From a virus (Duplodnaviria; Caudoviricetes), in the IMG/VR virus record IMGVR_UViG_3300044641_004951, positions 1 to 63,098 of that record: a DNA stretch of 63,098 bases; one strand, 5' to 3'. The translations under genes and the position numbers were made by a program. The notes under the pieces are model-generated. The model was not told the DNA's origin and made no database searches. It saw only the letters and a program-made list of their open reading frames with translations. Below, piece by piece: positions 1 to 63,098 of this stretch; within the stretch, counting starts at the first letter, position 1; each line of letters starts with the position of its first letter.

Positions 1-440
1 GTCCATTCGGGACCAAAAAATGGAAGTATTTGTTCTAGTATCCTCGTTCCATCCTCGGCATTTTTTACAGCCACGAACAAAGTAAAATCTATATCATACG
101 GAACTGGATTATAAACGTATTTGTGCTGTTCAGAATTAAGTGTATTAATGTATACGTTATGCTTTTTTATTGTGGGTAATTTTCTTTCAGCAGCATAATC
201 AAGACCTGTCATTTCAAAGGCCATAGCTGGCAAATTAATCTGAAATGGTCTATTTAGATTAGGATCACTATCGGCTCTAGTAAGTATCTTTGTCTTTGGC
301 CCGTAAGTAATAGGTACTTTTAATGTCTGTACGTTATTATTGGAATCGTCAACTCTGTTAAGATAGATGTTGTTGAATAGGGTGCCGAAAAGAGTAACGT
401 ATTTTCTAAGAGTCTTGTGATAAAAAGTCTGGTAAAACAT
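1..440 (-). CDS. gp15: Tail sheath stabilizer / tail completion protein (T4 gp15-like), 3' end runs off the window
   Basis: Not in the ORF track. Manual translation from ATG at 440 gives MFYQTFYHKTLRKYVTLFGTLFNNIYLNR...KVPITYGPK...PVPYDIDFTL...ILEQILPFF, the typical gp15 pattern. It overlaps the gp14 stop (TAATG). Confidence 0.9.
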   Translation of the reverse strand, partial: MFYQTFYHKTLRKYVTLFGTLFNNIYLNRVDDSNNNVQTLKVPITYGPKTKILTRADSDPNLNRPFQINLPAMAFEMTGLDYAAERKLPTIKKHNVYINTLNSEQHKYVYNPVPYDIDFTLFVAVKNAEDGTRILEQILPFFGPEW

Positions 441-1177
441 TAATACGTCCCTTCACTGAAAGGATCTTTTTCGCTGAAATCTATGAAGTCATCTGACTCA
501 CTTTGTATTTCATCGTTATCACCTAATGAATTAGTCTCATCAAGAGTAATCTTATATCCGTCTTCAGTAAGTAGATAATACGGATTAGTATCTTCTGTAA
601 TTAATGCGTATTCAGAAATATCTTGGGAGAAATTATTTTGAGTTAAGTAGTTATCGATGTATAACGTGTCTATAATGCTTATACCGGTATCGAATCTTTC
701 ACTACTATACTGGAACAATTCACAAGTTAAGTCATATGTTTGAAGAGTTCCTAATTGATAAAATATTGCTTCATGCTCAACAAATTTAATCTCAAATATC
801 TTGTTGTTTAGCGGAAGAAAAATTAAGTCACCCTCTTTAGGACGGTACAGATCTAAACCTGCTGCACCAGCTTCTTCCCCGAACACACGTTGAGAAATTG
901 TAAATGTGACCCTGTCTCTTATTTCAAGACCAAACTTAGACATAAAGTCGCCGTCACCTTGAAAGCCATCTACACTTCTTACGTACATCTCAACAGCAAA
1001 TGCCTTATTAAAGTGTGAAAGAGTATCTTCACCGTAAATTTGATCATATGCTTCTCTAACTCTTGGCATAAAATACATATCAAGACCGTAAATGCGAATA
1101 CTCTCAATAATGAGATCTTCGATTAATTGCTGCTCTTGACTAGAGCCAAAGTTATTAAAGTATACGCTTGTGGCCAT
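440..1177 (-). CDS. gp14: Neck protein (T4 gp14-like)
   Basis: EQQLIEDLIIESIRIYG, GDFMSKFGLEIRD, RPKEGDLIFLP and terminal DFSEKDPFSE motifs; gp13-14-15 synteny. Confidence 0.93.
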   Translation of the reverse strand: MATSVYFNNFGSSQEQQLIEDLIIESIRIYGLDMYFMPRVREAYDQIYGEDTLSHFNKAFAVEMYVRSVDGFQGDGDFMSKFGLEIRDRVTFTISQRVFGEEAGAAGLDLYRPKEGDLIFLPLNNKIFEIKFVEHEAIFYQLGTLQTYDLTCELFQYSSERFDTGISIIDTLYIDNYLTQNNFSQDISEYALITEDTNPYYLLTEDGYKITLDETNSLGDNDEIQSESDDFIDFSEKDPFSEGTY

Positions 1178-1178
1178 A

Positions 1179-1922
1179 TTAACCTATCATATCGGCTACT
1201 GGCAAGCTATAACTACTGATCATCTCTTGTTCCAACTTCATTATTTCTTCTTTAGCGTCATTTAGAATTTTTTCGCCATTAAACTGAACGCCGCCAGGAA
1301 GTGTTAGCCCTATAAATTTAGTCAGATTAGTTCCCCATTGATACTTTATCTTAGCTGATGCATATTCTTGAAGCCATCTATCTCCCCAGGCATCCGTATA
1401 AGTAGCGGGGTTGATAACTTCATACGCTTCAACTAACAAATATTCACCGGTATTAATGGAATTCCAATCCATATCAACATACAGTTTGTTAGTATGTCTG
1501 TTAAATCGTATCGGCTGCTTACCTACAAGCATCTCAGTAACAAGCCCTAAATGCTGCATGACCATGTAATAAGGAATCATACTTACTGAAGTAAGTGTGT
1601 ATAGGTCATTTAAGGCAATTTGATATCGTATATTAAATAAATCGTCTGATCTAATCGATGGGTCACCAATAGAAAATATTCTTACAGCTCCCAAAATATT
1701 TTCTGGTAGAGTAATGTACTTGTTAGCTTTATCAGTATCAGTTACTTGATGCTTGTAGTAAATCTTTTCCGAACCGTCAAAGTGATAGTCATAGTAATAC
1801 TTTAAAGATTCATCAATTCTATCTTCTATTTGATCTTCATCTACGTTAATTTCAATAACGGGCTTACCTAGCTTTCTCAAGCAATACTCTTTAAATTCTG
1901 TTCTTGTTGTAGGTATAGCCAT
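1179..1922 (-). CDS. gp13: Neck protein (T4 gp13-like)
   Basis: EYCLRKLGKPVIEINVDEDQIEDRID and QWGTNLTKF...LPGGVQFNG motifs. Confidence 0.93.
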   Translation of the reverse strand: MAIPTTRTEFKEYCLRKLGKPVIEINVDEDQIEDRIDESLKYYYDYHFDGSEKIYYKHQVTDTDKANKYITLPENILGAVRIFSIGDPSIRSDDLFNIRYQIALNDLYTLTSVSMIPYYMVMQHLGLVTEMLVGKQPIRFNRHTNKLYVDMDWNSINTGEYLLVEAYEVINPATYTDAWGDRWLQEYASAKIKYQWGTNLTKFIGLTLPGGVQFNGEKILNDAKEEIMKLEQEMISSYSLPVADMIG

Positions 1923-1939
1923 AATAGTCCTTTTTATTG

Positions 1940-1947
1940 TATTTATA
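1940..1947 (-). promoter_or_regulatory. T4-type late promoter TATAAATA upstream of gp13
   Basis: Exact TATAAATA on the minus strand, 17 nt before the gp13 start. Confidence 0.8.
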
Positions 1948-1956
1948 TGTATGTAA

Positions 1957-2733
1957 TTATTTACGTAACGTTCTATCTAGCTTAGTAGTATCGGCGCAAG
2001 TGTATTCCTGATAACTTGGCTTTAAGTAATCCGGCATCTTTAAGTACTTTATACTATCGTACGGAGCGACACTTAATGCGACATCTAAAAAGCTTTTGGT
2101 GCTACCAGTTCCTACATTCCAAATACCAGATTCTTCTACGTTTAAAAACTTTTTATGCACATTACAAACGTAGTCCACATGTACAAAATCCCTTACATAG
2201 TATTCACTATTTTCAAATACTAATACTCTACCAGTTTCATTATATTGCTTTTTAAATTTATGATAGGGACTTGCCATATCTCCTTTATGTTCTTCTCCTG
2301 GACCGTATACATTAAAATATCTAAATCCTTGAATAATTATATCGGCGTTACTTAATGAATTAACATGCCTTTCAAAGAGATATTTTGACCATGCGTAAGG
2401 AGTACGTGGATCTATTATCGTATTTTCTACAAATGGCTTTTTGAGCCCGTAGTAATTGCCGTAGACACTTGCAGAACTTGAGTATTGAAAATTAACCTTG
2501 TGCTTAATACATTCATCTAGTAACCTAATACTAAAATCTAAATTCTGCGTTAATACCTTTTCTACGTTTCTTTCAGTAGTTGAGCTTATTGCCCCTATAT
2601 GTAATACCCAGTCGCAATCGCTTACATCTGGTAACTCATCTCCCCATTCATATGTAGTTACTTCATGATCTATAAGATATGATAGTAAATTAGAACCTAT
2701 AAAGCCTTTATGACCAGTCAAAAGTATTTTCAT
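1957..2733 (-). CDS. hldD: ADP-L-glycero-D-manno-heptose 6-epimerase-like extended SDR
   Basis: TGHKGFIGS Rossmann motif, HIGAISSTTE, YSSSASVYG, YAWSK (YxxxK), GFRYFNVYGPGEEHKGDMAS and YQEYTCAD match HldD/RfaD patterns. Confidence 0.88.
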   Translation of the reverse strand: MKILLTGHKGFIGSNLLSYLIDHEVTTYEWGDELPDVSDCDWVLHIGAISSTTERNVEKVLTQNLDFSIRLLDECIKHKVNFQYSSSASVYGNYYGLKKPFVENTIIDPRTPYAWSKYLFERHVNSLSNADIIIQGFRYFNVYGPGEEHKGDMASPYHKFKKQYNETGRVLVFENSEYYVRDFVHVDYVCNVHKKFLNVEESGIWNVGTGSTKSFLDVALSVAPYDSIKYLKMPDYLKPSYQEYTCADTTKLDRTLRK

Positions 2734-3089
2734 TTCTGACTGTCTCCTTTACCGACTCTATAATTATCTTCTACACTATCTGGCGTGCTCACCTCTACAA
2801 TAGTACCTGCTTCAATGCATGTAACCTGATGAGGTTTAAGCGGTTCATTATGCCACGTGTCACCAGCTTCAATAATTTTTTGATATATCGAGGCGTTCTT
2901 TGTATCTATACATTCAACTAAAAATTTTCCATCTAAAACATACCAAGTCTCTTCTTTTTGTGCGTGAAAATGCATGCTGCATTTAGCACCGTAGTTAAAT
3001 TTAAGAAGCTTGCCACAATATGAATCATTTGAAACCCATATTAGTTCGTGCCCCCATCCTTTCTTTACGAAGCCATTTTGCCTTGACAT
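2730..3089 (-). CDS. Cupin-fold protein (sugar isomerase-like)
   Basis: KGWGHELIW...SMHFHAQKEETWYV...PLKPH...EVSTPD cupin metal-binding pattern; overlaps both heptose-pathway neighbours. Confidence 0.75.
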   Translation of the reverse strand: MSRQNGFVKKGWGHELIWVSNDSYCGKLLKFNYGAKCSMHFHAQKEETWYVLDGKFLVECIDTKNASIYQKIIEAGDTWHNEPLKPHQVTCIEAGTIVEVSTPDSVEDNYRVGKGDSQK

Positions 3090-3826
3090 AATATTTCCTT
3101 TAAAGACGGTGCGTATACGCCGATATGTTTCACAGTAATAGACGCAGCAGATATTGCAAATTTAATAGACTGATCATAGTTAAAAGACAACAAATACTGA
3201 TATGCAAACGCAGATAAAAATGTATCTCCAGCGCCACACACATCAGTTATTTCTACGTGTGGAACTTCATATTTTTTATCTCTAAATGTAACGTCTTTCG
3301 ATCCATTCGTTACAATCAAATGGTATGGTAAAGTTTTTGCTTTACTGTATTCAATAGAGTTTATCTTAACAATTCCACCGCTAAATCTTTGTAGATCAGT
3401 TTTTTTCGTGTCTATGATGACTACTTTACCAATCTGAATGAGTCTTTCGATTAATTCATAAGTGACAAAGCCTTTATCATAATCTGAAACGATGAATGCA
3501 TCTACAGATGTATCGAATTTAGTATCGGTTAAAAGAGGATCCGATTTAACATCTTGATCGATTCGAAGTATGTGCTGTTTAGATTTAGAATCTATCATGC
3601 GTATCTTTGTTGACGGTACACCAAAGTATGATGTAACTTGTACGCCTAATGCTTCAAGGTTCTTAAGAACGTTTGATGCCATTCCATACTTAATCTCCAC
3701 GCTATCTTTGACGAAGATAGGCACCGGTGCTTCTGGGCTAATTCTGTCTATATGCCCATAGTGATATTCATCGATGCACGTGTCGCCGATTAATATAACT
3801 TTCAATTGTTTCTGTTGTTGATTCAT
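3065..3826 (-). CDS. hldA: D-glycero-beta-D-manno-heptose-7-phosphate kinase (RfaE/HldE domain I, PfkB family)
   Basis: IGDTCIDEYHYGHIDRISPEAPVP, VSDYDKG and DVCGAGDTF PfkB signature. Confidence 0.88.
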   Translation of the reverse strand: MNQQQKQLKVILIGDTCIDEYHYGHIDRISPEAPVPIFVKDSVEIKYGMASNVLKNLEALGVQVTSYFGVPSTKIRMIDSKSKQHILRIDQDVKSDPLLTDTKFDTSVDAFIVSDYDKGFVTYELIERLIQIGKVVIIDTKKTDLQRFSGGIVKINSIEYSKAKTLPYHLIVTNGSKDVTFRDKKYEVPHVEITDVCGAGDTFLSAFAYQYLLSFNYDQSIKFAISAASITVKHIGVYAPSLKEILCQGKMAS

Positions 3827-4181
3827 TATTTACTCTGTCAAAAAATAACAATGACTCTGAGTATTCTGAGCCAATTACTTTTTTATTTTTCCAATCTGAA
3901 CCTACTATCATTATATCAGGCGAGTATTTTCTAATAGTCTCTTCTAGTTCTTCATCCGTATCAAAAACACTCACTGAATCTACGAATTTCAGACAGCTCA
4001 TTAACTTAACTCTATTGAGTTGGTTATTTATAGGTCTATCAGGGCCTTTCTTTTCTGCAATACGTCGATCGGTGTCTAATGCGACGTGTAGATGAGTTCC
4101 GTTGCTCTTTGCAAATTCAAGTAAACTAAGGTGACCAGTATGTAAAAGGTCAAACGAGCCATTAACAAAAACCTTAGTCAT
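3768..4181 (-). CDS. hldC: Heptose-1-phosphate adenylyltransferase (RfaE/HldE domain II, cytidylyltransferase family)
   Basis: NGSFDLLHTGH (HxGH), KGPDRPIN, VGSDW and C-terminal STT motif; adjacent to the kinase half. Confidence 0.82.
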   Translation of the reverse strand: MTKVFVNGSFDLLHTGHLSLLEFAKSNGTHLHVALDTDRRIAEKKGPDRPINNQLNRVKLMSCLKFVDSVSVFDTDEELEETIRKYSPDIMIVGSDWKNKKVIGSEYSESLLFFDRVNNESTTETIESYINRRHVHR

Positions 4182-5026
4182 AGACCCATTTTTTGGCGTA
4201 TCTCTGTAGCAGAAATCTTGGTAATCTCTTCACCGAACTGTTCTTGCTCAATTGTGTATCCTACGCCTCTACCGTAACCAATATGCACAATATTCGGCAC
4301 AACTAAAATATCATATTGACCCTGATAAAGAATGTCTAGGTCTCTACGGATATAATTCTTGACTTGATCACTGTTAAAAGGATTGGAATCATTCCAGCCT
4401 TGACAATCTCGAATCATAATGCACACTTGGCCGGTCTTTTGTATGAGTCTTTCGAATAGCGCACGGTGGCCTTCGTGCCATGGCTGCCATCTACCAAGCA
4501 TCTGAACAGTTTCTTTTTTCCAGCTAAAAGTAGGTCTACGCCTTTTGTAAAGAATATGATCACCTACAAACTCTACCCATTTCTCAGCATTCTTCTCATT
4601 TATTCTAAAATCGTAGATATCAGGTTGTACGAATGCTTTATTTGTATCTTCATATCGACCGGCATCAATGGTATCCATCCAAATAGTCCAATCGGCTTTA
4701 AAATTGTGGCGCATCTCGGGTAGCGGTGCGACGAAATCGCAAATTACGTAATCACCACTACACTTAAGTGCAAATTCTGCCATGCGTAATGACTGACGAA
4801 TTCTACCCTCGTGAGAAAAATCCCAATCATTAAACTTTTTACGTATTTCATCTGCATTAAACCAATCTACTTTAGATTTATAATGCATAGGTGGCAATTC
4901 GTACTGTGCCATTCTGTACATTGGCATAGAGTCAAAGTTTGAGTTATCTTCGAGATATTTTTTAAGTCGTTCGGCAAAATACGTTTTGCCCGATCCAGGA
5001 AGACCCATGATGAGAATTTTTTCCAT
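4178..5026 (-). CDS. Fusion of an adenylylsulfate-kinase-like P-loop domain and an HxGH nucleotidyltransferase domain
   Basis: N-terminal GLPGSGKT, NADEIR...DFSHEGRIRQ (CysC-like); C-terminal GRWQPWHEGH and ISATEIR. Confidence 0.7.
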   Translation of the reverse strand: MEKILIMGLPGSGKTYFAERLKKYLEDNSNFDSMPMYRMAQYELPPMHYKSKVDWFNADEIRKKFNDWDFSHEGRIRQSLRMAEFALKCSGDYVICDFVAPLPEMRHNFKADWTIWMDTIDAGRYEDTNKAFVQPDIYDFRINEKNAEKWVEFVGDHILYKRRRPTFSWKKETVQMLGRWQPWHEGHRALFERLIQKTGQVCIMIRDCQGWNDSNPFNSDQVKNYIRRDLDILYQGQYDILVVPNIVHIGYGRGVGYTIEQEQFGEEITKISATEIRQKMGL

Positions 5027-5035
5027 TATATACCT

Positions 5036-5791
5036 CTATTGCGGTTTGCAGAGGACGTTATTACCAATAACGTCATATCCATAATCAATATTATCTAAGA
5101 AAGCTTTTATTTCTTCAAAGATAGTTTTTCTATTGTCACAGTGCTCTATAAAGATTACTGGTAAGTGCTTCTTAATAGTATTTAATCCACCGGTCAGTAC
5201 GTCTAAATCCATACCTTCTACATCGATCTTTAACAGATGAATTTTAGGAATATTGTAATACTCCATAAACCAGTCCAAGGTATTAATAGACACCGTGATT
5301 TTGTTCTTGCTAGCTGGCACTATATCTTCTACTAAACTAAATGTACCGAAGTCACAATTTTGAAAGTAATTTGGTTCTTGAAACTCAACCTTGGTATTTT
5401 CTTTGCCGATTCCAATATTGTATGCGTATACGTTATACAAATTATTAATTGCTGCGTTACCTGCTAGCATCTGAAATACTGCACGCTGAGGTTCAAAAGC
5501 ATATACTTTACCATTAGGAAATGCCTTGGCCATCCAGGTGGTAAAGGTGCCTATGTTAGCACCAATATCGAAAATCACCGGCTCTGTGAATTCCTTAATG
5601 GTGTTATAGCAGTTAGCGGCCTCAATAGTTGACGTATTGCCGTGGTCAAGTAACCATTGTCCGTGCCCTACGCCCTCATGATTGCAATCAAAGCGGTTTA
5701 CAATCATGAGCCCGTGGTCACAACTTAACAAAACATTGCGGTGAATCTTGTCACCGATATTGAATATCATTTCTGATACTTGTGAAACCAA
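5036..5791 (-). CDS. FkbM-family methyltransferase
   Basis: FDIGANIG, AFEPQ, LKIDVEGMDLDVL, PVIFIE. Confidence 0.88.
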   Translation of the reverse strand: MVSQVSEMIFNIGDKIHRNVLLSCDHGLMIVNRFDCNHEGVGHGQWLLDHGNTSTIEAANCYNTIKEFTEPVIFDIGANIGTFTTWMAKAFPNGKVYAFEPQRAVFQMLAGNAAINNLYNVYAYNIGIGKENTKVEFQEPNYFQNCDFGTFSLVEDIVPASKNKITVSINTLDWFMEYYNIPKIHLLKIDVEGMDLDVLTGGLNTIKKHLPVIFIEHCDNRKTIFEEIKAFLDNIDYGYDVIGNNVLCKPQ

Positions 5792-6378
5792 TCCTCAAAG
5801 CGACCTGGCTTATGTACTTTAATGAATATATTTACGCTCTCGACTACGTTTGACATAGTGTTGAGATTAATGTCCATTTGCCTTGGGCCTAGCATTCCAT
5901 CGCGCTGTAGCTGTAGCCAGTAGTTAATCATGTTGTATGTTGTGTCATATACTTCTAGATCAATGCCGTGATAAAGACCGAATGTACTGTCACTGAGTTT
6001 CTTTTCGATAGATTCAAAGTTGACTTTTTGGTCAAACATTTTGAACGTTTTAGCTGACAAAGGTCGAACATGCGTATAATCATCCCAGTATAAATCACAT
6101 CTGTGATGAGGTACGTTAATGAACCATTCCGCACCGTCTTTACTAACGCGATACATTTCTTTAATGACGTTCGTAAACACCTTAGGACTTTGACCTAGAT
6201 GCTCAAGAATATTATCGGCATTAATTTTAACGAAGAAATTATCTTCATATGGCCATGGAGTGACTTCAAAGTCTAGAACTTCATCTGGGTTACATTTTTT
6301 CTCAATATCAACGTTCCAATGATCATTGAGTTTCTTGAACCCGCAGCCCATATTTAGTTTTGTATGTTCAGGCGTCAT
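5767..6378 (-). CDS. Class I SAM-dependent methyltransferase
   Basis: KLNMGCG, NVDI, ILEHL, EMYRV..., DYTHVR. Confidence 0.8.
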   Translation of the reverse strand: MTPEHTKLNMGCGFKKLNDHWNVDIEKKCNPDEVLDFEVTPWPYEDNFFVKINADNILEHLGQSPKVFTNVIKEMYRVSKDGAEWFINVPHHRCDLYWDDYTHVRPLSAKTFKMFDQKVNFESIEKKLSDSTFGLYHGIDLEVYDTTYNMINYWLQLQRDGMLGPRQMDINLNTMSNVVESVNIFIKVHKPGRFEDWFHKYQK

Positions 6379-6387
6379 TATGAATCC

Positions 6388-7194
6388 TTAAATCCAGGCA
6401 TCCCAGAAAATCTCTCTGTTGTACTGCTCGTACAGGTCTAAGCCGAGATATTCAACACAGTTCACAGTTGTTTTCTCAAGGGACGGCTTGACTTTATGAA
6501 GATTTGGAAGCCCGATTGCAAGATCATTATACGTCTCTGCCTGTTCAATTTTTGCAAAATCGTGCTTAAATTCCGGTAGTTCAAAGAAGTCGTAAATTCT
6601 CTTTGTCTGACTCTTTGGGCTATTGCAGAATCTGTTGTAATCCACGAACAGAAAACGATCAATATAACCCATTGTAATAGCGTCTTTGAGATTTCTATGG
6701 CTAAGACCTAAAGCGCCTTCGGGCCCGGCATAATAATACGCTCTTGATGCAATGTTAGAGCCTTCCCTGAGATGTGCGTCCACGTTAGTGAAGAACAGAG
6801 GATTTTCTTTACGCATTCTTTCAAATGACGTTAGAATCTCTGCTGGATTTCTAACGCAAATGACCATCTTTACTTGTCTTTGAAGGATAGCTTCAAGTTG
6901 TCCGATAAGCGGTACCCAGCCTCTGTCCTTATCAAATACGATTGGTTTATCGATGTGAGAATAGTATCCTTCTAGAACACCTCTAAGTACACCTGCTTTT
7001 GCTTGATCGTTTCTGTATTCTTTATTGCTGTCGATGCTACCCCAACTAGCATTTACCGAGCCAAAAATTGAAGAGAGAGAGGTTACGGATTCTCCATGCA
7101 CTTCGGGATTCTGCTTGATAAGATTGGTTATAAGAGTAGAACCTGATCTAGGTAGACCGGAAATAAAATGTAAATTATCTTTGTTCATCATCAC
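6388..7194 (-). CDS. Sulfotransferase-family protein
   Basis: 5'-PSB loop SGLPRSGSTL and 3'-PB motif VRNPAEILTSF. Confidence 0.82.
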   Translation of the reverse strand: MMMNKDNLHFISGLPRSGSTLITNLIKQNPEVHGESVTSLSSIFGSVNASWGSIDSNKEYRNDQAKAGVLRGVLEGYYSHIDKPIVFDKDRGWVPLIGQLEAILQRQVKMVICVRNPAEILTSFERMRKENPLFFTNVDAHLREGSNIASRAYYYAGPEGALGLSHRNLKDAITMGYIDRFLFVDYNRFCNSPKSQTKRIYDFFELPEFKHDFAKIEQAETYNDLAIGLPNLHKVKPSLEKTTVNCVEYLGLDLYEQYNREIFWDAWI

Positions 7195-7229
7195 TCCATT
7201 AGATATAGTTAATTATATAGGTTAATTTT

Positions 7230-8288
7230 TTAGCTTTCTTTTTCTACTGGTTTAGGAAAGAGTCTGCTCAATTCATCCGATACTTCGGCGAATGTGTCAT
7301 CCCATTTGCCGAATTTTTTCTGCCTGAACACCGTAGTGGTTTCTTCATACCACGGGCTATGCTTATCACCGTGCGCCCAAATATGGTACGGTAATAAAGG
7401 CACTATGACCCATGTAGGTTTGCCCATAGCAGATGCTAGGTGCGCTATACTTGTACACGATGTTATAACTAAATCGAGATTTTGAATACATGCAGCAGTA
7501 TCTTCCCATGACATTATTAGATGTTGGAGATCGGAGATTTCATCTGGTAGTTCTCTCACATCAGTATCTCTCTGCAGACTATAAAATTGAATATGATCTC
7601 TGTCTTTATAAAGATTTATTAATTTCTCTGCTGGAAATAAACGAAACTGTTGATGCTCGAAAAGTGGGCTGCCGCTCCACCGAATACCTACTTTAATTTT
7701 AGTTGTATTGAGTATTGATTTCCATATATCTACACTTTCAGATTTAGCAAATAGGTAAGGTTGATTAGGCAATGTTTCAAATGAGTGCCCAAAAAGCCAA
7801 CTACAACTAAAACCTGGAATCCAATAATCATGAAAAGTAGAACTAACTTGTTCTAGTGTAATGCATTTATGTGTACCGGGTATTCTATTGAACAATGGAT
7901 GCAATGATTTTTCACAACAATGAATTGCTATACCTCCACGTTTCCACACTTCAGTAGCAAACCTAGCATAGATAATTTGATCTCCGAACCCACATTCCAT
8001 ATTAAGAATGACGGTTTTGCCGGTCAGATCATCTTCACCATTCCAAATAGGTTTCGTAGTGTTTATTTTACCGGAACCGTAAACTTTGAGTGCTCTACCG
8101 TATTCTAGGCACTGAAACCCTTCTCGTAGTTTACCCTGATTGATAAGGAACCAACCTCGATTAAACTTAGCTCTGGGATCGGTTGGATCGTTAGCCTCCA
8201 TTTGCTCGGCTAATTTCCAACCCTCTTCAAATCTACCACGTATCATTAGATTTAATTGCTGATCTATCAAATGCATAGTTAACCTCAT
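7230..8288 (-). CDS. TPR-containing GT-B glycosyltransferase (GT9/heptosyltransferase-like C-terminus)
   Basis: TPR-like N-terminus, ECGFGDQIIYARF, KVGIRWSG, FYSLQ, DTAACIQNLDLVITSCTSIAHLASAMGKPTW. Confidence 0.75.
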   Translation of the reverse strand: MRLTMHLIDQQLNLMIRGRFEEGWKLAEQMEANDPTDPRAKFNRGWFLINQGKLREGFQCLEYGRALKVYGSGKINTTKPIWNGEDDLTGKTVILNMECGFGDQIIYARFATEVWKRGGIAIHCCEKSLHPLFNRIPGTHKCITLEQVSSTFHDYWIPGFSCSWLFGHSFETLPNQPYLFAKSESVDIWKSILNTTKIKVGIRWSGSPLFEHQQFRLFPAEKLINLYKDRDHIQFYSLQRDTDVRELPDEISDLQHLIMSWEDTAACIQNLDLVITSCTSIAHLASAMGKPTWVIVPLLPYHIWAHGDKHSPWYEETTTVFRQKKFGKWDDTFAEVSDELSRLFPKPVEKES

Positions 8289-8302
8289 GTACCATAAATG
8301 TA

Positions 8303-8310
8303 TATTTATA
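8303..8310 (-). promoter_or_regulatory. T4-type late promoter heading the modification-enzyme operon
   Basis: Exact TATAAATA on the minus strand just upstream of the 8288 ORF. Confidence 0.75.
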
Positions 8311-8322
8311 CACTAAACTAAA

Positions 8323-11300
8323 TTAGCTCCTTTTTAACCCTACCGTATGAGTACCACCAGTACTTATCGCGGTCCAACTGCTGCTACCAATTTGTACTGG
8401 ACTAGATTTAGTTACTGTCGTACCATCACCTAATTTACCGTAAGAGTTACTTCCCCACGTAAATAGTAACTTATCGGATCTAATAGCTGATGTTTGCTGA
8501 AGACCCGCGCTAACGGCAGTCCAACTGCTGCTGCCGATTTGTACTGGGCTTGATTTACCAACAAGTGTTCCATCGCCTAATTGCCCTGACGAACCAGTTC
8601 CCCATGTAAATAATCTACCTACAGAAGTTATACCTGCAGTATGATATCTACCTGCACTTACCGCAGTCCAACTGCTGCTACCAATTTGTACTGGGCTGGA
8701 TTTATCATTTGTTGTATTATCACCTAATTCTCCCGCGTGAGAACCAGAATTTAAACCCCAGGTAAATAATGTACCACCTGATCTGATAGCAGCAGTATGT
8801 GAAGAACCAGCACTTACAGCGGTCCAGCTACTGCTGCCGATCTGTACTGGACTATTTCTACCAGATACCGCGGTACCATCGCCTAATTGACCGGAAGTGC
8901 CTAGACCCCATGCAAATAGGTATCCATCCGATCTAATAGCCATAGTATGAGCTAATCCAGCACTAACTGCCGTCCAACTGCTGCTACCAATTTGTACTGG
9001 ACTGGATCTTGTTATTGAAGAATTGTTACCGACTTGCACCGGGCTAGATTTAGTTGCTACAGTACCATCACCTAACGCACCTTGTGTACCTAGACCCCAT
9101 GTAAATAATGTACCTCCTGATCTAATAGCCGCAGTGTTAAAGCTTCCAGCACTAACTGCCGTCCAACTGCTGCTACCAATTTGTACTGGACTAGATTTAC
9201 CTACCACAGTACCATCACCTAGCTGACCGGAAGTGCCTTGTCCCCAGGTGAATAATGTACCACCTGATCTTATAGCTGAAGTGAGTAAGCGCCCCGCATC
9301 GACTGCCGTCCACGAACTTGAACCTATTTGTATAGGGCTTCGTATAGTAGTTGTTGTGTTATTACCTAACTGACCAGAAGAGTTAGAACCCCAAGTAAAT
9401 AGGTAACCATCCGATCTGATAGCCGCAGTATGTGAACCACCGGCACTTACTGCCGTCCAGCTACTGCCGTTGATTTCAAAAGGGCTATATCGATTAATTG
9501 CAATTGCGTTACTTCCAACTTGCACTGGACTTGATAAGCTAGTTGTAGTAATACTGTCACCTAGTTGACCTATTGCACCATTACCCCAAGTAAATAATGT
9601 ACCTCCTGATCTAATAGCGGTAGTATGACCACTGCCGGCACTAACTGCTGTCCAACTGCTACTTCCAATCTGCACTGGACTAGATTTAGATACTGTCGTA
9701 CCATCACCTAATTGTCCGGTAGCGCCTAAACCCCAGGTAAATAATGTACCACCTGATCTTATAGCTGAAGTATGATATTTACCAGCACTTACTGCTGTCC
9801 AACTGCTGCTACCAATCTGTACAGGGCTGGATCTGTTTGTTATAGTACCATCACCTAATGCACCCGCGCCAGTGCCGGAATTAATCCCAAAGGTAAATAA
9901 TGTACTACCTGATCTAATAGCTGCACTATGAAAACCACCAGCACTAACTACCGTCCAGCTACTGCTACCAATCTGTACAGGGCTGGATCTGTTTGTTGTA
10001 TTACCATCGCCTAATTGACCGGAAGTGCCTAGACCCCATGCAAATAGGTAGCCATCTGATCTTATAGCTAGAGCATGACCACCACCAGCACTCACTGCTG
10101 TCCAACTGCTGCTACCGATTTGTACCGGGCTTGATTTAGATATCGCGGTACCGTCACCTAGTCTACCGTTTGAGCTTAGACCCCAGGTGAATAATGTACC
10201 TCCGGATCTTATAGCGGTATTAAAGTTAAGACCTGCATCTACTGCTGTCCAACTGCTGCTACCAATTTGCACTGGGCTGGATTTAGTTACGCTGGTACCA
10301 TCGCCTAATTGACCGGAAGTGCCTAGACCCCATGCAAATAGGTAGCCATCCGATCTGATAGCCGCTGTGTGAGTAGAACCTGCACTAACTGCCGTCCAAC
10401 TACTACTTCCAATCTGCACTGGAGACCTTCTTAAATTTGTAGTTTCGTCACCTAATTGACCGGCTGTATTATAACCCCAGGTAAATAATAGACCATCTGA
10501 TCTAATAGCTGCTGTATGTGTGTCACCGGCGCTAACAAGAGTCCAACTAAAAATGTTCGTGACTTGACCTAATTGACCATCTAGACCACTACCCCATGTA
10601 AATAATGTACCACCTGATCTAATAGCTGCGGTATGTAAACCACCACCACTAACTACCGTCCAGCTGCTGCTACCAATTTGTACTGGACTAGATTTGGATA
10701 TTGCGGTGTTATCACCTAATTGACCGGAAGAGCCCGAACCCCACGTAAATAAGTAACCATCCAATCTGATAGCTGCATTATGGTAAAGTCCTGCATTAAC
10801 TGCCGTCCAACTGCTGCTACCAATTTGTACTGGACTAGATTTAGATACTATAGTACCATCGCCTAATTGACCGGAAGTGCCACGTCCCCACGTGAATAAT
10901 AAACCATCCGATCTAATAGCTGCTGTATGATCCAATCCGGCACTAACTACCGTCCAGCTACTGCTACCAATTTGTACTGGGCTAGATTTATTAGTTATTG
11001 TACCGTCACCTAGCTGACCATACCCATTAAAACCCCATGCAAATAATATTCCGTCCGATCTAATAGCCGTAGTGTGATTAGCACCAAAACTAACAAGAGT
11101 CCAACTAAGTGAATCTGTAATTTCACCCAACCGACCGTTTGTGCCGTCGCCCCAAGTAAAAAGATAGCCATCTGATCTTATTGCGGCGGTATGGGCACCG
11201 CCAGCATTAACTGCCGTCCAGCTACTGCTACCAATTTGTACTGGGCTAGATTTATTAGTTATTGTACCGTCACCTAGCTGACCGGTATCGTTTCGACCCC

Positions 11301-13788
11301 ATGTGAATAATAAACCATCTGATCTAATAGCTGTAGTATGATTTAATCCGGCAGTAACTAAAGTCCATGAAAATGAACCTACTAGTATAGGGCTTGAAAC
11401 TGTCTGAACATTGTTGCCAACTTGCACTGGACTGGATCTGCTTGTTCCAGTACCATCGCCTAACTGACCAGAAGAGTTAGAACCCCAGGTAAATAACGTA
11501 CCACCTGATCTTATAGCAGTAGTATGACCACCACCGGCACTTACTGCTGTCCAACTACTACTGCCGATTTGAACAGGGCTAACTCTTTGTGAAGTAGTAC
11601 CATCACCTAGTCTACCGGTTGTGCCGGCGCCCCAGGTAAATAATGTACCACCTGATCTAATAGCCGCAGTGTGTAGAGCACCAGCAGTAACTGCCGTCCA
11701 ACTACTGCTACCTATTTGAACGGGACTCGAAAAATCGCCACTACTACTACCATTACCTAGTCTACCGCTTGTGGCTGAACCCCATGTGAATAGGTAACCA
11801 TCTGATCTTATAGCAGCAGTATGTGTAGAACCAGCACTTACAGCGGTCCAGCTACTGCTGCCGATCTGTACGGGGCTGGATTTGTTTATTAAAGTACTAT
11901 CACCTAATTGACCGAAGCCTGAGTGACCCCAGGTAAATAATGTACCACCTGATCTTATAGCCGCAGTGTGTGAACCAGCACCAGCACTTACAGCGGTCCA
12001 GCTACTGCTGCCGATCTGTACGGGGCTGGATTTGGATATTGCGGTGTTATCACCTAATCTACCGTAAGAGTTACCTCCCCATGTAAATAATGTGCCACCT
12101 GATCTAATAGCAGCAGTATGTGAGCCACCGGCACTTACTGCCGTCCAACTACTACCACCTACTTGTACCGGGCTAGATTTGCTACTTTTTATCTCATTAT
12201 TTCCTACTTGCACTGGACTACTGGTAGTAGTTGCGTTATCATTGCCTAATTGACCAGAAGTACCTAGACCCCACGTAAAAAGTAACCCGTCCGATTTAAT
12301 AGCAGTAGTATTATTATAACCCGCAGAAACCATTGTCCAACTACTGCTACCTATCTGAACTGGACTAGATCGAGCGGTAACACTAGTATCATCTCCTACT
12401 TGACCAGATGCGTTTGAACCCCAGACGAATAATGTACCTCCGGATCTAATAGCCGCTGTACCGCGCCGACCGGCAGTCACTGCTACCCACGAACTAGAAC
12501 CAATTTGCACCGGGCTTGAATTAGTTGATATAGTTCCATCACCTAATTGACCAAAATCAGCGTTGCCCCATGTAAACAGAGTTCCTCCAGACCTTATAGC
12601 CGCTGTGTGTGAGCCTCCTGCAGCGACTGCTGTCCAGCTACTACTTCCAATTTGCACCGGGCTCGATCTAGATGTTAAAGTACTATCACCTAACTGCCCT
12701 GCTAAGTTTCCACCCCACGTAAATAATGTACCTTCGGATCTTATAGCCGCTGTGTGTGTAATACCGGCACTAACAGCAGTCCAAGAACTAGAGCCAATTT
12801 GTACCGGGCTGTTTCTAGTAGTAGTAGTACCGTCTCCGACTCTCCCATAACTATTAAGTCCCCACATGAACAGTCGACCGTCCGATCTAATAGCACCAGC
12901 ATGTAAAGTACCTGCAGCGACAGCAGTCCAGGAACTGGAACCAATTTGCACAGGGCTTGATTTTGTGACCGATGTACCGTCACCCAGTTGAGATGAAGTT
13001 CCGATACCCCATGTAAATAATAGTCCATCTGTTCTAATAGCTGCACTAAAGTCAACCCCAGCACTCACAGCAGTCCAAGAACTAGAGCCTATTTGCACCG
13101 GGCTTGATTTACTTACTATAGTTCCATCACCTAATTGACCGGAAGTGCCTAGACCCCATGTGAATAATAAACCATCCGAACGTATTGCAGCGGTATGAGA
13201 AGCACCCATGCTGACAAGAGTCCAACTATATGATTCAGAAATATGACCTAATTGACCGAAAGTGCCGGAGCCCCAGGTAAATAATGTACCACCTGATCTA
13301 ATAGCAGCAGTGTGAGATAAGCCAGCACTTACAGCGGTCCAACTGCTGCTACCAATTTGTACTGGACTAGATTTAGATACTATAGTACCATCGCCTAATT
13401 CACCATTTAGACCTCTACCCCATGTAAATAATAGACCATCTGATCTAATAGCTGCTGTATGTGCGTCAGCGGCGCTAACAAGAGTCCAACTATAAGTATC
13501 TGTTAATTGTCCAAGTTGACCGACGGAGCCGGATCCCCAAGCATAAAGTTGAAGTGTTGTTGGACCTACCGTGCCTACAGCAGCAAACATAGTACCAATA
13601 TCTACAGAACCAGATTGTAAGTTAGTAGTGCCAAAAGCAGTCCCACCATTACTCACACTGTAGTAATAGTTAGAAATATCTGTACCACCGACGGTATAAT
13701 TTACGTCGGCTCTTTTTGATGAAGAGCCGATAGGTTCAAATAACGAATCTAAATCAGAACCACTTACTCTAAAGCTGGTAGTAGGCAT
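8323..13788 (-). CDS. Giant RCC1/BLIP-II repeat beta-propeller protein (35 blades), putative fibre-associated adhesin
   Basis: ~49-aa repeats WTAVSAGxxHTAAIRSxGxLFTWGxxxxGQLGDxTxxxxSSPVQIGSSS; lies just downstream of a fibre gene. Confidence 0.88.
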   Translation of the reverse strand: MPTTSFRVSGSDLDSLFEPIGSSSKRADVNYTVGGTDISNYYYSVSNGGTAFGTTNLQSGSVDIGTMFAAVGTVGPTTLQLYAWGSGSVGQLGQLTDTYSWTLVSAADAHTAAIRSDGLLFTWGRGLNGELGDGTIVSKSSPVQIGSSSWTAVSAGLSHTAAIRSGGTLFTWGSGTFGQLGHISESYSWTLVSMGASHTAAIRSDGLLFTWGLGTSGQLGDGTIVSKSSPVQIGSSSWTAVSAGVDFSAAIRTDGLLFTWGIGTSSQLGDGTSVTKSSPVQIGSSSWTAVAAGTLHAGAIRSDGRLFMWGLNSYGRVGDGTTTTRNSPVQIGSSSWTAVSAGITHTAAIRSEGTLFTWGGNLAGQLGDSTLTSRSSPVQIGSSSWTAVAAGGSHTAAIRSGGTLFTWGNADFGQLGDGTISTNSSPVQIGSSSWVAVTAGRRGTAAIRSGGTLFVWGSNASGQVGDDTSVTARSSPVQIGSSSWTMVSAGYNNTTAIKSDGLLFTWGLGTSGQLGNDNATTTSSPVQVGNNEIKSSKSSPVQVGGSSWTAVSAGGSHTAAIRSGGTLFTWGGNSYGRLGDNTAISKSSPVQIGSSSWTAVSAGAGSHTAAIRSGGTLFTWGHSGFGQLGDSTLINKSSPVQIGSSSWTAVSAGSTHTAAIRSDGYLFTWGSATSGRLGNGSSSGDFSSPVQIGSSSWTAVTAGALHTAAIRSGGTLFTWGAGTTGRLGDGTTSQRVSPVQIGSSSWTAVSAGGGHTTAIRSGGTLFTWGSNSSGQLGDGTGTSRSSPVQVGNNVQTVSSPILVGSFSWTLVTAGLNHTTAIRSDGLLFTWGRNDTGQLGDGTITNKSSPVQIGSSSWTAVNAGGAHTAAIRSDGYLFTWGDGTNGRLGEITDSLSWTLVSFGANHTTAIRSDGILFAWGFNGYGQLGDGTITNKSSPVQIGSSSWTVVSAGLDHTAAIRSDGLLFTWGRGTSGQLGDGTIVSKSSPVQIGSSSWTAVNAGLYHNAAIRLDGYLFTWGSGSSGQLGDNTAISKSSPVQIGSSSWTVVSGGGLHTAAIRSGGTLFTWGSGLDGQLGQVTNIFSWTLVSAGDTHTAAIRSDGLLFTWGYNTAGQLGDETTNLRRSPVQIGSSSWTAVSAGSTHTAAIRSDGYLFAWGLGTSGQLGDGTSVTKSSPVQIGSSSWTAVDAGLNFNTAIRSGGTLFTWGLSSNGRLGDGTAISKSSPVQIGSSSWTAVSAGGGHALAIRSDGYLFAWGLGTSGQLGDGNTTNRSSPVQIGSSSWTVVSAGGFHSAAIRSGSTLFTFGINSGTGAGALGDGTITNRSSPVQIGSSSWTAVSAGKYHTSAIRSGGTLFTWGLGATGQLGDGTTVSKSSPVQIGSSSWTAVSAGSGHTTAIRSGGTLFTWGNGAIGQLGDSITTTSLSSPVQVGSNAIAINRYSPFEINGSSWTAVSAGGSHTAAIRSDGYLFTWGSNSSGQLGNNTTTTIRSPIQIGSSSWTAVDAGRLLTSAIRSGGTLFTWGQGTSGQLGDGTVVGKSSPVQIGSSSWTAVSAGSFNTAAIRSGGTLFTWGLGTQGALGDGTVATKSSPVQVGNNSSITRSSPVQIGSSSWTAVSAGLAHTMAIRSDGYLFAWGLGTSGQLGDGTAVSGRNSPVQIGSSSWTAVSAGSSHTAAIRSGGTLFTWGLNSGSHAGELGDNTTNDKSSPVQIGSSSWTAVSAGRYHTAGITSVGRLFTWGTGSSGQLGDGTLVGKSSPVQIGSSSWTAVSAGLQQTSAIRSDKLLFTWGSNSYGKLGDGTTVTKSSPVQIGSSSWTAISTGGTHTVGLKRS
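8330..13550 (-). repeat. Coding tandem repeat, ~147-nt unit, 34 full units plus two half units
   Basis: Recurrent ccaactgctgctaccaatttgtactgg-type blocks on the + strand at ~147-nt spacing. Confidence 0.9.
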
Positions 13789-13797
13789 TCGTAATTT

Positions 13798-14097
13798 TTA
13801 TTCTTGAGGTGTTTCGTCTACAATATTTTCTGGTGGTGATTGAGGTATGGGTAGTATATCTCTACGCTCATATACTTCACCATCTACCACAGAGTGAAAT
13901 AGATAGTCAGACATTTTATGCGTCGTTGCATCAAATGGTGTTGTATCTCTAACAATCTTTACAAATCCATTTTCACGCATAAAGACAGGATCTACAGCAC
14001 ACTTAAGATGAAAGTTATCGTGTTCATTCCATGTCTTAGGTAGTAGATCATATACTCCTTTTATTTCACCATCTACTAAATTTGCATAAACTGTCAT
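13798..14097 (-). CDS. Small hypothetical protein, possible fibre assembly factor
   Basis: 99-aa ORF coupled (ATGA overlap) to the fibre gene and directly before the RCC1 gene; function inferred from position only. Confidence 0.5.
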
Positions 14098-17000
14098 TTA
14101 TTACCTCCTAATATACTTTTCAGTTCGTCTATTTGTTTTTGTTGTTCTTTAATCGATTCAATTAATAGAGCAATAATGCTGTCATAAGAGACAGATTTAA
14201 TTCCCTTTTCATTTGTATCAACTACTTCAGGAACTATTTTCTCAACTTCTTGAGCAATAATACCAATTGCTGGTCTCTTATTGTCAATCCAGTTGAAAGA
14301 AACACCTCTCATTAACATAATCTTTTCTAGTGAATTGATGAGAGTGTTTATATTCTCTTTTTTATTTATATCGGATAATGTATTAAAGATAGTCGCGTTT
14401 AATGTTCCAGTGCTTGGATTAAAATAAAATTTTGTAGAAGATGCTTCTGCAGTTTGAGCAGTACCAATCGCTGCAACAAAGACTGGATAGTGAGTTGCAT
14501 TAGTTGTAGATTCTTCTGCAGCATTAATAGAAGTTGATGGGCCTGCGGGACCTTGAGGGCCTTGTGCACCTGTTCCCGTCACACCTTGCGGACCTTGAGG
14601 GCCTTGTGCACCTGTTCCCGTCACACCTTGAAATCCTTGAGGGCCTTGTGCACCTGTACCGGTCACACCTTGAAATCCTTGAGGGCCTTGTGCACCTGTA
14701 CCGGTCACACCTTGAGGGCCTTGTGTGCCAGTAGTGCCTTGTGGGCCTTGTGAGCCAGTAGTCCCTACAGTACCTTGAGGACCCTGCGCACCTGTGGTGC
14801 CAACGGTGCCTTGTGGGCCCTGAGCACCTGTTGATCCAATTTCACCTTGAGGTCCTTGGGCACCTGTAGAACCTGTAGATCCTTGAGGGCCTTGGGCACC
14901 AGTTGTGCCTGTGGCTCCTTGTGGGCCTTGTGCGCCAGTAGAGCCTGTTGTTCCTTGTGGGCCTTGAGCGCCTGTTGTTCCTTGTGGGCCTTGAGCGCCT
15001 GTTGGACCCTGAGGTCCCTGAGTACCTGTTGGGCCCTGAGGTCCTTGTGAGCCTTGAGTTCCTGTAGGACCTTGCGGGCCTTGTGCGCCTGTCGGGCCTT
15101 GCGGGCCTTGAGATCCTGTAGTACCTTGCGCGCCTGTAGGACCCTGTGGGCCTTGTGCACCTGTTATGCCAGTAGCTCCTTGTGGACCTTGTGCACCTGT
15201 AGTACCGGTAGCTCCTTGCGGGCCTTGTGCGCCTGTTGTTCCTATAGTACCTTGTGGACCTTGAGATCCTGTTGTACCTTGAGGGCCTTGGGCACCAGTA
15301 CTACCTGTAGATCCTTGAGGGCCTTGAGCTCCAGTGGATCCTGTTGTACCTTGAGGGCCCTGGGCACCTGTACTACCTGTTGTACCCTGTGGACCTTGAG
15401 CTCCAGTGGATCCTGTTGTACCTTGAGGGCCCTGGGCGCCAGTACTACCTGTAGATCCTTGAGGGCCTTGTGTTCCTATAGTACCTTGCGGACCTTGAGC
15501 TCCGTCTATACCCTGAGGACCTTGAGAGCCTATAGTACCCTGAGGACCTTGAGAGCCTATAGTACCCTGAGGACCTTGAGGGCCGGTAGGTCCAGTATCT
15601 CCAGATCTTGCAAATGTAACTGATAATGGAGTACTATTTGCAAAATTATTACTGCCAGAAAGATAAGATACTGGTACAGAGAAGTAATGAGTTAAATGAG
15701 TATGACTTCCTACAATAGCAAATACTGCAAAGTTGTTGTTGTTTGCATTTTCTGTAATGACGAAATGCCCCTTGATAGATGCAGTCGAATCGTCAATTGT
15801 CTGTAAATAACTATAAATGTTAGCGCTAGGAGACGATCCGTCACTCTGATCAATGTAAAGATTAGCAGCAAGCTTAATATCAGCTGTGCTAAATCTTAAA
15901 ATTCCATCACCGGGTTCGCTGTTAGTAGTATCTGAACTATAGGTATAGGTAAAGTTAGCGCCACCAAAGCTACCCTGTGATCCTTGTGGACCCTGTGAAC
16001 CGGTTGTACCTGTAGTGCCTTGTGGGCCCTGTGAACCCGTTATACCCTGAGGTCCCTGAGCACCTATTGTACCTTGCGGTCCTTGAAAGCCAGTCGTGCC
16101 TTGAGGACCTTGAGCACCTGTAGACCCTGTTGTACCTTGTGATCCTTGTGTTCCAGTAGTACCTACTATACCTTGAGGTCCCTGGGCACCGGTACTGCCT
16201 GTAGCGCCTTGTGGTCCCTGAGCACCTGTAGACCCTGTTGTACCTTGTGGGCCTTGTGCTCCATTGTCACCTTGAGGTCCTTGTGAGCCAGCTGTACCGG
16301 TGGTACCTTGAGGACCTTGGGCACCTGTAGATCCATCGTTACCTTGAACGCCTTGTGGTCCTTGAACCCCGGTTGTTCCTTGAGGACCCTGTAAGCCTGT
16401 TGATCCTGTAACTCCCTGAGGACCTTGAGAACCGGTAGTTCCTTGAGGGCCCTGTGCTCCTACCGTACCTTGAGGTCCTTGACTACCGGTAGATCCAACT
16501 ACTCCCTGTTGACCCTGCGCACCTGCTTCACCTTGCGAACCAGTGGCTCCTTGTGCTCCAGTTGTACCTGTTGTACCTTGAGGGCCTTGAGTGCCGGTAG
16601 TACCGGTTGTTCCTTGAGGACCCTGTGAACCTGTAGCTCCAGCCGTTCCTTGAGAGCCTTGTGCACCAGTGTCACCTTTAGGTCCCTGTGATCCTTGTGC
16701 GCCTGCGGTACCAGTTGTTCCTTGAGGTCCCTGGGCTCCTGTCGGACCGGTAGATCCTTGAGTGCCTTGTGCACCCGTTGATCCATTTGTACCCTGAGGT
16801 CCTTGCGCACCTGTGGATCCAGTAGTACCTTGAGGGCCTTGTGATCCTGCGTTTCCTTGAGGTCCTTGGGAGCCATCAGCTCCAGTAGTTCCTTGTGATC
16901 CTTGAGATCCTGCTGGACCTTGTGCTCCTTGAGCACCAGTAGTACCCGTTGCACCTTGATTGCCTTGGGAGCCCTGTGCTCCTGTTGTACCGGTAGATCC

Positions 17001-18086
17001 CTGCGGTCCATCTATACCGGTACTACCTTGAAAACCTTGCGGGCCAGCAGGTCCGTTATTACCTATAGTACCTTGAAATCCTTGAACTCCTGTTGATCCT
17101 TGCGGCCCTTGAGGACCAGCTGGACCAATATCTCCAGTTCTAGCAAAAGTAACTACAATTGACGTATTGTCTGTGAAGTTATTGCTTCCGGATAGATAAG
17201 ATATTGGGACTGAAAAGTAATGAGTATTATGAGTATGGTAGCCAGTAATAGCAAAAATAGCAAAATTATCATTATTTGCCAACTCAGTAATAACAAAATG
17301 ACCTTTGATAGCCGCTGAAGAATCATCAATGGTTTGAAGGTAGCTATAAATGTTAGCACTAGGTGCCGACCCATCCGCCTGATCGATGTATAGATTGGCG
17401 GCAAGCTTGATATCCGCTGTACTGAATCTTAAGTATCCGTCTCCTGGCTCACTGTTTGTAGTATCAGTATCATAGATATAGTTAAAGCTAGCTCCACCAA
17501 ATCCACCTTGCGAACCTTGAGCACCAATGTCACCTTGGTACCCTTGCGAGCCTTGAATGCCTATCTCACCTTGAGGACCTTGAGGTCCAGTGTCACCCTG
17601 GTACCCTTGCGAGCCTTGTGAGCCTTGAGTTCCAGTAGTTCCTGTTATACCTTGAGGTCCTTGGGCACCTGTGGATCCGGTTGCACCTTGCGCGCCTTGT
17701 GACCCTGTTGTACCTGTAGAACCTTGGGGGCCCTGAGCACCTGTAGAACCTGTAGTACCTTGCGGGCCTTGTGCGCCTGTTTGTCCTTGTGAACCCTGTG
17801 CACCAGTAGTTCCTACTGTACCTTGAGGCCCTTGATTGCCTGATGGACCAGTAATACCTTGTGAGCCTTGAGCACCTATAGGGCCTGTAGAGCCTGTTAG
17901 ACCTTGAGCACCTGTAGGACCCTGGGAGCCAACTGCGGTAATGCTGAAGACGTTATTACTAGTATCCTTAGAGTATAGTACCCTATCGCTAAGGTTAATG
18001 GCTAATTCACCGGGCTGCAAAACGTTGTTTGCGGGAATTTGCCCAGGTACAACAGATCTCTTAAGTTGTATTGTAGTATTAGCCAT
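14094..18086 (-). CDS. Collagen-like tail fibre with C-terminal intramolecular chaperone (peptidase S74-like)
   Basis: N-terminal IQLKRS...[16 protein letters not shown] fibre attachment motif; long Gly-X-Y tracts; C-terminal SDINKKENI...[12 protein letters not shown]...[14 protein letters not shown]. Confidence 0.88.
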
Positions 18087-18127
18087 CTAGGTTCCTATAT
18101 AGGTGATCGGTCATATGTATGACCGTC

Positions 18128-18135
18128 TATTTATA
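18128..18135 (-). promoter_or_regulatory. T4-type late promoter upstream of the collagen-like fibre
   Basis: Exact TATAAATA on the minus strand. Confidence 0.75.
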
Positions 18136-18702
18136 TCACCGGAACTTAGGACCGTCTATCCAAGAAACTAGACTATATCTCGTGCCACTTGTTACTGGTG
18201 TAACTCTATGTTCAAAGAATGACGGGAATACTAAGATAGATCCCTGTTGTCTGAATAAAGCAAGCTCGGAAGGATCGTGAGGCATTCTAAATTCAAAATT
18301 ACCACCGGTATACGTATTTGGGTCATTAAGCTGAATAACTACGCTTAATTTTCTGTCATGGTGTCTTTTGTTTTCCCAGAACACGTCATGGTGCCAGTCA
18401 TACTTACCTGAATTCGTACCGTAATATTCAGTAAATTGAAGCTCATGGGCGCCGAATGAAATATCAAATCCAAAATACTCACGATTTGCAAATATTGCAT
18501 GACTCATGATTAAGTCAGATATGTCTTTATTTTCAGGTTCGTAGAACCAGCGTATTGTACTTATCCGATAGCTGCTATCCACTCTATCTTCCGTAAAGCC
18601 AATAGATGCATTTTGAGCTGGAAGACTTACCCCGCGGCGTACAATATCACTACACTTCTCTACACTCACAGCTCTTGGATACACATGATAAAGTTTTAAC
18701 AT
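18136..18702 (-). CDS. 2OG-Fe(II) oxygenase (PKHD/prolyl-hydroxylase-like)
   Basis: YDWHHD (HxD), RKLSVVIQL, FPSFFEHRVTPVTSGTRYSLVSW. Confidence 0.88.
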   Translation of the reverse strand: MLKLYHVYPRAVSVEKCSDIVRRGVSLPAQNASIGFTEDRVDSSYRISTIRWFYEPENKDISDLIMSHAIFANREYFGFDISFGAHELQFTEYYGTNSGKYDWHHDVFWENKRHHDRKLSVVIQLNDPNTYTGGNFEFRMPHDPSELALFRQQGSILVFPSFFEHRVTPVTSGTRYSLVSWIDGPKFR

Positions 18703-18772
18703 AATCTACATTAGTAATAGTTGAAGGAGACTCACTACTCTATATAATCAGCTTGTCTGGAAGAGGATAACA

Positions 18773-19015
18773 TCAGTACGTACCGCCATCTATACTAGTA
18801 ATCTGATTGGTATCGAGCTGCTTTAATTCGTATCTACCGGTGACAGAATTATATACTAATGTAGTATTGTTCGCTTTAGTAGTCGTATCTACATCGGTAA
18901 GCTTATCTATAGCGTTGTAGTCAGCTCTTGTATCTCTAAGATTAATAGGCTTATTAGACGAAAAGGTTCCATCTGTATTTAAAGTAACGCGTATGTTCTG
19001 TCCTAAAATAGTCAT
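18773..19015 (-). CDS. Hypothetical virion-associated protein
   Basis: 80 aa; LTDVD...TLVYN and terminal IDGGTY motifs, common in fibre-region proteins of T4-like phages. Confidence 0.55.
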   Translation of the reverse strand: MTILGQNIRVTLNTDGTFSSNKPINLRDTRADYNAIDKLTDVDTTTKANNTTLVYNSVTGRYELKQLDTNQITSIDGGTY

Positions 19016-19016
19016 T

Positions 19017-19346
19017 TTATCTAGTGATGTTAGGATTAACTGTTGCTATACCTTCAAGTACCCTTGATACTAGTCCGGATGTATTGGTAAGTTCTACATC
19101 ATACAAGTAACGACCACCGGCTATATTAGCTGTAGCATTTGCAGTCATCGATAATGTAATCGTACCTGATGTATTTCCAACATTAACAGTAAAGTTATAT
19201 GCCGTGCTTGATGAGTATGACTTTCTCATTTGTCCGGCACCGGTATAATTCGTTAGATCCACAACATCGCCATTATTATCTGTAATAGTTACAGTAGTGC
19301 TAAATGTGGATCCTTGATCGATGTAAATATTAGCTTTAGTGGCCAT
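19017..19346 (-). CDS. Conserved small virion protein (beta-sandwich-like)
   Basis: ANIYIDQGSTFS...DLTNYT..QMRKSY...GRYLYDVEL...RVLEG pattern typical of large T4-like phages. Confidence 0.65.
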   Translation of the reverse strand: MATKANIYIDQGSTFSTTVTITDNNGDVVDLTNYTGAGQMRKSYSSSTAYNFTVNVGNTSGTITLSMTANATANIAGGRYLYDVELTNTSGLVSRVLEGIATVNPNITR

Positions 19347-19376
19347 CTTACTGACTTATAGTTATTTTTATATTTA

Positions 19377-20327
19377 TCAGTCTTCTACATCGAAGAAGAA
19401 CAAGTGAAAGAGTCTAGAATTTTCTTTCATGTTACCGAAATACTGTGAAGCTGAATGTATTAATCGTGCATCCCACAGTACAAGTCTGTTATAGACGTTA
19501 CCCACTGTATCAACTAATTCAAACTTGGTTTTATCGTAGAAACCACCCTTAAAGACATCATGGTAATTATCATCACTAACGTTTATTTTTCTAATTTCCG
19601 GATATTCTTTACTACGGTAAAATGATGTTCCGCATTCTACAGGAGCGTTAGGAGTTAGATAGACTGCTGCAGCATAGCTCTGTACGTCGCTATGATATAC
19701 CAATGCATCATCAGCCAGGCAGTACTGAAAAATACCGTTATATTCAAACTCAGTCCACTTAGTGATTTTTCTACCAATCAACGATTCGAAGAGTTGTTTA
19801 GTATTAGGCGCAATAAACTTTGTTGACGTTCTCTGCCCTTTATGATACCTCAAATCAGGCGCGTAATCCTGCGTAAGAGCCATACTACGGACTTCGTCCG
19901 GATTTTCATAAAAATCATCCACTACTATAACACTAGGTAGCACGTTATTACGAATTCTTATCTCTGTCGTTTCATTAGCTAACGACGATCGGACGGCTTC
20001 TTGTCTGACATTTAAATTAATGTTAAAGATAGCGACTTTTTTACCTTCAACAGTTGCATACAACAATACGTCGTCTTTGTTAGGTGTAGGGATGCAGATA
20101 TCAAATCCGCTAAGCCTATAATCCGCGTTTGTTGTATTATAAAAATCTGCAACATCTTGTCTTACGTTAAAGTTATAAAATGCAACAGGGTGACCTATGT
20201 CAAGATAGTAAATTATATCGTTTCTTGGTAGCGAACTTACTAACCAACCTGAAATTCTTAGATGCCCATCGGCAACGTAAGCGTTATCGAGGTAGCCAAT
20301 AAAGTCTTTTGAGAGGGTATCATGCAT
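19377..20327 (-). CDS. Two-domain protein with a C-terminal DUF6445-like / 2OG-Fe(II) oxygenase-like domain
   Basis: VVDDFYENPDEVR, YHSD (HxD), AVYLTP, GTSFY, NVYNRLVLWD..LIHSA, RLFHLFF. Confidence 0.65.
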   Translation of the reverse strand: MHDTLSKDFIGYLDNAYVADGHLRISGWLVSSLPRNDIIYYLDIGHPVAFYNFNVRQDVADFYNTTNADYRLSGFDICIPTPNKDDVLLYATVEGKKVAIFNINLNVRQEAVRSSLANETTEIRIRNNVLPSVIVVDDFYENPDEVRSMALTQDYAPDLRYHKGQRTSTKFIAPNTKQLFESLIGRKITKWTEFEYNGIFQYCLADDALVYHSDVQSYAAAVYLTPNAPVECGTSFYRSKEYPEIRKINVSDDNYHDVFKGGFYDKTKFELVDTVGNVYNRLVLWDARLIHSASQYFGNMKENSRLFHLFFFDVED

Positions 20328-20329
20328 AA

Positions 20330-20887
20330 TTAATCCTTAATCCAATACCATACATCGTTAGGAATGACTTTAAAAAAGCCATTAATTTTTTTCTCTTGTC
20401 TAAACTGTAGAAGAGCCTTATTTACACCCGGTAGTGAGAAGTCATGACCGGAAAAAAGACCACCTGACCTAATCTTATCATACCACAAGTTTAAATCCTT
20501 ATAACACATTTCATAACTGTGGTCACCATCAATGAAGATAAAGTCAAAACTAGTATTAAAAAAAGCTGTGCTTGCGGCTTGCTTTGACTCTTGTATCCAA
20601 AGGTTCCATCTATAGCTAGGGAAATTTTTTAGATTAGCCAAGGCATTATCTTTTGCCTGATTCATAATATCTACGTTAATGAAACGATTCCAATCCTGAT
20701 ACGGTTTGTACGGATCGATACCGTTAATTACGGATATATTAGGACAATTGTCCAATAGGTAACACATATTATTACCGTACCAAACGCCTAATTCAATACC
20801 CCTTAAATTATCACCTAATGTGTTAATAACGTCGGGTAGTTCTATTGCTGAGGTGGAGTTGTAACGGTTGTTATATTTTGTATTCAT
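20330..20887 (-). CDS. Methyltransferase (Methyltransf_24-like)
   Basis: IELGVWYG, FDFIFIDGDHSYE, GGLFSGHDF. Confidence 0.82.
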   Translation of the reverse strand: MNTKYNNRYNSTSAIELPDVINTLGDNLRGIELGVWYGNNMCYLLDNCPNISVINGIDPYKPYQDWNRFINVDIMNQAKDNALANLKNFPSYRWNLWIQESKQAASTAFFNTSFDFIFIDGDHSYEMCYKDLNLWYDKIRSGGLFSGHDFSLPGVNKALLQFRQEKKINGFFKVIPNDVWYWIKD

Positions 20888-22058
20888 AAGCTAAATTGGT
20901 TCGCTTCAAATGTTTCGGTGACCTAATGGCTAAATTGGACTGTTTTCCATCCCACATCCAATCAATACCACCTAGTTCTAGAATTCGGTCGTGAATTTGT
21001 ACATCGTAAAACTTTTGTACTCTATCAACCAAGCGCTGTATTTCTTTGCGGCGCGGCTCTTGAGTATTGTTACCGCCCGCATTCATGTACTGAATGTAGA
21101 GCGGTTCTTGTATATGTATCATGCGTGTTTTCAAGAATGTTCTAACAAGCAACTCATAATCATCAACAATCGCTAATTTATTATTGTGCCGATTTAATTC
21201 GTGATAAACGGACCTTTTCCAGCACCTGAAATGATTAGGTACACCTACAATATGCCTCATTGTGCTAGCATTAATAGGCACATTTGCCGGTCTTAAAAAT
21301 CTACCCTTGTAATAGTATGAATAATGCAAACCCTCGCCCATGCCAAAACCATTACCATAATCAACCACACCGCCAGTTTCATAAATTTCTGCACTATCGG
21401 AATAACAAAAACCAGCATCAGGATATTTCTTAAACGCATTTACACATGCTTCAAGAGCTAAATGATGCAGAATATCGTCGTGATCAACTTCCATTAAGTA
21501 ATCACCGTTGCACAATGATGCAGCTTGTCTCTTTGTAGATCCTACCAGGCCATCGCATCTGTTAGATTTATAAACCTTTACTCTAGAATCTTGACTTACT
21601 ACCCTGCACATATGCTCGTAGTTGTCAAGACCAGGCGAATCATCCAGTACAATCCACTCCCAGTCTGTCCAGCTCTGCTCCTTCAACGATTCATACAGTC
21701 TATCGAACTTATTAAACGTCTTATATGCCGGGGTAAATAGGCTTATACTGGGATTGATATCTTGTAACGATAGCGTGGAGTATTTTTCATAAAGAAAATC
21801 CCCGGTTAAGTTATCTATTGAGTCAACAAATACCGTAGAAATTTTTGAAGTGCGGCTATTAATGAAGCGCTTGGCGTTACCTACAAACACTAGTAAATTA
21901 AATCTACCATTGAGAATCACGTACGAACCTACATCCGTATTAAAGTGATGTAGCTCGAATCCTTTCGCAAACCAATGGTATGGATCACTAGTATTAAATG
22001 ATAATATCGAAGGTTGCGAGTGGCTGAAAATAGCCACTCGCGGCACAATTGGAGTCAT
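20871..22058 (-). CDS. Family 2 glycosyltransferase
   Basis: TPAYKT, EQSWTDWEWIVLDDS, EVDHDD (DxD), DDYEL. Confidence 0.85.
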   Translation of the reverse strand: MTPIVPRVAIFSHSQPSILSFNTSDPYHWFAKGFELHHFNTDVGSYVILNGRFNLLVFVGNAKRFINSRTSKISTVFVDSIDNLTGDFLYEKYSTLSLQDINPSISLFTPAYKTFNKFDRLYESLKEQSWTDWEWIVLDDSPGLDNYEHMCRVVSQDSRVKVYKSNRCDGLVGSTKRQAASLCNGDYLMEVDHDDILHHLALEACVNAFKKYPDAGFCYSDSAEIYETGGVVDYGNGFGMGEGLHYSYYYKGRFLRPANVPINASTMRHIVGVPNHFRCWKRSVYHELNRHNNKLAIVDDYELLVRTFLKTRMIHIQEPLYIQYMNAGGNNTQEPRRKEIQRLVDRVQKFYDVQIHDRILELGGIDWMWDGKQSNLAIRSPKHLKRTNLAYEYKI

Positions 22059-22063
22059 AATAA

Positions 22064-25000
22064 CTATTTTATTTTATCGTTAAGCTCTTTAACTGCCTGG
22101 ATAAGAAGTGCTATAATTTTCTCGTAGTTTACAGCATAATATCCATTATTACGCATCACAACTACTTCAGGTAATACAGTATTTATTTCTTGAGCAATAA
22201 TACCTACATCAACTTTATTTCTATCTGGATAAAGTTGCTTACCAATATCATTCCATTCGAAATAATAGCCATTAATACTTTCTAACATACCCAAAGCATT
22301 TTCAATTATTTTCTTATTAGTCTTAAGTCTATCATCAGATGAGTAATATGCTGTAATATCGTTAGTAGCAACGATTTGACCAGCTGTACCTGTAGCAGCA
22401 ACACCCACACCTAAAGAGTTAACTTGTGCGTTAGAACCGGTTGAAAAGCCACCTGTAGTACCTTGATTACCTTGAGGTCCTTGTACACCTGTAGTACCCT
22501 GCGGGCCGTTAGGACCTTGTGCACCTGTTGTGCCTTGAGGTCCATTCGGTCCTTGTGGGCCTAAAAGACCAGTTGGTCCCTGTGCCCCAGTAGGTCCTTG
22601 AGGGCCAGTACTACCTTGAGCACCTCTATCACCCGTTCTAATAAAATCAATTACAATTCTAGAATTATTAGTAGGTAAAGTAGTACCAGTTACTAGGCTA
22701 ACTGGTATCTTATAATACCCTACAGCCCCTGTTACAGTTCCGGTTACTCTAAAGATATTTACAACGTCGCTGGCATTACCAGAAATTACTAGGTAACCTT
22801 TATCGGTATTAGTACTATCATCAAACGTTTCATACCAATTAATTTGCGAATTTAAACCTACATCTACGTTATCAATGTAGATGTTTAGTACCGAGGCAAT
22901 AGTAGCGTTATCATAACGTAATATACCGTTACCAGGATCACTGTCGGTAGTTGTAGTGCTAAATGTGTATAATACACCACCTCTAGTACCCTGAGAGCCT
23001 TGAACGCCTTGTGAACCCTGTGAGCCCTGGGCTCCTGTCGGTCCTTGAGCACCTTGAGCACCCTGGGCTCCTTGTGGACCCTGCGAACCTTGCGCACCTG
23101 TAGGTCCTTGCGGGCCTTGAGCACCTGTAGGTCCTTGTGCACCCTGCGAACCTTGCGGGCCTTGAGCACCTGTAGGTCCTTGTGGACCCTGCGAACCTTG
23201 CGCACCTGTAGGTCCTTGCGAACCTTGCGCACCTGTAGGTCCTTGTGGACCCTGCGAACCTTGCGCACCTGTAGGTCCTTGCGGGCCTTGAGCGCCTGTT
23301 GATCCTTGGTTACCTGTAGGGCCTTGAGCACCCGTTGGCCCTTGAGCACCGGTTGATCCCTGTACACCAGTCGGACCCTGACTCCCTGTTGGTCCCTGGG
23401 GTCCAGTTGGCCCGGCTACACCTACTGAGCCAGACAAGTTAACTTGCCATGCGGTATATGTACCAGAACCCGTGACGCCAGTAGTACTAAATGTAAGACT
23501 TCCAGTACCTGAATTATATGTTGTTACAGTTGCATCCTGGAAGTTACTTACATCAAATGCTATCTTAATAGATTGACCGGCAGTATAATTTAATCCAGTT
23601 CCAATTGTAATTGTACCTGAATTACCAGAACTTTGTAATGTATAGCTAGTTGAACTAGTCGTAGCGTATTTGTCACCAGCAAAACCTTGATTGCCTTGTG
23701 GACCTTGAGCACCTTGTGGGCCCTGAGCACCTTGTGGGCCCTGAGCACCTTGTGACCCTTGAGCACCCTGGGCACCTTGTGCACCTTGTGCACCTTGAGC
23801 TCCTTGAATACCTGTAGGGCCCTGAGCACCTGTAGGGCCTTGGGCTCCTGTTGGTCCCTGTGAACCTGTTGGTCCCTGTGACCCGGTAGGACCGGCGATA
23901 CCTACAGAACCAGAAAGATTTACTTGCCAAGAAGAATATGTACCGCTTCCCGTCACTCCTGTTGTATTAAAAGCAAGTGCTCCAGAACCAGAATTATACG
24001 ATGTAACCGCAGCATCCTGGAAGTTACTTACATCATATGCTATCTTAATAGATTGACCGGCCGTGTAATTTAATCCTGTGCCGACAGTGATTGTGCCTGA
24101 GTTTCCTGCATTTTGTAAAGTATAACTACTTGAACTAGTAGTAGCGTACTTGTCGCCTGCAAATCCTTGAGAACCTTGCGGACCTTGAGGACCCTGAGCT
24201 CCTGTCGGACCCTGTGGACCCTGGGCACCGGTAGGTCCCTGCGGCCCTTGAGCGCCTGTTGGACCTTGCGGTCCTTGTGCACCTAATGGACCCTGTGGGC
24301 CCTGGGCGCCTAGGTCACCAACCACTGAAAATTCTAAATTAACTACTTCATTATTTAAAAATACATCACTACTACCAATATGCACTACAGTAAATCTTCT
24401 TACACCTGCAGTACCAGTAATGATAGGACCTGTAACTCTAAACGACGCTATCTTGTTAGGAAATTCTGATGATCTAAACGTTAATACCGCTCTATTGCTA
24501 CTTGTAGAATCATCTAGAAAATCTAGAATATCAGTGATTGTAGCTCCGGTGTATTCAACTAAATCAAGAGCGATTTCAGTTACTGAAGAATATGTTGTGC
24601 TGTTAAATCTAAAGTACCCACTACCTGGATCTGCTGCCGTAGTAGTATTTGTACTAAATTGATAAATTAATCCGGAGTAATTAGTTAGAGGTAATGTCTT
24701 TACTCCATCATTAGTAAACTTCCACAGGTCGTTGGCTTCGTCCCAAAAAATCGAGACATTGCTGCTTGATCCTCTATTAACAGTAATGTTTACGTTACCT
24801 ATAGGCGCTTGAGAGCCTGTAACTGTAGATAGAAATACTAGGTTACCGGTACCAAGTTGTAAAGCATCTGAGCCTGTAAGTCTAGTCTGACCTGTTACTG
24901 TTAAATTGCCAGAAACATGAGCTACCGTAGTGTTAACTACAAGAGTAGTAGCATGGGTGGTATTAGCCGCAGTAGTTCTAAACGACTCGGAAGCCGCACC

Positions 25001-25135
25001 TGAGCCGAATGCATAGACATTAAGAGAAGCATTAGATACAAAAACGTTACCAGTAGTGGTAACAGTATTGCTAAACGTAGCTGCTTCTGCTACTTCTATA
25101 CCATGCTTAACGCGAAAATTCTGTGTGTTAGACAT
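22064..25135 (-). CDS. Second collagen-like fibre with C-terminal S74-like chaperone
   Basis: NFRVKHG N-terminus, Gly-X-Y tracts, [16 protein letters not shown]...GIIAQEI..LPEVV...[15 protein letters not shown]. Confidence 0.87.
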
Positions 25136-25170
25136 TAGCTTCCCTCTCCGCTAACCAGTTATTGAGCTAT

Positions 25171-27153
25171 TTATTTGAATGCAACTCTAAACACAGTAAC
25201 GTCAGCACTTGTAACCGTTGAATTTGATACTGCTAATAATCTAACATGAGTTGTATTTGCATTTAATGAGTAAGTCATAAATTTGGTATTAGAAAAAATA
25301 GTACCATACTCAGTAGAATGCACATTAGATGTATTGTATATACCAAGAACCTCGGTCAATATTATTTGATTGCCATTGGCAGAGTTTTTAGCAGATACTG
25401 TATATTTAGCGCTCTTAAAGTCAGTAATTAAAAACGAATCAACAACATTAGATGTAGAGCCGTCGCCAGGGAATATAAACGTGCCTGACGATTGTGATAT
25501 AGCTGAATTATTCGATGTAAACTTAACCGCACCATTAGAAACAGTATCACCATTGATATTAACTGTATTACTAATCGTAGTAGCAGTATTTACTGTTAGT
25601 GAATTACCACGTACCGTTACACTATGTGAACTATTAGAACCTAAGACGGTATTTCCTGATATTTGGATATTTTCTGCGTTAACCGTAGTATTTGATAATA
25701 ATGTTAGTGTCTGTGAACTAATCGTTATTGTAGTAGAATTAACCGTTGTGTTAGTTCCGGATAATACCGTGGTATGGAGACCATTAGAACCTAATGTAGT
25801 ATTACCATAAATTCCAATCGTACTAACATTAAGTGTTAATGTTGAAGCATTCACTGTAGCGTTAGAAGTAACGCTTAAGGTAGGAGATGCAATGCGTGTC
25901 GAAGTTGAATTGACGAAGGTATTCGAACCAGATAGAACTGTAAGGTGTAAGCTGTTAGTACCTAGGGTGGTATTACCGCTTATGGTAAATACTGCAACAT
26001 TGCCCGTAATGTTATTTGCAATTACGTTGGCATTGAGCCCGGCCGATCCTATGGTAGTATTACCTAAAACACTAATGGTTGCTACGTTGATACTTAACGC
26101 TGCTGCGTTAACAGTCGCATTAGCTGTGATCAGTAAGGTCTCAGATGTAACGAGTGATGCAGTGGCATTTATTGTTAAATTTGCACCTGAAATAACTGTG
26201 GTATGTAATGTGTTAGACCCAATAGTGGTGTTACCGTACACCCCTATAGCAGCTACGTTAATAGTTAAAATGCTAGAATTGACGGTAGTGTTAGATGTAA
26301 CTGCTAAATTTTGCCCGCTTACCGTAGTATTAGCCGTGATGGATAATGTCTGAGAAGCAACGTATGCCGCAGCAGAATTAACGTATGCATTTGCACCGGC
26401 AATTACGGTGGTATGCAGGCTATTTGAACCAATAGTTGTGTTACCGTAAATACCTGACGATGTTGTATTTACCGTAAAGCTGACCGCGTTTATCGTTGTG
26501 TTTGAAGTTACTGCTAGTGTTTGAGATGCAATATATGACGCAGTAGAGTTAATGTAAGCATTTGCACCAGATATTACTAAAGTGTGTGATGCGTTAGATC
26601 CTAGCGTAGTATTACCATATACGCCAACAGCACTTACATTAACTATTAAACTTGATGCATTTACCGTTGCATTAGACGTAACGCTTAAGGTAGGAGATGC
26701 AATGTAAGATGCGGTCGAATTTACATAAGCATTAGCGCCTGATAATACAACGGTGTGTAAGCTATTGGCACCTAACGTTGTATTGCTATTAATGGTTACT
26801 AATGCTGTATTAACTGTAGTGTTAGAATTAATAACTAAAGTATTTGAGGTGACAATGGTTAAATAGCCATTTACAGTAACGTTAGAAGAAGTGGAGCTGT
26901 TAGCAAAGCCTATAGTTATACCGGCAATATTAGCCGTGTTAGCTACTCCACCACCCCTTATAAGAAGAGCTGTTAAGGTATTAGCCCCTAGAGTACCTAT
27001 AACAGAACCATTACCGCTGACACTATGACCGTTCGCCGTATTACTAACAGTAACAATTTCTGTTGTAAGTGAGTTTAGTAATACGTTAGTTTTACTTACC
27101 CACCCAGCAAAGGTATCTGTAGCGATATTAACGTTAGCAACTGTTTTAGCCAT
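25171..27153 (-). CDS. Asn/Thr/Val-rich repetitive structural (fibre-like) protein
   Basis: N-terminal TDTFAGWVSKTN fibre motif; ~57-aa repeats GNTTLGSNxLHTxVxSGAN; C-terminal DSF...FKSAKY...TEYG domain. Confidence 0.7.
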   Translation of the reverse strand: MAKTVANVNIATDTFAGWVSKTNVLLNSLTTEIVTVSNTANGHSVSGNGSVIGTLGANTLTALLIRGGGVANTANIAGITIGFANSSTSSNVTVNGYLTIVTSNTLVINSNTTVNTALVTINSNTTLGANSLHTVVLSGANAYVNSTASYIASPTLSVTSNATVNASSLIVNVSAVGVYGNTTLGSNASHTLVISGANAYINSTASYIASQTLAVTSNTTINAVSFTVNTTSSGIYGNTTIGSNSLHTTVIAGANAYVNSAAAYVASQTLSITANTTVSGQNLAVTSNTTVNSSILTINVAAIGVYGNTTIGSNTLHTTVISGANLTINATASLVTSETLLITANATVNAAALSINVATISVLGNTTIGSAGLNANVIANNITGNVAVFTISGNTTLGTNSLHLTVLSGSNTFVNSTSTRIASPTLSVTSNATVNASTLTLNVSTIGIYGNTTLGSNGLHTTVLSGTNTTVNSTTITISSQTLTLLSNTTVNAENIQISGNTVLGSNSSHSVTVRGNSLTVNTATTISNTVNINGDTVSNGAVKFTSNNSAISQSSGTFIFPGDGSTSNVVDSFLITDFKSAKYTVSAKNSANGNQIILTEVLGIYNTSNVHSTEYGTIFSNTKFMTYSLNANTTHVRLLAVSNSTVTSADVTVFRVAFK

Positions 27154-27351
27154 TTATTTTCCGTCAACTAGTTTAATTAAAAGTTCTTTAATCTGGGTGA
27201 TATCACTCTTTAGTTCTTTAACGTCCTGCTCTAAAATCGCCACCTTATTGTTTCTTTCTCTTTGCTGCATATAAGCAGTGTAACTCTTATTGTCTTGATT
27301 AACCAAGGCATTAGTACCGTTCAGTCTCATAAAATCCTTAGTGGTAGACAT
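27154..27351 (-). CDS. Small coiled-coil protein, often found after VrlC-like genes
   Basis: ALVNQD..Y..Y and ELKSDITQIKELLIKL pattern. Confidence 0.6.
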   Translation of the reverse strand: MSTTKDFMRLNGTNALVNQDNKSYTAYMQQRERNNKVAILEQDVKELKSDITQIKELLIKLVDGK

Positions 27352-27352
27352 A

Positions 27353-29467
27353 TTAAGCGGTTAATGCAATACCTCTAATATTTTCAACTGCCGGACGATA
27401 TAGGACGTTATCCGATAGTAGAACTATTTTAAATGCAAACGTCTTATATGTATCTTGTGCGCTGAGACTATTATTAATATACCTTACGATACCTGAATTT
27501 AAATAATTCTTGAAAGCACTATTTTTCAAGGTTACCTTTTCTACATTTAGTGTAGTAGAAGCTGAAATGAATCCTGAATGATTAGTCTTTGTAGAGTCTA
27601 GAGTAGTATCTATGGTCAAAGTTGTAGTGTTAGAAGCAGTAACCACCGCAATTAACGAATTGTTAGGAGTCAATGGGCTGTAAATGCGCACCACATCGTT
27701 AGGCTGAATGTTAGCTGTTGCATGATTATTAACCGTACTCACTGCACCAGTAAAAATGGCGCTGTTATTTGCCGAGCTAAATTTGCCTGGAAATAGCGTG
27801 CCTGACGAAAGAGTCTCTGCATTAGCAAGTGGGAAGTTCGGAAGACCAAATTCTAGCTCTACCAAGTCGTTAGGATTGCTTGCATTGCTTAGCAGCGTTG
27901 CAGGGGAAAGAAGTTCTAGATAAGACCAGTTCTTAGTGTCTAGAGATTCTGGATCATAGCTGTTCTGCAATCTTACATACACTTCGATATCTGTATTTTG
28001 TGGCTTGAAGGCTGTTAAAAATACTTTAATATCTTCAGCGTCTTGACCTTGGGCAAGAGTAATTGACTTAGAAATATACTTAGCCACCGCATTGCCGTTA
28101 GGCGTGTGTTCATTTGCGGTATTGTTGTTTACATCGAACTTAAACGTAAACAGATTCATATGCTGCTCACTTAGCATTGGAGAGGCATATTCATTATCCG
28201 AAGTCATAGTAACATCTAACACAGCGGACTTACCACTGGTTAAGTTTAAAGGATTTTGTACTTCAGTAGAGCGCGAGAAAATATACGCGGCAAAATCATT
28301 CATCTCTAGCTTATTGCCGTAAATTAAGTCGTAACTCTTATTTACAGTTGTGTATAAACTATTAGCCACCTTAACATTAACGTCGACATAGGTGCCGGGA
28401 GGTGTGGCACTTCTAAACTGCTGCTCTAACGCATGAATAGGAAAGTCCCAAAGCGTTGATATAGTAAGCATGGCGTTAGAAGAAATACCGTGTACGTTCT
28501 GGGCGGCTTGGAAGCAGAAGTTACTATTGGCCGCTGTTGATGCTACAAGGACTAAAGAGTTTGCTTCCGGTAGGTAATCGAATACTCTTGCCACCGGAGA
28601 TACAATATATTTTGCTGTCGCATTAGTAAATGCAGGAAGCGACTCAAGAGTCATTGACGTATTACTCGTAACTGTCTTTACTCTTCTAATATCATTAGTA
28701 GTACCAGAATTAAGGACGATGTACCCACCAGAGGTATAAGTTGTTTGGAAAGTAGTTCCTGTGCCTGTCACGGTAAATGACTGAGCATTAACACTGACGG
28801 TCTGCGCTGCTGGAAATCCATTATTAGCAAATACTAATTCACCAGGAGTAAAGTTGCCAGAGAGTGTGTTAGTATTAAATCTTATAAACTCATAATTTCT
28901 ATTTACTACATTATACGTCTTAGCAAGTGAAGTAAATCTCGCCACTCGCACAACCATCTTAAGATCGGTATCGTGTAAAGGCGTAGGTACACTACCATTG
29001 GTAATGTTGTAAAACTTACCATCCAGTATACCTAAAGTGGTAGCCGTAGATACATCGGTGCTGTTGTATAGTTGATCAGAAGCTTTATTACGCCAAATAG
29101 CAAATCCTGTATCTGAGCCATCGAATTTGATAGCGATAGCGTACATTGTATTTGTCTTAATAGCTACTGGTACAGAGAAAGTGAATTTAGTAGCTGTCTG
29201 AGCACTCGACGACGTCTGAATGGCGCTATACTCAACTCTAGCTCTTCCTAGACTTAACGACAGATCAGGTACATTGTCATTACCTACCAGACGCGTAGGA
29301 AGTATGTAAATAGTTACACCTGGTGCAGGTAGATTGCTACTAGTTGAGCCTCTAGACGGCTTATTACTAAAGAACAAATCTACACTAGTAATGTGCGTAG
29401 CATCGCTTCTATTAACTAGATTGCGATCAATGAAAAATGTTTGAGCTAATTCAGCTACTATTGACAT
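27353..29467 (-). CDS. Virion structural protein (C-terminal part of a VrlC/DUF4815-like protein)
   Basis: LAQTFFI...ITSVDLFFSNK, TATKFTF..PV, KYISKSITL, FAFKIVL...RGIAL. Confidence 0.7.
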   Translation of the reverse strand: MSIVAELAQTFFIDRNLVNRSDATHITSVDLFFSNKPSRGSTSSNLPAPGVTIYILPTRLVGNDNVPDLSLSLGRARVEYSAIQTSSSAQTATKFTFSVPVAIKTNTMYAIAIKFDGSDTGFAIWRNKASDQLYNSTDVSTATTLGILDGKFYNITNGSVPTPLHDTDLKMVVRVARFTSLAKTYNVVNRNYEFIRFNTNTLSGNFTPGELVFANNGFPAAQTVSVNAQSFTVTGTGTTFQTTYTSGGYIVLNSGTTNDIRRVKTVTSNTSMTLESLPAFTNATAKYIVSPVARVFDYLPEANSLVLVASTAANSNFCFQAAQNVHGISSNAMLTISTLWDFPIHALEQQFRSATPPGTYVDVNVKVANSLYTTVNKSYDLIYGNKLEMNDFAAYIFSRSTEVQNPLNLTSGKSAVLDVTMTSDNEYASPMLSEQHMNLFTFKFDVNNNTANEHTPNGNAVAKYISKSITLAQGQDAEDIKVFLTAFKPQNTDIEVYVRLQNSYDPESLDTKNWSYLELLSPATLLSNASNPNDLVELEFGLPNFPLANAETLSSGTLFPGKFSSANNSAIFTGAVSTVNNHATANIQPNDVVRIYSPLTPNNSLIAVVTASNTTTLTIDTTLDSTKTNHSGFISASTTLNVEKVTLKNSAFKNYLNSGIVRYINNSLSAQDTYKTFAFKIVLLSDNVLYRPAVENIRGIALTA

Positions 29468-29485
29468 TTATATTCCTAAAGATAG

Positions 29486-30169
29486 TTAATAGATGCCGGA
29501 TGCAGTTATACCAGCTCCATGTCCTGTATTGTCACCAGCACCCGACGAGTCAAAACCATATGCTACATCAGACGCAGGTCCAAATACTCCGGGGTCCACG
29601 GGACCTATAACTGTCCCGCCATCGGGATTGGGTCCATCCCCCGTTATCCCAGTATCATAATATGTCGTAGTACCAGCTGGTTTAATTTCCGTAAACTGAA
29701 TACCGTAACTTAACTGTATAACACCGGTGGCATAGCACCTAGCCTTGCGTAATGTCTGCGTTAAGTTATCAGTATCTACAGTATCACTTAACGATCCTAC
29801 CACTGCATCAGCAGTAGTTGCATCTAGTACTATTAGAGACTTAGGACCACCATTAAGTTGGGCGTAAGAATAGTATGCTTCTTCTGTAGTAAAGTTTTGT
29901 TTCGTAATAGAATCGGTATACGTAAAATCAAATGTAATAGTACCGTTCAAATTAGTAACTAACTTACTACTATAGCTAGCCACATTAAATATAGGTCCAA
30001 CAAACGTATCTGAATTAGACTCATTAACTAATACCTGCTTCACCTGCGAACTAGGAACTAACACGCCATCAAAAAATAACTTGACCTCAGTAACGGGATT
30101 AAGTCCATTAATAGTTACTCTGAATGTCTGGCCTCCAGTTACGTATAAATTTTGAATAGTTCTTGCCAT
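29486..30169 (-). CDS. Virion structural protein (middle part of a VrlC-like protein)
   Basis: TFRVTINGLNPVTEVKLFFDG...LVTNLNGTITF resembles the central GL(K)PxTxxxxFFDG segment of VrlC-like proteins. Confidence 0.55.
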   Translation of the reverse strand: MARTIQNLYVTGGQTFRVTINGLNPVTEVKLFFDGVLVPSSQVKQVLVNESNSDTFVGPIFNVASYSSKLVTNLNGTITFDFTYTDSITKQNFTTEEAYYSYAQLNGGPKSLIVLDATTADAVVGSLSDTVDTDNLTQTLRKARCYATGVIQLSYGIQFTEIKPAGTTTYYDTGITGDGPNPDGGTVIGPVDPGVFGPASDVAYGFDSSGAGDNTGHGAGITASGIY

Positions 30170-30186
30170 TTGCTAACCTTTTTTAA

Positions 30187-30194
30187 TATTTATA
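30187..30194 (-). promoter_or_regulatory. T4-type late promoter
   Basis: Exact TATAAATA between the 34217 and 30169 ORFs. Confidence 0.7.
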
Positions 30195-30203
30195 CGTTAT
30201 TAT

Positions 30204-33200
30204 TTACCTCGAAGCATTTCTACCACCAGTGCTTGAATCCGTTGTTTGCGCATATCCATCAGTAATTTTTATCTCAGCCTTTAGCAGCACCTTAAAGCTG
30301 TTTGGCGTTATACTCATATTACCGATAAACTTAATGTTTGTGCCGTCACTTCCGATTGCTGATGTGAACTTATCCTGTCTTACCACTACTTCCTCATCAA
30401 ATGGAAGCATGATTACATTTTCATGCATTACATCTAGACCAGGCTCGGTAAGACTACCGTCCCCTACTACGTCAGCCTGCACGTCGCTATCGGTATAGTC
30501 TAGTCTGGCTTGAATATTGTATGTAGAACTAGGCGGGTATAGTCTAGTATTTACTTGATCGATGTAGCAGTTAAACTCAGTATCACCAGTATCCCCGCGG
30601 TTGTAATCGTTGAACTGCTCAACAAAGAAACCATTCTTGAATCTATTAGTACCATCAATACCACTTGGTATTAGCAGGTCTTTTGTTTTTTGTTCTAGCG
30701 AGTTTAGACTGGTATAATATTCAAGATTTTCTAGTCTTCTTTCCAGACGACTAATATCATTCATGGTGTAGCGAGTAACTTGCTGCTGCATTCCTAAGCT
30801 TCTAAGTTCTCGCTCGCCAATGGTGTAATTTCTTGCCCTTGTATTAACTGGCTTGGTAGTACCTGTACTCTTAGCAATAAGCGATACTGTATTGCTTGAC
30901 GGTACTCTTGGAAGAGAAGGATATGGAGGCACTGCAATAATACCTAGCGCCATAGTATCTGGAGGAAGTGAAGGTACGTTAGCATTCACGTCAGAAGATG
31001 TACCTTCTAAGATATTAAAGTCACCCTTAGTATCAATGGTAATAAGGTCAATTCTAGGCAGATAGTGCTCGTAAACCGCCGAGAACGTAGAATCAGGTAC
31101 TGGGAATAACTTATCGCTAGAATTAAATGTAGATGTTGTTACTGGATTAACAGTTGCTGATCCTACTGTAGATGTAAGGACGGCAGTGTTACTAATTCTC
31201 GGTCTAAAGTCTATTACATCTCTTAAATCTCTATAACTACCATATGAATTAATAAACTCCGGTACCTCAACTATATTAATAGCCGTATTGCCTAGACCAG
31301 CTGCATTACTATTATTAGATGTAATCGTATAAGATCCAATAGTAAAGAAACCTTCAGAAGATGTAGTAAATGCATCTAAGTCAACCAGCAACCAGTCTGA
31401 TGTGGATAATGAATAGTCGCTATTATAAACTTTAACTAACTTCGAATGATCGTAATGACTGTCTTTTTGTCCATTGTCAAGGAAGAAGTATCTAGTTACG
31501 TTTGTAGAGTTGGTATTAACTGCCGAACTACCAGCAACGTAAACATTATTAAGTCTAAATCCATCAGGCACGCCCAGACACCAAGGCCCGTTATTGGATG
31601 CTACGTTATTGGCCATACTTAACTTAACATAAAGATTTCTCTTAATGTTTTTAGTTACTGGCGTTGCACCTTGACGAGAGACGTTAAGGGTAATTTGATT
31701 TTCCGTTGAACTAGTAATACCGGTACCTAGATCAATAGTTAACGTAGTACCATCTCCATTAGTGTTTGCAGAAAAAGTACTTGAAGTAGAGATAGGTAAT
31801 AACGCAGGGAATACTCTTCTTACCGTTGCACTTGCGTTAGTAGAATTAGAATACACACCACTCAAAGTCAAAGTATTTACGTTTACTACAGATTCTACTC
31901 TATAATTAAATGTATTCGACCCATTAACAATTTGAATATGATCACCATCGTCAAAGAACGTTCCAATATTGGTTCCTGTAACAGTAGTAGAATTATTTGT
32001 TATACTAATAGAAGTATAGTTAGTACTACCCACCATAGTAACAGAAGGTACAATTACAAGATCTCTTAGCTGAACACTATTAAGTGTTACTGACGAGCCG
32101 TAACTAATCTTATCCGCTCCAGAAACAGTAACAGTAGCTATACCAGAAGTAGCTACGTTAGCCGTGCTAGTAGTTCTGTACTGATAAGTTATAGCGTTTG
32201 CTGACTTGACGGCATTTAATCCTGTAGTGAATACTAGCGTATTAAATTTGTTATCTTTTAATACCGCCTCATTCTGCGAGGTTTGTGGATTGGTTTCTAG
32301 TACTAAGTCAGCATATGCTTCAGGAGAAGACGAGTAAATGCTCTGAACGGCCTTAAATGACTTACCTGCGTTCATTACAATATCAAACAGATACAATCTA
32401 TATCTAGCCGTAGGAGTTCCAGGAACTCCTGAATCTAATACCACCGATCTAACTCTTGCCGTACCTATTGACGTACCTGGCGATGTTGCACCAGAAATAT
32501 AATTCTTTGGCGCAGGATATAACTCAACCTGATCACCGGTCTTAAAGTCAAAAGAACCAGCTAGCTCTTCTACCAGTACATAATTGCCGTAATTAAGACT
32601 AATAGTGCGAGAATCGGTAATCTTAGTATCTACTCCTCTTCTAAGAGGTAGAGTAGTATTTTGCCTACTACCAACTCTAACGCCACTCACATATGCAAGT
32701 CCAGGGTCAACTACTAAGTCAACGTAGTTGTTATTTGTCGTAGATTTGTCCTTGGTAGACATAACGAACTTATCGATAACGAAATTGCCAGCTGTCTCTC
32801 TAGTACGTCTCTGCATTTCCTTACCGATTTCATTATACTGAGTATAATTAAATTCCCTGCTCGGCTCCCCATCCTTAAATTCAACTAACGGCAAGAATGT
32901 ATTATTTGCGCCAATACTATCGGTATTTACTACTCTTAAGGTAGGAGTAAGTTTTAATCGGTTAGCACCTGGGGCAGCGTAGTTAGGAGTCCCCGTAGCA
33001 AGATCTAGTAGAGTAGAGTCCACGCTACTATTAACTATCGATTCAGTAGTTACAAAACCTACCGTAACACCATTTACATTACTAGAGTATGCATTGACAA
33101 TAATAGTCTGAGGTTCAACTCGTACAAAATGACCTTTATGGAATATAATTCCTTCAGTAACACTAAATGCGTACCCATTACCAACAGGGGTTGTACCGCT

Positions 33201-34217
33201 AGCATTATATAAAGAACCAGCTACAGTCACTTGTGCTTTATAATTGTATGGGGTAATATTAAGATTAGTTAGAGTGCCGCTAGACGTACGAATAGAAACG
33301 TGTGGTAGAACATCATAGTTAGAACCCGGTGATACTAGTGAAATGTCACTTACAATACCTGAACCGTCAGTAGTAATTGTGGCAGATGCTCCAGACCCAA
33401 CCTTAGCAACTACTAAGGCTGAATTACTACCCTGGACAATATTCTGCCCAGCGGTAATATTCCACTTGTTAGAAGTAACGTCTGGATTAGAAAGATCGGC
33501 GTTTATAGGACGTATCTTTAACAGGGTATACCCAGCCCCAGATGTATAGGTGTTAGATCCTACTTGAATAGTACCAAAAGTACTATTTGATTCTATGACG
33601 TAAACGTTAGCTGTATTAGCGCCAATGGTCTGACTTACACCAGCACCAGAACCTATAGTGCTATTAGCCACAACGATAGCGCTAATAATTTGTACGGTAT
33701 CTGAATTAGAAAAACCCGTACCGCCGTTCACAACATTAAAGTCATAAAGCTGGAACGCATCACTGTAAACAGTAAGCACGTCATCGGCAGCAAATGTAGA
33801 AGTTGATCCGCTAGTACCTGCATTAATATATTTTAAGAATATATAATTGGTATCTGGGTCACGGGATTGGAAACCAGTTCTGTAATTGACTACCTGGGCG
33901 ATTAAATTAGAACTGTTCTTAGCGTATAGTCCAACATATGTAGACGGTACTACTGGCTGGCCGTCGACCTGTAAGTCAAGAATCTTTACATAGTTATACT
34001 TAAAATTGTAGCGAAAATTAACCCCGCTAATAATAGTACCACTTTTAAATATATGATCGCCAAACTTTTCAATCTGGTTTTGTAGTATAGATTGAAGCTG
34101 GGTAAGTTCACGGGCCTGTAAAGCAACGCCTGGTCTAAACAGTATCTTGTAATAATCATTAGTAGGGGTGTAATCGTCAAAATATGGCGATACGTTTAGA
34201 TTAGTCTCAATAGGCAT
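30204..34217 (-). CDS. VrlC/DUF4815-like virion structural protein
   Basis: NLNVSPYFDDY...YKILFRPGVALQARELTQLQSILQNQIEKFG; RYTMNDISRLERRLENLEYYTSL; RFKNGFFVE. Confidence 0.85.
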   Translation of the reverse strand: MPIETNLNVSPYFDDYTPTNDYYKILFRPGVALQARELTQLQSILQNQIEKFGDHIFKSGTIISGVNFRYNFKYNYVKILDLQVDGQPVVPSTYVGLYAKNSSNLIAQVVNYRTGFQSRDPDTNYIFLKYINAGTSGSTSTFAADDVLTVYSDAFQLYDFNVVNGGTGFSNSDTVQIISAIVVANSTIGSGAGVSQTIGANTANVYVIESNSTFGTIQVGSNTYTSGAGYTLLKIRPINADLSNPDVTSNKWNITAGQNIVQGSNSALVVAKVGSGASATITTDGSGIVSDISLVSPGSNYDVLPHVSIRTSSGTLTNLNITPYNYKAQVTVAGSLYNASGTTPVGNGYAFSVTEGIIFHKGHFVRVEPQTIIVNAYSSNVNGVTVGFVTTESIVNSSVDSTLLDLATGTPNYAAPGANRLKLTPTLRVVNTDSIGANNTFLPLVEFKDGEPSREFNYTQYNEIGKEMQRRTRETAGNFVIDKFVMSTKDKSTTNNNYVDLVVDPGLAYVSGVRVGSRQNTTLPLRRGVDTKITDSRTISLNYGNYVLVEELAGSFDFKTGDQVELYPAPKNYISGATSPGTSIGTARVRSVVLDSGVPGTPTARYRLYLFDIVMNAGKSFKAVQSIYSSSPEAYADLVLETNPQTSQNEAVLKDNKFNTLVFTTGLNAVKSANAITYQYRTTSTANVATSGIATVTVSGADKISYGSSVTLNSVQLRDLVIVPSVTMVGSTNYTSISITNNSTTVTGTNIGTFFDDGDHIQIVNGSNTFNYRVESVVNVNTLTLSGVYSNSTNASATVRRVFPALLPISTSSTFSANTNGDGTTLTIDLGTGITSSTENQITLNVSRQGATPVTKNIKRNLYVKLSMANNVASNNGPWCLGVPDGFRLNNVYVAGSSAVNTNSTNVTRYFFLDNGQKDSHYDHSKLVKVYNSDYSLSTSDWLLVDLDAFTTSSEGFFTIGSYTITSNNSNAAGLGNTAINIVEVPEFINSYGSYRDLRDVIDFRPRISNTAVLTSTVGSATVNPVTTSTFNSSDKLFPVPDSTFSAVYEHYLPRIDLITIDTKGDFNILEGTSSDVNANVPSLPPDTMALGIIAVPPYPSLPRVPSSNTVSLIAKSTGTTKPVNTRARNYTIGERELRSLGMQQQVTRYTMNDISRLERRLENLEYYTSLNSLEQKTKDLLIPSGIDGTNRFKNGFFVEQFNDYNRGDTGDTEFNCYIDQVNTRLYPPSSTYNIQARLDYTDSDVQADVVGDGSLTEPGLDVMHENVIMLPFDEEVVVRQDKFTSAIGSDGTNIKFIGNMSITPNSFKVLLKAEIKITDGYAQTTDSSTGGRNASR

Positions 34218-34226
34218 TTTTACCTC

Positions 34227-36242
34227 TTAAAATTTCAAAACCAGTCTTATGGTTTCTGATTGTGAGTTTGATCGTGTTACAGGTTCTATATTCTCTATGT
34301 ATAATAGGTCTCCAGAGCCTTTGACTACATCAGATGTGTATTTAATAGAGCCTAGAGTGTAGTATCCTCCACTCTCGTTCTGTAAAGGTGTAGCAGGGTC
34401 GGCGTTTATGGGTCCGCGCTCACTAGTTAAGAAAACGTGCGTTGTATTAGCCGAATGATAATATGCATTAGAAAGAGATATGTTATCCTGATATACTAAG
34501 TCGTCTTCATCGAAGTCACCAGATACTGAACTGTAATTTATTCTAGTTCTAGCGTCAAAGGTATTCCATGAATTGTAATTCTTCTCGTTTACCCCTATTG
34601 CAGTAACATTAGCCATAGCACCAGATGCTGCACCAATTATTCTCTTACCTACAGCAAGCTTAGGATCAGTATTTCCTAGAGTAATGTATGGGCTGCTATT
34701 TCCTATCTTAATACCTCTAGCAACGATAGCAGCATAAGCAATCTTGCCCCCGGTATCAATAGTAAGCCCGCTGTTACTATTTAAAACAATACTCGTTGTA
34801 TTTGTAACTGCATTAATTGTTCTGATGAACTGTAAGTTATTGATCGTATCAAAAACTATTACATTATCACCCGCCTTTAAAAACCCATTAAATTCTGTAT
34901 CAGTGCCAGTCAATATTGTATTACTTGAGTTAGATGATACAGTACCCGTTAACGTAGTATAATCAACCTGATAAACAGTCTCACCAGCAACAAAAGTTCC
35001 AGATTCGGTACCTAAGGTTAAGTTAACGTTATTAAAGAGAGGATCTTTAAGCACTGCTATTTGCCCGAAATCATTCTCAGTACTTACATATCCGCTCTCA
35101 TTATTAGCAAAAGTAACGCTAATACCTAAATGTCTACTACCTAACTCATTAATAGTATCGCTACCGTGCCCACCACCAGGTGGTATAATCACGTTAAGAG
35201 TAGCACTATTACTCACCCCGCCAGTATTACCCGTAATTACAGCTGATGCATATGTATACCCTTCGCCTCTATCTCTTAATACGATTCCATTAATATAATT
35301 GTTTACTCCAGCTCCTGAAGTAACAGTTGCGTAACCTATCGCATTAGTAGTGCCATCTCCAAGTACTTGCACATAAGGAGCTACGGTATACTCAGTACCC
35401 GATGTCGGGGATGTGTCAAAAACTCTGTCTACAGTAGCAACTCTACTGGCAGCTGAATAGCTTACTATTTTTCTAAGTTGTCCCGAGCCTGTTCCTGCAG
35501 TTATAACGATGCCGCTACCTACGTAAAAATCATTATTGGATGAGGCCGTGTTAGCTAGTTTGTATGTAGTAGTGTTACCTCCAGGTATTGCATCTCTTAA
35601 ATCAGTTGCCGTAAATATACCTGATAGGGTTGCAACATAATTAGAACCTGGATACGTAATAGTAATAACGTCAATAGCTCCAGAAACTACGTTTGCAGCT
35701 ACGTTTGCACTTTGTACAACAGGCATGTATTCAGACGTGGCAAATTTTTCAAAGTCATCCTCGGTCATCTTATACATTAACTTCCAGACGTAACCATCCG
35801 AAGTAGTAGTAAAGTTACATGCACCTTCACTTGTGCTAGTTGACCCTGGGTTTACTGTTGAATTAGCCCCGCCATTATTACTTAATACCTTATAAACATA
35901 ATAAGTTGAGCCCTGATCGCTAACTACGTAAAATTGCTTATCAAATAATCCGGTATCTGTATCACTGTACATGCTGTAAACCGTATTAGTCGTCCAGTTC
36001 ACTCTGGGTATCATGTAAGATACATCATTTGAATTTATTTTTTTACCAAAGACTAATTGCTCGTAGTAATCAGTCTCTACATCTTTAATTCTATCGTAAG
36101 GCGTTGTGACAGTGTTATTTGCGTAGGGAGTATGCTTGCTAGTAGTAACGTAGTAAACGTTATTAGCTGGTTCACTAATAGATTCAATAATCTGTTCTAC
36201 AGCATGCTTGCCTAACTTCTTAGTAATTAACTGGTTACCCAT
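34227..36242 (-). CDS. gp8: Baseplate wedge subunit (T4 gp8-like)
   Basis: IPRVNW..NTVYSMY, FYVV...VYKVLSN, DGYVWKLMY, KFATSEYMPV, GGHG, SGDLLYIEN...ETIRLVLKF. Confidence 0.85.
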   Translation of the reverse strand: MGNQLITKKLGKHAVEQIIESISEPANNVYYVTTSKHTPYANNTVTTPYDRIKDVETDYYEQLVFGKKINSNDVSYMIPRVNWTTNTVYSMYSDTDTGLFDKQFYVVSDQGSTYYVYKVLSNNGGANSTVNPGSTSTSEGACNFTTTSDGYVWKLMYKMTEDDFEKFATSEYMPVVQSANVAANVVSGAIDVITITYPGSNYVATLSGIFTATDLRDAIPGGNTTTYKLANTASSNNDFYVGSGIVITAGTGSGQLRKIVSYSAASRVATVDRVFDTSPTSGTEYTVAPYVQVLGDGTTNAIGYATVTSGAGVNNYINGIVLRDRGEGYTYASAVITGNTGGVSNSATLNVIIPPGGGHGSDTINELGSRHLGISVTFANNESGYVSTENDFGQIAVLKDPLFNNVNLTLGTESGTFVAGETVYQVDYTTLTGTVSSNSSNTILTGTDTEFNGFLKAGDNVIVFDTINNLQFIRTINAVTNTTSIVLNSNSGLTIDTGGKIAYAAIVARGIKIGNSSPYITLGNTDPKLAVGKRIIGAASGAMANVTAIGVNEKNYNSWNTFDARTRINYSSVSGDFDEDDLVYQDNISLSNAYYHSANTTHVFLTSERGPINADPATPLQNESGGYYTLGSIKYTSDVVKGSGDLLYIENIEPVTRSNSQSETIRLVLKF

Positions 36243-36245
36243 ATA

Positions 36246-39200
36246 TTATGCTATTGTTATTGAACTATTAGCCACCGAAATAGTACTGTCGGCAAGTGAT
36301 GAAGTTACATATTTACCAAACATTCTAGTACCTGCCACGTGTAAGATGCTTTTCAGCATGTCTTTATAACTATCGAATGGAACTTGAGTGCGTACCTCAT
36401 ATGAGAATTCTTGATAGAATTCCCCGTCGTGTAGATATCTGTAGTTATCTGTAAATCCATCGTATGAGGTATATCTACCTTCTTCATTACCTTGGTTAAG
36501 TATATTTGCTTTACCAGAAGCAACTCTTTCACCGTCTTCTGATACAATATTTATACCTTCGTCTTGAACGTAACCGAACCCAGAGCTAACTATCTGTAGA
36601 TTAGAAATAGAACCTGTTGCGGTAACGACGTTAGCAGCAATGTTAGCATTTAATCCTATAATAGCACGATTATTATCTGGTATTGCATAACTAATTTCTG
36701 CATTAGCACCTGACGTTATACCAATAATATAGTTAGAGGTATTAGGGGCGAACTCAGTAAATAAAGAAATTCGCTTTACATTCAATATCCCAGTATCGAC
36801 GTTATAAGAGATAACTCTACCTCTTGCCGTCACTGTGTCAGTATCACTGTTATTGGCGCTAGTAACATTCAATTGACTATTAGAAGTTAATCCTATTAGC
36901 TTGTAAATAACCGTATTAGAGGCGCTAGAAATTAAAGTACTGCCTGAAGCACCGGTAACATTAGTAGAATTAGCCTGGAAAGTACCTGTCACATTTATTA
37001 CTACTAAAGTATTGGCATTCAAAGCTTCTAATTTTCCGCTTGCTGTAGATTGAGTAAGAGTTTCCCCTGCAACAAATCCTGTAGTCGTAGATACTGTTAG
37101 TATAGAAGCATTAGTAGTGTTACTGAACGTACCCGAAGCATTTTCTATCTCTATAGTATGTACTCCGGTGCTCTCAGAAGCCACTCTAACAGTACCCTCG
37201 CCTGCTATAGTAATTCCATTATTAGTAAATACATACTCAGATATATCAAAGGTAGAAGTGTTACCGGAGTAATTATTACCCACCACGGTAACAGTATTAA
37301 TAGTATTATATTGCTGCACTAGTTCACCAGGTGTAAATACCCCGTTATTGTTTTTAAGTGCTAAAATATAATCTCTCTTACCATAAGCAGCCACACTAGG
37401 CTCAAATGCAAGAGCAAATGGATCGATGTTGTAATTTTCACCTGGGTTAATACCTGTAAGAGATGCTATAGTGCCTATTGTTTTTTGTTCAAAAGTAAGC
37501 AGATCTAGTATTAAATACGAAATATCACCTACAGGCAATTTTGGAAATCCAAGAGGAAATAGAGCTACTATATCGGCACCAGAGCCTGAAGAACTACCCC
37601 CGCTAGAATTTGCAATAGTTAAAGTCGGAGAAGAAATATAACCATCCCCTACGTTAGCAGATAATGAAACTCCGGTTATTACACCACTAGAATCTGTAAC
37701 TATAGTGGCATTTCCTGCACTGGTGTTAGAACTACCACCTGCAAACGTTATTTTGTCAGTATTACTATATCCAGAGCCTCCGGTAATTATTAGTAAATCA
37801 CTTATGTAACCGTATGTTGAATTAGCCCCGCAAATTAACATCTCAGAAAACTTTACTGAGTTTGATCCTGGTCCGTCGTTATTAGCGGATATTCGGTTAG
37901 GAGATAATAATACCGTCTCTAAATCACTTATGAAACCTATATCAAAGTCCGCACCTGTGCCTGTAGATACCGAGCTCACATTAGGTGTGGTTAAAGTCTC
38001 ATTTTCAATCACTAATGATAACTTAGAGACATTAGTGCCGTAAAATGTATTAGAAATATTAGAAACACCAACCGCTGTAGAATTACTGCCTACGACGTTG
38101 CCAGTAGCTGTAATATTGGTGAAGGATGAGAATGTACCGCCAACCAGACTTCCAATTTTAATTATAGTATTACTAGACGTTGTGGTTGAGGTGTTGCTTC
38201 CAGTATTCCACACACCGGTGACCGAGCTTAAATTGTACAGCCTACCAAGTTCTACCCCAGAAGAAGTAGCAGTAGCTATAACAGTAGTATTCGAATTGTC
38301 GCTGTATACCGCAAGAGCACTAGAATTATTAAACGTACCTACAGTATTACTTACCGCAATCACCGCCACGTTAGTACGTGCATAATTGCTCTCTTTTGGT
38401 GTTGCGGAAATGTATCCGTAAGCACCGGTATCGGCTTGGAAAATATAATTACCAACGGCCAGTCCGTTGTTAGTACTACTACCTCCACTAATGCTTATAA
38501 TAGTTACTGGTCTTGATTCAGTAACTGTACCTGTACCTGTTATGCTAGAACTCGTATAGTGTCTAAGCTCATCACCAACATTAAAAGTTATAGAGTTATT
38601 AGTAACAATAACCGATCTGCCCGTAACAGCTAAAGAACTAGCCGATAGAGTATTGCCGTTAATAGGTGAAATAATTAATAGCGCGTTATTGGTGTAGGCA
38701 GTTTTATTTGAAGATGCTACTACACAGGTATTGCCTCCAGGGGTAACTAAAATATCCGAATTAGATACTTCACCTATAATATTATTAAGGGTTAAATTAA
38801 ATAGAGATTGGGTAGCTGTAGTTCCTAGAGGAATTGATTTAGGGTATATTTTAACGTAATTGTTCTTAATGTAAGTATTAGCAATTACAAAAGGCATAAT
38901 CTGGTTTCGTAGCCAGTCTCTTGCACCTACGGAAATAGTGTTAGAATTTTCTGCGTATTTTTTAAAGTTGCTTACATCAGCGGTATTCATACTACCGCTG
39001 TTATCGGTGTCGTATACTTTGTATGACGTACCGGTTACTGTAGTGTCTAAGAATGATCTTAAGGTTGAATCTAATGAACCTAATGACTGCAGCGATCTTT
39101 CTATATCAACATAACTCGCTACATAAAAACTATCAAAATTGTAGACTAAATTCTCACTTACATAATCAAACGTTGATACTGATCCATTTACAGTAAAATC

Positions 39201-40079
39201 CGATGCAAGAGTAAGGACTTTAGAAGATACAATAGTATTAGCCGTAGTACTATATCCCCAGCCTCCGTCTATAAGTTCAAAGCTAACTAGACCAGTCTCA
39301 TCAGATACTGCAAGTACTTTAGCCTTGCCCTCAACCCCTCTTGCACTAGTTAGATTTACAATTTCGCCGACGGTAAAGTTTTGCCCGGAAAGCGTAATAT
39401 CTATTGATGTAAGAGAGCCTATTACCTTTGGGCAATCTACTACCGAACCTTCGGTATTAATGATATCGTCTTTCTCGAAGTTACCTGTCAAGTTACTAAT
39501 GTAAATGATATCGATTAAGTTACCTTTAATATTTCTAGTAATTAAATACTCAACAACCGCTGTAGCACCGGATTGACTACCAGTAACTAATTTACCAACG
39601 AATGACTTTGTTTTTTCCGTTCTGGTCAGTTCAAGATAAACAGGTACCAACCATTTACCATCAGAAAGCTTTAATACATGATCACCAGGAGTAAATACTT
39701 CTACCTTAGTACCAAAAACCAACTTAAATAGTAAATCAATAGATCGTTCTGTACCTTTAGATCTGAATAGATCTAATGCGGACTTGACCAATAATCTCTT
39801 ATTAGTTAATACATTAATATCTACACCTTTAAGATATTTTTCCTTAAAATAAACTATAAACTCATCTACGGTCCTGTCAATATCTCTATAATTTAATAGA
39901 TTTCGAGTTTGATATACTGACTTACCAGCGACATTTTCACCGTCTATAACTTCATTATAAGTTTCAAGCCACTTATAATATTCTTCAGCAAAGAGAATAA
40001 AGAGTGGTCCATCTTCCTGATAAAAGTCAGGAAATTGTTCTTTAACTAACGGGGAAATAAATGAGTCTAATTGAGTCAT
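36246..40079 (-). CDS. gp7: Baseplate wedge initiator (T4 gp7-like)
   Basis: QFPDFYQEDGP..F.EEYYKWLE, FRSKGTERSI.LLFK, C-terminal DGEFYQEFSYEV...LHVAGTRMFG; lies between gp6 and gp8. Confidence 0.78.
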   Translation of the reverse strand: MTQLDSFISPLVKEQFPDFYQEDGPLFILFAEEYYKWLETYNEVIDGENVAGKSVYQTRNLLNYRDIDRTVDEFIVYFKEKYLKGVDINVLTNKRLLVKSALDLFRSKGTERSIDLLFKLVFGTKVEVFTPGDHVLKLSDGKWLVPVYLELTRTEKTKSFVGKLVTGSQSGATAVVEYLITRNIKGNLIDIIYISNLTGNFEKDDIINTEGSVVDCPKVIGSLTSIDITLSGQNFTVGEIVNLTSARGVEGKAKVLAVSDETGLVSFELIDGGWGYSTTANTIVSSKVLTLASDFTVNGSVSTFDYVSENLVYNFDSFYVASYVDIERSLQSLGSLDSTLRSFLDTTVTGTSYKVYDTDNSGSMNTADVSNFKKYAENSNTISVGARDWLRNQIMPFVIANTYIKNNYVKIYPKSIPLGTTATQSLFNLTLNNIIGEVSNSDILVTPGGNTCVVASSNKTAYTNNALLIISPINGNTLSASSLAVTGRSVIVTNNSITFNVGDELRHYTSSSITGTGTVTESRPVTIISISGGSSTNNGLAVGNYIFQADTGAYGYISATPKESNYARTNVAVIAVSNTVGTFNNSSALAVYSDNSNTTVIATATSSGVELGRLYNLSSVTGVWNTGSNTSTTTSSNTIIKIGSLVGGTFSSFTNITATGNVVGSNSTAVGVSNISNTFYGTNVSKLSLVIENETLTTPNVSSVSTGTGADFDIGFISDLETVLLSPNRISANNDGPGSNSVKFSEMLICGANSTYGYISDLLIITGGSGYSNTDKITFAGGSSNTSAGNATIVTDSSGVITGVSLSANVGDGYISSPTLTIANSSGGSSSGSGADIVALFPLGFPKLPVGDISYLILDLLTFEQKTIGTIASLTGINPGENYNIDPFALAFEPSVAAYGKRDYILALKNNNGVFTPGELVQQYNTINTVTVVGNNYSGNTSTFDISEYVFTNNGITIAGEGTVRVASESTGVHTIEIENASGTFSNTTNASILTVSTTTGFVAGETLTQSTASGKLEALNANTLVVINVTGTFQANSTNVTGASGSTLISSASNTVIYKLIGLTSNSQLNVTSANNSDTDTVTARGRVISYNVDTGILNVKRISLFTEFAPNTSNYIIGITSGANAEISYAIPDNNRAIIGLNANIAANVVTATGSISNLQIVSSGFGYVQDEGINIVSEDGERVASGKANILNQGNEEGRYTSYDGFTDNYRYLHDGEFYQEFSYEVRTQVPFDSYKDMLKSILHVAGTRMFGKYVTSSLADSTISVANSSITIA

Positions 40080-41881
40080 ATCTTAAGCGATATTACATCG
40101 ACTTGAATGTCGGGATCTCTGATGGTAAGAATTTGATTTTTAAACGCTGTAATATCCTTTTCTACTGGTACTACATAGACGTGAGCATGAGTGCCGGATG
40201 CAGGAGTATAACTATCAATATTAAGATTAGTAAAGCTTACTTTACCGGATGCATAATCTACCGTTCCAACTACAGCAAGTAAAGTTTCACTTTCTACCCC
40301 TTCAATAGTATACAGTCCTAAAACACCGTTACCGTCATCTTTCACATAACATGATTTACCATCTTTCTCTAATACTGTAGTTCTAACTGCCGGTATTTGA
40401 GCCCTTACTATATCATCGTAAGAGATTGTATAAGACGTAGTCAAAGGCATTCCAAATTCTAATACTTCTTTAAATACTTCACCAGATATTGGTGATATAA
40501 TCTTAAAGGGCGATACGTACAGATCACAGCTAACGATGGAAGAGTGTGCAGAATTAACATCTTCTACTAATTTACTGTACCTTAAGGTCTTTTTGAATCC
40601 ATCTAAGTTACTCTCATTGTAGGTACTCACAACACCTGCAACGAGCGTCTTAATGTCGTTTTGCTTGAGAGTAGTTACGTTGGTGTTATATCTTACGTTA
40701 GCATAAACCTCAGTATACAAGTACTTAGGATCAACGAACACCGGGTCAATAGAAACTGGACTTCTAGGCTTTAAAAACGCATAAAATCTTTGCTTGTCTG
40801 CAGTAGAGGCGGTTTCACCGGCCTTCATATCTACAGAAACAAAAACTTTTCCGTAAACCGGAGGGTCATAGTCTTCCCCTCCAAAAGCTGAAACTGCGTT
40901 AACGTCGCTAAAGTTTCTAAGCATTAAGCTCTCATAATCATCAACAGTAACTGCACGCTCTTGATTTTGATAATGTTTAGTGGCGTTAAATTTAATAGAC
41001 TTAATATCTTCACTCACACTACCACCGGTGGCTGCATTTACAGTAGTAATAATTGAAATATTACTTTGCCCGCTAATAGAACCGTCTATATCAAAAGTTC
41101 TAGAACCATTAGGTTCTGTGCCTGAGCATACCCTGTATTCAGCAGCTATCACGGCACCAGCGGCGGGCTTTCTACCAATGACATTATCTCCGAATAAAAT
41201 CTCATACTGCTCATTCTCAGCGGCCTGTAAGAAGTACACCTGTGAATTTGCTTCTACACCTAAGAATGATGATACTCTAGTATAAATGAAGGAATTAGCA
41301 CCGTTATTTTCATATACTACAACCGATAGACTTGACGTATCGATAGTAGGATTTGAAAGAATTAATCTTTGAGCTGTATTAGCCGGGGTAAATACAAACG
41401 ATTCACTTATGTAACTTCCTTCGTAAATAGCCGTGTTTACGTAAAACTTACCATCGGTATTAGCATTAACGACTTGTAATTCTTGAGTACTAAAGGTAAA
41501 GTTATTTGATCCTATTCTCGTAGAGAATGATGTTCCTTTAGGTATCACTAAGGATGAAAGAGATGAGGAAGGAGTGATATTAAACGTTACCTGAGCCTGA
41601 GCTGACGTATAAGAGCGCGGGACGTAGTTCAATTCCTTAGCATGGGATACAACGCTGTCTTTAAGCTGGGCGGTATCTAAGAACATCTCACTTGCTACCA
41701 TGTTAAGGTAGAAGTTATTAAGGTAGGTGTTATACGCTAGAACATCGATAAAACTACTAATGTTAGAGCCTTCAAAATCTACATCCTTAAAAGGTGAATC
41801 CGAGCGCTTTAAATAGCTCTTAAGATTATCTTTAATCTGATTAAAATCTAGACCGGCTAGGTCTATACTGGTGTTAGCCAT
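40076..41881 (-). CDS. gp6: Baseplate wedge subunit (T4 gp6-like)
   Basis: LDFNQIKDNLK, DFEGSNIS..DVLAYNT, EMFLDTAQLKDSVVSHAKELNYVP, QERAVTVDDY. Confidence 0.93.
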   Translation of the reverse strand: MANTSIDLAGLDFNQIKDNLKSYLKRSDSPFKDVDFEGSNISSFIDVLAYNTYLNNFYLNMVASEMFLDTAQLKDSVVSHAKELNYVPRSYTSAQAQVTFNITPSSSLSSLVIPKGTSFSTRIGSNNFTFSTQELQVVNANTDGKFYVNTAIYEGSYISESFVFTPANTAQRLILSNPTIDTSSLSVVVYENNGANSFIYTRVSSFLGVEANSQVYFLQAAENEQYEILFGDNVIGRKPAAGAVIAAEYRVCSGTEPNGSRTFDIDGSISGQSNISIITTVNAATGGSVSEDIKSIKFNATKHYQNQERAVTVDDYESLMLRNFSDVNAVSAFGGEDYDPPVYGKVFVSVDMKAGETASTADKQRFYAFLKPRSPVSIDPVFVDPKYLYTEVYANVRYNTNVTTLKQNDIKTLVAGVVSTYNESNLDGFKKTLRYSKLVEDVNSAHSSIVSCDLYVSPFKIISPISGEVFKEVLEFGMPLTTSYTISYDDIVRAQIPAVRTTVLEKDGKSCYVKDDGNGVLGLYTIEGVESETLLAVVGTVDYASGKVSFTNLNIDSYTPASGTHAHVYVVPVEKDITAFKNQILTIRDPDIQVDVISLKI

Positions 41882-42309
41882 TATCTGATCCTATCTAGAA
41901 GTATGTTCATAACTACAGGCTCAGATCTATTTATTACACTGAAAACCAAAGTAATAACATAGCCATTTTCATCTGGGTACGGCGAAACTTCTAACTTTAA
42001 AACTTGTGCTCTTGGTTCGTAATTTTCTAAAGCATTATTTACCAGAGTCCTTAAATCACTCTCTGAAGCGGACGACATATTTTCAAACAGAATGCTGTAT
42101 ATACCTGATCCAAAAGACGGGTTAAAAAATCTTTCTCCCTTTCTAGTCAGTAGTATATTACGAATAGCATTTTTAACTGAATCTTCATTTTCAGTAACAG
42201 ATATGTCCCGGGTGTTAGGATGGGCCTGCATCAATGAATTAATATCTGAATAATATACAGGTTTAATATCTTTAGGAGATTTAAATTGTGAGCGTCTTAC
42301 TACTGCCAT
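41881..42309 (-). CDS. gp25: Baseplate wedge subunit (T4 gp25-like)
   Basis: AIRNILLTRKGERFFNPSFGS..LFE...YEPR. Confidence 0.92.
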   Translation of the reverse strand: MAVVRRSQFKSPKDIKPVYYSDINSLMQAHPNTRDISVTENEDSVKNAIRNILLTRKGERFFNPSFGSGIYSILFENMSSASESDLRTLVNNALENYEPRAQVLKLEVSPYPDENGYVITLVFSVINRSEPVVMNILLDRIR

Positions 42310-42312
42310 TTC

Positions 42313-43056
42313 TTATCCTATCTTTACCTTACCTGACCCTGAAATTATCTTACCGGTAATTAAGTCCACATCATCTCCAATGCGGGCGGCAAACTGAGTA
42401 CCTTGACATATAGTTACCGACGCCCCATCAATAGATATATTTCCATCTACCTTTAGTGTATAGTCACCTTTAATATACTCGATCTTATTTTTTGCAGTTA
42501 GATCTATTACATCACCTATAGACTTAATTACGAGTCTACCATCACTAGTTATCTCGACATATGTACCGCTTTTATGATATAAATTAATTCTCTCATTATT
42601 TGGCGTATCATCTATCTCTATTAAATGCCCTGATTTAGTTTTTAAAACTTTATTATTAGGATATACAGTACGAGTGATCGATGGTTCAGGCTCATTAGGT
42701 AACAAATTATCTTTTCTATTTGAAATGTCGTTGCCTATAGTTTCTACAGGTAGATCATTACCATATAGGGTACCCATAATGACAGGTAAGTTGCATTCGT
42801 GACCGTCCATAAAGAATCCTACCACCGTACTTCCTTTTTCAATACCTGTAGGAGATAATCCTACAGTGTCAAATGAAGCGCTAGTTGGATGCATTAATAT
42901 TCTTGCCCACGGTAAGCGGTCTGTAGGGAGCTGGGCTTTATTTTCCGAATGTAAGCTTATAACTCTAATTCTTACACGCCCGGTCCTTTCAGGATCATTA
43001 ATATCCTCTACACGTGCAATAAACCATCTAAAGCCTTGAGCTCCAATATTATTCAT
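42313..43056 (-). CDS. gp5: Baseplate hub / spike protein (gp5-like, no lysozyme domain)
   Basis: VEDINDP...GRVRIR...LPWA, VVGFFMDG...PVIMG OB-fold; YPNNKV..TKSGHLIEIDDTPNNERI. Confidence 0.88.
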   Translation of the reverse strand: MNNIGAQGFRWFIARVEDINDPERTGRVRIRVISLHSENKAQLPTDRLPWARILMHPTSASFDTVGLSPTGIEKGSTVVGFFMDGHECNLPVIMGTLYGNDLPVETIGNDISNRKDNLLPNEPEPSITRTVYPNNKVLKTKSGHLIEIDDTPNNERINLYHKSGTYVEITSDGRLVIKSIGDVIDLTAKNKIEYIKGDYTLKVDGNISIDGASVTICQGTQFAARIGDDVDLITGKIISGSGKVKIG

Positions 43057-44261
43057 TATAGTTTTACCAGTTTATGACAGTCCGTAGTAACCGTATATTC
43101 TGTATGAGGATATAGCTTTAGACTGTGTCTTAATTTAGTGATAATAAATGGTGAATCTATATCCTTGTTATCCGATCTATTCAAGTCCCATCCAGGAGCC
43201 TGTATCTTAATAAACCTACCTACACTAAGCAAGTTATTACCATACATTACACATCTTACTACGAACTGATTAAATTTAATTAAATTCATTTTAATTTTGT
43301 CGTTATTTTCTATTCTAAAATCATTAGGCTTACTAGAATCCTTAGCCATAAAATATGAATAGTAACTTTTATTTTGCTTATTTTGATTGCTGCTAAAATT
43401 AGTTGAGTATCCTTGATCATTTAAAATTCTAGTCTTATTTTTTTCTTTAGTTTTAAGATCGAACGAGTTAGTAGTACTTGCAAATCCACCCGAGCTAATC
43501 TGAGCCGCCGTGTTAAATCTTGATATGTATTCTAAATTTAATAAGCCGAAATATCTTTGCCCGTCTTTGTCTTGAGTCAGCTGCTGGGCTGTATAAACAT
43601 AAGGATTAATTAAAATATCTTTATCTATGTCTTCATAATTATTAATTAAATGACGGAGTGACTTAAAATTAAATCCTTCTCTATTTTCATAGAATAAAAA
43701 CGGTGTTAAATTATCTACCGATCTTTGACGTATAAAGTCTATAGCAGCAAATGGTGATAAATTAGGTATAACTATATCCTGAAGTCCTTGAGCTAGACTT
43801 CTGTTGTAAATAGGTTTACTAGTCTCTAAGTCATTAGTTAGAATATTTTCTACAATAGCATTACTAATATCTTTGTAATGTCGGTCTATTCGATATCCAT
43901 TATTAATAAACTCTACACTAACTCCATTTAATGTATATACAATACCGTTATTTAAACCGAACGTTTGTATTCCGTTCATACTGTAAATAGCAAACTTATA
44001 TTTACTTAATGTGTCAATGTGTAATGATCTAAATTCTATCTCTACTACTTCTTCACCCTTTATAGGTATAGTATTAATTAAATTTATAGAATCTAGCAGG
44101 GTAATTTGCGCTCTAATTAAAGGGTAATCAATATCTTCAAAAATTTCTACGTTATGTACCAACGCTCTAATATCTAGATCCACGTGAGTTCTAGATGCAT
44201 TAGTTAGTTTTATAGCAACTACCTCAGCACTTTGTAACGATATATTTTTACTGTCGCTCAT
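43056..44261 (-). CDS. Baseplate hub protein (gp27-like)
   Basis: Lies between gp53 and gp5; IFEDI...DSINL...PIKGEE, IPNLSPF.AI, FLFYENREGFNFKSL. Confidence 0.6.
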   Translation of the reverse strand: MSDSKNISLQSAEVVAIKLTNASRTHVDLDIRALVHNVEIFEDIDYPLIRAQITLLDSINLINTIPIKGEEVVEIEFRSLHIDTLSKYKFAIYSMNGIQTFGLNNGIVYTLNGVSVEFINNGYRIDRHYKDISNAIVENILTNDLETSKPIYNRSLAQGLQDIVIPNLSPFAAIDFIRQRSVDNLTPFLFYENREGFNFKSLRHLINNYEDIDKDILINPYVYTAQQLTQDKDGQRYFGLLNLEYISRFNTAAQISSGGFASTTNSFDLKTKEKNKTRILNDQGYSTNFSSNQNKQNKSYYSYFMAKDSSKPNDFRIENNDKIKMNLIKFNQFVVRCVMYGNNLLSVGRFIKIQAPGWDLNRSDNKDIDSPFIITKLRHSLKLYPHTEYTVTTDCHKLVKL

Positions 44262-45103
44262 AATAGCTGATCAAGTTGACTTTCTATAACGCCTAAAAAT
44301 GCCTTATCTAATATAAGAATATGTTTTCTGCTTTCGTTTAATTCCTCTTCATATTCATAACTAGTAACATATTCCCAATATACAGCTTCATTACTATCTA
44401 TCGATGTGTACAAGGTATTCGAGGAGGTTGCAGTAGTATTAGCCGTGTTAGATAAAGTGTAAACCGTATTAGCAATAAACGTACCTATAACGTCTTTGAC
44501 GGTAAGGGTGTTCTTACTACTATCCATTACTCTACCGCTACCGGACAAAGTTCCTGCGGAATACTGGTAAATATTATCACCTGCTACTATCGGTGTGTTG
44601 TTACTAACGGCAAGCGAAAGTATTTTGTTAGTTTCGACTGAAAAATCTACATTTTTACGCACGTAGCTGGTAGCAGTAGTGCTACCACTATCCGACGGCG
44701 CCCAATATTTTTTAGCATAAGCAGGTAATGCATCATAGTACGATGACGTAATGATACTGTCGTCCTTATACCAATTGTTACGCCAGAAAGCTATTTGACG
44801 ATTTGCATTCTCAAACGAACCATATTTTTTATTAATAAAGCTATTAAATTCGTTAGTACTTAACGGCCATTGATAGTAAGGATCCGTAATGTTATTGCAT
44901 AGGTAAACTAACCAGTCATACCTTGCATCACCATAATAGTCAGCAGCAATGATATCCGGTCTTTCACCCTCTTTAATTACATATGGATAAAAGACTGTTG
45001 TATATTTTTTAGTAAGATTATTAATTGCTATCTTAACTAAAATATTATTTACATTGTAACCGTTGTAAGTTACTTCAGGGAATCTACCTAGGAATGTAAA
45101 CAT
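44258..45103 (-). CDS. gp53: Baseplate wedge subunit (T4 gp53-like)
   Basis: YVIKEGERPDIIAADYYGD..YDWLV...NNITDPYYQWPL; YEYEEELNESRK.I. Confidence 0.9.
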   Translation of the reverse strand: MFTFLGRFPEVTYNGYNVNNILVKIAINNLTKKYTTVFYPYVIKEGERPDIIAADYYGDARYDWLVYLCNNITDPYYQWPLSTNEFNSFINKKYGSFENANRQIAFWRNNWYKDDSIITSSYYDALPAYAKKYWAPSDSGSTTATSYVRKNVDFSVETNKILSLAVSNNTPIVAGDNIYQYSAGTLSGSGRVMDSSKNTLTVKDVIGTFIANTVYTLSNTANTTATSSNTLYTSIDSNEAVYWEYVTSYEYEEELNESRKHILILDKAFLGVIESQLDQLL

Positions 45104-46143
45104 TATAGTAATTGTTCTTTATTGCTTAGCGTTTTAACTACATCTTCTCGAGTTACTGGTCTAACTTCCGAGAAATTAAGATCTAGTGCTACTTCTACCG
45201 GCTCAAAGCCATTTTTAAAGAATACAGGTACGTTATTAGGTGCATAATTAACCGAAATACCGCTTAATACACTTCGGTACATAGTATATAAAGAATAAGA
45301 ATCTACTCTAGTAGATAGTTCTATAATGCAGCTATCAGGATATTTTAATAAAAGACCCTGTCCGGCTGATGTAGGAAGCATTCTAGTTTTAAATATGTTT
45401 ACTATGCGTCGTAATTTTACCGATTCCTCAAAGGAGTTAGGTGATAGCTTAAAAGAAAAGTTATGACTTCTTAATTCAGTACCCTCAAAAAATAAAGATT
45501 GAAACGGATTTAAAGTAGTACCTGTAATGTAATCAACTGCTCGTGCAGTATCTTGACTAACGTTAGATAGTGCATATCTTATAGCAGATAAAGCAACAGA
45601 GTCTGGACCGCTAAAGTCTTCTTTAGCTTGTGCAGCTCTGTTTCTTGCATTATCTACTATTATCTTTAACTTAGCCTGGCTTTCATTAATCGTACTCTCA
45701 GTTAAAATTCTGTATATATCATTAGGTATACCAGTCTGTAACCCATACCCAAATAATGTTCCTAATGATGTGCCTTGATAATTAGTCTTAAAAGAGTCAA
45801 TTAAAGTACTAGGCATCGGTAAACGTATTCTATATGTTATGTCGTTACCTTCAACCTGTGCAAAGTTTGCGTTGTGATAATTCTTTTCTGAGAAAGTAAA
45901 GGTAATAAAATAACTTACATTATCAATATCAGAAGGAAAGCTTATGAATTTTGGATCTCTGGTAGATACACCGGAAGTTTCCTCAGGTGATTTAGGCTGC
46001 ACGTAATTAAACGCGGGTATCGGTCTAGGCTGATTAGGCTTAACCGTTTTACTTTCTAGACCTAGTCCTTGAGTGACTAGCGTTAAGCTATCACTTGCCT
46101 TGCCCGCATATCCTCTTATTTGACTTCCTATAGATGTAGCCAT
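45103..46143 (-). CDS. gp48: Baseplate tail-tube cap (T4 gp48-like)
   Basis: LPMP, NPFQSLFFEGTELRSHNFSFKLSP..EES, V+YAP, LDLNFSE. Confidence 0.8.
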   Translation of the reverse strand: MATSIGSQIRGYAGKASDSLTLVTQGLGLESKTVKPNQPRPIPAFNYVQPKSPEETSGVSTRDPKFISFPSDIDNVSYFITFTFSEKNYHNANFAQVEGNDITYRIRLPMPSTLIDSFKTNYQGTSLGTLFGYGLQTGIPNDIYRILTESTINESQAKLKIIVDNARNRAAQAKEDFSGPDSVALSAIRYALSNVSQDTARAVDYITGTTLNPFQSLFFEGTELRSHNFSFKLSPNSFEESVKLRRIVNIFKTRMLPTSAGQGLLLKYPDSCIIELSTRVDSYSLYTMYRSVLSGISVNYAPNNVPVFFKNGFEPVEVALDLNFSEVRPVTREDVVKTLSNKEQLL

Positions 46144-46174
46144 AAATACCTTTAGTTATAATTGTTTATTTATA
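46141..46174. promoter_or_regulatory. Divergent late promoters between gp48 and gp4
   Basis: CATAAATA on + (46141-46148) and TATAAATA on - (46167-46174). Confidence 0.65.
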
Positions 46175-46178
46175 GTGT

Positions 46179-46619
46179 ATGACATACAAGGGATTTTTTA
46201 AACCTAAGAACCCACGTAAGTACAAGGGTGACCCGACTTGCATTATTTACCGTAGTTCATGGGAACTTAAACTTATGGACTATTTAGATAGGCACCCAGA
46301 TATACTTATGTGGGAAAGCGAGGAATTTTTTATTCCTTATCGTTCACCTATTGACAATAAAATACATCGGTACTTTCCAGATTTTAAAATTACTAAGAAG
46401 GTAGATGGAAATAAAACAGAAACACTAGTCATAGAGGTTAAACCGAAATCACAATCAATACCACCAGTGATGAAAAAAAGCAAGCCAGATAAAAAATATA
46501 TTAGAGAAGCAGTTACCTATGGAATTAACGAGGCTAAATGGAAAGCTGCCCGTGCTTATTGCGCCGATAGGATGTGGAAATTCTTAGTGATGACAGAAGA
46601 TGAATTAGGTATAAAGTAA
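46179..46619 (+). CDS. gp4: Head completion nuclease (T4 gp4-like)
   Basis: YKGDPT.IIYRSSWELK, WESEE..IPY, HRYFPDF, IEVKP, NEAKWKAA. Confidence 0.92.
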   Translation: MTYKGFFKPKNPRKYKGDPTCIIYRSSWELKLMDYLDRHPDILMWESEEFFIPYRSPIDNKIHRYFPDFKITKKVDGNKTETLVIEVKPKSQSIPPVMKKSKPDKKYIREAVTYGINEAKWKAARAYCADRMWKFLVMTEDELGIK

Positions 46620-47212
46620 TGGAAACAATCTTTGGCAATTACTTACAAAAAGCTATTCAGACCGCCTCTATGGAAAAAAATACCGAGGCAGCAAGAACTT
46701 GGCTTAGAAATAAAGCGTCATCCCTTAGACGTAATCCTATGACTATTATTAATGCAAGTAGTACTCGTGCTGCGTCTCTAGGATCTGTAGGTCAAATGTT
46801 TTTATTTTCATACAACCCTAAGTATAAAGAAGAGTTACCATACTACGATAAATTTCCGCTTGTTTTTCCTATACAAGGAATGAGTAACGGGGTATTAGGC
46901 ATTAATATGCATTACCTGCCGCTACCATACAGGGCTAAATTAATGGATGCATTATATGATACGGTTAATAATGATGCCATGGACTCAAGTACAAGACTTA
47001 AAATATCGTATGAAATACTTAATAAAGCGTCTAAATTTAAATACTTTAAGCCATGTGTAAAGCACTATCTATATAATCATGTAGATTCTAGAGTAATATA
47101 CATTGATGCTAAAGAATGGGATGTGGCGTTGTTTTTACCACTGCAGCGCTTCCAGAAGGCTTCAACAGCCAGTGTTTATCGAGATAGTAGAAAACTAATA
47201 ACTAAAGGATAG
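46619..47212 (+). CDS. gp2: DNA end protector protein (T4 gp2-like)
   Basis: YNPKYKEELPYYDKFPLV, GINMHYLP, FKPCVKHYL. Confidence 0.92.
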   Translation: METIFGNYLQKAIQTASMEKNTEAARTWLRNKASSLRRNPMTIINASSTRAASLGSVGQMFLFSYNPKYKEELPYYDKFPLVFPIQGMSNGVLGINMHYLPLPYRAKLMDALYDTVNNDAMDSSTRLKISYEILNKASKFKYFKPCVKHYLYNHVDSRVIYIDAKEWDVALFLPLQRFQKASTASVYRDSRKLITKG

Positions 47213-47214
47213 AA

Positions 47215-48111
47215 ATGGCTGATATAGGAGTATTAGTAGGAGGTGCTCAAACTGCTGCAAGCGGCCTACTACAAGTTAAAGGCATACTAGATAAACTAGC
47301 CGGTAAAAAGCCCTCGGCACCGGAACCTGGACCGACAGGATCCTTAAGTGCGTTCCGCTCACATTTTATTAAAGAAGGTATTCTTAGAAGCAATAGATTC
47401 CTAGTACAGTTTAGTATACCTTTACTTTTTAATACGGGTGAGACGGGAAGGCAAAAATCACACGATAAAGCAAGATTTATATTACCATTTGTATGCTTGG
47501 CCGGCAACATGCCAGGAGTATCAGTTTCGACAAGTGAGGTGAGAAGGCATGGTGTAGGACCAGTAGAAAAACGTCCTTATTCGGTCACCTTCGTCGATTT
47601 AAATTTATCATTTTTAGTAGATAGTAGAGGTATTATTCATCAATTTTTTAAAGAATGGATTGATGGTATAGTTAGGTTTGACCGGTTAGTAACTAATCCC
47701 GAAGGATTTGCATATCAAGAACCATATGAAGTTGAATACAGAAATAATTATGTTACAGATATAGAAATTTACATCTATAACGATAAATTACAGCAGATAT
47801 ACAAAGTTAAGTTATTCAATGCCTTTCCATTATTCATGGGGGATGTTTCTCTTAATTGGGGTGCAACTGATGACTTCGTAACACTACCGGTTTCATTTTC
47901 TTATACGAGCTGGACTTCTGAAGTGCTCGATGTTTCTAACGAAGCATCATCAAATAGACCACCTGGTCTATTTGAAAAGTTGGTAGCAGCTGCATCAGCT
48001 TTAAACTTACTTGCTACTATTAAACGACCAACCAGCGTTGGAGATGTTCTTAACATCGTAAATGCATCAACAAGTGCAGTATCTGGATTGCAAAAAATCT
48101 ATAAACAATAG
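47215..48111 (+). CDS. Tail tube initiator / tube-family protein (gp54/gp19-like)
   Basis: RSNRFLV, MPG, FFKEW, Y.NNY..DI.I, LFNAFP....V.L.W, LPVSFSY..W. Confidence 0.7.
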   Translation: MADIGVLVGGAQTAASGLLQVKGILDKLAGKKPSAPEPGPTGSLSAFRSHFIKEGILRSNRFLVQFSIPLLFNTGETGRQKSHDKARFILPFVCLAGNMPGVSVSTSEVRRHGVGPVEKRPYSVTFVDLNLSFLVDSRGIIHQFFKEWIDGIVRFDRLVTNPEGFAYQEPYEVEYRNNYVTDIEIYIYNDKLQQIYKVKLFNAFPLFMGDVSLNWGATDDFVTLPVSFSYTSWTSEVLDVSNEASSNRPPGLFEKLVAAASALNLLATIKRPTSVGDVLNIVNASTSAVSGLQKIYKQ

Positions 48112-48119
48112 AGGTTATT

Positions 48120-48827
48120 ATGGCTTTACCAAAAATCAGTTATCCAATTTTTAATATTACTATTCCTTCCCTGGATAAGGAAGTAAAGTTTAGATCTTTC
48201 TTAGTGAAAGATGAAAAGGTTCTGCTTGTTGCTCAAAACAGCAAAGACCCTAAAGACGTGGTGTTAGCTATCAAACAAGTAATTAATAACTGCGTGCTAG
48301 AAGATATTAACGTAGACAGTTTAGCTACCTTTGATCTTGAGTACATCTTCGTCAAGTTAAGGGCCAAATCAGTAAACAACATCATCGAGCTAAAATACAT
48401 TGATCCCGATGATGGAGAGAAGTACGACATTAATATTGATATCGATAAGATTGAAGTAATAAACCTAAACAAAAAAGATAAGAAGATTCCTATTAATAGC
48501 ACTACCGGGATGATTCTTAAGTATCCTAACGCTAATATAGTTTATGATATTAAAGACGTCAGTGATGAAACTGAAATGTTCTTCTCCATTCTTAAGCACT
48601 GTGTAGACAGTATATACGACAAAGATAAAATTTATAGTGCAGGGGACTACACGGTGGAGGAGGTCGAAGAGTTTATATCGGAACTGGACGTCAAAACTCT
48701 ACAAAATGTTCAGCAATTCTTCGAAGGAATGCCCCGCTTACATTATGCGGCTGAATACAAGACTAAGACCGGAGAAGTAAAGAAGTTAGAACTTAATACT
48801 CTGAGCGATTTTTTTACGCTGGGCTGA
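48120..48827 (+). CDS. gp26: Baseplate hub assembly protein (T4 gp26-like)
   Basis: MALPKI..P, FRSFLVKDEKVLL, FDLEYIFVKLRAKSV, FFEGMPRL, terminal DFF. Confidence 0.9.
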   Translation: MALPKISYPIFNITIPSLDKEVKFRSFLVKDEKVLLVAQNSKDPKDVVLAIKQVINNCVLEDINVDSLATFDLEYIFVKLRAKSVNNIIELKYIDPDDGEKYDINIDIDKIEVINLNKKDKKIPINSTTGMILKYPNANIVYDIKDVSDETEMFFSILKHCVDSIYDKDKIYSAGDYTVEEVEEFISELDVKTLQNVQQFFEGMPRLHYAAEYKTKTGEVKKLELNTLSDFFTLG

Positions 48828-48997
48828 GTCATAATTCTCTAGCAAACTACTACCAAGTAGTATTTGCCCTGGCTCAGCATCACAAATGGTCAGTTACTGA
48901 AATTGAAGAAATGATACCTTTTGAGAGGGATTTATATGTAGAGATGTTAATGGAGTATCTGCAGACAGAAAAAGAAAAAATAACTAAAAATGGCTGA
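48824..48997 (+). CDS. gp51: Baseplate hub assembly protein (gp51-like); no ATG before its conserved N-terminus, so either a CTG start or a frameshift from gp26
   Basis: Not in the ORF track. Manual translation gives LSHNSLANYYQVVFALAQHHKWSVTEIEEMIPFERDLYVEMLMEYL...KNG*, the typical gp51 pattern. Confidence 0.85.
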   Translation: MSHNSLANYYQVVFALAQHHKWSVTEIEEMIPFERDLYVEMLMEYLQTEKEKITKNG

Positions 48998-50432
48998 AAA
49001 TAACAAGCAGAATCAAAAAGCTGGTGACGATCGCAAAAATGTGACTTCCAGCTTTCTTAAATCTATAGGGTTAATAAATCCTGTACAAGATAGACTTAAG
49101 TTAAAGACTCTTAAAAATATAGAATCAAGCGCCAAAATTGCATTATTTAATGCCAAAAGAATTAAATTTCTTTTTACTGAGCTATTTAAGCAGATACAAG
49201 TAGGTAAGCTTGACAAACCTAAAACTACTACAGATGTTTCTATAGGAAAAAAACTAATAGAAAAGGCTAGGTCAGGGTTCAAGGTCAGTAGTTTGTTAAA
49301 GGGATTATTGCTGGTAATCCCTTTAATTTCCCTGCTTATAGACGATGAGATTAAGAAGAATCTTAGCTCGTATTTTTCTGAGTTATTAAAGGCATTTGGT
49401 GTAACGGATGAAGCATTAAAGCTTATTAAATGGGCTATAGGGTCACTTGACGATTTACTTAAACTTTACTTAGGGTATAAAGTAATAAGTAAAGTAATAA
49501 AGTTCTTTAAGCTGCTTATAACCTTAGGTAAAATAATTAAGTTTGCCTTAAAGTTGCTAATTAGAAATTGCGGTATGGGACTACCTATGCCGGATGTTCC
49601 GGAGCCTGGTCGAACTACACAAACACCCAGACCGGCTCCCGGACCAACTGCACCTAGACCGGTACCTCCTGTAGCATCACCTTATCAACTCCTACCTCCT
49701 CCTTCTAGGCCGTCCGGCGGGATAAGAATACCGCCGCCAGTACCACCGTCGCTACCTGGTATGAATAGGCCGGCTTTACCTGCACCTGCTGGCACCTCGT
49801 ACCAGCCTACTCCTAGCAGACCGGCGTTACCGCAACCAGCTCCTACTCCTAGTCAAACAGGAAGAATAAGTAACCCCGCTGATATTGAAGATGCAAAAAT
49901 AATAAGAGAAACTTTAAAGCCTGGAGCACCTGGAGGGCCAGGGCTATCTACACTGGGTAATATACTTCATAAAATTTCTAGATTTATTCCTATTATTAAT
50001 CTTATAGTAGGGGCTTACGATCTTTATCTTGCATATAAATTATACGAACAAGGAAAAACTAAAGAAGCAGTGACTACGGCCTTAGCTGGTATGGGTGCTA
50101 TACTACTTGGAGTAGGTAGCATTATAGCTGCTCCCGTACTAGGACCTATACTTACAGGAATAGGGCTTATCGCTTCGGTTGCAAGTTTTGTGGGATGGGC
50201 CGGGTCTAATCTAATAGATATGTATGAATCAGGTAAGGACTATAGATATCAATTTGATAGTTATGATTATGAACCTATACAGCCTTATCAAGTAGCACCA
50301 GATGAAACGTCGTTAAGGCTTAATAATTTTTCAACCGACATTAATTTAGCAAGAACAACATCTCGCCCTCGCGATACGGAAGTAGTAATTATAACTAAGC
50401 CAGTAATAGTTTTTAATCAGGCATTCGCATGA
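48990..50432 (+). CDS. Putative tape-measure/gp29-like tail protein with a Pro-rich insert and hydrophobic segments
   Basis: Follows gp26/51; helical and hydrophobic stretches (RFIPIINLIVGAYD...) and a ~100-aa Pro-rich block. Confidence 0.5.
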   Translation: MAENNKQNQKAGDDRKNVTSSFLKSIGLINPVQDRLKLKTLKNIESSAKIALFNAKRIKFLFTELFKQIQVGKLDKPKTTTDVSIGKKLIEKARSGFKVSSLLKGLLLVIPLISLLIDDEIKKNLSSYFSELLKAFGVTDEALKLIKWAIGSLDDLLKLYLGYKVISKVIKFFKLLITLGKIIKFALKLLIRNCGMGLPMPDVPEPGRTTQTPRPAPGPTAPRPVPPVASPYQLLPPPSRPSGGIRIPPPVPPSLPGMNRPALPAPAGTSYQPTPSRPALPQPAPTPSQTGRISNPADIEDAKIIRETLKPGAPGGPGLSTLGNILHKISRFIPIINLIVGAYDLYLAYKLYEQGKTKEAVTTALAGMGAILLGVGSIIAAPVLGPILTGIGLIASVASFVGWAGSNLIDMYESGKDYRYQFDSYDYEPIQPYQVAPDETSLRLNNFSTDINLARTTSRPRDTEVVIITKPVIVFNQAFA

Positions 50433-51991
50433 ATAATAAAGAAGAAGTTAGAGACATAGCCGTAAGATCTATAAGCAGCATGCCTCTTATTAGAAGTATG
50501 GGTGCTACTATTCAAAGGGGTGATAGAGCAGAATACGAATCCTTGGTACGCATCTCTGTATCAATGAATAGAATAGCTGTCACACTTGGTAGCATATTCA
50601 ATGCATTGAGACAGTTTATGAGAACTAATGACGCATTGATTAACAAGCAGCGATACAGTGATCTTGAAGCAATGAGAGAGGCAGGTCGGTCCGGCGAAGG
50701 AGAAACTGAGAGGGAACCCTTAAAGAAAGCATTACTATCAGGAGTAGGCAAAGCTTTACTAGGTGCAGCATTAATCGGTTTAATGGGCTTGCTTATACCA
50801 GAAGAAATTAAAAAAAAATTAAAGGATTACGCAACAAACTTCCTTATGGAGTTTGACCTAATTAAGTATGCAGTTAGAAAATTTGAAGAATCAGTAACCA
50901 TGGTTAAAGGGTTCTTTGATTCACTTACTAACTTTTTTGACCCTCTTAAAGACTTAATATCCGAGCTGGGTATGTTGGTTGGATTGAGCTTGTTATGTAT
51001 GAGAAGAGGACCAACTACTACGGTTCCTGGTGGTGGTAGAGCCCCGTCAGGTAGAGGTGGTGGTAGGGCAGGTATGCTGGCCGGGGTAATAGCGGCAATA
51101 GCTGGTGCTTCTGCAGCGTCAGAGTTGTCTGAAGAAGATAAAAGTTACTTTGAATCTATTAAGGAATGGGTCAAAGAAGCAATGTCTATTACTGGTGATG
51201 ATGAAGAGACGCAGGCACCTACGGAAGGAGGTAGTACTGAGTTTAATTCTACGATATCTCCTAATGCTCAAACTGCATTTAACTTTTTTACCGGTAAGGG
51301 GTATTCACCAGAACAGGCTGCTGGTATTGTAGGTAATCTAATGGCTGAAAGCGGCAGAAACTTAAATGTTAAAGCATTTAATGAAGATGAGAAGGCTTAT
51401 GGAATAGCTCAGTGGCGAATGGATCGCTTGGATGGGCTAGGCAAGCTGTATAATAAAGATCCTAAACAGACTACGTTAGAAGAACAATTAAATTACATTG
51501 AACACGAATTAGATAATGTTTCTAGGTTTAAAGGTATTAAGAAACAACTTCAAGATTCTAAAGATAGTAATGAAGCCGCTCAGATATTTAGAGACAAATA
51601 CGAAGTATCAAAGGGTCCATTACAGGAGAGACAGAATTATGCAAGACAGATATTGAAATCCAGACAGCAGCCTGCTGCACCTGCTGCACCTGCACCGGCT
51701 AGTAACACTTCAAATACCTCAAGTAATACATCAACTAATAATACTAAATCAATAGCACCGGCAGCAGTTGCAACTCCGTCAATTGGTACGGCTATTGCTA
51801 CACAAAGTGTAACGAACAATGATATGAAGAATACACCTGCAGGACAGACTACTGTAACGAATATGACGGCACCGGCAACTACGGCCGGTGCACCTAAGTC
51901 ACAACCCAACTCTAAACCTAGAATACCGTCACCGGTATTCGGTAGTCCAGAGTTAAGTATGTCTCTTTTTTACGAACCTTCTATGACTTAA
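50429..51991 (+). CDS. Tail protein with a phage tail lysozyme (Phage_lysozyme2-like) domain
   Basis: FFTGKGYSPEQAAGIVGNLMAESG...AYGIAQWR..R...QLNYIEHEL...AAQIF...YE. Confidence 0.8.
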   Translation: MNNKEEVRDIAVRSISSMPLIRSMGATIQRGDRAEYESLVRISVSMNRIAVTLGSIFNALRQFMRTNDALINKQRYSDLEAMREAGRSGEGETEREPLKKALLSGVGKALLGAALIGLMGLLIPEEIKKKLKDYATNFLMEFDLIKYAVRKFEESVTMVKGFFDSLTNFFDPLKDLISELGMLVGLSLLCMRRGPTTTVPGGGRAPSGRGGGRAGMLAGVIAAIAGASAASELSEEDKSYFESIKEWVKEAMSITGDDEETQAPTEGGSTEFNSTISPNAQTAFNFFTGKGYSPEQAAGIVGNLMAESGRNLNVKAFNEDEKAYGIAQWRMDRLDGLGKLYNKDPKQTTLEEQLNYIEHELDNVSRFKGIKKQLQDSKDSNEAAQIFRDKYEVSKGPLQERQNYARQILKSRQQPAAPAAPAPASNTSNTSSNTSTNNTKSIAPAAVATPSIGTAIATQSVTNNDMKNTPAGQTTVTNMTAPATTAGAPKSQPNSKPRIPSPVFGSPELSMSLFYEPSMT

Positions 51992-52908
51992 TCTTCTGCA
52001 GCAAGCTTCTTAAAGAAGTCCATGCTATCGTCATCGTCATCTAGATCAGACGATGTTTGAGGTGCAGTAGCAGGAGCTGCACTCTTCAAGTTCTTAGGTG
52101 ATTGAACTTCTTCATCCCACGGTGCTGAAGATTCTGCACGAGTATTGGCTTTCGCCTGATTACCTGCCAGACCAAGAACGCGATAGAGCTTTTCCTTAAG
52201 CTCATCGTACGATTTGAAGTTGGAAGGATCAATGAATTCTGAGAGCTTATGCTCAGACTTCCAGACTGCTTCCATCTCACCATCATCATCAAAAAGCGGG
52301 GCACGCTTATCGAACTCAGACTTATCGTAATTACGATAGCCTTCGACGTTGCGAATCTTAACCTTAAAGTTAGCACCCTCCCAGAGATCGAACGGATTCA
52401 GCGGAGCTTCATCTTCAAACTCTGGATTCATGGCAAGACTAAGCTTGTCCCAGATCTTCTTACCGTACTTAAACAAGAACACCTTACCCTCGTTCTGAGG
52501 ATTTGCAGTATCCTTAATAACGTAAACGTTACTAACATACGTAAGTCGGCGCTTTTGCTTACGCACTTGCTCCTTGCCACTCTCAGTGCCGTTGTTCCAG
52601 AGCTGGGTATTGTACTCGGAAACAGGGTCTTTCTGTCCAAGAGTAGTGAGAGATTTCTCGATATACCACCCACCTGGGCCTTGAAAGCCGTGATCCCAAA
52701 TACGAACAAACGGGATATCTTCGCCGGCTGGTGCAGGTAGAAAGCGGATGACGGCATAACCGTTACCAGCCTTATCCACATCCGGACGCCAAAAGCGATT
52801 GTCCTCGCCTCCGCCCTGAGGTGCATTGAGCTTGGAGAGCTCGGTCGTCAGCTTATCGAAATTAGACTGACGGGTCTTCTTAAGTTGCGAAAAGTCTGTT
52901 GTTGACAT
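51988..52908 (-). CDS. gp32: Single-stranded DNA-binding protein (T4 gp32-like)
   Basis: DNRFWRP.VDKAGNGYAVIRFLPAP, HGFQGPGGWYIEKSLTT, acidic tail FFKKLAAED; start moved to MSTTDF at 52908, which has AAGGA upstream. Confidence 0.95.
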   Translation of the reverse strand: MSTTDFSQLKKTRQSNFDKLTTELSKLNAPQGGGEDNRFWRPDVDKAGNGYAVIRFLPAPAGEDIPFVRIWDHGFQGPGGWYIEKSLTTLGQKDPVSEYNTQLWNNGTESGKEQVRKQKRRLTYVSNVYVIKDTANPQNEGKVFLFKYGKKIWDKLSLAMNPEFEDEAPLNPFDLWEGANFKVKIRNVEGYRNYDKSEFDKRAPLFDDDGEMEAVWKSEHKLSEFIDPSNFKSYDELKEKLYRVLGLAGNQAKANTRAESSAPWDEEVQSPKNLKSAAPATAPQTSSDLDDDDDSMDFFKKLAAED

Positions 52909-52992
52909 AGTATTTCCTTTATATACGTTGTATGATTTTATTGCTTCTTGTCCACACTGCACATAATGTACAGTAGTATTTATTATGGCTGA

Positions 52993-53571
52993 TTACCTGA
53001 ATTTCTCCAAAACTAACTTCTTCATCTTCTCCTTATCATAAGCCATAAAAGGTCTAAATTTTTTACACAGATGACTAACCTGCGGCCAAATGACTTTTTC
53101 CTCTATCCTCCTTGTCCACTTATGTGAGAATGATAAAAGATCGTCAAGAATAATTAGTGTCTCTATCGATATCGTACCTTGCAAATATAGTCTAAGAAGC
53201 GGAGGATGCTGCCCATCTACACATTGAAAGTTACTATCGAACTCAAAATCTAGTCTATCTAAATCTTGAGAAAAGATATAACTCAACGATTCTTTTGTTC
53301 GTATAAATTTAAGATATCTTTGTTCAGATATCTCAGTATTAATAAAATCACCTACCCATGATACCTGGTTACCGTAAGCAAAGTTAGCAGCAAGAAATTC
53401 TACGATGTCTTTCTTCTTAGAAAGTTTATGGAAAAAGTACTTGTCATTTCTTTTTTCAAACGTAGATCTTGCTGCTTTAGTTTTGCCACCGTACTTAAAG
53501 TAATCGTATGTTTTTGAAGTAAAGTGATTCTTTATTGCTACGTATATCTTATACGCTTCGAATGCTTCCAT
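52993..53571 (-). CDS. gp59: Helicase loader (T4 gp59-like)
   Basis: Y.AIKNHFT..YDYFKYGGK...FEKRNDKYFF.KL; ISIETLIILD; adjacent to gp32. Confidence 0.9.
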   Translation of the reverse strand: MEAFEAYKIYVAIKNHFTSKTYDYFKYGGKTKAARSTFEKRNDKYFFHKLSKKKDIVEFLAANFAYGNQVSWVGDFINTEISEQRYLKFIRTKESLSYIFSQDLDRLDFEFDSNFQCVDGQHPPLLRLYLQGTISIETLIILDDLLSFSHKWTRRIEEKVIWPQVSHLCKKFRPFMAYDKEKMKKLVLEKFR

Positions 53572-54115
53572 TTACGAAGAAAAGGCTTTGTAGTCGTACA
53601 TAACGCTCATTCATTGTTGATGCGGCTCTGAGTGCAATTGTACCTGTAGGATCAAATTTAAATCCACGCTTTTCCATTACATCGACCCAATAGTCATAAG
53701 TCTGACAGTTAACGTGATGCCACCCCGGTTGATTAGGAAGTGCATGGGTCATAAGAACGTACTTACAAAACTTCATAGATTCAATAAAGTTATCCATAAA
53801 GCACTCTTCTACATGCTCAACGAATTCTACAGACCAACACAGATCAAAGTTTCGCCCGGGTAAAAAGGGACCAGTAACGAAATCATGAATCCTAATCATA
53901 GGTTCAATCATCTTAGGTCTATAAACTGTAAAGTCTCCATCCACACCTAACACATCAAGTCCCTTAAGATGGGCTTGTCGAACCATGCCGCCAGGCCCGC
54001 ATCCGATATCTAACATAGATTTAACATCGTACCTCTGCATTAGCAAATCTAAAGCACCAACGTCAATATGCGTCATATTTTCATGACCACCTAGGTGGAC
54101 AGGTAATGTATTCAT
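53549..54115 (-). CDS. Class I SAM-dependent methyltransferase
   Basis: MLDIGCGPG, GVDGD, FDLCWSVEFVEHV, GWHHVNCQ. Confidence 0.82.
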   Translation of the reverse strand: MNTLPVHLGGHENMTHIDVGALDLLMQRYDVKSMLDIGCGPGGMVRQAHLKGLDVLGVDGDFTVYRPKMIEPMIRIHDFVTGPFLPGRNFDLCWSVEFVEHVEECFMDNFIESMKFCKYVLMTHALPNQPGWHHVNCQTYDYWVDVMEKRGFKFDPTGTIALRAASTMNERYVRLQSLFFVNGSIRSV

Positions 54116-54351
54116 AGAGGTAATCTCCTAGTCTTAGGTAAATAATTTTGTTCTTCGGCGTCCAGTTGAACTTTTGCCTTCATTTTAGCACTGCTCTTAA
54201 TAAGTACAGCTGCTGTTTCGATTTCGATGCCGTTCTTCTCACAAAAGAAAATAACGGCATCGATATAAGATAGCCTTTGGTCTTCGGCTATCTTATCGAC
54301 TTCAATCATAAAGTCAGTAGGTGTTCTAAGAAAAGTTTCTTCTAAGTCCAT
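54112..54351 (-). CDS. gp33: Late transcription coactivator (T4 gp33-like)
   Basis: SYIDAVIFFCEKNGIEIETAA.LI...K.K...AEE.NYLPKT..LP. Confidence 0.88.
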   Translation of the reverse strand: MDLEETFLRTPTDFMIEVDKIAEDQRLSYIDAVIFFCEKNGIEIETAAVLIKSSAKMKAKVQLDAEEQNYLPKTRRLPL

Positions 54352-54354
54352 AAT

Positions 54355-54873
54355 TTATTTGTAGAATATGTGTTTTTCAATTTTAGCGGTAAGCTCTTTT
54401 TGTTTAGCCCATAAAGGGCGAACATAGGTAGCATGGTAGAATAATGCTCCTCCTGTAACATCATGGATTGTATGGGCAACTGGCAGCACTTGCAACACTA
54501 ATGATTTAATACTTTCGTACGATTTACGATCGGTAATAACATCAGGTTTACCATCACAGTACCAGGAAAATTGGCATTTATGTTTAACCTTAGCCCCGCC
54601 CTGAGTAACTACCCCTCTAACAGTGCTTGGAAAATATCCACTTTGCATGCGATTAAGAGTCACCATTAGCACGGCTAGTTGACCGGTAACTGATTGATTA
54701 CGTGCTTCGAAGTAAATATTACGCACTAGCCACTCGACATCCTCGTCACTATACCGAGGTTTTTGAGGGATGATATTAACGGTCAAGAAAGCTGTTATGC
54801 TAAAAATAGCACAGCAAACTGCCCATTTAAAAGCAAAGTAAATTCTAGATCTGTTAAGGTGTAAGTGCGCCAT
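54355..54873 (-). CDS. Cell wall hydrolase (SleB/Hydrolase_2 family) with an N-terminal membrane anchor
   Basis: NIYFEARNQSVTGQLAV..VTLNR, CQFSWYCDGK, GALFYHATYVRP.W, IEKHIFY. Confidence 0.88.
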   Translation of the reverse strand: MAHLHLNRSRIYFAFKWAVCCAIFSITAFLTVNIIPQKPRYSDEDVEWLVRNIYFEARNQSVTGQLAVLMVTLNRMQSGYFPSTVRGVVTQGGAKVKHKCQFSWYCDGKPDVITDRKSYESIKSLVLQVLPVAHTIHDVTGGALFYHATYVRPLWAKQKELTAKIEKHIFYK

Positions 54874-55156
54874 ATCCAGTACTTACAATACAAATAATGT
54901 TTTTTGCAGGAACAAAAATACCTACTGTAAACGATTCTTTTTCTGCATTATATGTCACAAACGAAGAACTACCTTGGAGCTTTTCCTCGTTGTTACCTGT
55001 AAATACAATTTTTTCTTTATGCGTTTGAATTAATTCTTTAATAACAATATCCCTATCGAAACATTGCATTGTTAGCGTCATTGGACGTTCAGGCGCTCGT
55101 GATTGAGCTAGTGCTATGCAGGGTAAAAGAAGTAGTGTGGCTAGAAGTTTATTCAT
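54854..55156 (-). CDS. Small secreted hypothetical protein (paralog A)
   Basis: Signal peptide; CFDRD...KEKIVF...CIV; similar to 58112-58414. Confidence 0.7.
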   Translation of the reverse strand: MNKLLATLLLLPCIALAQSRAPERPMTLTMQCFDRDIVIKELIQTHKEKIVFTGNNEEKLQGSSSFVTYNAEKESFTVGIFVPAKNIICIVSTGYGALTP

Positions 55157-55188
55157 AAAAGTCCTTAAGGGATCGGTATTTATTAACT

Positions 55189-55214
55189 AAAAAGAGGGCA
55201 CATGCCCTCTTTTT
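55189..55214. terminator. Bidirectional intrinsic terminator after the DUF932 gene
   Basis: AAAAAGAGGGCA-CA-TGCCCTCTTTTT inverted repeat with A/T tails. Confidence 0.8.
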
Positions 55215-56158
55215 CACGCAGCTTCGGCGAACTCTACAGCTGTTTCAAGTGCCTTGACCTTAAGGTTCTTGTTAGGCCCGTACCAAGCTGACGCAAGCCT
55301 GGAGTCTACTGTACGACCGATTTTATGATCGGTAAGGTACGTCACTGCATTAAATGCCTGCCACCAAGAGCCTTCAGCAAATTTAGCACCAGGCTGACTC
55401 TCAACGACGCCCATTGCAAGACGAGCATTGCGTGACATAGTGGACTCTTCTTGTTCTTCTTTTGTTGAAAGAGAAGGAAAGATTCGAGTAAAGTATTCCT
55501 TAAGAGTACTATCGTTGTAGCGCTTGCTACCGAGGAACTGAGCCATTTCCTTGTATCTCTGGAGCTTATCAGTAGCAATACCAAGCTGCTCCTTCACGTG
55601 CTTGGCGTCGAATTCGCTACGGTGATTGGCCTTAATCACTCGATCGCTAGACATACTCAAAGACAGAGTCAGTGTATTATTACACACCACCCGAATAGGA
55701 GTAAATCGAACGTCAATTGATTGACCGAAACGATGCGGGTTGGTAAAAAGAAGAAAAGAATCTACCTGATCGCCACCGAACAGATCAAATGACTCGTTGA
55801 CTTTTGCAAGACACCATACGATTTGACCGCCACGAAGACTACCAGCCGTATGCATCTGCATGTCGCCGACCGCGCAATACTCATGAAAAAATTCAAAAGC
55901 ATCGGCATTCTGCATTGGATGCCAGTCGTTAGTTACAATATCGAGAATACTGTTATCGGTAGAGCGAACAAGAGCTGAATGACCAACGCTCTTACGAACA
56001 CCGTCAATCTCAATAAACGCAGGAATCTTTTCTACGGTCCAATCAATCTCAGCAGCCTCGAGCATCTGCTTAGGTGAGAGATCTGAAGGCACAGAATTAC
56101 CAAGACCATGCCACGGAACTTCACCTGCGTACGCCATCGTTTCAACCAAATGTGCCAT
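55214..56158 (-). CDS. DUF932 family phage/plasmid protein (TIGR03299-like)
   Basis: MAHLVETMAYAGEVPWHGLG, QNADAFEFF, TAGSLRGG, FTPIRVVCNNTL, WQAFNAVT. Confidence 0.85.
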   Translation of the reverse strand: MAHLVETMAYAGEVPWHGLGNSVPSDLSPKQMLEAAEIDWTVEKIPAFIEIDGVRKSVGHSALVRSTDNSILDIVTNDWHPMQNADAFEFFHEYCAVGDMQMHTAGSLRGGQIVWCLAKVNESFDLFGGDQVDSFLLFTNPHRFGQSIDVRFTPIRVVCNNTLTLSLSMSSDRVIKANHRSEFDAKHVKEQLGIATDKLQRYKEMAQFLGSKRYNDSTLKEYFTRIFPSLSTKEEQEESTMSRNARLAMGVVESQPGAKFAEGSWWQAFNAVTYLTDHKIGRTVDSRLASAWYGPNKNLKVKALETAVEFAEAA

Positions 56159-56219
56159 TTTTTACTCCTTGTTAAGTTGACAAGTCTATTATAACGTTTT
56201 CGTCAACAAAATCCACTGT

Positions 56220-56567
56220 TCAGAGAAGAACTTCCAAGTTTTTTTTCAACTCAAAGTACTCTTGAATCGACATAGTGGAGTAGCCATTGTTCACTCGGTT
56301 ATCCATTTCATTCATGTATTCCAGAATTTGAGAACCTGCATACGGACGATCAATTCTTACAATTGGTTTTTCTGGTACCTTTTCTTTCTTGACAGGCTGA
56401 GATACAGGTACATTCTCTACCTTATCTTGCTGCTTAGAAATTTTATAGAGGTACACAGATGCATTAGGGCGTGTAATCTGCAGATCACTACAGATTTTAT
56501 CAAGGAGATCTTTTTTAGACCCTTGAAAGTTTTTTACGATTTCTCTTACTTGTTCAAATTTGTTCAT
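56220..56567 (-). CDS. Hypothetical protein
   Basis: 115-aa ORF on the coding strand of the region; no recognisable motif. Confidence 0.6.
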   Translation of the reverse strand: MNKFEQVREIVKNFQGSKKDLLDKICSDLQITRPNASVYLYKISKQQDKVENVPVSQPVKKEKVPEKPIVRIDRPYAGSQILEYMNEMDNRVNNGYSTMSIQEYFELKKNLEVLL

Positions 56568-56622
56568 AGCAAAATGTGTAGTTAATGAAATGTCATTGTA
56601 TACTGCTTTTTAAAAAGCTCAA

Positions 56623-56856
56623 TCAGACTCTAAATTTTTTTAGATATTCATTGGCTTCGTAAGGAAAGTGGTCAAACGATTCTCTATCTTTAACTTCACA
56701 ACCCAGCATATACGCCACGATGTAGAGATCACGAACGTCTTGCTCGTCAACTTCATCAATTATGTCTACAGAAATATCACCTAACGGGACTCCATAAAAC
56801 GTCTGTGAGTCTATCATGTCAAGCAATTCTTCTCTCTTCTTCTTAGTTAGTCTCAT
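56623..56856 (-). CDS. Hypothetical protein
   Basis: Start moved to MRLTKK at 56856, which has AAGGAG upstream; the longer start would overlap a hairpin. Confidence 0.55.
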   Translation of the reverse strand: MRLTKKKREELLDMIDSQTFYGVPLGDISVDIIDEVDEQDVRDLYIVAYMLGCEVKDRESFDHFPYEANEYLKKFRV

Positions 56857-56890
56857 AGTACTCCTTATAAAAGAGATACTATATTTATGA

Positions 56891-56914
56891 GAAACCCGGC
56901 TAATGCCGGGTTTC
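56891..56914 (-). terminator. Stem-loop directly after the RNase H-like gene
   Basis: GAAACCCGGC-TAAT-GCCGGGTTTC perfect 10-bp stem. Confidence 0.6.
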
Positions 56915-56915
56915 A

Positions 56916-57401
56916 TTATGCTGCAACTGACGATAGATTTAGACTTTTCAATCTATCGGCAGCATACGATGCAGCAAACGCTTGAGGTTTGACTCTTGGT
57001 TCAACGTTGCAAACGCCCTTAATGTAGCCAATGGCTTGCTGCACAACAATACTACTATTGTACTTTTCATCAGGATTAATGTCAAGGTGAACTTCTACTT
57101 CCCTGTCTTCAAGTACATCAGCAAGTTTCAAATAAAGTTCGGCTACCTTATACACTTCAGTCATAAGGCGCGTTGATGGCTTGCTAATTTTATTGTCATA
57201 ATCTCTTTCGACCTGCACTTCACCGAAGATCTTACAACCATGTCTTCCGTCAATGTGCACCACAACTACGAGGTAGAATTCAGCAAAATGCTCATCATTA
57301 CCTTTCGTTACACGTTCGGAATCTGCACCAATATAAATTTTTGTATTAGGACCTTGCTTAGAAATGAAGTGTTTGACTTCGTCAAAATTAATTTTTTTCA
57401 T
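56916..57401 (-). CDS. RNase H-like protein, YkuK/DUF458 family
   Basis: IYIGADS, VVVVH..G..G, RLMTEV, EVHLDIN, KPQAFAASYAAD. Confidence 0.8.
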   Translation of the reverse strand: MKKINFDEVKHFISKQGPNTKIYIGADSERVTKGNDEHFAEFYLVVVVHIDGRHGCKIFGEVQVERDYDNKISKPSTRLMTEVYKVAELYLKLADVLEDREVEVHLDINPDEKYNSSIVVQQAIGYIKGVCNVEPRVKPQAFAASYAADRLKSLNLSSVAA

Positions 57402-57403
57402 AA

Positions 57404-57580
57404 TTAAAACACCGCGTCCTCAATATCTTTAAGCCACTCTTTATCGGTTTCTTTCTTAAAGGTGTAAAAAGATTTTTCGTCTACCTTTAACCTATCAGGA
57501 TCAGGAAATGGCCACAGATTTTTTTGTTTAAGATCTTCTATAAGAAGAGAATTAGGTTTGTTTTCGATGCATGTTGTCAT
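57404..57580 (-). CDS. Small hypothetical protein (58 aa)
   Basis: Not in the ORF track. Manual translation MTTCIENKPNSLLIEDLKQKNLWPFPDPDRL...DAVF* fills the gap before the YkuK gene. Confidence 0.5.
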   Translation of the reverse strand: MTTCIENKPNSLLIEDLKQKNLWPFPDPDRLKVDEKSFYTFKKETDKEWLKDIEDAVF

Positions 57581-57746
57581 TTTCAGTTAGCAGTTGAGTA
57601 CCATTGTTGTGATCTTTATCACCTTCAAGAAGTCTTCGCTTTTCGTTTTGCGATAAGTCTCTTCCGAGAATGTTATCCCATCGATGAGAATATTCCTCAT
57701 CGATGTAATTGTAAGATACAACCTTTTGATTTACAACTGTTCCCAT
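57552..57746 (-). CDS. Small hypothetical protein
   Basis: 64-aa ORF with GGAG upstream. Confidence 0.5.
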   Translation of the reverse strand: MGTVVNQKVVSYNYIDEEYSHRWDNILGRDLSQNEKRRLLEGDKDHNNGTQLLTENDNMHRKQT

Positions 57747-57765
57747 GTAATCTCCAGAAAAAAAT

Positions 57766-58100
57766 AACCGGTTGATTCTGTTTCCAAGTTCAACCGGAAA
57801 AACTCATGCTGCAGGTTTAGGCTGCAGCTAGGAAACGCTCATCGTTTGCGTTTATTGGCTTGCTTCTTCGACTGGGTTGTCCCAATCCTACGGGTTTCAC
57901 ATTCCCGTGCTGTCCATTTCGTTACTCTTTGCCCCGTCGAAACCTGGTCAGGCCCATTAGTAAGCATACTTTAGAGGATAACCTTCCCTCTGAGTCTTTT
58001 GTGGATTGACTACCACAGGGCACCGACAAATATGCTTACTGGTGGACCTGGGCGGAATCGAACCGCCGTCCGGAGCACTTTTCTCTCTACTTCATACAGC
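57766..58100 (-). ncRNA. ssrA: Circularly permuted (two-piece) tmRNA, tag ANDERFLAAA
   Basis: Acceptor piece ends GGCGGTTCGATTCCGCC-CAGGTCC-ACCA at 58040. Coding piece starts GGGCCTGACCAGGTTTCGAC at 57955. The acceptor stem has G3:U70. Tag ORF 57849-57817 reads GCA AAC GAT GAG CGT TTC CTA GCT GCA GCC TAA. Confidence 0.9.
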
Positions 58101-58111
58101 AATAAAATTAT

Positions 58112-58414
58112 TTATTTCAGGAAATTACCTGACCCGGATGCAATTATACATGCAAGATTGTTCTTTGTCAAGAACAGTCCGATCGTGTATTCCTCATTGT
58201 CCTTATTGTGTGGCATGAAAGAGAGTACACCTTCTTTCGCATGGAGTGTGTCAATGCCGGCGAATACGATCTTTTCTTTTAGCTCTTTTGTTAAGAGATT
58301 CAATACAACATCCCTGTCAAAACAATTCACAGTGTATGTGACTTTGGTTTCTTTACTTTGTGCAGAAACTAAAGTGGAAAATGCAATTAGCACTGCACAA
58401 AGTAGGGTTTTCAT
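58112..58414 (-). CDS. Small secreted hypothetical protein (paralog B)
   Basis: Signal peptide; CFDRD...KEKIVF...CII; similar to 54854-55156. Confidence 0.7.
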   Translation of the reverse strand: MKTLLCAVLIAFSTLVSAQSKETKVTYTVNCFDRDVVLNLLTKELKEKIVFAGIDTLHAKEGVLSFMPHNKDNEEYTIGLFLTKNNLACIIASGSGNFLK

Positions 58415-58415
58415 T

Positions 58416-58688
58416 TTATGCCTTAAATATATTGACGAATATTGTATTATCTTCTAACGCTTCTATCTCATGCCACTCATTTTCAACTAGATTAATAGGA
58501 TCACTATCTTTCGTGAGTACACATTCTTTACCCTCTTTGCGTATCAAAAAACTTCCCGACTGACATGAAGTTAAGTGTGAAAATGTATGGTCATGTTTGG
58601 GTAACCCTTCACCTTTATTTGCATGATAAACATTAAAAGTTGTTGAGTTATAGGTATAACTCTTAGTTGGTGAGATGGGTTTAACCAC
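58416..58688 (-). CDS. Cupin-domain protein
   Basis: GEGLPKHDHTFSH...WHEIEALED.T.FVN. Confidence 0.75.
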   Translation of the reverse strand: MVKPISPTKSYTYNSTTFNVYHANKGEGLPKHDHTFSHLTSCQSGSFLIRKEGKECVLTKDSDPINLVENEWHEIEALEDNTIFVNIFKA

Positions 58689-58689
58689 G

Positions 58690-59013
58690 TTAGAAATTTT
58701 TAATTTCAGCTACTGTATTCGCTGATATTGGCATTTGCGTTGGCATAGGGGCATTTGTGGTAAGTTTAGTGCCATCCCAAGTGTAACCAACTCTACCACC
58801 ACCAATGCGTTCAACTAAAACAAATGATTTGGAAGATTTTTCATATTCCCAAACTAATGCAGTAGTGCTTTCTAATGGCATTGCCGTATAGTTTTCACCT
58901 GGATTCCATGTTTCTGTGTTACCATCCCATACACAAATATTTTCACATACAGCAGGACTAAGAGAAGTATTAATTACCAAATATGATTGAATCGTCATTT
59001 TTTCTCCTATCAA
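58690..59013 (-). CDS. Hypothetical protein, possible fibre chaperone
   Basis: NICVWDG...W.P and GYTWDG motifs, typical of small genes that follow Gly-rich fibre-tip proteins. Confidence 0.5.
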   Translation of the reverse strand: MIGEKMTIQSYLVINTSLSPAVCENICVWDGNTETWNPGENYTAMPLESTTALVWEYEKSSKSFVLVERIGGGRVGYTWDGTKLTTNAPMPTQMPISANTVAEIKNF

Positions 59014-59759
59014 TATTCAATGATCATTAAACCGGACATACCACCAGAAGCTGCACCGCTAGAAGGAGATGCAGCATATACACCGCCACTGCCGGGTATG
59101 TATTTACTACTGGGTGACCAAGTTTGAGCAAGTGTACTGGCAGTGTCGTTCCAAACTGGACGACCGCCAAACAATTGATAAGAAAGACCCCAAGCAATCC
59201 AAGCACCACTTATAGTACCGTTTGTAGTACCGCCAGCACTTATACCGTCACCACTGCGAATGAGTGTTCCTGTGGTGCTGGATGTGCCATCAACTCCGTT
59301 AGCCGAGGTCGAAATTTGCCACCCGTAACAACAACCAAATAGAAAAGTAGCAGTTCCACCAGTACCACCTGTACATGAAATTAATTTACTACCTGAATTT
59401 ATACCAAACCATGTTTCACCGCCCGGGGCACCATCTTCTCCGGTGCCACTGCCATAGTTTGGATTAGCCCCAGTCCCACCACCACCTATGGTAACTGTAT
59501 ATAAAGTACCACCTGTTACTGTTACTAGTGCAATCGCACAAGCGCCCATTCCACCCATAGAACGTCCACTGGTTAAGCCATTCCATCCGGCCCCGCCGCC
59601 ACCACCTCCTACTGCGGTTATTTTCAACTGCGTTACACCAGCTGGCGGAGTAAAACTGCCACTTGAAGTATGAAATGAAATTCTATGTCCTAAATATGCT
59701 GTGCTTTGCTGACTAGAATCGTTAAATAGTACACCTGTGTTGTTTAAGGTTGCTGGCAT
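59010..59759 (-). CDS. Glycine-rich fibre/adhesin-like protein
   Basis: SSGSFTPPAGVTQLKITAVGGGGGG, YTVTIGGGG, terminal GGMSGLMIIEY. Confidence 0.7.
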   Translation of the reverse strand: MPATLNNTGVLFNDSSQQSTAYLGHRISFHTSSGSFTPPAGVTQLKITAVGGGGGGAGWNGLTSGRSMGGMGACAIALVTVTGGTLYTVTIGGGGTGANPNYGSGTGEDGAPGGETWFGINSGSKLISCTGGTGGTATFLFGCCYGWQISTSANGVDGTSSTTGTLIRSGDGISAGGTTNGTISGAWIAWGLSYQLFGGRPVWNDTASTLAQTWSPSSKYIPGSGGVYAASPSSGAASGGMSGLMIIEY

Positions 59760-59830
59760 CCTTTACTCCATTTTATATGTTGTTATTATAGAAATTGATG
59801 TATTCTGCCAACGTATTTATTACTCTACGA

Positions 59831-60841
59831 TCAATGATTAATTTGCTTCCATACCCTATTGCGTATCTCATTTGTCAATTTGTCGGGTAGAGGTACGTAT
59901 TCTAAATCTAACGCAAGCTGCTTACCACTACGGAAAGCCCAGTCAAAAAACTTAAGGATTTCTTTTGACTCATTTTTATCTTTAGGATTAATATACATCA
60001 GAATGAACGATGCGGTAACTACTGGATACGAATCTTTACCGGGTTGATCTACTAATGATATACCCATCCCAGGCACACTTGCCCAATCGGCGCCAGCAGC
60101 AGCTGCAGCAAAAGTCTCATCACCTGGCATTACAAAGTTGCCCGAACGATTCTGTAAGGCGAGAACGGCGATGTTATTTTTCTTTGCGTATGCATACTCG
60201 ACGTAACCAATAGAACCCTTAATACGTGTAACGTTAGCAGCTACGCCTTCGTTACCCTTACCTCCTACAGATGAGGAGGCCGGCCATTTAACAGCTGCTC
60301 CTTTACCTACACGATCAGACCATTCTTTACTTACTGAACTTAAATAATCAGTCCAGTTGAATGTTGTACCTGAACCATCCGCACGGTGAACTACTGTTAT
60401 GTTGGTATTAGGTAGTGTCTTGCCGGGATTAAGACTAGCAATTTTTGTATCGTTCCATTTAGTAATATTACCAAGAAAAATATCAGCTAGCACCTGACCT
60501 GTAATTCGAAGTTCACCCTTCTTAAAACCGTCTAGATTAAAAATAGGAACTGTCCCTCCAATTATAGCAGGAAACTGAATCATTTTGTCTCTTTCTAGCT
60601 CATCACCAGGGACCGGGGCATCTGTAGCGCCGAATGCAACGGTATTGGCACGTATTTGTCTAATGCCACCAGAAGAGCCTATTGACTGGTAATTAAGTTT
60701 TGTACCGGTAAGCTTACTATATTCTTCAGCCCATTTAGCGTAAATAGGAAAAGGGAATGTAGCACCGGCTCCACTAATAGTAGTATTAGCAAATGCACTG
60801 CAGTAAAAAAATAAGGCAAAAACAGCAAATAGTAATTTCAT
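59831..60841 (-). CDS. pstS: Phosphate ABC transporter substrate-binding protein
   Basis: Signal peptide, GAGATFP, NYQSIGSSGGI, FGATDAP, VHRADGSGTT, GGKGNEGV, GSIGYVEY. Confidence 0.96.
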   Translation of the reverse strand: MKLLFAVFALFFYCSAFANTTISGAGATFPFPIYAKWAEEYSKLTGTKLNYQSIGSSGGIRQIRANTVAFGATDAPVPGDELERDKMIQFPAIIGGTVPIFNLDGFKKGELRITGQVLADIFLGNITKWNDTKIASLNPGKTLPNTNITVVHRADGSGTTFNWTDYLSSVSKEWSDRVGKGAAVKWPASSSVGGKGNEGVAANVTRIKGSIGYVEYAYAKKNNIAVLALQNRSGNFVMPGDETFAAAAAGADWASVPGMGISLVDQPGKDSYPVVTASFILMYINPKDKNESKEILKFFDWAFRSGKQLALDLEYVPLPDKLTNEIRNRVWKQINH

Positions 60842-60887
60842 AAAACTCCTCGTTTGTTACTCGTAATAATATTTAACTGCAAAAAGG

Positions 60888-60905
60888 ATTACGTTTTTAT
60901 GAAAA
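60888..60905 (-). promoter_or_regulatory. Putative Pho box upstream of pstS
   Basis: TTTTCATAAAAACGTAAT has TTCAT and GTAAT half-sites 11 nt apart, resembling CTGTCAT-N4-CTGTCAT. Confidence 0.45.
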
Positions 60906-60981
60906 AAATTTTTAAATATTAAACGTCCTTAATGTGCAACCAAATTATGAATAGAATGAATATGATGCATATCGCCCCAAT

Positions 60982-61137
60982 TTATTCTCCTTTTTCGGTT
61001 TGTGGGTTTTCATCTAAGGCTAGATCATCGAGAAAGTCATAATATTCATTTTTCATTATAACTAACTCAAACCATTTTTGCACTTTTGGATCTGTATAGA
61101 TTGAAGTTGTATCTTCATTATTAGCGGTAGAGGTCAT
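60982..61137 (-). CDS. Small hypothetical protein (51 aa)
   Basis: Not in the ORF track. Manual translation MTSTANNEDTTSIYTDPKVQKWFEL...KGE*, with AAGGA upstream. Confidence 0.45.
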   Translation of the reverse strand: MTSTANNEDTTSIYTDPKVQKWFELVIMKNEYYDFLDDLALDENPQTEKGE

Positions 61138-61148
61138 TACTATCCTTG

Positions 61149-61224
61149 TGGTGCCGCCTCCTGGAATCGAACCAGGTTCACCGGCTCTTCAGACCGGCGC
61201 TATGACCACATCAGCTAAGACGGC
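61149..61224 (-). tRNA. tRNA-Phe(GAA)
   Basis: Cloverleaf; anticodon arm CCGGT-CTGAAGA-GCCGG; GGTTCGATTCC; encoded CCA. Confidence 0.9.
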
Positions 61225-61230
61225 TATTGT

Positions 61231-61305
61231 TGGGCAGACGTTACGGATACGATCCGTTCCCTACGCTTTCACAGAGCGCAATGCTTCCACTACACCAAAC
61301 GCTGC
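61231..61305 (-). tRNA. tRNA-His(GTG), atypical T-arm and acceptor stem
   Basis: GCGCT-CTGTGAA-AGCGT; G-1:C73; T-loop ATCGTAT; encoded CCA. Confidence 0.75.
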
Positions 61306-61313
61306 ACTGTTGA

Positions 61314-61389
61314 TGGTGCTCGGTGAAGGACTCGAACCTTCATAATTCATCTTGTAAGGATGACGGCTTACCTCTCACACCAACCGAGC
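61314..61389 (-). tRNA. tRNA-Val(TAC)
   Basis: GCTCGGT/ACCGAGC acceptor stem, TCATC-CTTACAA-GATGA, GGTTCGAGTCC, CCA. Confidence 0.88.
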
Positions 61390-61998
61390 TAGAATAGATT
61401 CTAATGTTAAGTTTGTACTGTCTAAAATAACAACTTCCACATTATTTTGCTTACAAACAGTTCTTATCTTTTCCTTATCTTTTTGGATCAAAAAATCATT
61501 TTTTGGATCTAAGTATAAATTATATTGTACTAAGAAAAAATCTGGAAAGTACCGTTTTTTTTTGCCATCAATTATGTAATTTAGATGCTTTGGGCGTTTC
61601 CATTCGATTTTATTTTCATCTAATATTTTTGCAACTTTAAATTCGTACGATGATTCTAACCAAACTTTGCCAGCATAAGGAGACTCATACCATCCATGGG
61701 CATGTTTGTTCCTATTACTACCGCCAAATTCTCTTTCTATTGCTATCTTTGATAGCTTCTGTTTTGCTGAATCTGAAATAGGGGTTGTTCTTGGTTTTCC
61801 CTTTGTAGATCTGGAACACTTCTCAGAGGCAACTTTTATTCTCTCATCAGAATCTTTCGTTAGCCCTTTGTTCCATCCTGATCTAGTGCCATTTTTATAC
61901 CCTATATTAGGATTATGACTTCTTCCATCTCCATGCATTCTCCAAAAATGATATTTAACGCTTTTACCTTGTTTATTGCATAAAGGGCATATCTCCAT
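61375..61998 (-). CDS. Free-standing putative homing endonuclease (NUMOD-like DNA-binding region plus PD-(D/E)xK nuclease)
   Basis: N-terminal CPLC..H...H, GWNKGLTKDSDERI, K.KLS motif, ESSYE, RYFPDFFL..YNLYLDPK; sits inside a tRNA cluster. Confidence 0.75.
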   Translation of the reverse strand: MEICPLCNKQGKSVKYHFWRMHGDGRSHNPNIGYKNGTRSGWNKGLTKDSDERIKVASEKCSRSTKGKPRTTPISDSAKQKLSKIAIEREFGGSNRNKHAHGWYESPYAGKVWLESSYEFKVAKILDENKIEWKRPKHLNYIIDGKKKRYFPDFFLVQYNLYLDPKNDFLIQKDKEKIRTVCKQNNVEVVILDSTNLTLESILARLV

Positions 61999-62007
61999 TA
62001 TTTTCTC

Positions 62008-62033
62008 CTTTTTCTTATATTTATAAGAAAAAG
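62008..62033 (-). promoter_or_regulatory. Late promoter TATAAATA (62018-62025) inside a hairpin that reaches into the endonuclease RBS
   Basis: CTTTTTCTTATA-AA-TATAAGAAAAAG inverted repeat; its 3' arm includes the AAG of AAGGAG. Confidence 0.75.
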
Positions 62034-62035
62034 AC

Positions 62036-62069
62036 TAAGGAGGGTGTTCTACCTTTAAACTAAAGAGGC
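62036..62069 (-). pseudogene. 5' half of a tRNA truncated in the anticodon loop (consistent with Val-TAC)
   Basis: GCCTCTT-TA-GTTT-AAAGGTA-GAAC-A-CCCTC-CTTA; no matching 3' half (AAGAGGC-NCCA) is found downstream. Confidence 0.7.
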
Positions 62070-62076
62070 AAATTAA

Positions 62077-62153
62077 TGGAGCGGCTATCCGAATTCGAAT
62101 CGGAACTTAAACCTTGGCAAGGTCTCGTGCTAACCGTTAAACACCATAGCCGC
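62077..62153 (-). tRNA. tRNA-Gly(GCC)
   Basis: GCGGCTA/TAGCCGC, AGACC-TTGCCAA-GGTTT, TCCA end. Confidence 0.9.
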
Positions 62154-62157
62154 GTAT

Positions 62158-62233
62158 TGGAGCGGGTAGGGGGATTCGAGCCCCTCTATTGAAGTTTGGA
62201 AGACTTCCGTGTAACCACAAACACTTTACCCGC
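62158..62233 (-). tRNA. tRNA-Gly(TCC)
   Basis: GCGGGTA/TACCCGC, GAAGT-CTTCCAA-ACTTC, TCCA end. Confidence 0.9.
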
Positions 62234-62242
62234 ATATCGTTG

Positions 62243-62250
62243 TATTTATA
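62243..62250 (-). promoter_or_regulatory. T4-type late promoter within the tRNA array
   Basis: Exact TATAAATA 9 nt upstream of tRNA-Gly(TCC). Confidence 0.6.
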
Positions 62251-62303
62251 TGTTATTCCTTGTTTAAACAAGGGATCTCATTATCTTTTGCATTATCTAT
62301 ATT

Positions 62304-62378
62304 TGGTACGCCCTAAGGGAATCAAACCCCTAACTCAACGTTCGTAGCGTTACGTGATATTCATTTCACCAAAGGCGT
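62304..62378 (-). tRNA. tRNA-Arg(ACG)
   Basis: ACGCCTT/AGGGCGT, TAACG-CTACGAA-CGTTG, CCA. Confidence 0.85.
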
Positions 62379-62382
62379 ATGA

Positions 62383-62457
62383 TGGTGGTCATGGTTGGTA
62401 ACGATCCAACCTTCTCGGCTTATGAAACCGGCCTACATCCTTCTATAGCACATGACC
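62383..62457 (-). tRNA. tRNA with CAT anticodon (Met or Ile2)
   Basis: GGTCATG/CATGACC, CGGT-TTCATAA-GCCG, CCA; atypical D- and T-loops. Confidence 0.75.
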
Positions 62458-62461
62458 ATTG

Positions 62462-62535
62462 TGGTTGCGGAGCCGCTGAATCGAACAGGTCCTGTAGGTT
62501 ATGAGCCTACCGTGCTTCCATCACACTCGCCCGCA
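62462..62535 (-). tRNA. tRNA-Met(CAT), initiator-like acceptor end
   Basis: TGCGG.../CCGCA-ACCA, GTAGG-CTCATAA-CCTAC. Confidence 0.75.
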
Positions 62536-62546
62536 ACTGTATTATA

Positions 62547-62622
62547 TGGCATCCCGGGACGGAGTTGAACCGCCAACCTTGGGTTTTGGAGACCCCTGCT
62601 CTGCCAATTGAGCTACCGAGAT
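62547..62622 (-). tRNA. tRNA-Trp(CCA)
   Basis: AGCTCAATTGGCAGAGC D-arm, GGGT-CTCCAAA-ACCC, GCCA end. Confidence 0.9.
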
Positions 62623-62636
62623 ATTACTTATCTAAA

Positions 62637-62712
62637 TGGCAGGGGATAGAGGATTCGAACCTCTAACCTGCGGGATCAAAACCCGTTGCTCTACCAATTG
62701 AGCTAATCCCCA
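62637..62712 (-). tRNA. tRNA-Gln(TTG)
   Basis: CGGG-TTTTGAT-CCCG, GGTTCGAATCC, GCCA end. Confidence 0.9.
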
Positions 62713-62719
62713 TTAGAAA

Positions 62720-62797
62720 TGGTCCGTGTAGCAGGATTCGAACCTGCGCAATCTCCGCCCCAAACGGAGTGACTTGACCTGACTAGCCTATACACGG
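62720..62797 (-). tRNA. tRNA-Pro(TGG)
   Basis: CTCCG-TTTGGGG-CGGAG, GGTTCGAATCC, CCA. Confidence 0.92.
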
Positions 62798-62803
62798 AAA
62801 AAT

Positions 62804-62877
62804 TGGTGCCCCCACCGTGAATCGAACACGGACCTGATGCTTACAAGGCAACTGCACGACCTTCATGCTACAGGGGC
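62804..62877 (-). tRNA. tRNA-Thr(TGT)
   Basis: GCCCCTG/TGGGGGC, TGC-CTTGTAA-GCA, CCA. Confidence 0.88.
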
Positions 62878-62885
62878 TTTTATAT

Positions 62886-62961
62886 TGGCTGACCGAACTG
62901 GGATCGAACCAGTCTCACACGGATTAACAGTCCGGCCGCACACCGTTGTGCGTTTCGGTCA
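62886..62961 (-). tRNA. tRNA-Asn(GTT)
   Basis: TGACCGA/TCGGTCA, CGGA-CTGTTAA-TCCG, GCCA end. Confidence 0.85.
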
Positions 62962-62973
62962 AAAAATTCTTTA

Positions 62974-63049
62974 TGGTGGACCGAAGGAGAATCGAACTCC
63001 CCACAGGGTGCTTGCAAGGCACTCTCGCCCCCTTGGTACATGCCGGCCC
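62974..63049 (-). tRNA. tRNA-Ala(TGC)
   Basis: GGGCCGG/TCGGTCC with G3:U70, GTGC-CTTGCAA-GCAC, CCA. Confidence 0.88.
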
Positions 63050-63098
63050 ATAATTCTTCCTGCTTACCGAATACAGGGACACCATATCGTTGTGTCGG

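Follow-up and report, generated by a model that had tools for sequence, protein, structure and literature searches.

How does a chain of RCC1 repeats fold when the repeat is broken at eight points along its length? The question is raised by the open reading frame at 8323..13788 on the minus strand of the window (the whole analysed stretch of 63,098 nucleotides), which is open throughout and encodes 1821 amino acids and a stop. The translated protein scores 1014.6 bits against PF00415 (RCC1; cut-off 21.7) over 32 stretches and 1192.4 bits against PF25390 (RCC1-like domain; cut-off 150) over 8 stretches, and cutting it at S-W-[TV] gives 35 RCC1 units. The ordinary units are 49–52 residues long. 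Units 2, 16 and 20 have 39 residues and end with G-x-L-G and six further residues, without the S-P strand, an ending that is shared by the N-terminal half repeat (residues 78–99), while units 9, 14, 27 and 30 have 62–65 residues and two S-P strands each. With a junction that has no fourth strand (D) termed an open, and one with two fourth strands a close, the protein contains four opens and four closes in balanced order and can be written as b(BB(BBBBBBB)BBBBB)BB(BBBB(BBBBBBB)BBB)BBBBb, which gives five levels of seven blades each. The SWTLVS restarts after the opens have their tryptophan at 13488, 13224, 11103 and 10545, and at the closes the GNN or GSN after the first strand has its last base at 12196, 11410, 9508 and 9022. 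The memberships of the rings are repeats 3–9; 1–2 with 10–14; 21–27; 17–20 with 28–30; and 15–16 with 31–34 and the two half repeats. A sequence-only reading of the locus had given these eight break points and memberships, and translation and the S-W-[TV] parse reproduce coordinates, order and memberships exactly; the balanced brackets and the count of five times seven are likewise real. The parts of the gene are listed here in the order of the chain, from the repeat parse unless another basis is named.

8323..13788, minus strand: whole gene of the multi-propeller RCC1 protein, 1821 residues and stop (ORF list, translation, Pfam)
13558..13788, minus strand: N-terminal non-repeat domain, residues 1–77, proposed anchor (similarity to the L017/L011 protein)
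13492..13557, minus strand: N-terminal half repeat (strand C, G-Q-L-G) and open 1, residues 78–99; proposed strand C of the core closing blade
13228..13491, minus strand: first part of arm 1, repeats 1–2, residues 100–187; repeat 2 without strand D (open 2) (repeat parse and model)
12196..13227, minus strand: inner propeller 1, repeats 3–9, residues 188–531, seven complete blades, ending SSPVQVGNN
12151..12195, minus strand: close 1, linker and second S-P strand, residues 532–546; proposed strand D of repeat 2
11410..12150, minus strand: second part of arm 1, repeats 10–14, residues 547–793, ending SSPVQVGNN
11371..11409, minus strand: close 2, linker and second S-P strand (SSPILVGSF), residues 794–806; proposed strand D of the core closing blade
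11107..11370, minus strand: core propeller, repeats 15–16, residues 807–894; repeat 16 without strand D (open 3)
10549..11106, minus strand: first part of arm 2, repeats 17–20, residues 895–1080; repeat 20 without strand D (open 4)
9508..10548, minus strand: inner propeller 2, repeats 21–27, residues 1081–1427, ending SSPVQVGSN
9463..9507, minus strand: close 3, linker and second S-P strand, residues 1428–1442; proposed strand D of repeat 20
9022..9462, minus strand: second part of arm 2, repeats 28–30, residues 1443–1589, ending SSPVQVGNN
8980..9021, minus strand: close 4, linker and second S-P strand (SSPVQIGSS), residues 1590–1603; proposed strand D of repeat 16
8326..8979, minus strand: core propeller, repeats 31–34 and C-terminal half repeat (strands A–B), residues 1604–1821

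When four opens and four closes were dropped at random on 35 junctions, five levels of exactly seven blades arose in 6 of 2,000,000 trials. In Tandem Repeats Finder the 147-nt period of the gene falls into sub-arrays, which for the most part end near break points. Within the protein the motif SWTLV is found only at repeats 1, 3, 15, 17 and 21, with which the five proposed rings begin. The expectation that single repeats would group by their place in the ring was weakly borne out: all five first blades carry this motif, but otherwise 6 of 34 blades (counted by hand) have as their best match the equally numbered blade of another ring, which is near chance. Nor is the SWTL mark general, residue 4 after open junctions not being distinctive across 382 sequences.

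The protein is probably best read as a set of nested propellers, in which five seven-bladed RCC1 propellers would be linked as a tree through domain insertion. At each open a linker of 6 residues behind strand C would lead the chain out of the blade, and the chain would next form a complete ring of seven blades, beginning with strand A of the first and ending with strand D of the last (SSPVQVGNN or GSN). After a return linker of 4–7 residues it would donate the strand D that the interrupted blade lacks, and would then enter the next blade by the usual G-S-S-S-W turn. The core ring would be composed of repeats 15, 16 and 31–34 and of a closing blade to which the C-terminus would give strands A–B, the N-terminus strand C, and the chain behind repeat 14 strand D. 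Arm 1 (repeats 1, 2 and 10–14) would be carried on this closing blade, with inner ring 1 (repeats 3–9) in its second blade, and arm 2 (repeats 17–20 and 28–30) on repeat 16, with inner ring 2 (repeats 21–27) in its fourth blade.

An insertion of this kind has been described before. Trm734 from yeast, whose human relative is WDR6, is a solved WD40 protein of three propellers in which the chain passes from strand c7 of BPA into the complete propeller BPB and returns to d7 of BPA, the strand with which the chain begins being part of the last propeller, BPC (PMC6847430). With BPB inserted and BPC taking up the N-terminal strand, that chain too reads as nested brackets, of depth 2. Trm734 resembles the proposed nest in the point of insertion, the c–d loop, and in the long-range closing strand. 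It differs in being a WD40 protein of three propellers with one insertion and neither recursion nor branching, in having diverged blades where those of the 1821-residue protein are near-identical, and in being a eukaryotic scaffold for tRNA methylation. At the level of sequence an insertion of the Trm734 type is found here, a blade being interrupted between strands c and d, with the d strand after the insert and inserts of seven blades. On grounds of parsimony and by analogy with Trm734 we infer that the brackets would also be nested in three dimensions; the architecture would be a recursive, branched form of a domain insertion that is already known. The sequence-only reading had known of no description of such an architecture, a claim that the insertion in Trm734 makes too strong: a propeller within a propeller has been reported, and it is the recursion and the branching that were not found in print in the available texts. 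In the literature on nested or inserted propellers, RCC1 nesting and RCC1 phage receptor-binding proteins, only Trm734 was relevant, subscription journals and supplements, which may hold a description, being outside this scope.

SF3B3 and CPSF160 belong to the DDB1 family, in which the middle propeller, BPB, is attached by two linkers and resembles an inserted domain, although the family differs from the present protein in being of WD40 type and without recursion. DDB1 itself has three WD40 propellers in one chain, as the paper on Trm734 states (PMC6847430). Closer in repeat family, and with the same ring of seven blades, are UVR8, RCC1, the RLDs of HERC1 and HERC2, and RPGR. Sequence matches to such single RCC1-like domains have E-values down to 8e-46, with UVR8 aligning to residues 191–520, within inner propeller 1, and fold matches to UVR8 and HERC2 have TM-scores of 0.83–0.91. 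These single domains close their ring with strands from both ends of the chain; the matched entries have one ring per domain, none of them with a ring inside a blade, and the known roles of the domain in nucleotide exchange, UV-B sensing and ubiquitin ligase scaffolds are not indicated for the 1821-residue protein. RCC1 repeats are also present in other phages, namely Synechococcus phage BUCT-ZZ01, the Pseudomonas phages PollyC and Littlefix and phiCD211-like phages of C. difficile, and none of these proteins has been described as nested. The 700-residue protein of BUCT-ZZ01, a cultured phage, has 14 uninterrupted blades without brackets and its gene follows a tail-fibre gene, and the proteins of PollyC and Littlefix, annotated as tail fibres, show no more than a weak match to the model (TM 0.24).

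If whole cassettes of seven blades are inserted in the C–D loop of a blade, the rule of seven blades per bracket should hold across relatives with different trees. Among homologues the gaps that separate G-x-L-G from the following S-W fall into three peaks, at 6, 16–17 and 30 residues, and junctions were classed by gap length since an HMM of the D strand overlooked many strands, with the consequence that some proteins are mis-parsed. The query and 240 homologues make up a set of 241 database proteins, of which 84 have at least one matched pair of brackets, and exactly seven direct blades were enclosed by 141 of the 240 matched pairs (69 of 113 in the clean subset). A second set consists of 141 distinct pieces of ORFs on contigs of viral, metagenome or genome origin; of its 176 pairs, 140 held 7 blades and six held 14. 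The two sets overlap and include close relatives, so that these pairs are non-independent events, and the bracket parser is crude: 18 of 42 bracketed ORFs classed as complete come out unbalanced, of which at least six begin at the end of a contig and others have closes without detectable opens. The anticipated recurrence of seven in relatives with other nesting is thus observed. A scan of MAG contigs gave four loci only, with RCC1 ORF pieces from two, neither of them bracketed.

Dozens of independent contigs show the same kind of bracket pattern in other topologies. The shapes include b(7)6b and b(4(7)3)6b, which are those of the simplest relatives, of about 711 and about 1120 residues, a (4,3) recursion in relative L051 that is fivefold and pure, and a tree of seven propellers with a depth of five in L014; manual parsing of P0017 gave one single insertion and one threefold nest, with every ring of seven, and L017 has the N-terminal domain of the present protein and the two arms in swapped order. 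A 4+3 arm like arm 2 is found in 17 distinct segments of other contigs. In L051 the blade before the open (blade 4) and the blade after the close (blade 5), far apart in sequence, are each 97–100% identical between successive levels, so that the discontinuous ring behaves as a single unit in duplication. For the returning strands, an arm alignment with 53 full-length bracketed homologues was dropped because in most of the longer rows the query was spread over more than 1000 inserted residues, and arms were aligned instead from segments cut out of the fetched loci. Across 19 arms of 53–69% identity the returning strands retain S-P-x-Q-x-G, with, at close 3, Pro581 and Trp589 invariant and Ser580, Gln583, Gly585 and Ser588 conserved in at least 90%; in the strand of close 4, Ser741 and Pro742 are invariant (alignment A3, 19 arms). 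The linkers that precede returning strands are variable in the examples inspected. As judged from the alignments, the second strands equal ordinary fourth (D) strands in conservation.

Two AlphaFold2 runs were judged by pLDDT, pTM and strand assignment. The first, on residues 78–806 with a generic alignment of 120 homologues, gave a mean pLDDT of 88.9 and a pTM of 0.61; the second, on residues 856–1603 with an alignment of 18 arms that share the bracket pattern, gave 80.9 and 0.56, its five models spanning 80.9 to 49.5. Ordinary repeats are four-stranded in both. The model superposes on UVR8 with TM-scores of 0.83–0.91 normalised to UVR8 (ranks 1–13) over 360–390 columns, with an rmsd of 1.6–2.2 Å for most of these ranks and of 3.8 and 4.1 Å for two; the search of the PDB and BFVD (Foldseek) was without aligned ranges and shows at least one seven-blade ring, not which repeats form it. 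The sequence-only reading had expected AlphaFold to show discontinuous propellers with the memberships given above, and completion by the returning strands does not appear: the second strands are unmodelled at low confidence in both runs, with block-mean pLDDT of 32–62. In the first run the second strand of close 1 (after repeat 9) is not assigned as a strand, its two 10-residue blocks having pLDDT of 62 and 54, and repeat 2 is three-stranded. In the second run that of close 3 (after repeat 27) is also not a strand, with pLDDT below 50 over residues 572–585 of the construct, and that of close 4 (after repeat 30) has only three residues of strand, in blocks of pLDDT 40 and 34. The N-terminal half repeat, which was folded in the first run without its ring, is unstructured, with pLDDT below 50 over residues 1–8 and 10–20 of the construct and averages of 33 and 40 for its first two 10-residue blocks. 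The weakest blades are repeats 7–8 in the first run (blocks of about 72–86) and repeats 22–23 in the second (65–86), in each case the place where a ring would end if it took up seven successive repeats from the first blade of the arm onwards, so that the retained models may be sequential rather than nested. AlphaFold2 seems here to favour packing that is local in sequence.

A chain of five sequential propellers (repeats 1–7, 8–14, 15–21, 22–28 and 29–35) would account for both the low-confidence second strands and the position of the weakest blades, and as there are relatives with at least 14 uninterrupted repeats, rings can probably follow one another without special linkers. The breaks would then be tolerated recombination scars, with repeats 2, 16 and 20 three-stranded and the second S-P strands forming surface loops. 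Such packing would leave unexplained why every level has exactly seven blades (by chance in 6 of 2,000,000 trials; among relatives, true of 141 of 240 pairs in one set and of 140 of 176 in the other), why opens and closes balance, and why supposed loops should keep an invariant S-P-x-Q-x-G and lead into an ordinary S-S-W turn. The L051 protein would have to contain five three-stranded blades and five orphan strands, and the SWTLV mark of first blades lies at repeats 1, 3, 15, 17 and 21 and not at 1, 8, 15, 22 and 29. Moreover, the core closing blade could still form only if the N-terminal strand met both the C-terminal strands and the one that follows repeat 14, which is already nesting. We consider the sequential arrangement unlikely, if the most serious of the alternatives. 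The nested reading has in its favour the sequence pattern, the rule of seven in the family, the conserved second strands and the precedent of Trm734, and against it the strand completion that is absent from the AlphaFold2 models.

Two further explanations would dispose of the nest altogether. As the source is an uncultured viral contig, estimated to be 37% complete, and the repeats are about 70% identical to each other at the DNA level, the break points could be artefacts of assembling a repetitive gene from metagenome reads, the true gene being an uninterrupted array. This is highly improbable, since an identity of about 70% is low enough for assembly, the frame is intact along 5.4 kb, the pattern is shared by dozens of independent contigs whose topologies are different, and a mis-join would not yield matched junctions, D-less and double-D, spaced by seven blades. 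That there are no seven-bladed rings, and that the blades form instead a single large ring or an open solenoid, is hardly credible; no point in support of it was found, all solved RCC1 relatives that were matched are single domains of about 350–480 residues, the model fits UVR8 over 360–390 columns (TM 0.83–0.91; 1.6–2.2 Å for most entries), and a bracket period of seven suits closed rings of seven blades.

Were the nesting confirmed, the family would be a natural example of recursive domain insertion of unusual depth, with one fold placed inside itself up to five levels, and the many tree shapes in close relatives would provide a natural series for research on protein evolution and folding. 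It would raise the questions of how discontinuous domains built of near-identical repeats find their partners and how recombination explores architectures under a strict rule of balanced breaks and seven blades per ring. The family is a useful test case for structure predictors, given the seeming preference of AlphaFold2 for sequence-local packing. On a wider view, to which we would give an even chance, freshwater T4-like cyanophages and their relatives have repeatedly inserted a seven-blade ring in C–D loops, building trees of up to at least seven propellers and five levels, and close phages re-wire the tree at a single conserved locus when near-identical blades recombine, and so vary a multivalent host-binding organ, with only balanced, seven-blade outcomes surviving.

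The source phage is a T4-like cyanophage, and megablast of 7000–15000 gave no GenBank phage match. The gene lies in the tail-fibre module, directly after a collagen-like tail-fibre ORF (14094..18086) on the same strand, and the baseplate wedge genes at 34–42 kb are also on this strand. This location makes host adsorption a plausible, putative role, and a function as an adhesin is one that we infer from gene context only. The protein would form part of the tail-fibre apparatus, anchored by its conserved 77-residue N-terminal domain, and would present to the host surface an array of propellers open to re-wiring, for putative binding. For phage biology the findings suggest that cyanophages have, next to their tail fibres, a variable and probably surface-exposed component, in which related phages differ in architecture and not in sequence alone. 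Compared with the L017/L011 protein, which has another propeller tree, the N-terminal 77 residues show about nine differences (our own count), and the relatives L014 and L009 begin directly with the repeat. The N-terminal domain is related to an 88-residue ORF that follows the tail-fibre gene of the Xanthomonas FoX phages, and has a weak match to CBM_56, under the Pfam cut-off.

The gene at 8323..13788 (-) is an uninterrupted reading frame in the ORF list and translation, and its 1821-residue product matches the RCC1 repeat (PF00415, 32 stretches) and the RCC1-like domain (PF25390, 8 stretches) of Pfam with scores far over the cut-off. Cutting the protein at each S-W-[TV] gives 35 RCC1 units. 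An ordinary unit has 49-52 residues and, in the AlphaFold2 models, four strands: A (SWTAVSAG), B (HTAAIRS), C (LFTWG, followed by G-Q-L-G) and D (SSPVQIGSS). The D strand is missing from units 2, 16 and 20 and from the N-terminal half repeat (aa 78-99), which end with G-x-L-G and six residues ("opens"). Units 9, 14, 27 and 30 carry a D strand ending in G-N-N or G-S-N, a linker of 4-7 residues and a second D strand, the returning strand, which leads into the usual S-S-W turn ("closes"). The eight break coordinates of the sequence-only reading proved exact in this unit parse, and Tandem Repeats Finder splits the 147-nt period into sub-arrays, with the majority of their ends close to these breaks. 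If units are written B, half units b, and opens and closes as brackets, the protein reads b(BB(BBBBBBB)BBBBB)BB(BBBB(BBBBBBB)BBB)BBBBb, so that the balanced brackets with seven blades per level described in that reading are found at every level. When four opens and four closes were placed randomly, seven blades at every level arose in 6 of 2,000,000 trials. SWTLV is confined to repeats 1, 3, 15, 17 and 21, with which the five proposed rings would begin.

Judged from sequence, seven blades per bracket are the rule across the family. Among 241 proteins, the query plus 240 database homologues, the spacing between G-x-L-G and the following unit is trimodal, with peaks at 6, 16-17 and 30 residues; one or more matched bracket pairs occur in 84 of these proteins, and 141 of 240 pairs hold exactly seven direct blades, or 69 of 113 once pairs with partial units or unparsed gaps are removed. 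A second set, 141 distinct RCC1 ORF pieces from DNA loci on viral, metagenome and genome contigs, has seven blades in 140 of 176 matched pairs and fourteen in 6; the two sets overlap and include close relatives, and these pair counts are not independent events. Junctions were classed by gap length, and by this parser, which makes errors, 24 of 42 complete-looking bracketed ORFs are balanced and 18 unbalanced, at least six of the latter starting at a contig end and some having closes but no detectable open. Fourteen blades instead of seven occupy some levels in L012, L013, L031, L071 and other fetched loci, as in b(BBBB(4(7)3)BBBBBBBBBB)BBBBBBb, and L131, L124 and L126 have closes without detectable opens, yet blade totals that are multiples of 7. 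Such levels would either contain two rings or involve a kind of open missed by the gap-length parser.

In 19 arms of the 4+3 pattern, 53-69% identical to the window, the second strands retain S-P-x-Q-x-G; P581, W589, S741 and P742 are invariant, S580, Q583, G585 and S588 reach 90% conservation or more, and the linkers preceding these strands are variable. Conservation of this kind would not be expected of a surface loop and is further sequence evidence for a structural meaning of the brackets.

The bracket tree itself varies between proteins of the fetched loci, 4+3 being the commonest arm (17 of 23 distinct arm segments). The trees found include:
b(7)6b
b(4(7)3)6b
b2(7)3(7)1b
L051, 4(...)3 arms in pure recursion over five levels
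L014, a tree of seven propellers with depth five

The L051 ORF runs from position 2000 onward (2152 aa); L048 and L102 are listed with it as pure five-level 4+3 recursions. In L051 the levels share 97-100% identity in blade 4, which precedes the open; for blade 5, after the close, both 91-97% (between neighbouring levels) and 97-100% are recorded. These blades of successive levels are near-identical despite lying more than 1000 residues apart, so the discontinuous ring is copied as one unit, and the identities point to recent copy-and-insert of whole discontinuous rings. The L017 protein (8001-13451, 1816 aa) has an N-terminal domain closely similar to that of the window protein and the tree b(4(7)3)BBBB(2(7)5)BBb, that is, the same two arm types in swapped order and attached at different core blades, so the tree has been re-wired between relatives.

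A first AlphaFold2 run, on aa 78-806, gave mean pLDDT 88.9 and pTM 0.61; its generic alignment consisted of 120 shorter homologues, mostly uninterrupted 14-blade proteins. In this model the second strand following repeat 9 formed no strand, with 10-residue blocks averaging pLDDT 62 and 54, and the weakest blades were repeats 7-8. Because this alignment was suspected of bias, 18 arms with identical bracket pattern were taken from the fetched loci for a second run on aa 856-1603, comprising repeat 16, arm 2 (repeats 17-20 and 28-30), its inner ring (21-27) and the final returning strand (mean pLDDT 80.9, pTM 0.56; five models from 80.9 to 49.5). Here the returning strand after repeat 27 formed no strand (pLDDT <50), that after repeat 30 had three strand residues (block averages 40 and 34), and repeats 22-23 were weakest. 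The nesting that AlphaFold had been expected to show was thus not confirmed, the returning strands being largely unmodelled in both runs. In both runs the weak blades mark the place at which a seven-repeat ring built in sequence order from the first blade of the arm would close, so that the retained models may be sequential. Taken as whole folds, the models contain ordinary 7-blade RCC1 rings and match UVR8 with TM 0.83-0.91 and, for most entries, rmsd 1.6-2.2 Å (Foldseek); the UVR8 sequence alignment covers aa 191-520, within repeats 3-9.

Single RCC1 rings are textbook structures, and in the DDB1 family one propeller is inserted into another. The proposed kind of insertion is seen in the solved structure of the WD40 protein Trm734, where a complete propeller is inserted between c and d strands: the chain begins with d7 of the last propeller, follows BPA to c7, makes the whole of BPB, comes back to BPA at d7 and ends with BPC (PMC6847430). 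The earlier statement that no description of this architecture is known is to that extent too strong. No account of nested RCC1 rings, recursion past one insertion or branched trees was found in the literature searched, subscription journals and supplements lying outside it, and the interest of the case lies in how deep the trees go, how much they vary between close relatives and how hard they are for structure predictors.

Nested propellers are probably the best explanation of the pattern. Nesting would supply four strands to each blade and seven blades to each ring, and short linkers only would be required: the chain ends of an inserted ring would be adjacent, where an ordinary three-residue turn would otherwise link last blade to first, and in the host blade strand C would neighbour strand D. 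Rings of consecutive repeats seem unlikely, and keep some weight because AlphaFold2 appears to prefer them; arrays with no interruption, among them the protein of phage BUCT-ZZ01 with its 14 blades, also show that rings can come in succession without linkers. A sequential fold would produce blades of three strands, along with conserved strands that belong to no blade, five of each in L051, and leaves both the rule of seven and the balance of opens and closes unexplained. Nesting is kept as the preferred reading on account of the four strands per blade, the seven blades per ring, the short linkers and the Trm734 precedent.

The window is an uncultured viral contig with an estimated completeness of 37%. 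Features around the RCC1 gene are:
440-1177, T4 neck-protein gene
1957-2733 (-), NAD-dependent epimerase/dehydratase
3065-3826 (-), PfkB-like kinase fragment
4178-5026 (-), P-loop kinase, weak APS-kinase match
5036-5791 (-), FkbM-type methyltransferase
6388-7194 (-), sulfotransferase
14094..18086 (-), collagen-like (G-x-y) tail-fibre ORF (PHROG tail-fibre families)
22064..25135 (-), collagen-like (G-x-y) tail-fibre ORF (PHROG tail-fibre families)
34-42 kb, baseplate wedge genes

The RCC1 gene directly follows a tail-fibre gene on the same strand, as does its relative in BUCT-ZZ01 (Kyanoviridae, 53% identity), which with S-SRM01 is the closest among cultured phages, both infecting Synechococcus. 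The N-terminal 77 residues (13558-13788 (-)) match PHROG 11610 (function not assigned) and, with ~38% identity and E 3e-5, an 88-aa hypothetical ORF (4989-5255 of locus L179) that immediately follows the tail-fibre gene of the Xanthomonas phages FoX1-5, M29 and Murka. Among the hits of a structure search were proteins of PollyC and Littlefix that carry a tail-fibre annotation, with a weak overall match (TM 0.24), and several bacterial or metagenomic homologues have laminin-G-like or Por-secretion domains. The RCC1 protein is putatively a virion-attached multivalent propeller display that may take part in adsorption.

The BUCT-ZZ01 relative (6131-8233 of locus L180, 700 aa) has 14 RCC1 blades and zero brackets; its full blades 1 and 8 are divergent, a seven-fold period, suggesting two sequential rings, and its GenBank name, 'BNR repeat domain protein', looks wrong given its RCC1 repeats. 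The tail-fibre ORF at 14094-18086 contains a ~110-aa non-collagen domain twice and has a C-terminal end that presumably resembles tail-fibre chaperone-protease domains. The sugar- or sulfate-modifying genes form a run at 1957-8288 (-) between the RCC1 and neck-protein genes, in which the 352-aa ORF at 7230-8288 (-) had no match in Pfam or PHROG. The ORF-size series after the RCC1 genes of L017 and L014 are similar, by length comparison only. ARAGORN calls tRNA/tmRNA genes at 57726-58132 and 61149-62961 (-), including 12 clustered tRNA genes and a tmRNA-like candidate with the tag peptide ANDERFLAAA.

Follow-up and report, generated by a model that had tools for sequence, protein, structure and literature searches.

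SegB, a free-standing GIY-YIG homing endonuclease encoded in the tRNA cluster of phage T4, targets the tRNA genes of related phages, with preferential inheritance and remodelling of the tRNA region (PMC2330249; PMC13096335). Homologues of SegB are statistically associated with tRNAs across phages, and the enzyme is described as recognising a T-psi-C stem-loop motif and as sitting between genes (PMC2330249; PMC13096335). In phage T6, escape mutants carried repeats of tRNA-Tyr with a segB truncated at its C terminus; these repeats are joined through microhomology that the 3' end of segB has with the 5' end of the tRNA (PMC13096335). The stretch of DNA analysed here (IMG/VR record IMGVR_UViG_3300044641_004951; 63,098 nt, below referred to as the window) likewise carries a free-standing nuclease gene within the tRNA array of a T4-like phage. 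In contrast to SegB, the window protein combines a zinc finger with a predicted T7-endonuclease-I-like PD-(D/E)XK domain, with no GIY-YIG family among its Pfam or PHROG matches, and the insertion lies in an anticodon rather than between genes, splits the target tRNA and includes a replacement tRNA of the same type.

A similar exchange has been described for mobile ORFs in fungal mitochondria, in atp6 of Allomyces and in atp6, atp9, cox2 and nad3 of Glomus, where the endonuclease ORF carries a foreign copy of the displaced gene end (PMC3630166). As at the window locus, a nuclease is accompanied by a divergent replacement for the disrupted gene part, no splicing is needed, and the native leftover is unused and closer to the allele of relatives than the incoming copy is (PMC3630166). 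The fungal elements reside in mitochondrial protein genes, encode LAGLIDADG or GIY-YIG enzymes, and have the replacement before the ORF with the 3' end displaced (PMC3630166). The window element, in contrast, belongs to a phage and encodes an enzyme of another family; its ORF precedes a complete tRNA, and it is the 5' part of the gene that has been displaced.

I-Ssp6803I is a PD-(D/E)XK homing endonuclease located in the group I intron of a cyanobacterial tRNA-fMet. The window element resembles it in the predicted PD-(D/E)XK type of the nuclease and in its position in a tRNA anticodon loop, but the I-Ssp6803I element is a self-splicing intron and no intron core was detected at the window locus. 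I-Ssp6803I gave no significant match in the PDB profile search, in which T7 endonuclease I, Bax1 and PvuRts1I were listed. The best solved relative of the window nuclease domain was T7 endonuclease I (PDB 1m0d, 2pfj), a structure-specific junction resolvase without DNA-reading modules; the window protein adds a zinc finger and a WNKGLTKD/helical module and, unlike T7 endonuclease I, behaves genetically like a site-specific mobile nuclease. We found no description in the literature searched of a nuclease and a tRNA nested in a phage tRNA gene, although the supplementary segB neighbourhoods of one study (PMC13096335) might show similar fragments. We read the locus as a free-standing homing-endonuclease cassette inside a tRNA gene of a T4-like freshwater phage, with a probability of about 0.8.

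Occupied and empty alleles of a tRNA-Val gene

The resident tRNA-Val(UAC), which is the next gene after tRNA-Gly(GCC), is broken after anticodon nucleotide 35 and a 716-nt unit took the place of its nucleotides 36-70, leaving in the occupied allele only nucleotides 1-35 and the last 6 nt of the resident gene (Table 1). The old 5' part persists as a dead remnant; the function of the gene is restored at the DNA level by the new tRNA, with no splicing.

Table 1. Features of the interrupted tRNA-Val locus, in the order of transcription (window positions).
Feature	Position	Strand	Description	Basis
tRNA-Gly(GCC)	62077..62153	-	upstream neighbour and left homology flank	ARAGORN and Rfam tRNA
Displaced 5' part of resident tRNA-Val(UAC), pseudogene fragment	62036..62069	-	tRNA nt 1-35	sequence and covariance model
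716-nt cassette	61320..62035	-	hairpin/promoter, nuclease ORF and nt 1-70 of incoming tRNA-Val	
12-bp hairpin	62007..62034	-	starts one base past the tRNA break	folding
Presumed late-promoter motif TATAAATA	62018..62025	-	within the top of the hairpin	
Predicted nuclease ORF, 207 aa	61375..61998	-		
Incoming complete tRNA-Val(UAC)	61314..61389	-		ARAGORN and Rfam
GCACCA, common to resident and incoming tRNA-Val	61314..61319	-	right-hand junction of the replacement	
tRNA-His(GUG) and tRNA-Phe(GAA)	61149..61304	-	right homology flank	ARAGORN

The initial annotation had described a clean tRNA 5' half that stops at CT-TA in the anticodon loop. This fragment consists of an acceptor strand GCCTCTT, U8, a 4-bp D arm with A14, G18, G19 and A21, an anticodon-stem strand CCCTC and the loop start C-T-T-A. 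As only 3 orphan hits came from an nhmmer profile of tRNA 5' halves, which was too weak, a covariance model made from 110 phage tRNA 5' halves took its place and confirmed the half tRNA at 62038-62069 with 24.1 bits (E=0.0058; 472,861 bases, both strands), inside the range of 18.6-30.8 bits obtained for the window's real tRNAs in the same search. A 20-mer representing nt 6-25 of the half tRNA had five exact matches in IMG/VR, all five in the same register inside ARAGORN-called tRNAs, and an exact IMG/VR search with the full 34 nt returned 0 matches. The window base after A35 is a G and the anticodon of the half can be read as TAG, whereas the empty-site allele described below has a C there, giving TAC. 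A tRNA-Leu(TAG) was ruled out because the D arm is unlike that of the Leu(tag) of related phages and the empty allele has C36. In agreement with what had been read from the letters, no 3' half of the split tRNA-Val was found in the window, and no intron family was detected by Rfam at E<=10 in 60900-63098.

The incoming tRNA-Val scored 49 bits against Rfam RF00005 (gathering score 29) and was called tRNA-Val(tac) by ARAGORN. Three arrays without the nuclease, from other phages, also contained this tRNA type, whose acceptor and T stems there showed compensating changes.

Alleles of the locus were searched for in public lake and freshwater metagenome contigs (runs labelled X2, X3, X4 and X8), and the Logan contigs with both alleles are metagenomic. 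Contigs from X4 and X8, runs of two studies, represent a near-identical phage that lacked 61320-62035 (716 nt) and had 34 other letters instead. The empty-site joint 61319->62036 was crossed by a contig of 2458 nt in X4 with a shorter side of 255 nt, and in X8 with a shorter side of only 28 nt. The X4 contig differed from the window at 7 positions in 820 nt on one side and at 27 in 797 nt on the other; among the differences listed, none fell inside the fragment. It covers the tRNA-His(GUG)/tRNA-Phe(GAA) flank, and contig comparison showed tRNA-Gly(GCC) to be common to the nuclease-plus and nuclease-minus alleles.

The 34 letters complete the half tRNA to an intact tRNA-Val, with the loop CTTACAA (anticodon TAC), a T arm, an acceptor 3' strand AAGAGGC that is complementary to GCCTCTT at 7/7 positions, and then A73 and CCA. 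Provided that the 5' half on the contig equals that of the window, the completed tRNA has one U-U mismatch in the anticodon stem. The half had been proposed to derive from a resident tRNA-Val(TAC), and this gene is intact in the nuclease-free relatives of both runs. Its CCA leads directly into the spacer and tRNA-His, with neither the nuclease nor a second tRNA-Val, and therefore the replacement tRNA-Val is absent where the nuclease is absent. This supports the further proposal that the replacement came with the nuclease, as neither another anticodon nor an independent downstream tRNA-Val was found in the empty allele. The 34 letters are absent from the cassette allele, and the empty allele therefore cannot be its deletion product.

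The window arrangement is no assembly artefact; the cassette form was found independently in X3 and in X2, where a 764-nt contig crosses 61414-62177 with 1 difference. Further joints were seen at 61297->62077 (X2, X3), 61218->62303/62355 and 61376->62720, with shorter sides of at most 29 letters, and these may stem from the tRNAs of other phages. Syntenic relatives were also sought through the PstS neighbour (80 loci), where the tRNA arrays were not syntenic, the only hint of synteny being a Gly(gcc) followed directly by Val(tac) in L072 and L074.

The predicted nuclease and its expression signals

The 207-aa protein is a predicted nuclease consisting of a zinc finger, a helical module and a T7-endonuclease-I-like PD-(D/E)XK domain. 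A C2H2-type zinc finger (C4, C7, H17) is followed by the WNKGLTKD module (residues 42-49) and by the PD-(D/E)XK domain, in which E119, P152-D153 and D164-x-K166 align with the E / PD / ExK residues of T7 endonuclease I that are catalytic in that enzyme; D153 was invariant in the alignment (30/30 homologues). A profile of the 30 homologues searched against the PDB matched T7 endonuclease I with E=2.3e-9 over about 75 residues that include PD and ExK, and matched C2H2 zinc fingers at about 1e-8. With the single sequence, Pfam scores lay below the curated cut-offs (DUF7487, 19.2 vs 27 bits; Phage_endo_I, 14 vs 29.1), and the PHROGs matches were phrog_20223 (6.2e-12) and phrog_15137, labelled 'endonuclease' (1.5e-6). 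The AlphaFold model had a mean pLDDT of 84.9, with 92-98 over the nuclease domain (residues 101-207). The top Foldseek matches of the whole multi-domain model were all PD-(D/E)XK proteins (Bax1, TnsA, Vsr, I-Bth0305I, T7 endonuclease I), although these matches were weak (best E=0.0099). IMG/VR and metagenome protein scans gave no relative of the nuclease above 47% identity. Its nearest relatives (43-49% identity) were linked to other tRNAs or to none, and thus no close donor of the nuclease was found.

The nuclease ORF overlaps the incoming tRNA-Val by 15 nt, and the first 15 nt of this tRNA encode the last four residues and the stop codon of the ORF. The initial annotation had placed the TGA in the D-arm of the complete tRNA-Val(TAC), and it does occupy tRNA nt 13-15. 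Alignment with three homologues (L007, L002, L144) suggests that the window ORF is about three native C-terminal codons short at the tRNA. Expression of the nuclease may be coupled to tRNA processing through this conserved overlap, as a cut at the 5' end of the tRNA would take the stop codon away from the ORF; the window phage encodes its own tmRNA (57726-58132).

The nuclease gene is equipped with a start, a Shine-Dalgarno sequence and a promoter motif of its own. As had been noticed from the letters, a hairpin begins at the break point, one base past it at 62034. It comprises 12 bp (-10 kcal/mol, z=-1.9), with 12 of 200 shuffles folding equally well, and pairs part of the Shine-Dalgarno sequence (GGAG at 62008-62005). 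Its top contains TATAAATA, which we take to be the T4-type late promoter motif. All ten copies of TATAAATA in the window lie on the minus strand and several are just upstream of structural-gene starts; their total is not above chance (10 vs 9.7 expected). At the left-hand junction, the anticodon and the promoter are without homology to each other. On read-through transcripts of the tRNA array the hairpin probably prevents translation, so that the nuclease would be made only from late transcripts starting inside the hairpin.

Homologues in phage tRNA arrays

Of 59 distinct homologue loci in which the nuclease domain is covered, 46 contained tRNAs. Where the downstream sequence was readable (55 loci), the stop codon lay 6-39 nt inside the next same-strand tRNA at 21 loci, and at six more this tRNA began 1-13 nt past the stop. 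Among the 30 loci with enough upstream sequence, 14 showed by eye an orphan 5' half of a tRNA shortly upstream of the ORF, and nine of these 14 were also matches of the covariance model. In all nine, the anticodon bases that were kept agree with the downstream tRNA; they are Val TA (1 locus), Ile GAT (3), Pro TG (2), Phe GA (1) and Asn GT (2).

At nested loci, a matching outer 3' half was present past the nuclease together with an inner tRNA of the same type, the 3' half forming 7/7 acceptor pairs with the outer 5' half and lying outside called tRNAs (L024 and L158, Pro; L184 and L026, Val; L181 and L185, Asn). Thirteen such candidates were examined, among which the call at L026 had used the wrong 5' half. 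Five (L164, L134, L175, L174, L197) were dropped, as the 3' part lay in a called tRNA or the 5' part was itself a called tRNA; the intron mode of ARAGORN yields many chimeras in arrays. No intron family was found at E<=1 at L213, L024 or L158.

The nuclease clades track the tRNA type, with 14 changes on the tree and as few in 2 of 1000 label shuffles. Each clade is paired with a tRNA type of its own (e.g., Ile, Pro, Val, Phe), so the expectation that nuclease homologues travel with a tRNA-Val was not borne out.

The same kind of variation was observed in cultured phages. In Acinetobacter phage Apostate the nuclease alone splits a tRNA(CAT), precisely between both halves, and the insert of 666 nt consists of 38 nt and the ORF only, which therefore leaves no room for an intron core. 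In phage Stupor the tRNA(CAT) is intact, with flanks 99.0% identical to Apostate. Nine Acinetobacter phage records carry the nuclease; of the 40 match rows listed, 29 show a match in two or three pieces without it, and this absence was checked directly in Stupor. As cultured phages with and without the insert are available, bench work could address homing, how the target is recognised and what becomes of the split tRNA.

Together with the window, these loci may form a widespread and undescribed class of phage homing elements, in which a zinc-finger/PD-(D/E)XK nuclease inserts at tRNA anticodons and a divergent tRNA of the same type serves as a patch, a proposal to which we give slightly less than even odds.

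Proposed homing and the competing explanations

The nuclease is present or absent at one site between near-identical genomes (X2 and X3 vs X4 and X8), the tRNA-Val(TAC) gene is intact in the empty allele and disrupted in the occupied one, and the nuclease lies outside any self-splicing intron or intein. This is the pattern of a homing gene and, at the level of sequence comparison, points to a nuclease that is mobile by homing. The predicted nuclease would recognise the resident allele, when intact, in the region of the anticodon arm and would cut it in a co-infecting phage without the cassette. The break would then be repaired from the cassette-bearing genome, with tRNA-Gly and the 5' half as the left arm and the last bases of tRNA-Val, tRNA-His and tRNA-Phe as the right arm. 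The cassette-bearing genome would be safe from its own nuclease because it holds the site only in disrupted form and the 7-nt loop is all that the incoming tRNA has in common with the target.

Segmental amplification would account for the locus by a tandem duplication of tRNA-Val and nuclease via microhomology, after which the upstream copy decayed to a 5' half. The T6 repeats of SegB and tRNA-Tyr give an ORF that runs into a tRNA, as in the window (PMC13096335). The apparent shortness of the window ORF by about three codons would fit such an origin, as would L161 (Lys/Lys) and L166 (Asn/Asn), two homologue loci flanked on either side by a complete tRNA of one type. Duplication, however, predicts two initially identical copies, and the half tRNA and the complete incoming tRNA-Val are identical at only 23 of 34 positions, with 17-27 of 33-36 positions identical in nine other fragment/complete tRNA pairs at homologue loci. 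Moreover, it is the fragment that agrees with the allele of the cassette-free relative, the complete tRNA being of a type found in other phages, and the empty allele has a single tRNA-Val, which is of the type of the fragment; we therefore consider amplification unlikely. An equally improbable explanation is a one-off illegitimate recombination that fixed a non-mobile nuclease, such as a domesticated T7-endonuclease-I-like resolvase or a defence/anti-defence gene. The best solved relative of the nuclease domain is indeed a junction resolvase, and an Acinetobacter homologue is annotated in GenBank as 'putative endodeoxyribonuclease I, Holliday junction resolvase'. A single fixation event is nevertheless at odds with the presence or absence of the nuclease at two unrelated sites, in the window phage and in the Acinetobacter phages, among near-identical genomes, and with the recurrence of the same architecture with many tRNA types and matching anticodons. 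The zinc finger and helical modules fused to the nuclease are also marks of homing endonucleases and not of a core resolvase.

The insertion point in the anticodon loop, the precedent of I-Ssp6803I in a tRNA-fMet intron and the Apostate nuclease placed precisely between two tRNA halves would all suit a degenerate group I intron in the tRNA-Val anticodon loop that later lost its ribozyme core and 3' exon. This origin is very improbable, as the Rfam searches of the window locus and of L213, L024 and L158 returned no intron family, the Apostate insert is too small for a core, and in the window and at five or six nested loci the ORF is followed by a complete tRNA rather than by a 3' exon. A chance resemblance or an assembly artefact might be suspected for a fragment of just 34 nt for which ARAGORN and Rfam make no call, but with the covariance model it scores as real tRNAs do, the X2 and X3 contigs reproduce the arrangement, and other contigs complete the fragment with 7/7 acceptor pairs; this reading is effectively refuted.

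Phage tRNA arrays vary greatly between close relatives for reasons that are poorly understood. The two alleles of the window locus provide direct population evidence that a nuclease cassette swaps one tRNA allele for another in a single step, and the homologues provide comparative evidence that a whole nuclease family does such swaps for many tRNA types. If the loci do form the class of homing elements proposed above, tRNA alleles are the cargo of a selfish nuclease, and the elements would drive fast turnover and horizontal exchange of phage tRNA arrays. Incoming alleles could incidentally escape host tRNA-cutting defences because the incoming tRNA differs in the anticodon stem and D arm. By bringing a spare copy, the design makes it possible to insert into a gene that looks essential with neither an intron nor an intein, and the nucleases, with their modular reading domains, would be new enzymes that cut DNA at long sites. 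The design also explains orphan tRNA 5' and 3' fragments in phage arrays, which are missed or mislabelled by annotation pipelines; in Stenotrophomonas phage Bhz51 the homologue ORF is itself wholly unannotated.

Split tRNA-Val and its empty-site allele

A tRNA 5′ half directly precedes the nuclease cassette in the window. From acceptor to D arm this fragment carries the acceptor strand GCCTCTT, U8, a 4-bp D stem, A14, G18, G19 and A21, and it ends with the anticodon-stem strand CCCTC and the loop start C-U-U-A. A covariance model for tRNA 5′ halves, built from 110 sequences and searched over 473 kb on both strands, gave the fragment a score of 24.1 bits (E = 0.0058; 18.6–30.8 bits for the window's true tRNAs), and all five exact IMG/VR matches to its D-arm 20-mer lay inside real tRNAs in identical register, confirming the annotated tRNA 5′ half cut at CT-TA and followed by a hairpin. 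The ORF and tRNA calls likewise bore out the overlap described in the initial annotation, with the 3′ end of the nuclease ORF and the 5′ end of a complete tRNA-Val(UAC) sharing 15 nt. As also annotated, searches detected no 3′ half of the fragment in the window and no intron family at the locus. At the top of the hairpin lies the T4-type late promoter motif TATAAATA (62025-62018), which occurs 10 times in the window, always on the coding strand; half of the Shine-Dalgarno sequence is base-paired in the hairpin's 3′ arm.

Features of the window around the split tRNA and its array
Feature	Position	Strand	Remarks
tRNA-Gly(GCC)	62153-62077	-	followed by a 7-nt spacer before the fragment
tRNA 5′ half, 34 nt	62069-62036	-	all hallmarks of a tRNA 5′ half
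12-bp hairpin	62034-62007	-	begins one base past the fragment; -10 kcal/mol, z -1.9
Nuclease ORF, 207 codons	ATG at 61998	-	ORF read from sequence
Complete tRNA-Val(UAC)	61389-61314	-	ARAGORN; Rfam 49 bits
tRNA-His, then tRNA-Phe	downstream of complete tRNA-Val	-	
PstS phosphate-binding auxiliary gene	59831-60841	-	adjoins tRNA array
tmRNA	57726-58132	-	phage-encoded; tag peptide ANDERFLAAA

We compared Logan contigs from four metagenome runs of four studies with window positions 60500-63098. A 2,458-nt contig from run X4 aligns to 60500-61319 with 7 differences and to 62036-62832 with 27 differences and 3 gaps; between the two matches it has 34 letters where the window has 716 nt. Run X8 has the same joint and the same 34 letters. 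On the tRNA strand these letters extend the fragment to a loop CTTACAA with anticodon UAC (Val), a stem strand GTGGG that pairs with CCCTC except for one U-U mismatch, a T arm whose ATCGTTA loop is shared with this phage's tRNA-Met, and AAGAG, which perfectly complements GCCTCTT once the two window bases that follow, GC, are added. This tRNA ends with A73 and CCA and the contig then runs into the spacer and tRNA-His, thus the cassette-free relative has one intact fragment-type tRNA-Val and neither nuclease nor second tRNA-Val. An intact tRNA-Val had been predicted for relatives lacking the ORF, and neither contrary outcome, a different anticodon in the half tRNA or a downstream tRNA-Val present independently of the nuclease, occurs in the empty allele. 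Because the 34 letters are missing from the cassette allele, a deletion in that allele cannot have produced the empty one. The cassette allele was also found in runs X2 (764-nt contig, 61414-62177, 1 difference) and X3. The replaced tract is 61320-62035; its left junction follows anticodon base 35 and its right one falls within the GCACCA common to both tRNAs. Other contigs from X2 and X3 have a joint at 61297/62077 consisting of the tRNA-Gly(GCC) end, 20 other letters and tRNA-His-like sequence with no tRNA-Val; this joint may belong to another phage, since its shorter side is only 29 letters.

A nuclease family in tRNA arrays

Single-sequence Pfam matches of the nuclease (DUF7487, Phage_endo_I, TnsA-like) were below threshold and PHROGs matches were to unnamed families and 'endonuclease'. 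An alignment of 30 homologues displayed an N-terminal C-x2-C...H...(C/H) finger, a nearly invariant WNKGLTKD motif accompanied by helical repeats, and E119, PD153 and D164-x-K166 in the nuclease domain. The homologue profile matched T7 endonuclease I (E = 2.3e-9) and C2H2 fingers (about 1e-8). The AlphaFold model was confident across the nuclease domain, and the top Foldseek matches to the whole model were all PD-(D/E)XK enzymes, but weak. Judged by sequence, some homologues appear to have a Vsr/DUF559-like nuclease-domain variant behind the same N-terminal modules.

Protein-guided scans yielded 41 loci in viral and 80 in metagenomic sequences (95 distinct including the window; 25–47% identity), with tRNAs present in 46 of the 59 loci covering the nuclease domain. 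Among 55 loci with readable downstream sequence, the stop codon lies 6–39 nt inside the next same-strand tRNA in 21, and that tRNA starts 1–13 nt past the stop in 6 more; in many overlap loci the conserved tRNA U8-A9-G10 acts as the nuclease stop codon. An orphan tRNA 5′ half directly before the promoter or ORF was read by eye in 14 of 30 loci with enough upstream sequence. Nine of these also match the covariance model, and in all nine the remaining anticodon bases are those of the downstream complete tRNA; the other five break at or before base 34. Fragment and complete tRNA are divergent in all pairs (17–27 of 33–36 positions identical). Five or six loci (L024 and L158, Pro; L184 and perhaps L026, Val; L181 and L185, Asn) have a matching 3′ half beyond the nuclease and inner tRNA, with 7/7 acceptor pairs and outside every called tRNA, so that one tRNA gene is nested inside another.

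The Ile, Pro and Val nuclease clades have 96–100% support, and tRNA-type labels change 14 times on the nuclease tree (2 of 1000 label shuffles do as well). This is only suggestive of clades tracking tRNA type, because kin share labels, and the window's nuclease falls outside the Val clade.

The incoming tRNA-Val type also occurs in large-phage arrays (L123, L124, L126) with no nuclease homologue within the retrieved loci; D arm, anticodon arm and variable loop are identical, and the acceptor and T stems have compensating changes. At L149 (2635-2946), just upstream of a nuclease homologue, an insert of 238 nt without this nuclease interrupts the GTT-type anticodon loop of another tRNA. Two tandem orphan 5′ halves lie upstream of one nuclease gene in L004 (2869-2938) and L134 (81-150), which suggests successive insertions at one place. 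Orphan 5′ halves also occur away from this nuclease family (L007 5376-5408; L015 5359-5391; L026 6455-6487; L184 5116 and 6147; L186 2895 and 5119), some followed by TATAAA-like motifs, and the split-tRNA design may extend to other nuclease families.

Family members in cultured phages

Searches with tblastn identified family members in Acinetobacter, Stenotrophomonas and Bacillus phages, including an experimentally tractable homologue. Acinetobacter phage Apostate (NC_049491, 1126-1868) has a tRNA(CAT) whose anticodon is interrupted by 666 nt. This insert comprises 38 nt containing a TATAAATA hairpin and then the nuclease ORF; tRNA bases 37-38 complete the ORF's TAA stop, with the 3′ half immediately after it. 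Both tRNA(CAT) halves are intact and a replacement tRNA is absent in the Acinetobacter lineage. The tRNA(CAT) of phage Stupor is intact, with flanks 99.0% identical to Apostate. Among the matches listed, the nuclease occurs in 9 records, and in 29 of 40 rows the match consists of two or three pieces over about 470–585 nt, the pattern expected without the nuclease. Stenotrophomonas phage Bhz51 (OR797040, 1201-1827) has a full-length homologue (31.5% identity), unannotated in GenBank, that begins 15 nt past tRNA-Ile and overlaps an annotated tRNA-His. In Apostate, an RNA ligase/2′,3′-cyclic phosphodiesterase gene lies ~0.7 kb upstream of the split tRNA.

Proposed mobility and the window phage

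Two alleles with their junctions, a nuclease-like protein and the recurrence of the design support a mobile nuclease with a replacement tRNA that invaded a resident tRNA-Val. The nuclease would cut the intact tRNA-Val allele near the anticodon, and repair would copy the cassette using tRNA-Gly and the 5′ half as one arm and the tRNA-Val end, tRNA-His and tRNA-Phe as the other. A cassette-carrying genome would be immune to its nuclease, since its own site is disrupted and the loop is all that the incoming tRNA has in common with the target. The hairpin may hold back nuclease translation until late transcripts start within it, a control also used by T4 intron and seg ORFs.

SegB of T4 is described as a GIY-YIG nuclease in a tRNA cluster that recognises a T-loop motif (PMC2330249) and as able to amplify tRNA segments (PMC13096335), and fungal mitochondrial mobile ORFs are described as bringing a replacement gene end and leaving the native end behind (PMC3630166). 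The window element combines both ideas in a phage and differs from these systems, as portrayed there, in its enzyme family, anticodon insertion and whole-tRNA patch. The literature searched yielded no description of a nuclease with a whole-tRNA patch inserted at a phage tRNA anticodon.

The 63-kb IMG/VR record (estimated to be 37% complete) encodes a T4-type baseplate wedge subunit, tail tube cap and gp32-like single-strand-binding protein, has at least 12 tRNAs (ARAGORN) clustered on the minus strand at its right end, and is present in public lake and freshwater metagenomes. The phage's own tmRNA could matter if tRNA 5′ processing strips the stop codon from the nuclease mRNA. PstS relatives (62–73% identity, 80 IMG/VR loci) have little synteny around the gene. 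Two minus-strand stretches not called by ARAGORN are tRNA-like. The one at 62466-62534 has the anticodon CAT and scores 25.4 bits with the Rfam tRNA model, under its gathering score; the one at 62977-63050 resembles a tRNA-Ala(TGC) whose D arm is unusual and scores 20 bits with the tRNA-Sec model. Between tRNA-Arg and tRNA-Gly(UCC) lies a 70-nt gap (62234-62303, minus strand) that contains another copy of TATAAATA (62250-62243) along with a small hairpin, but no ORF; it may serve as a late promoter of the tRNAs downstream or be what remains of a lost insert.
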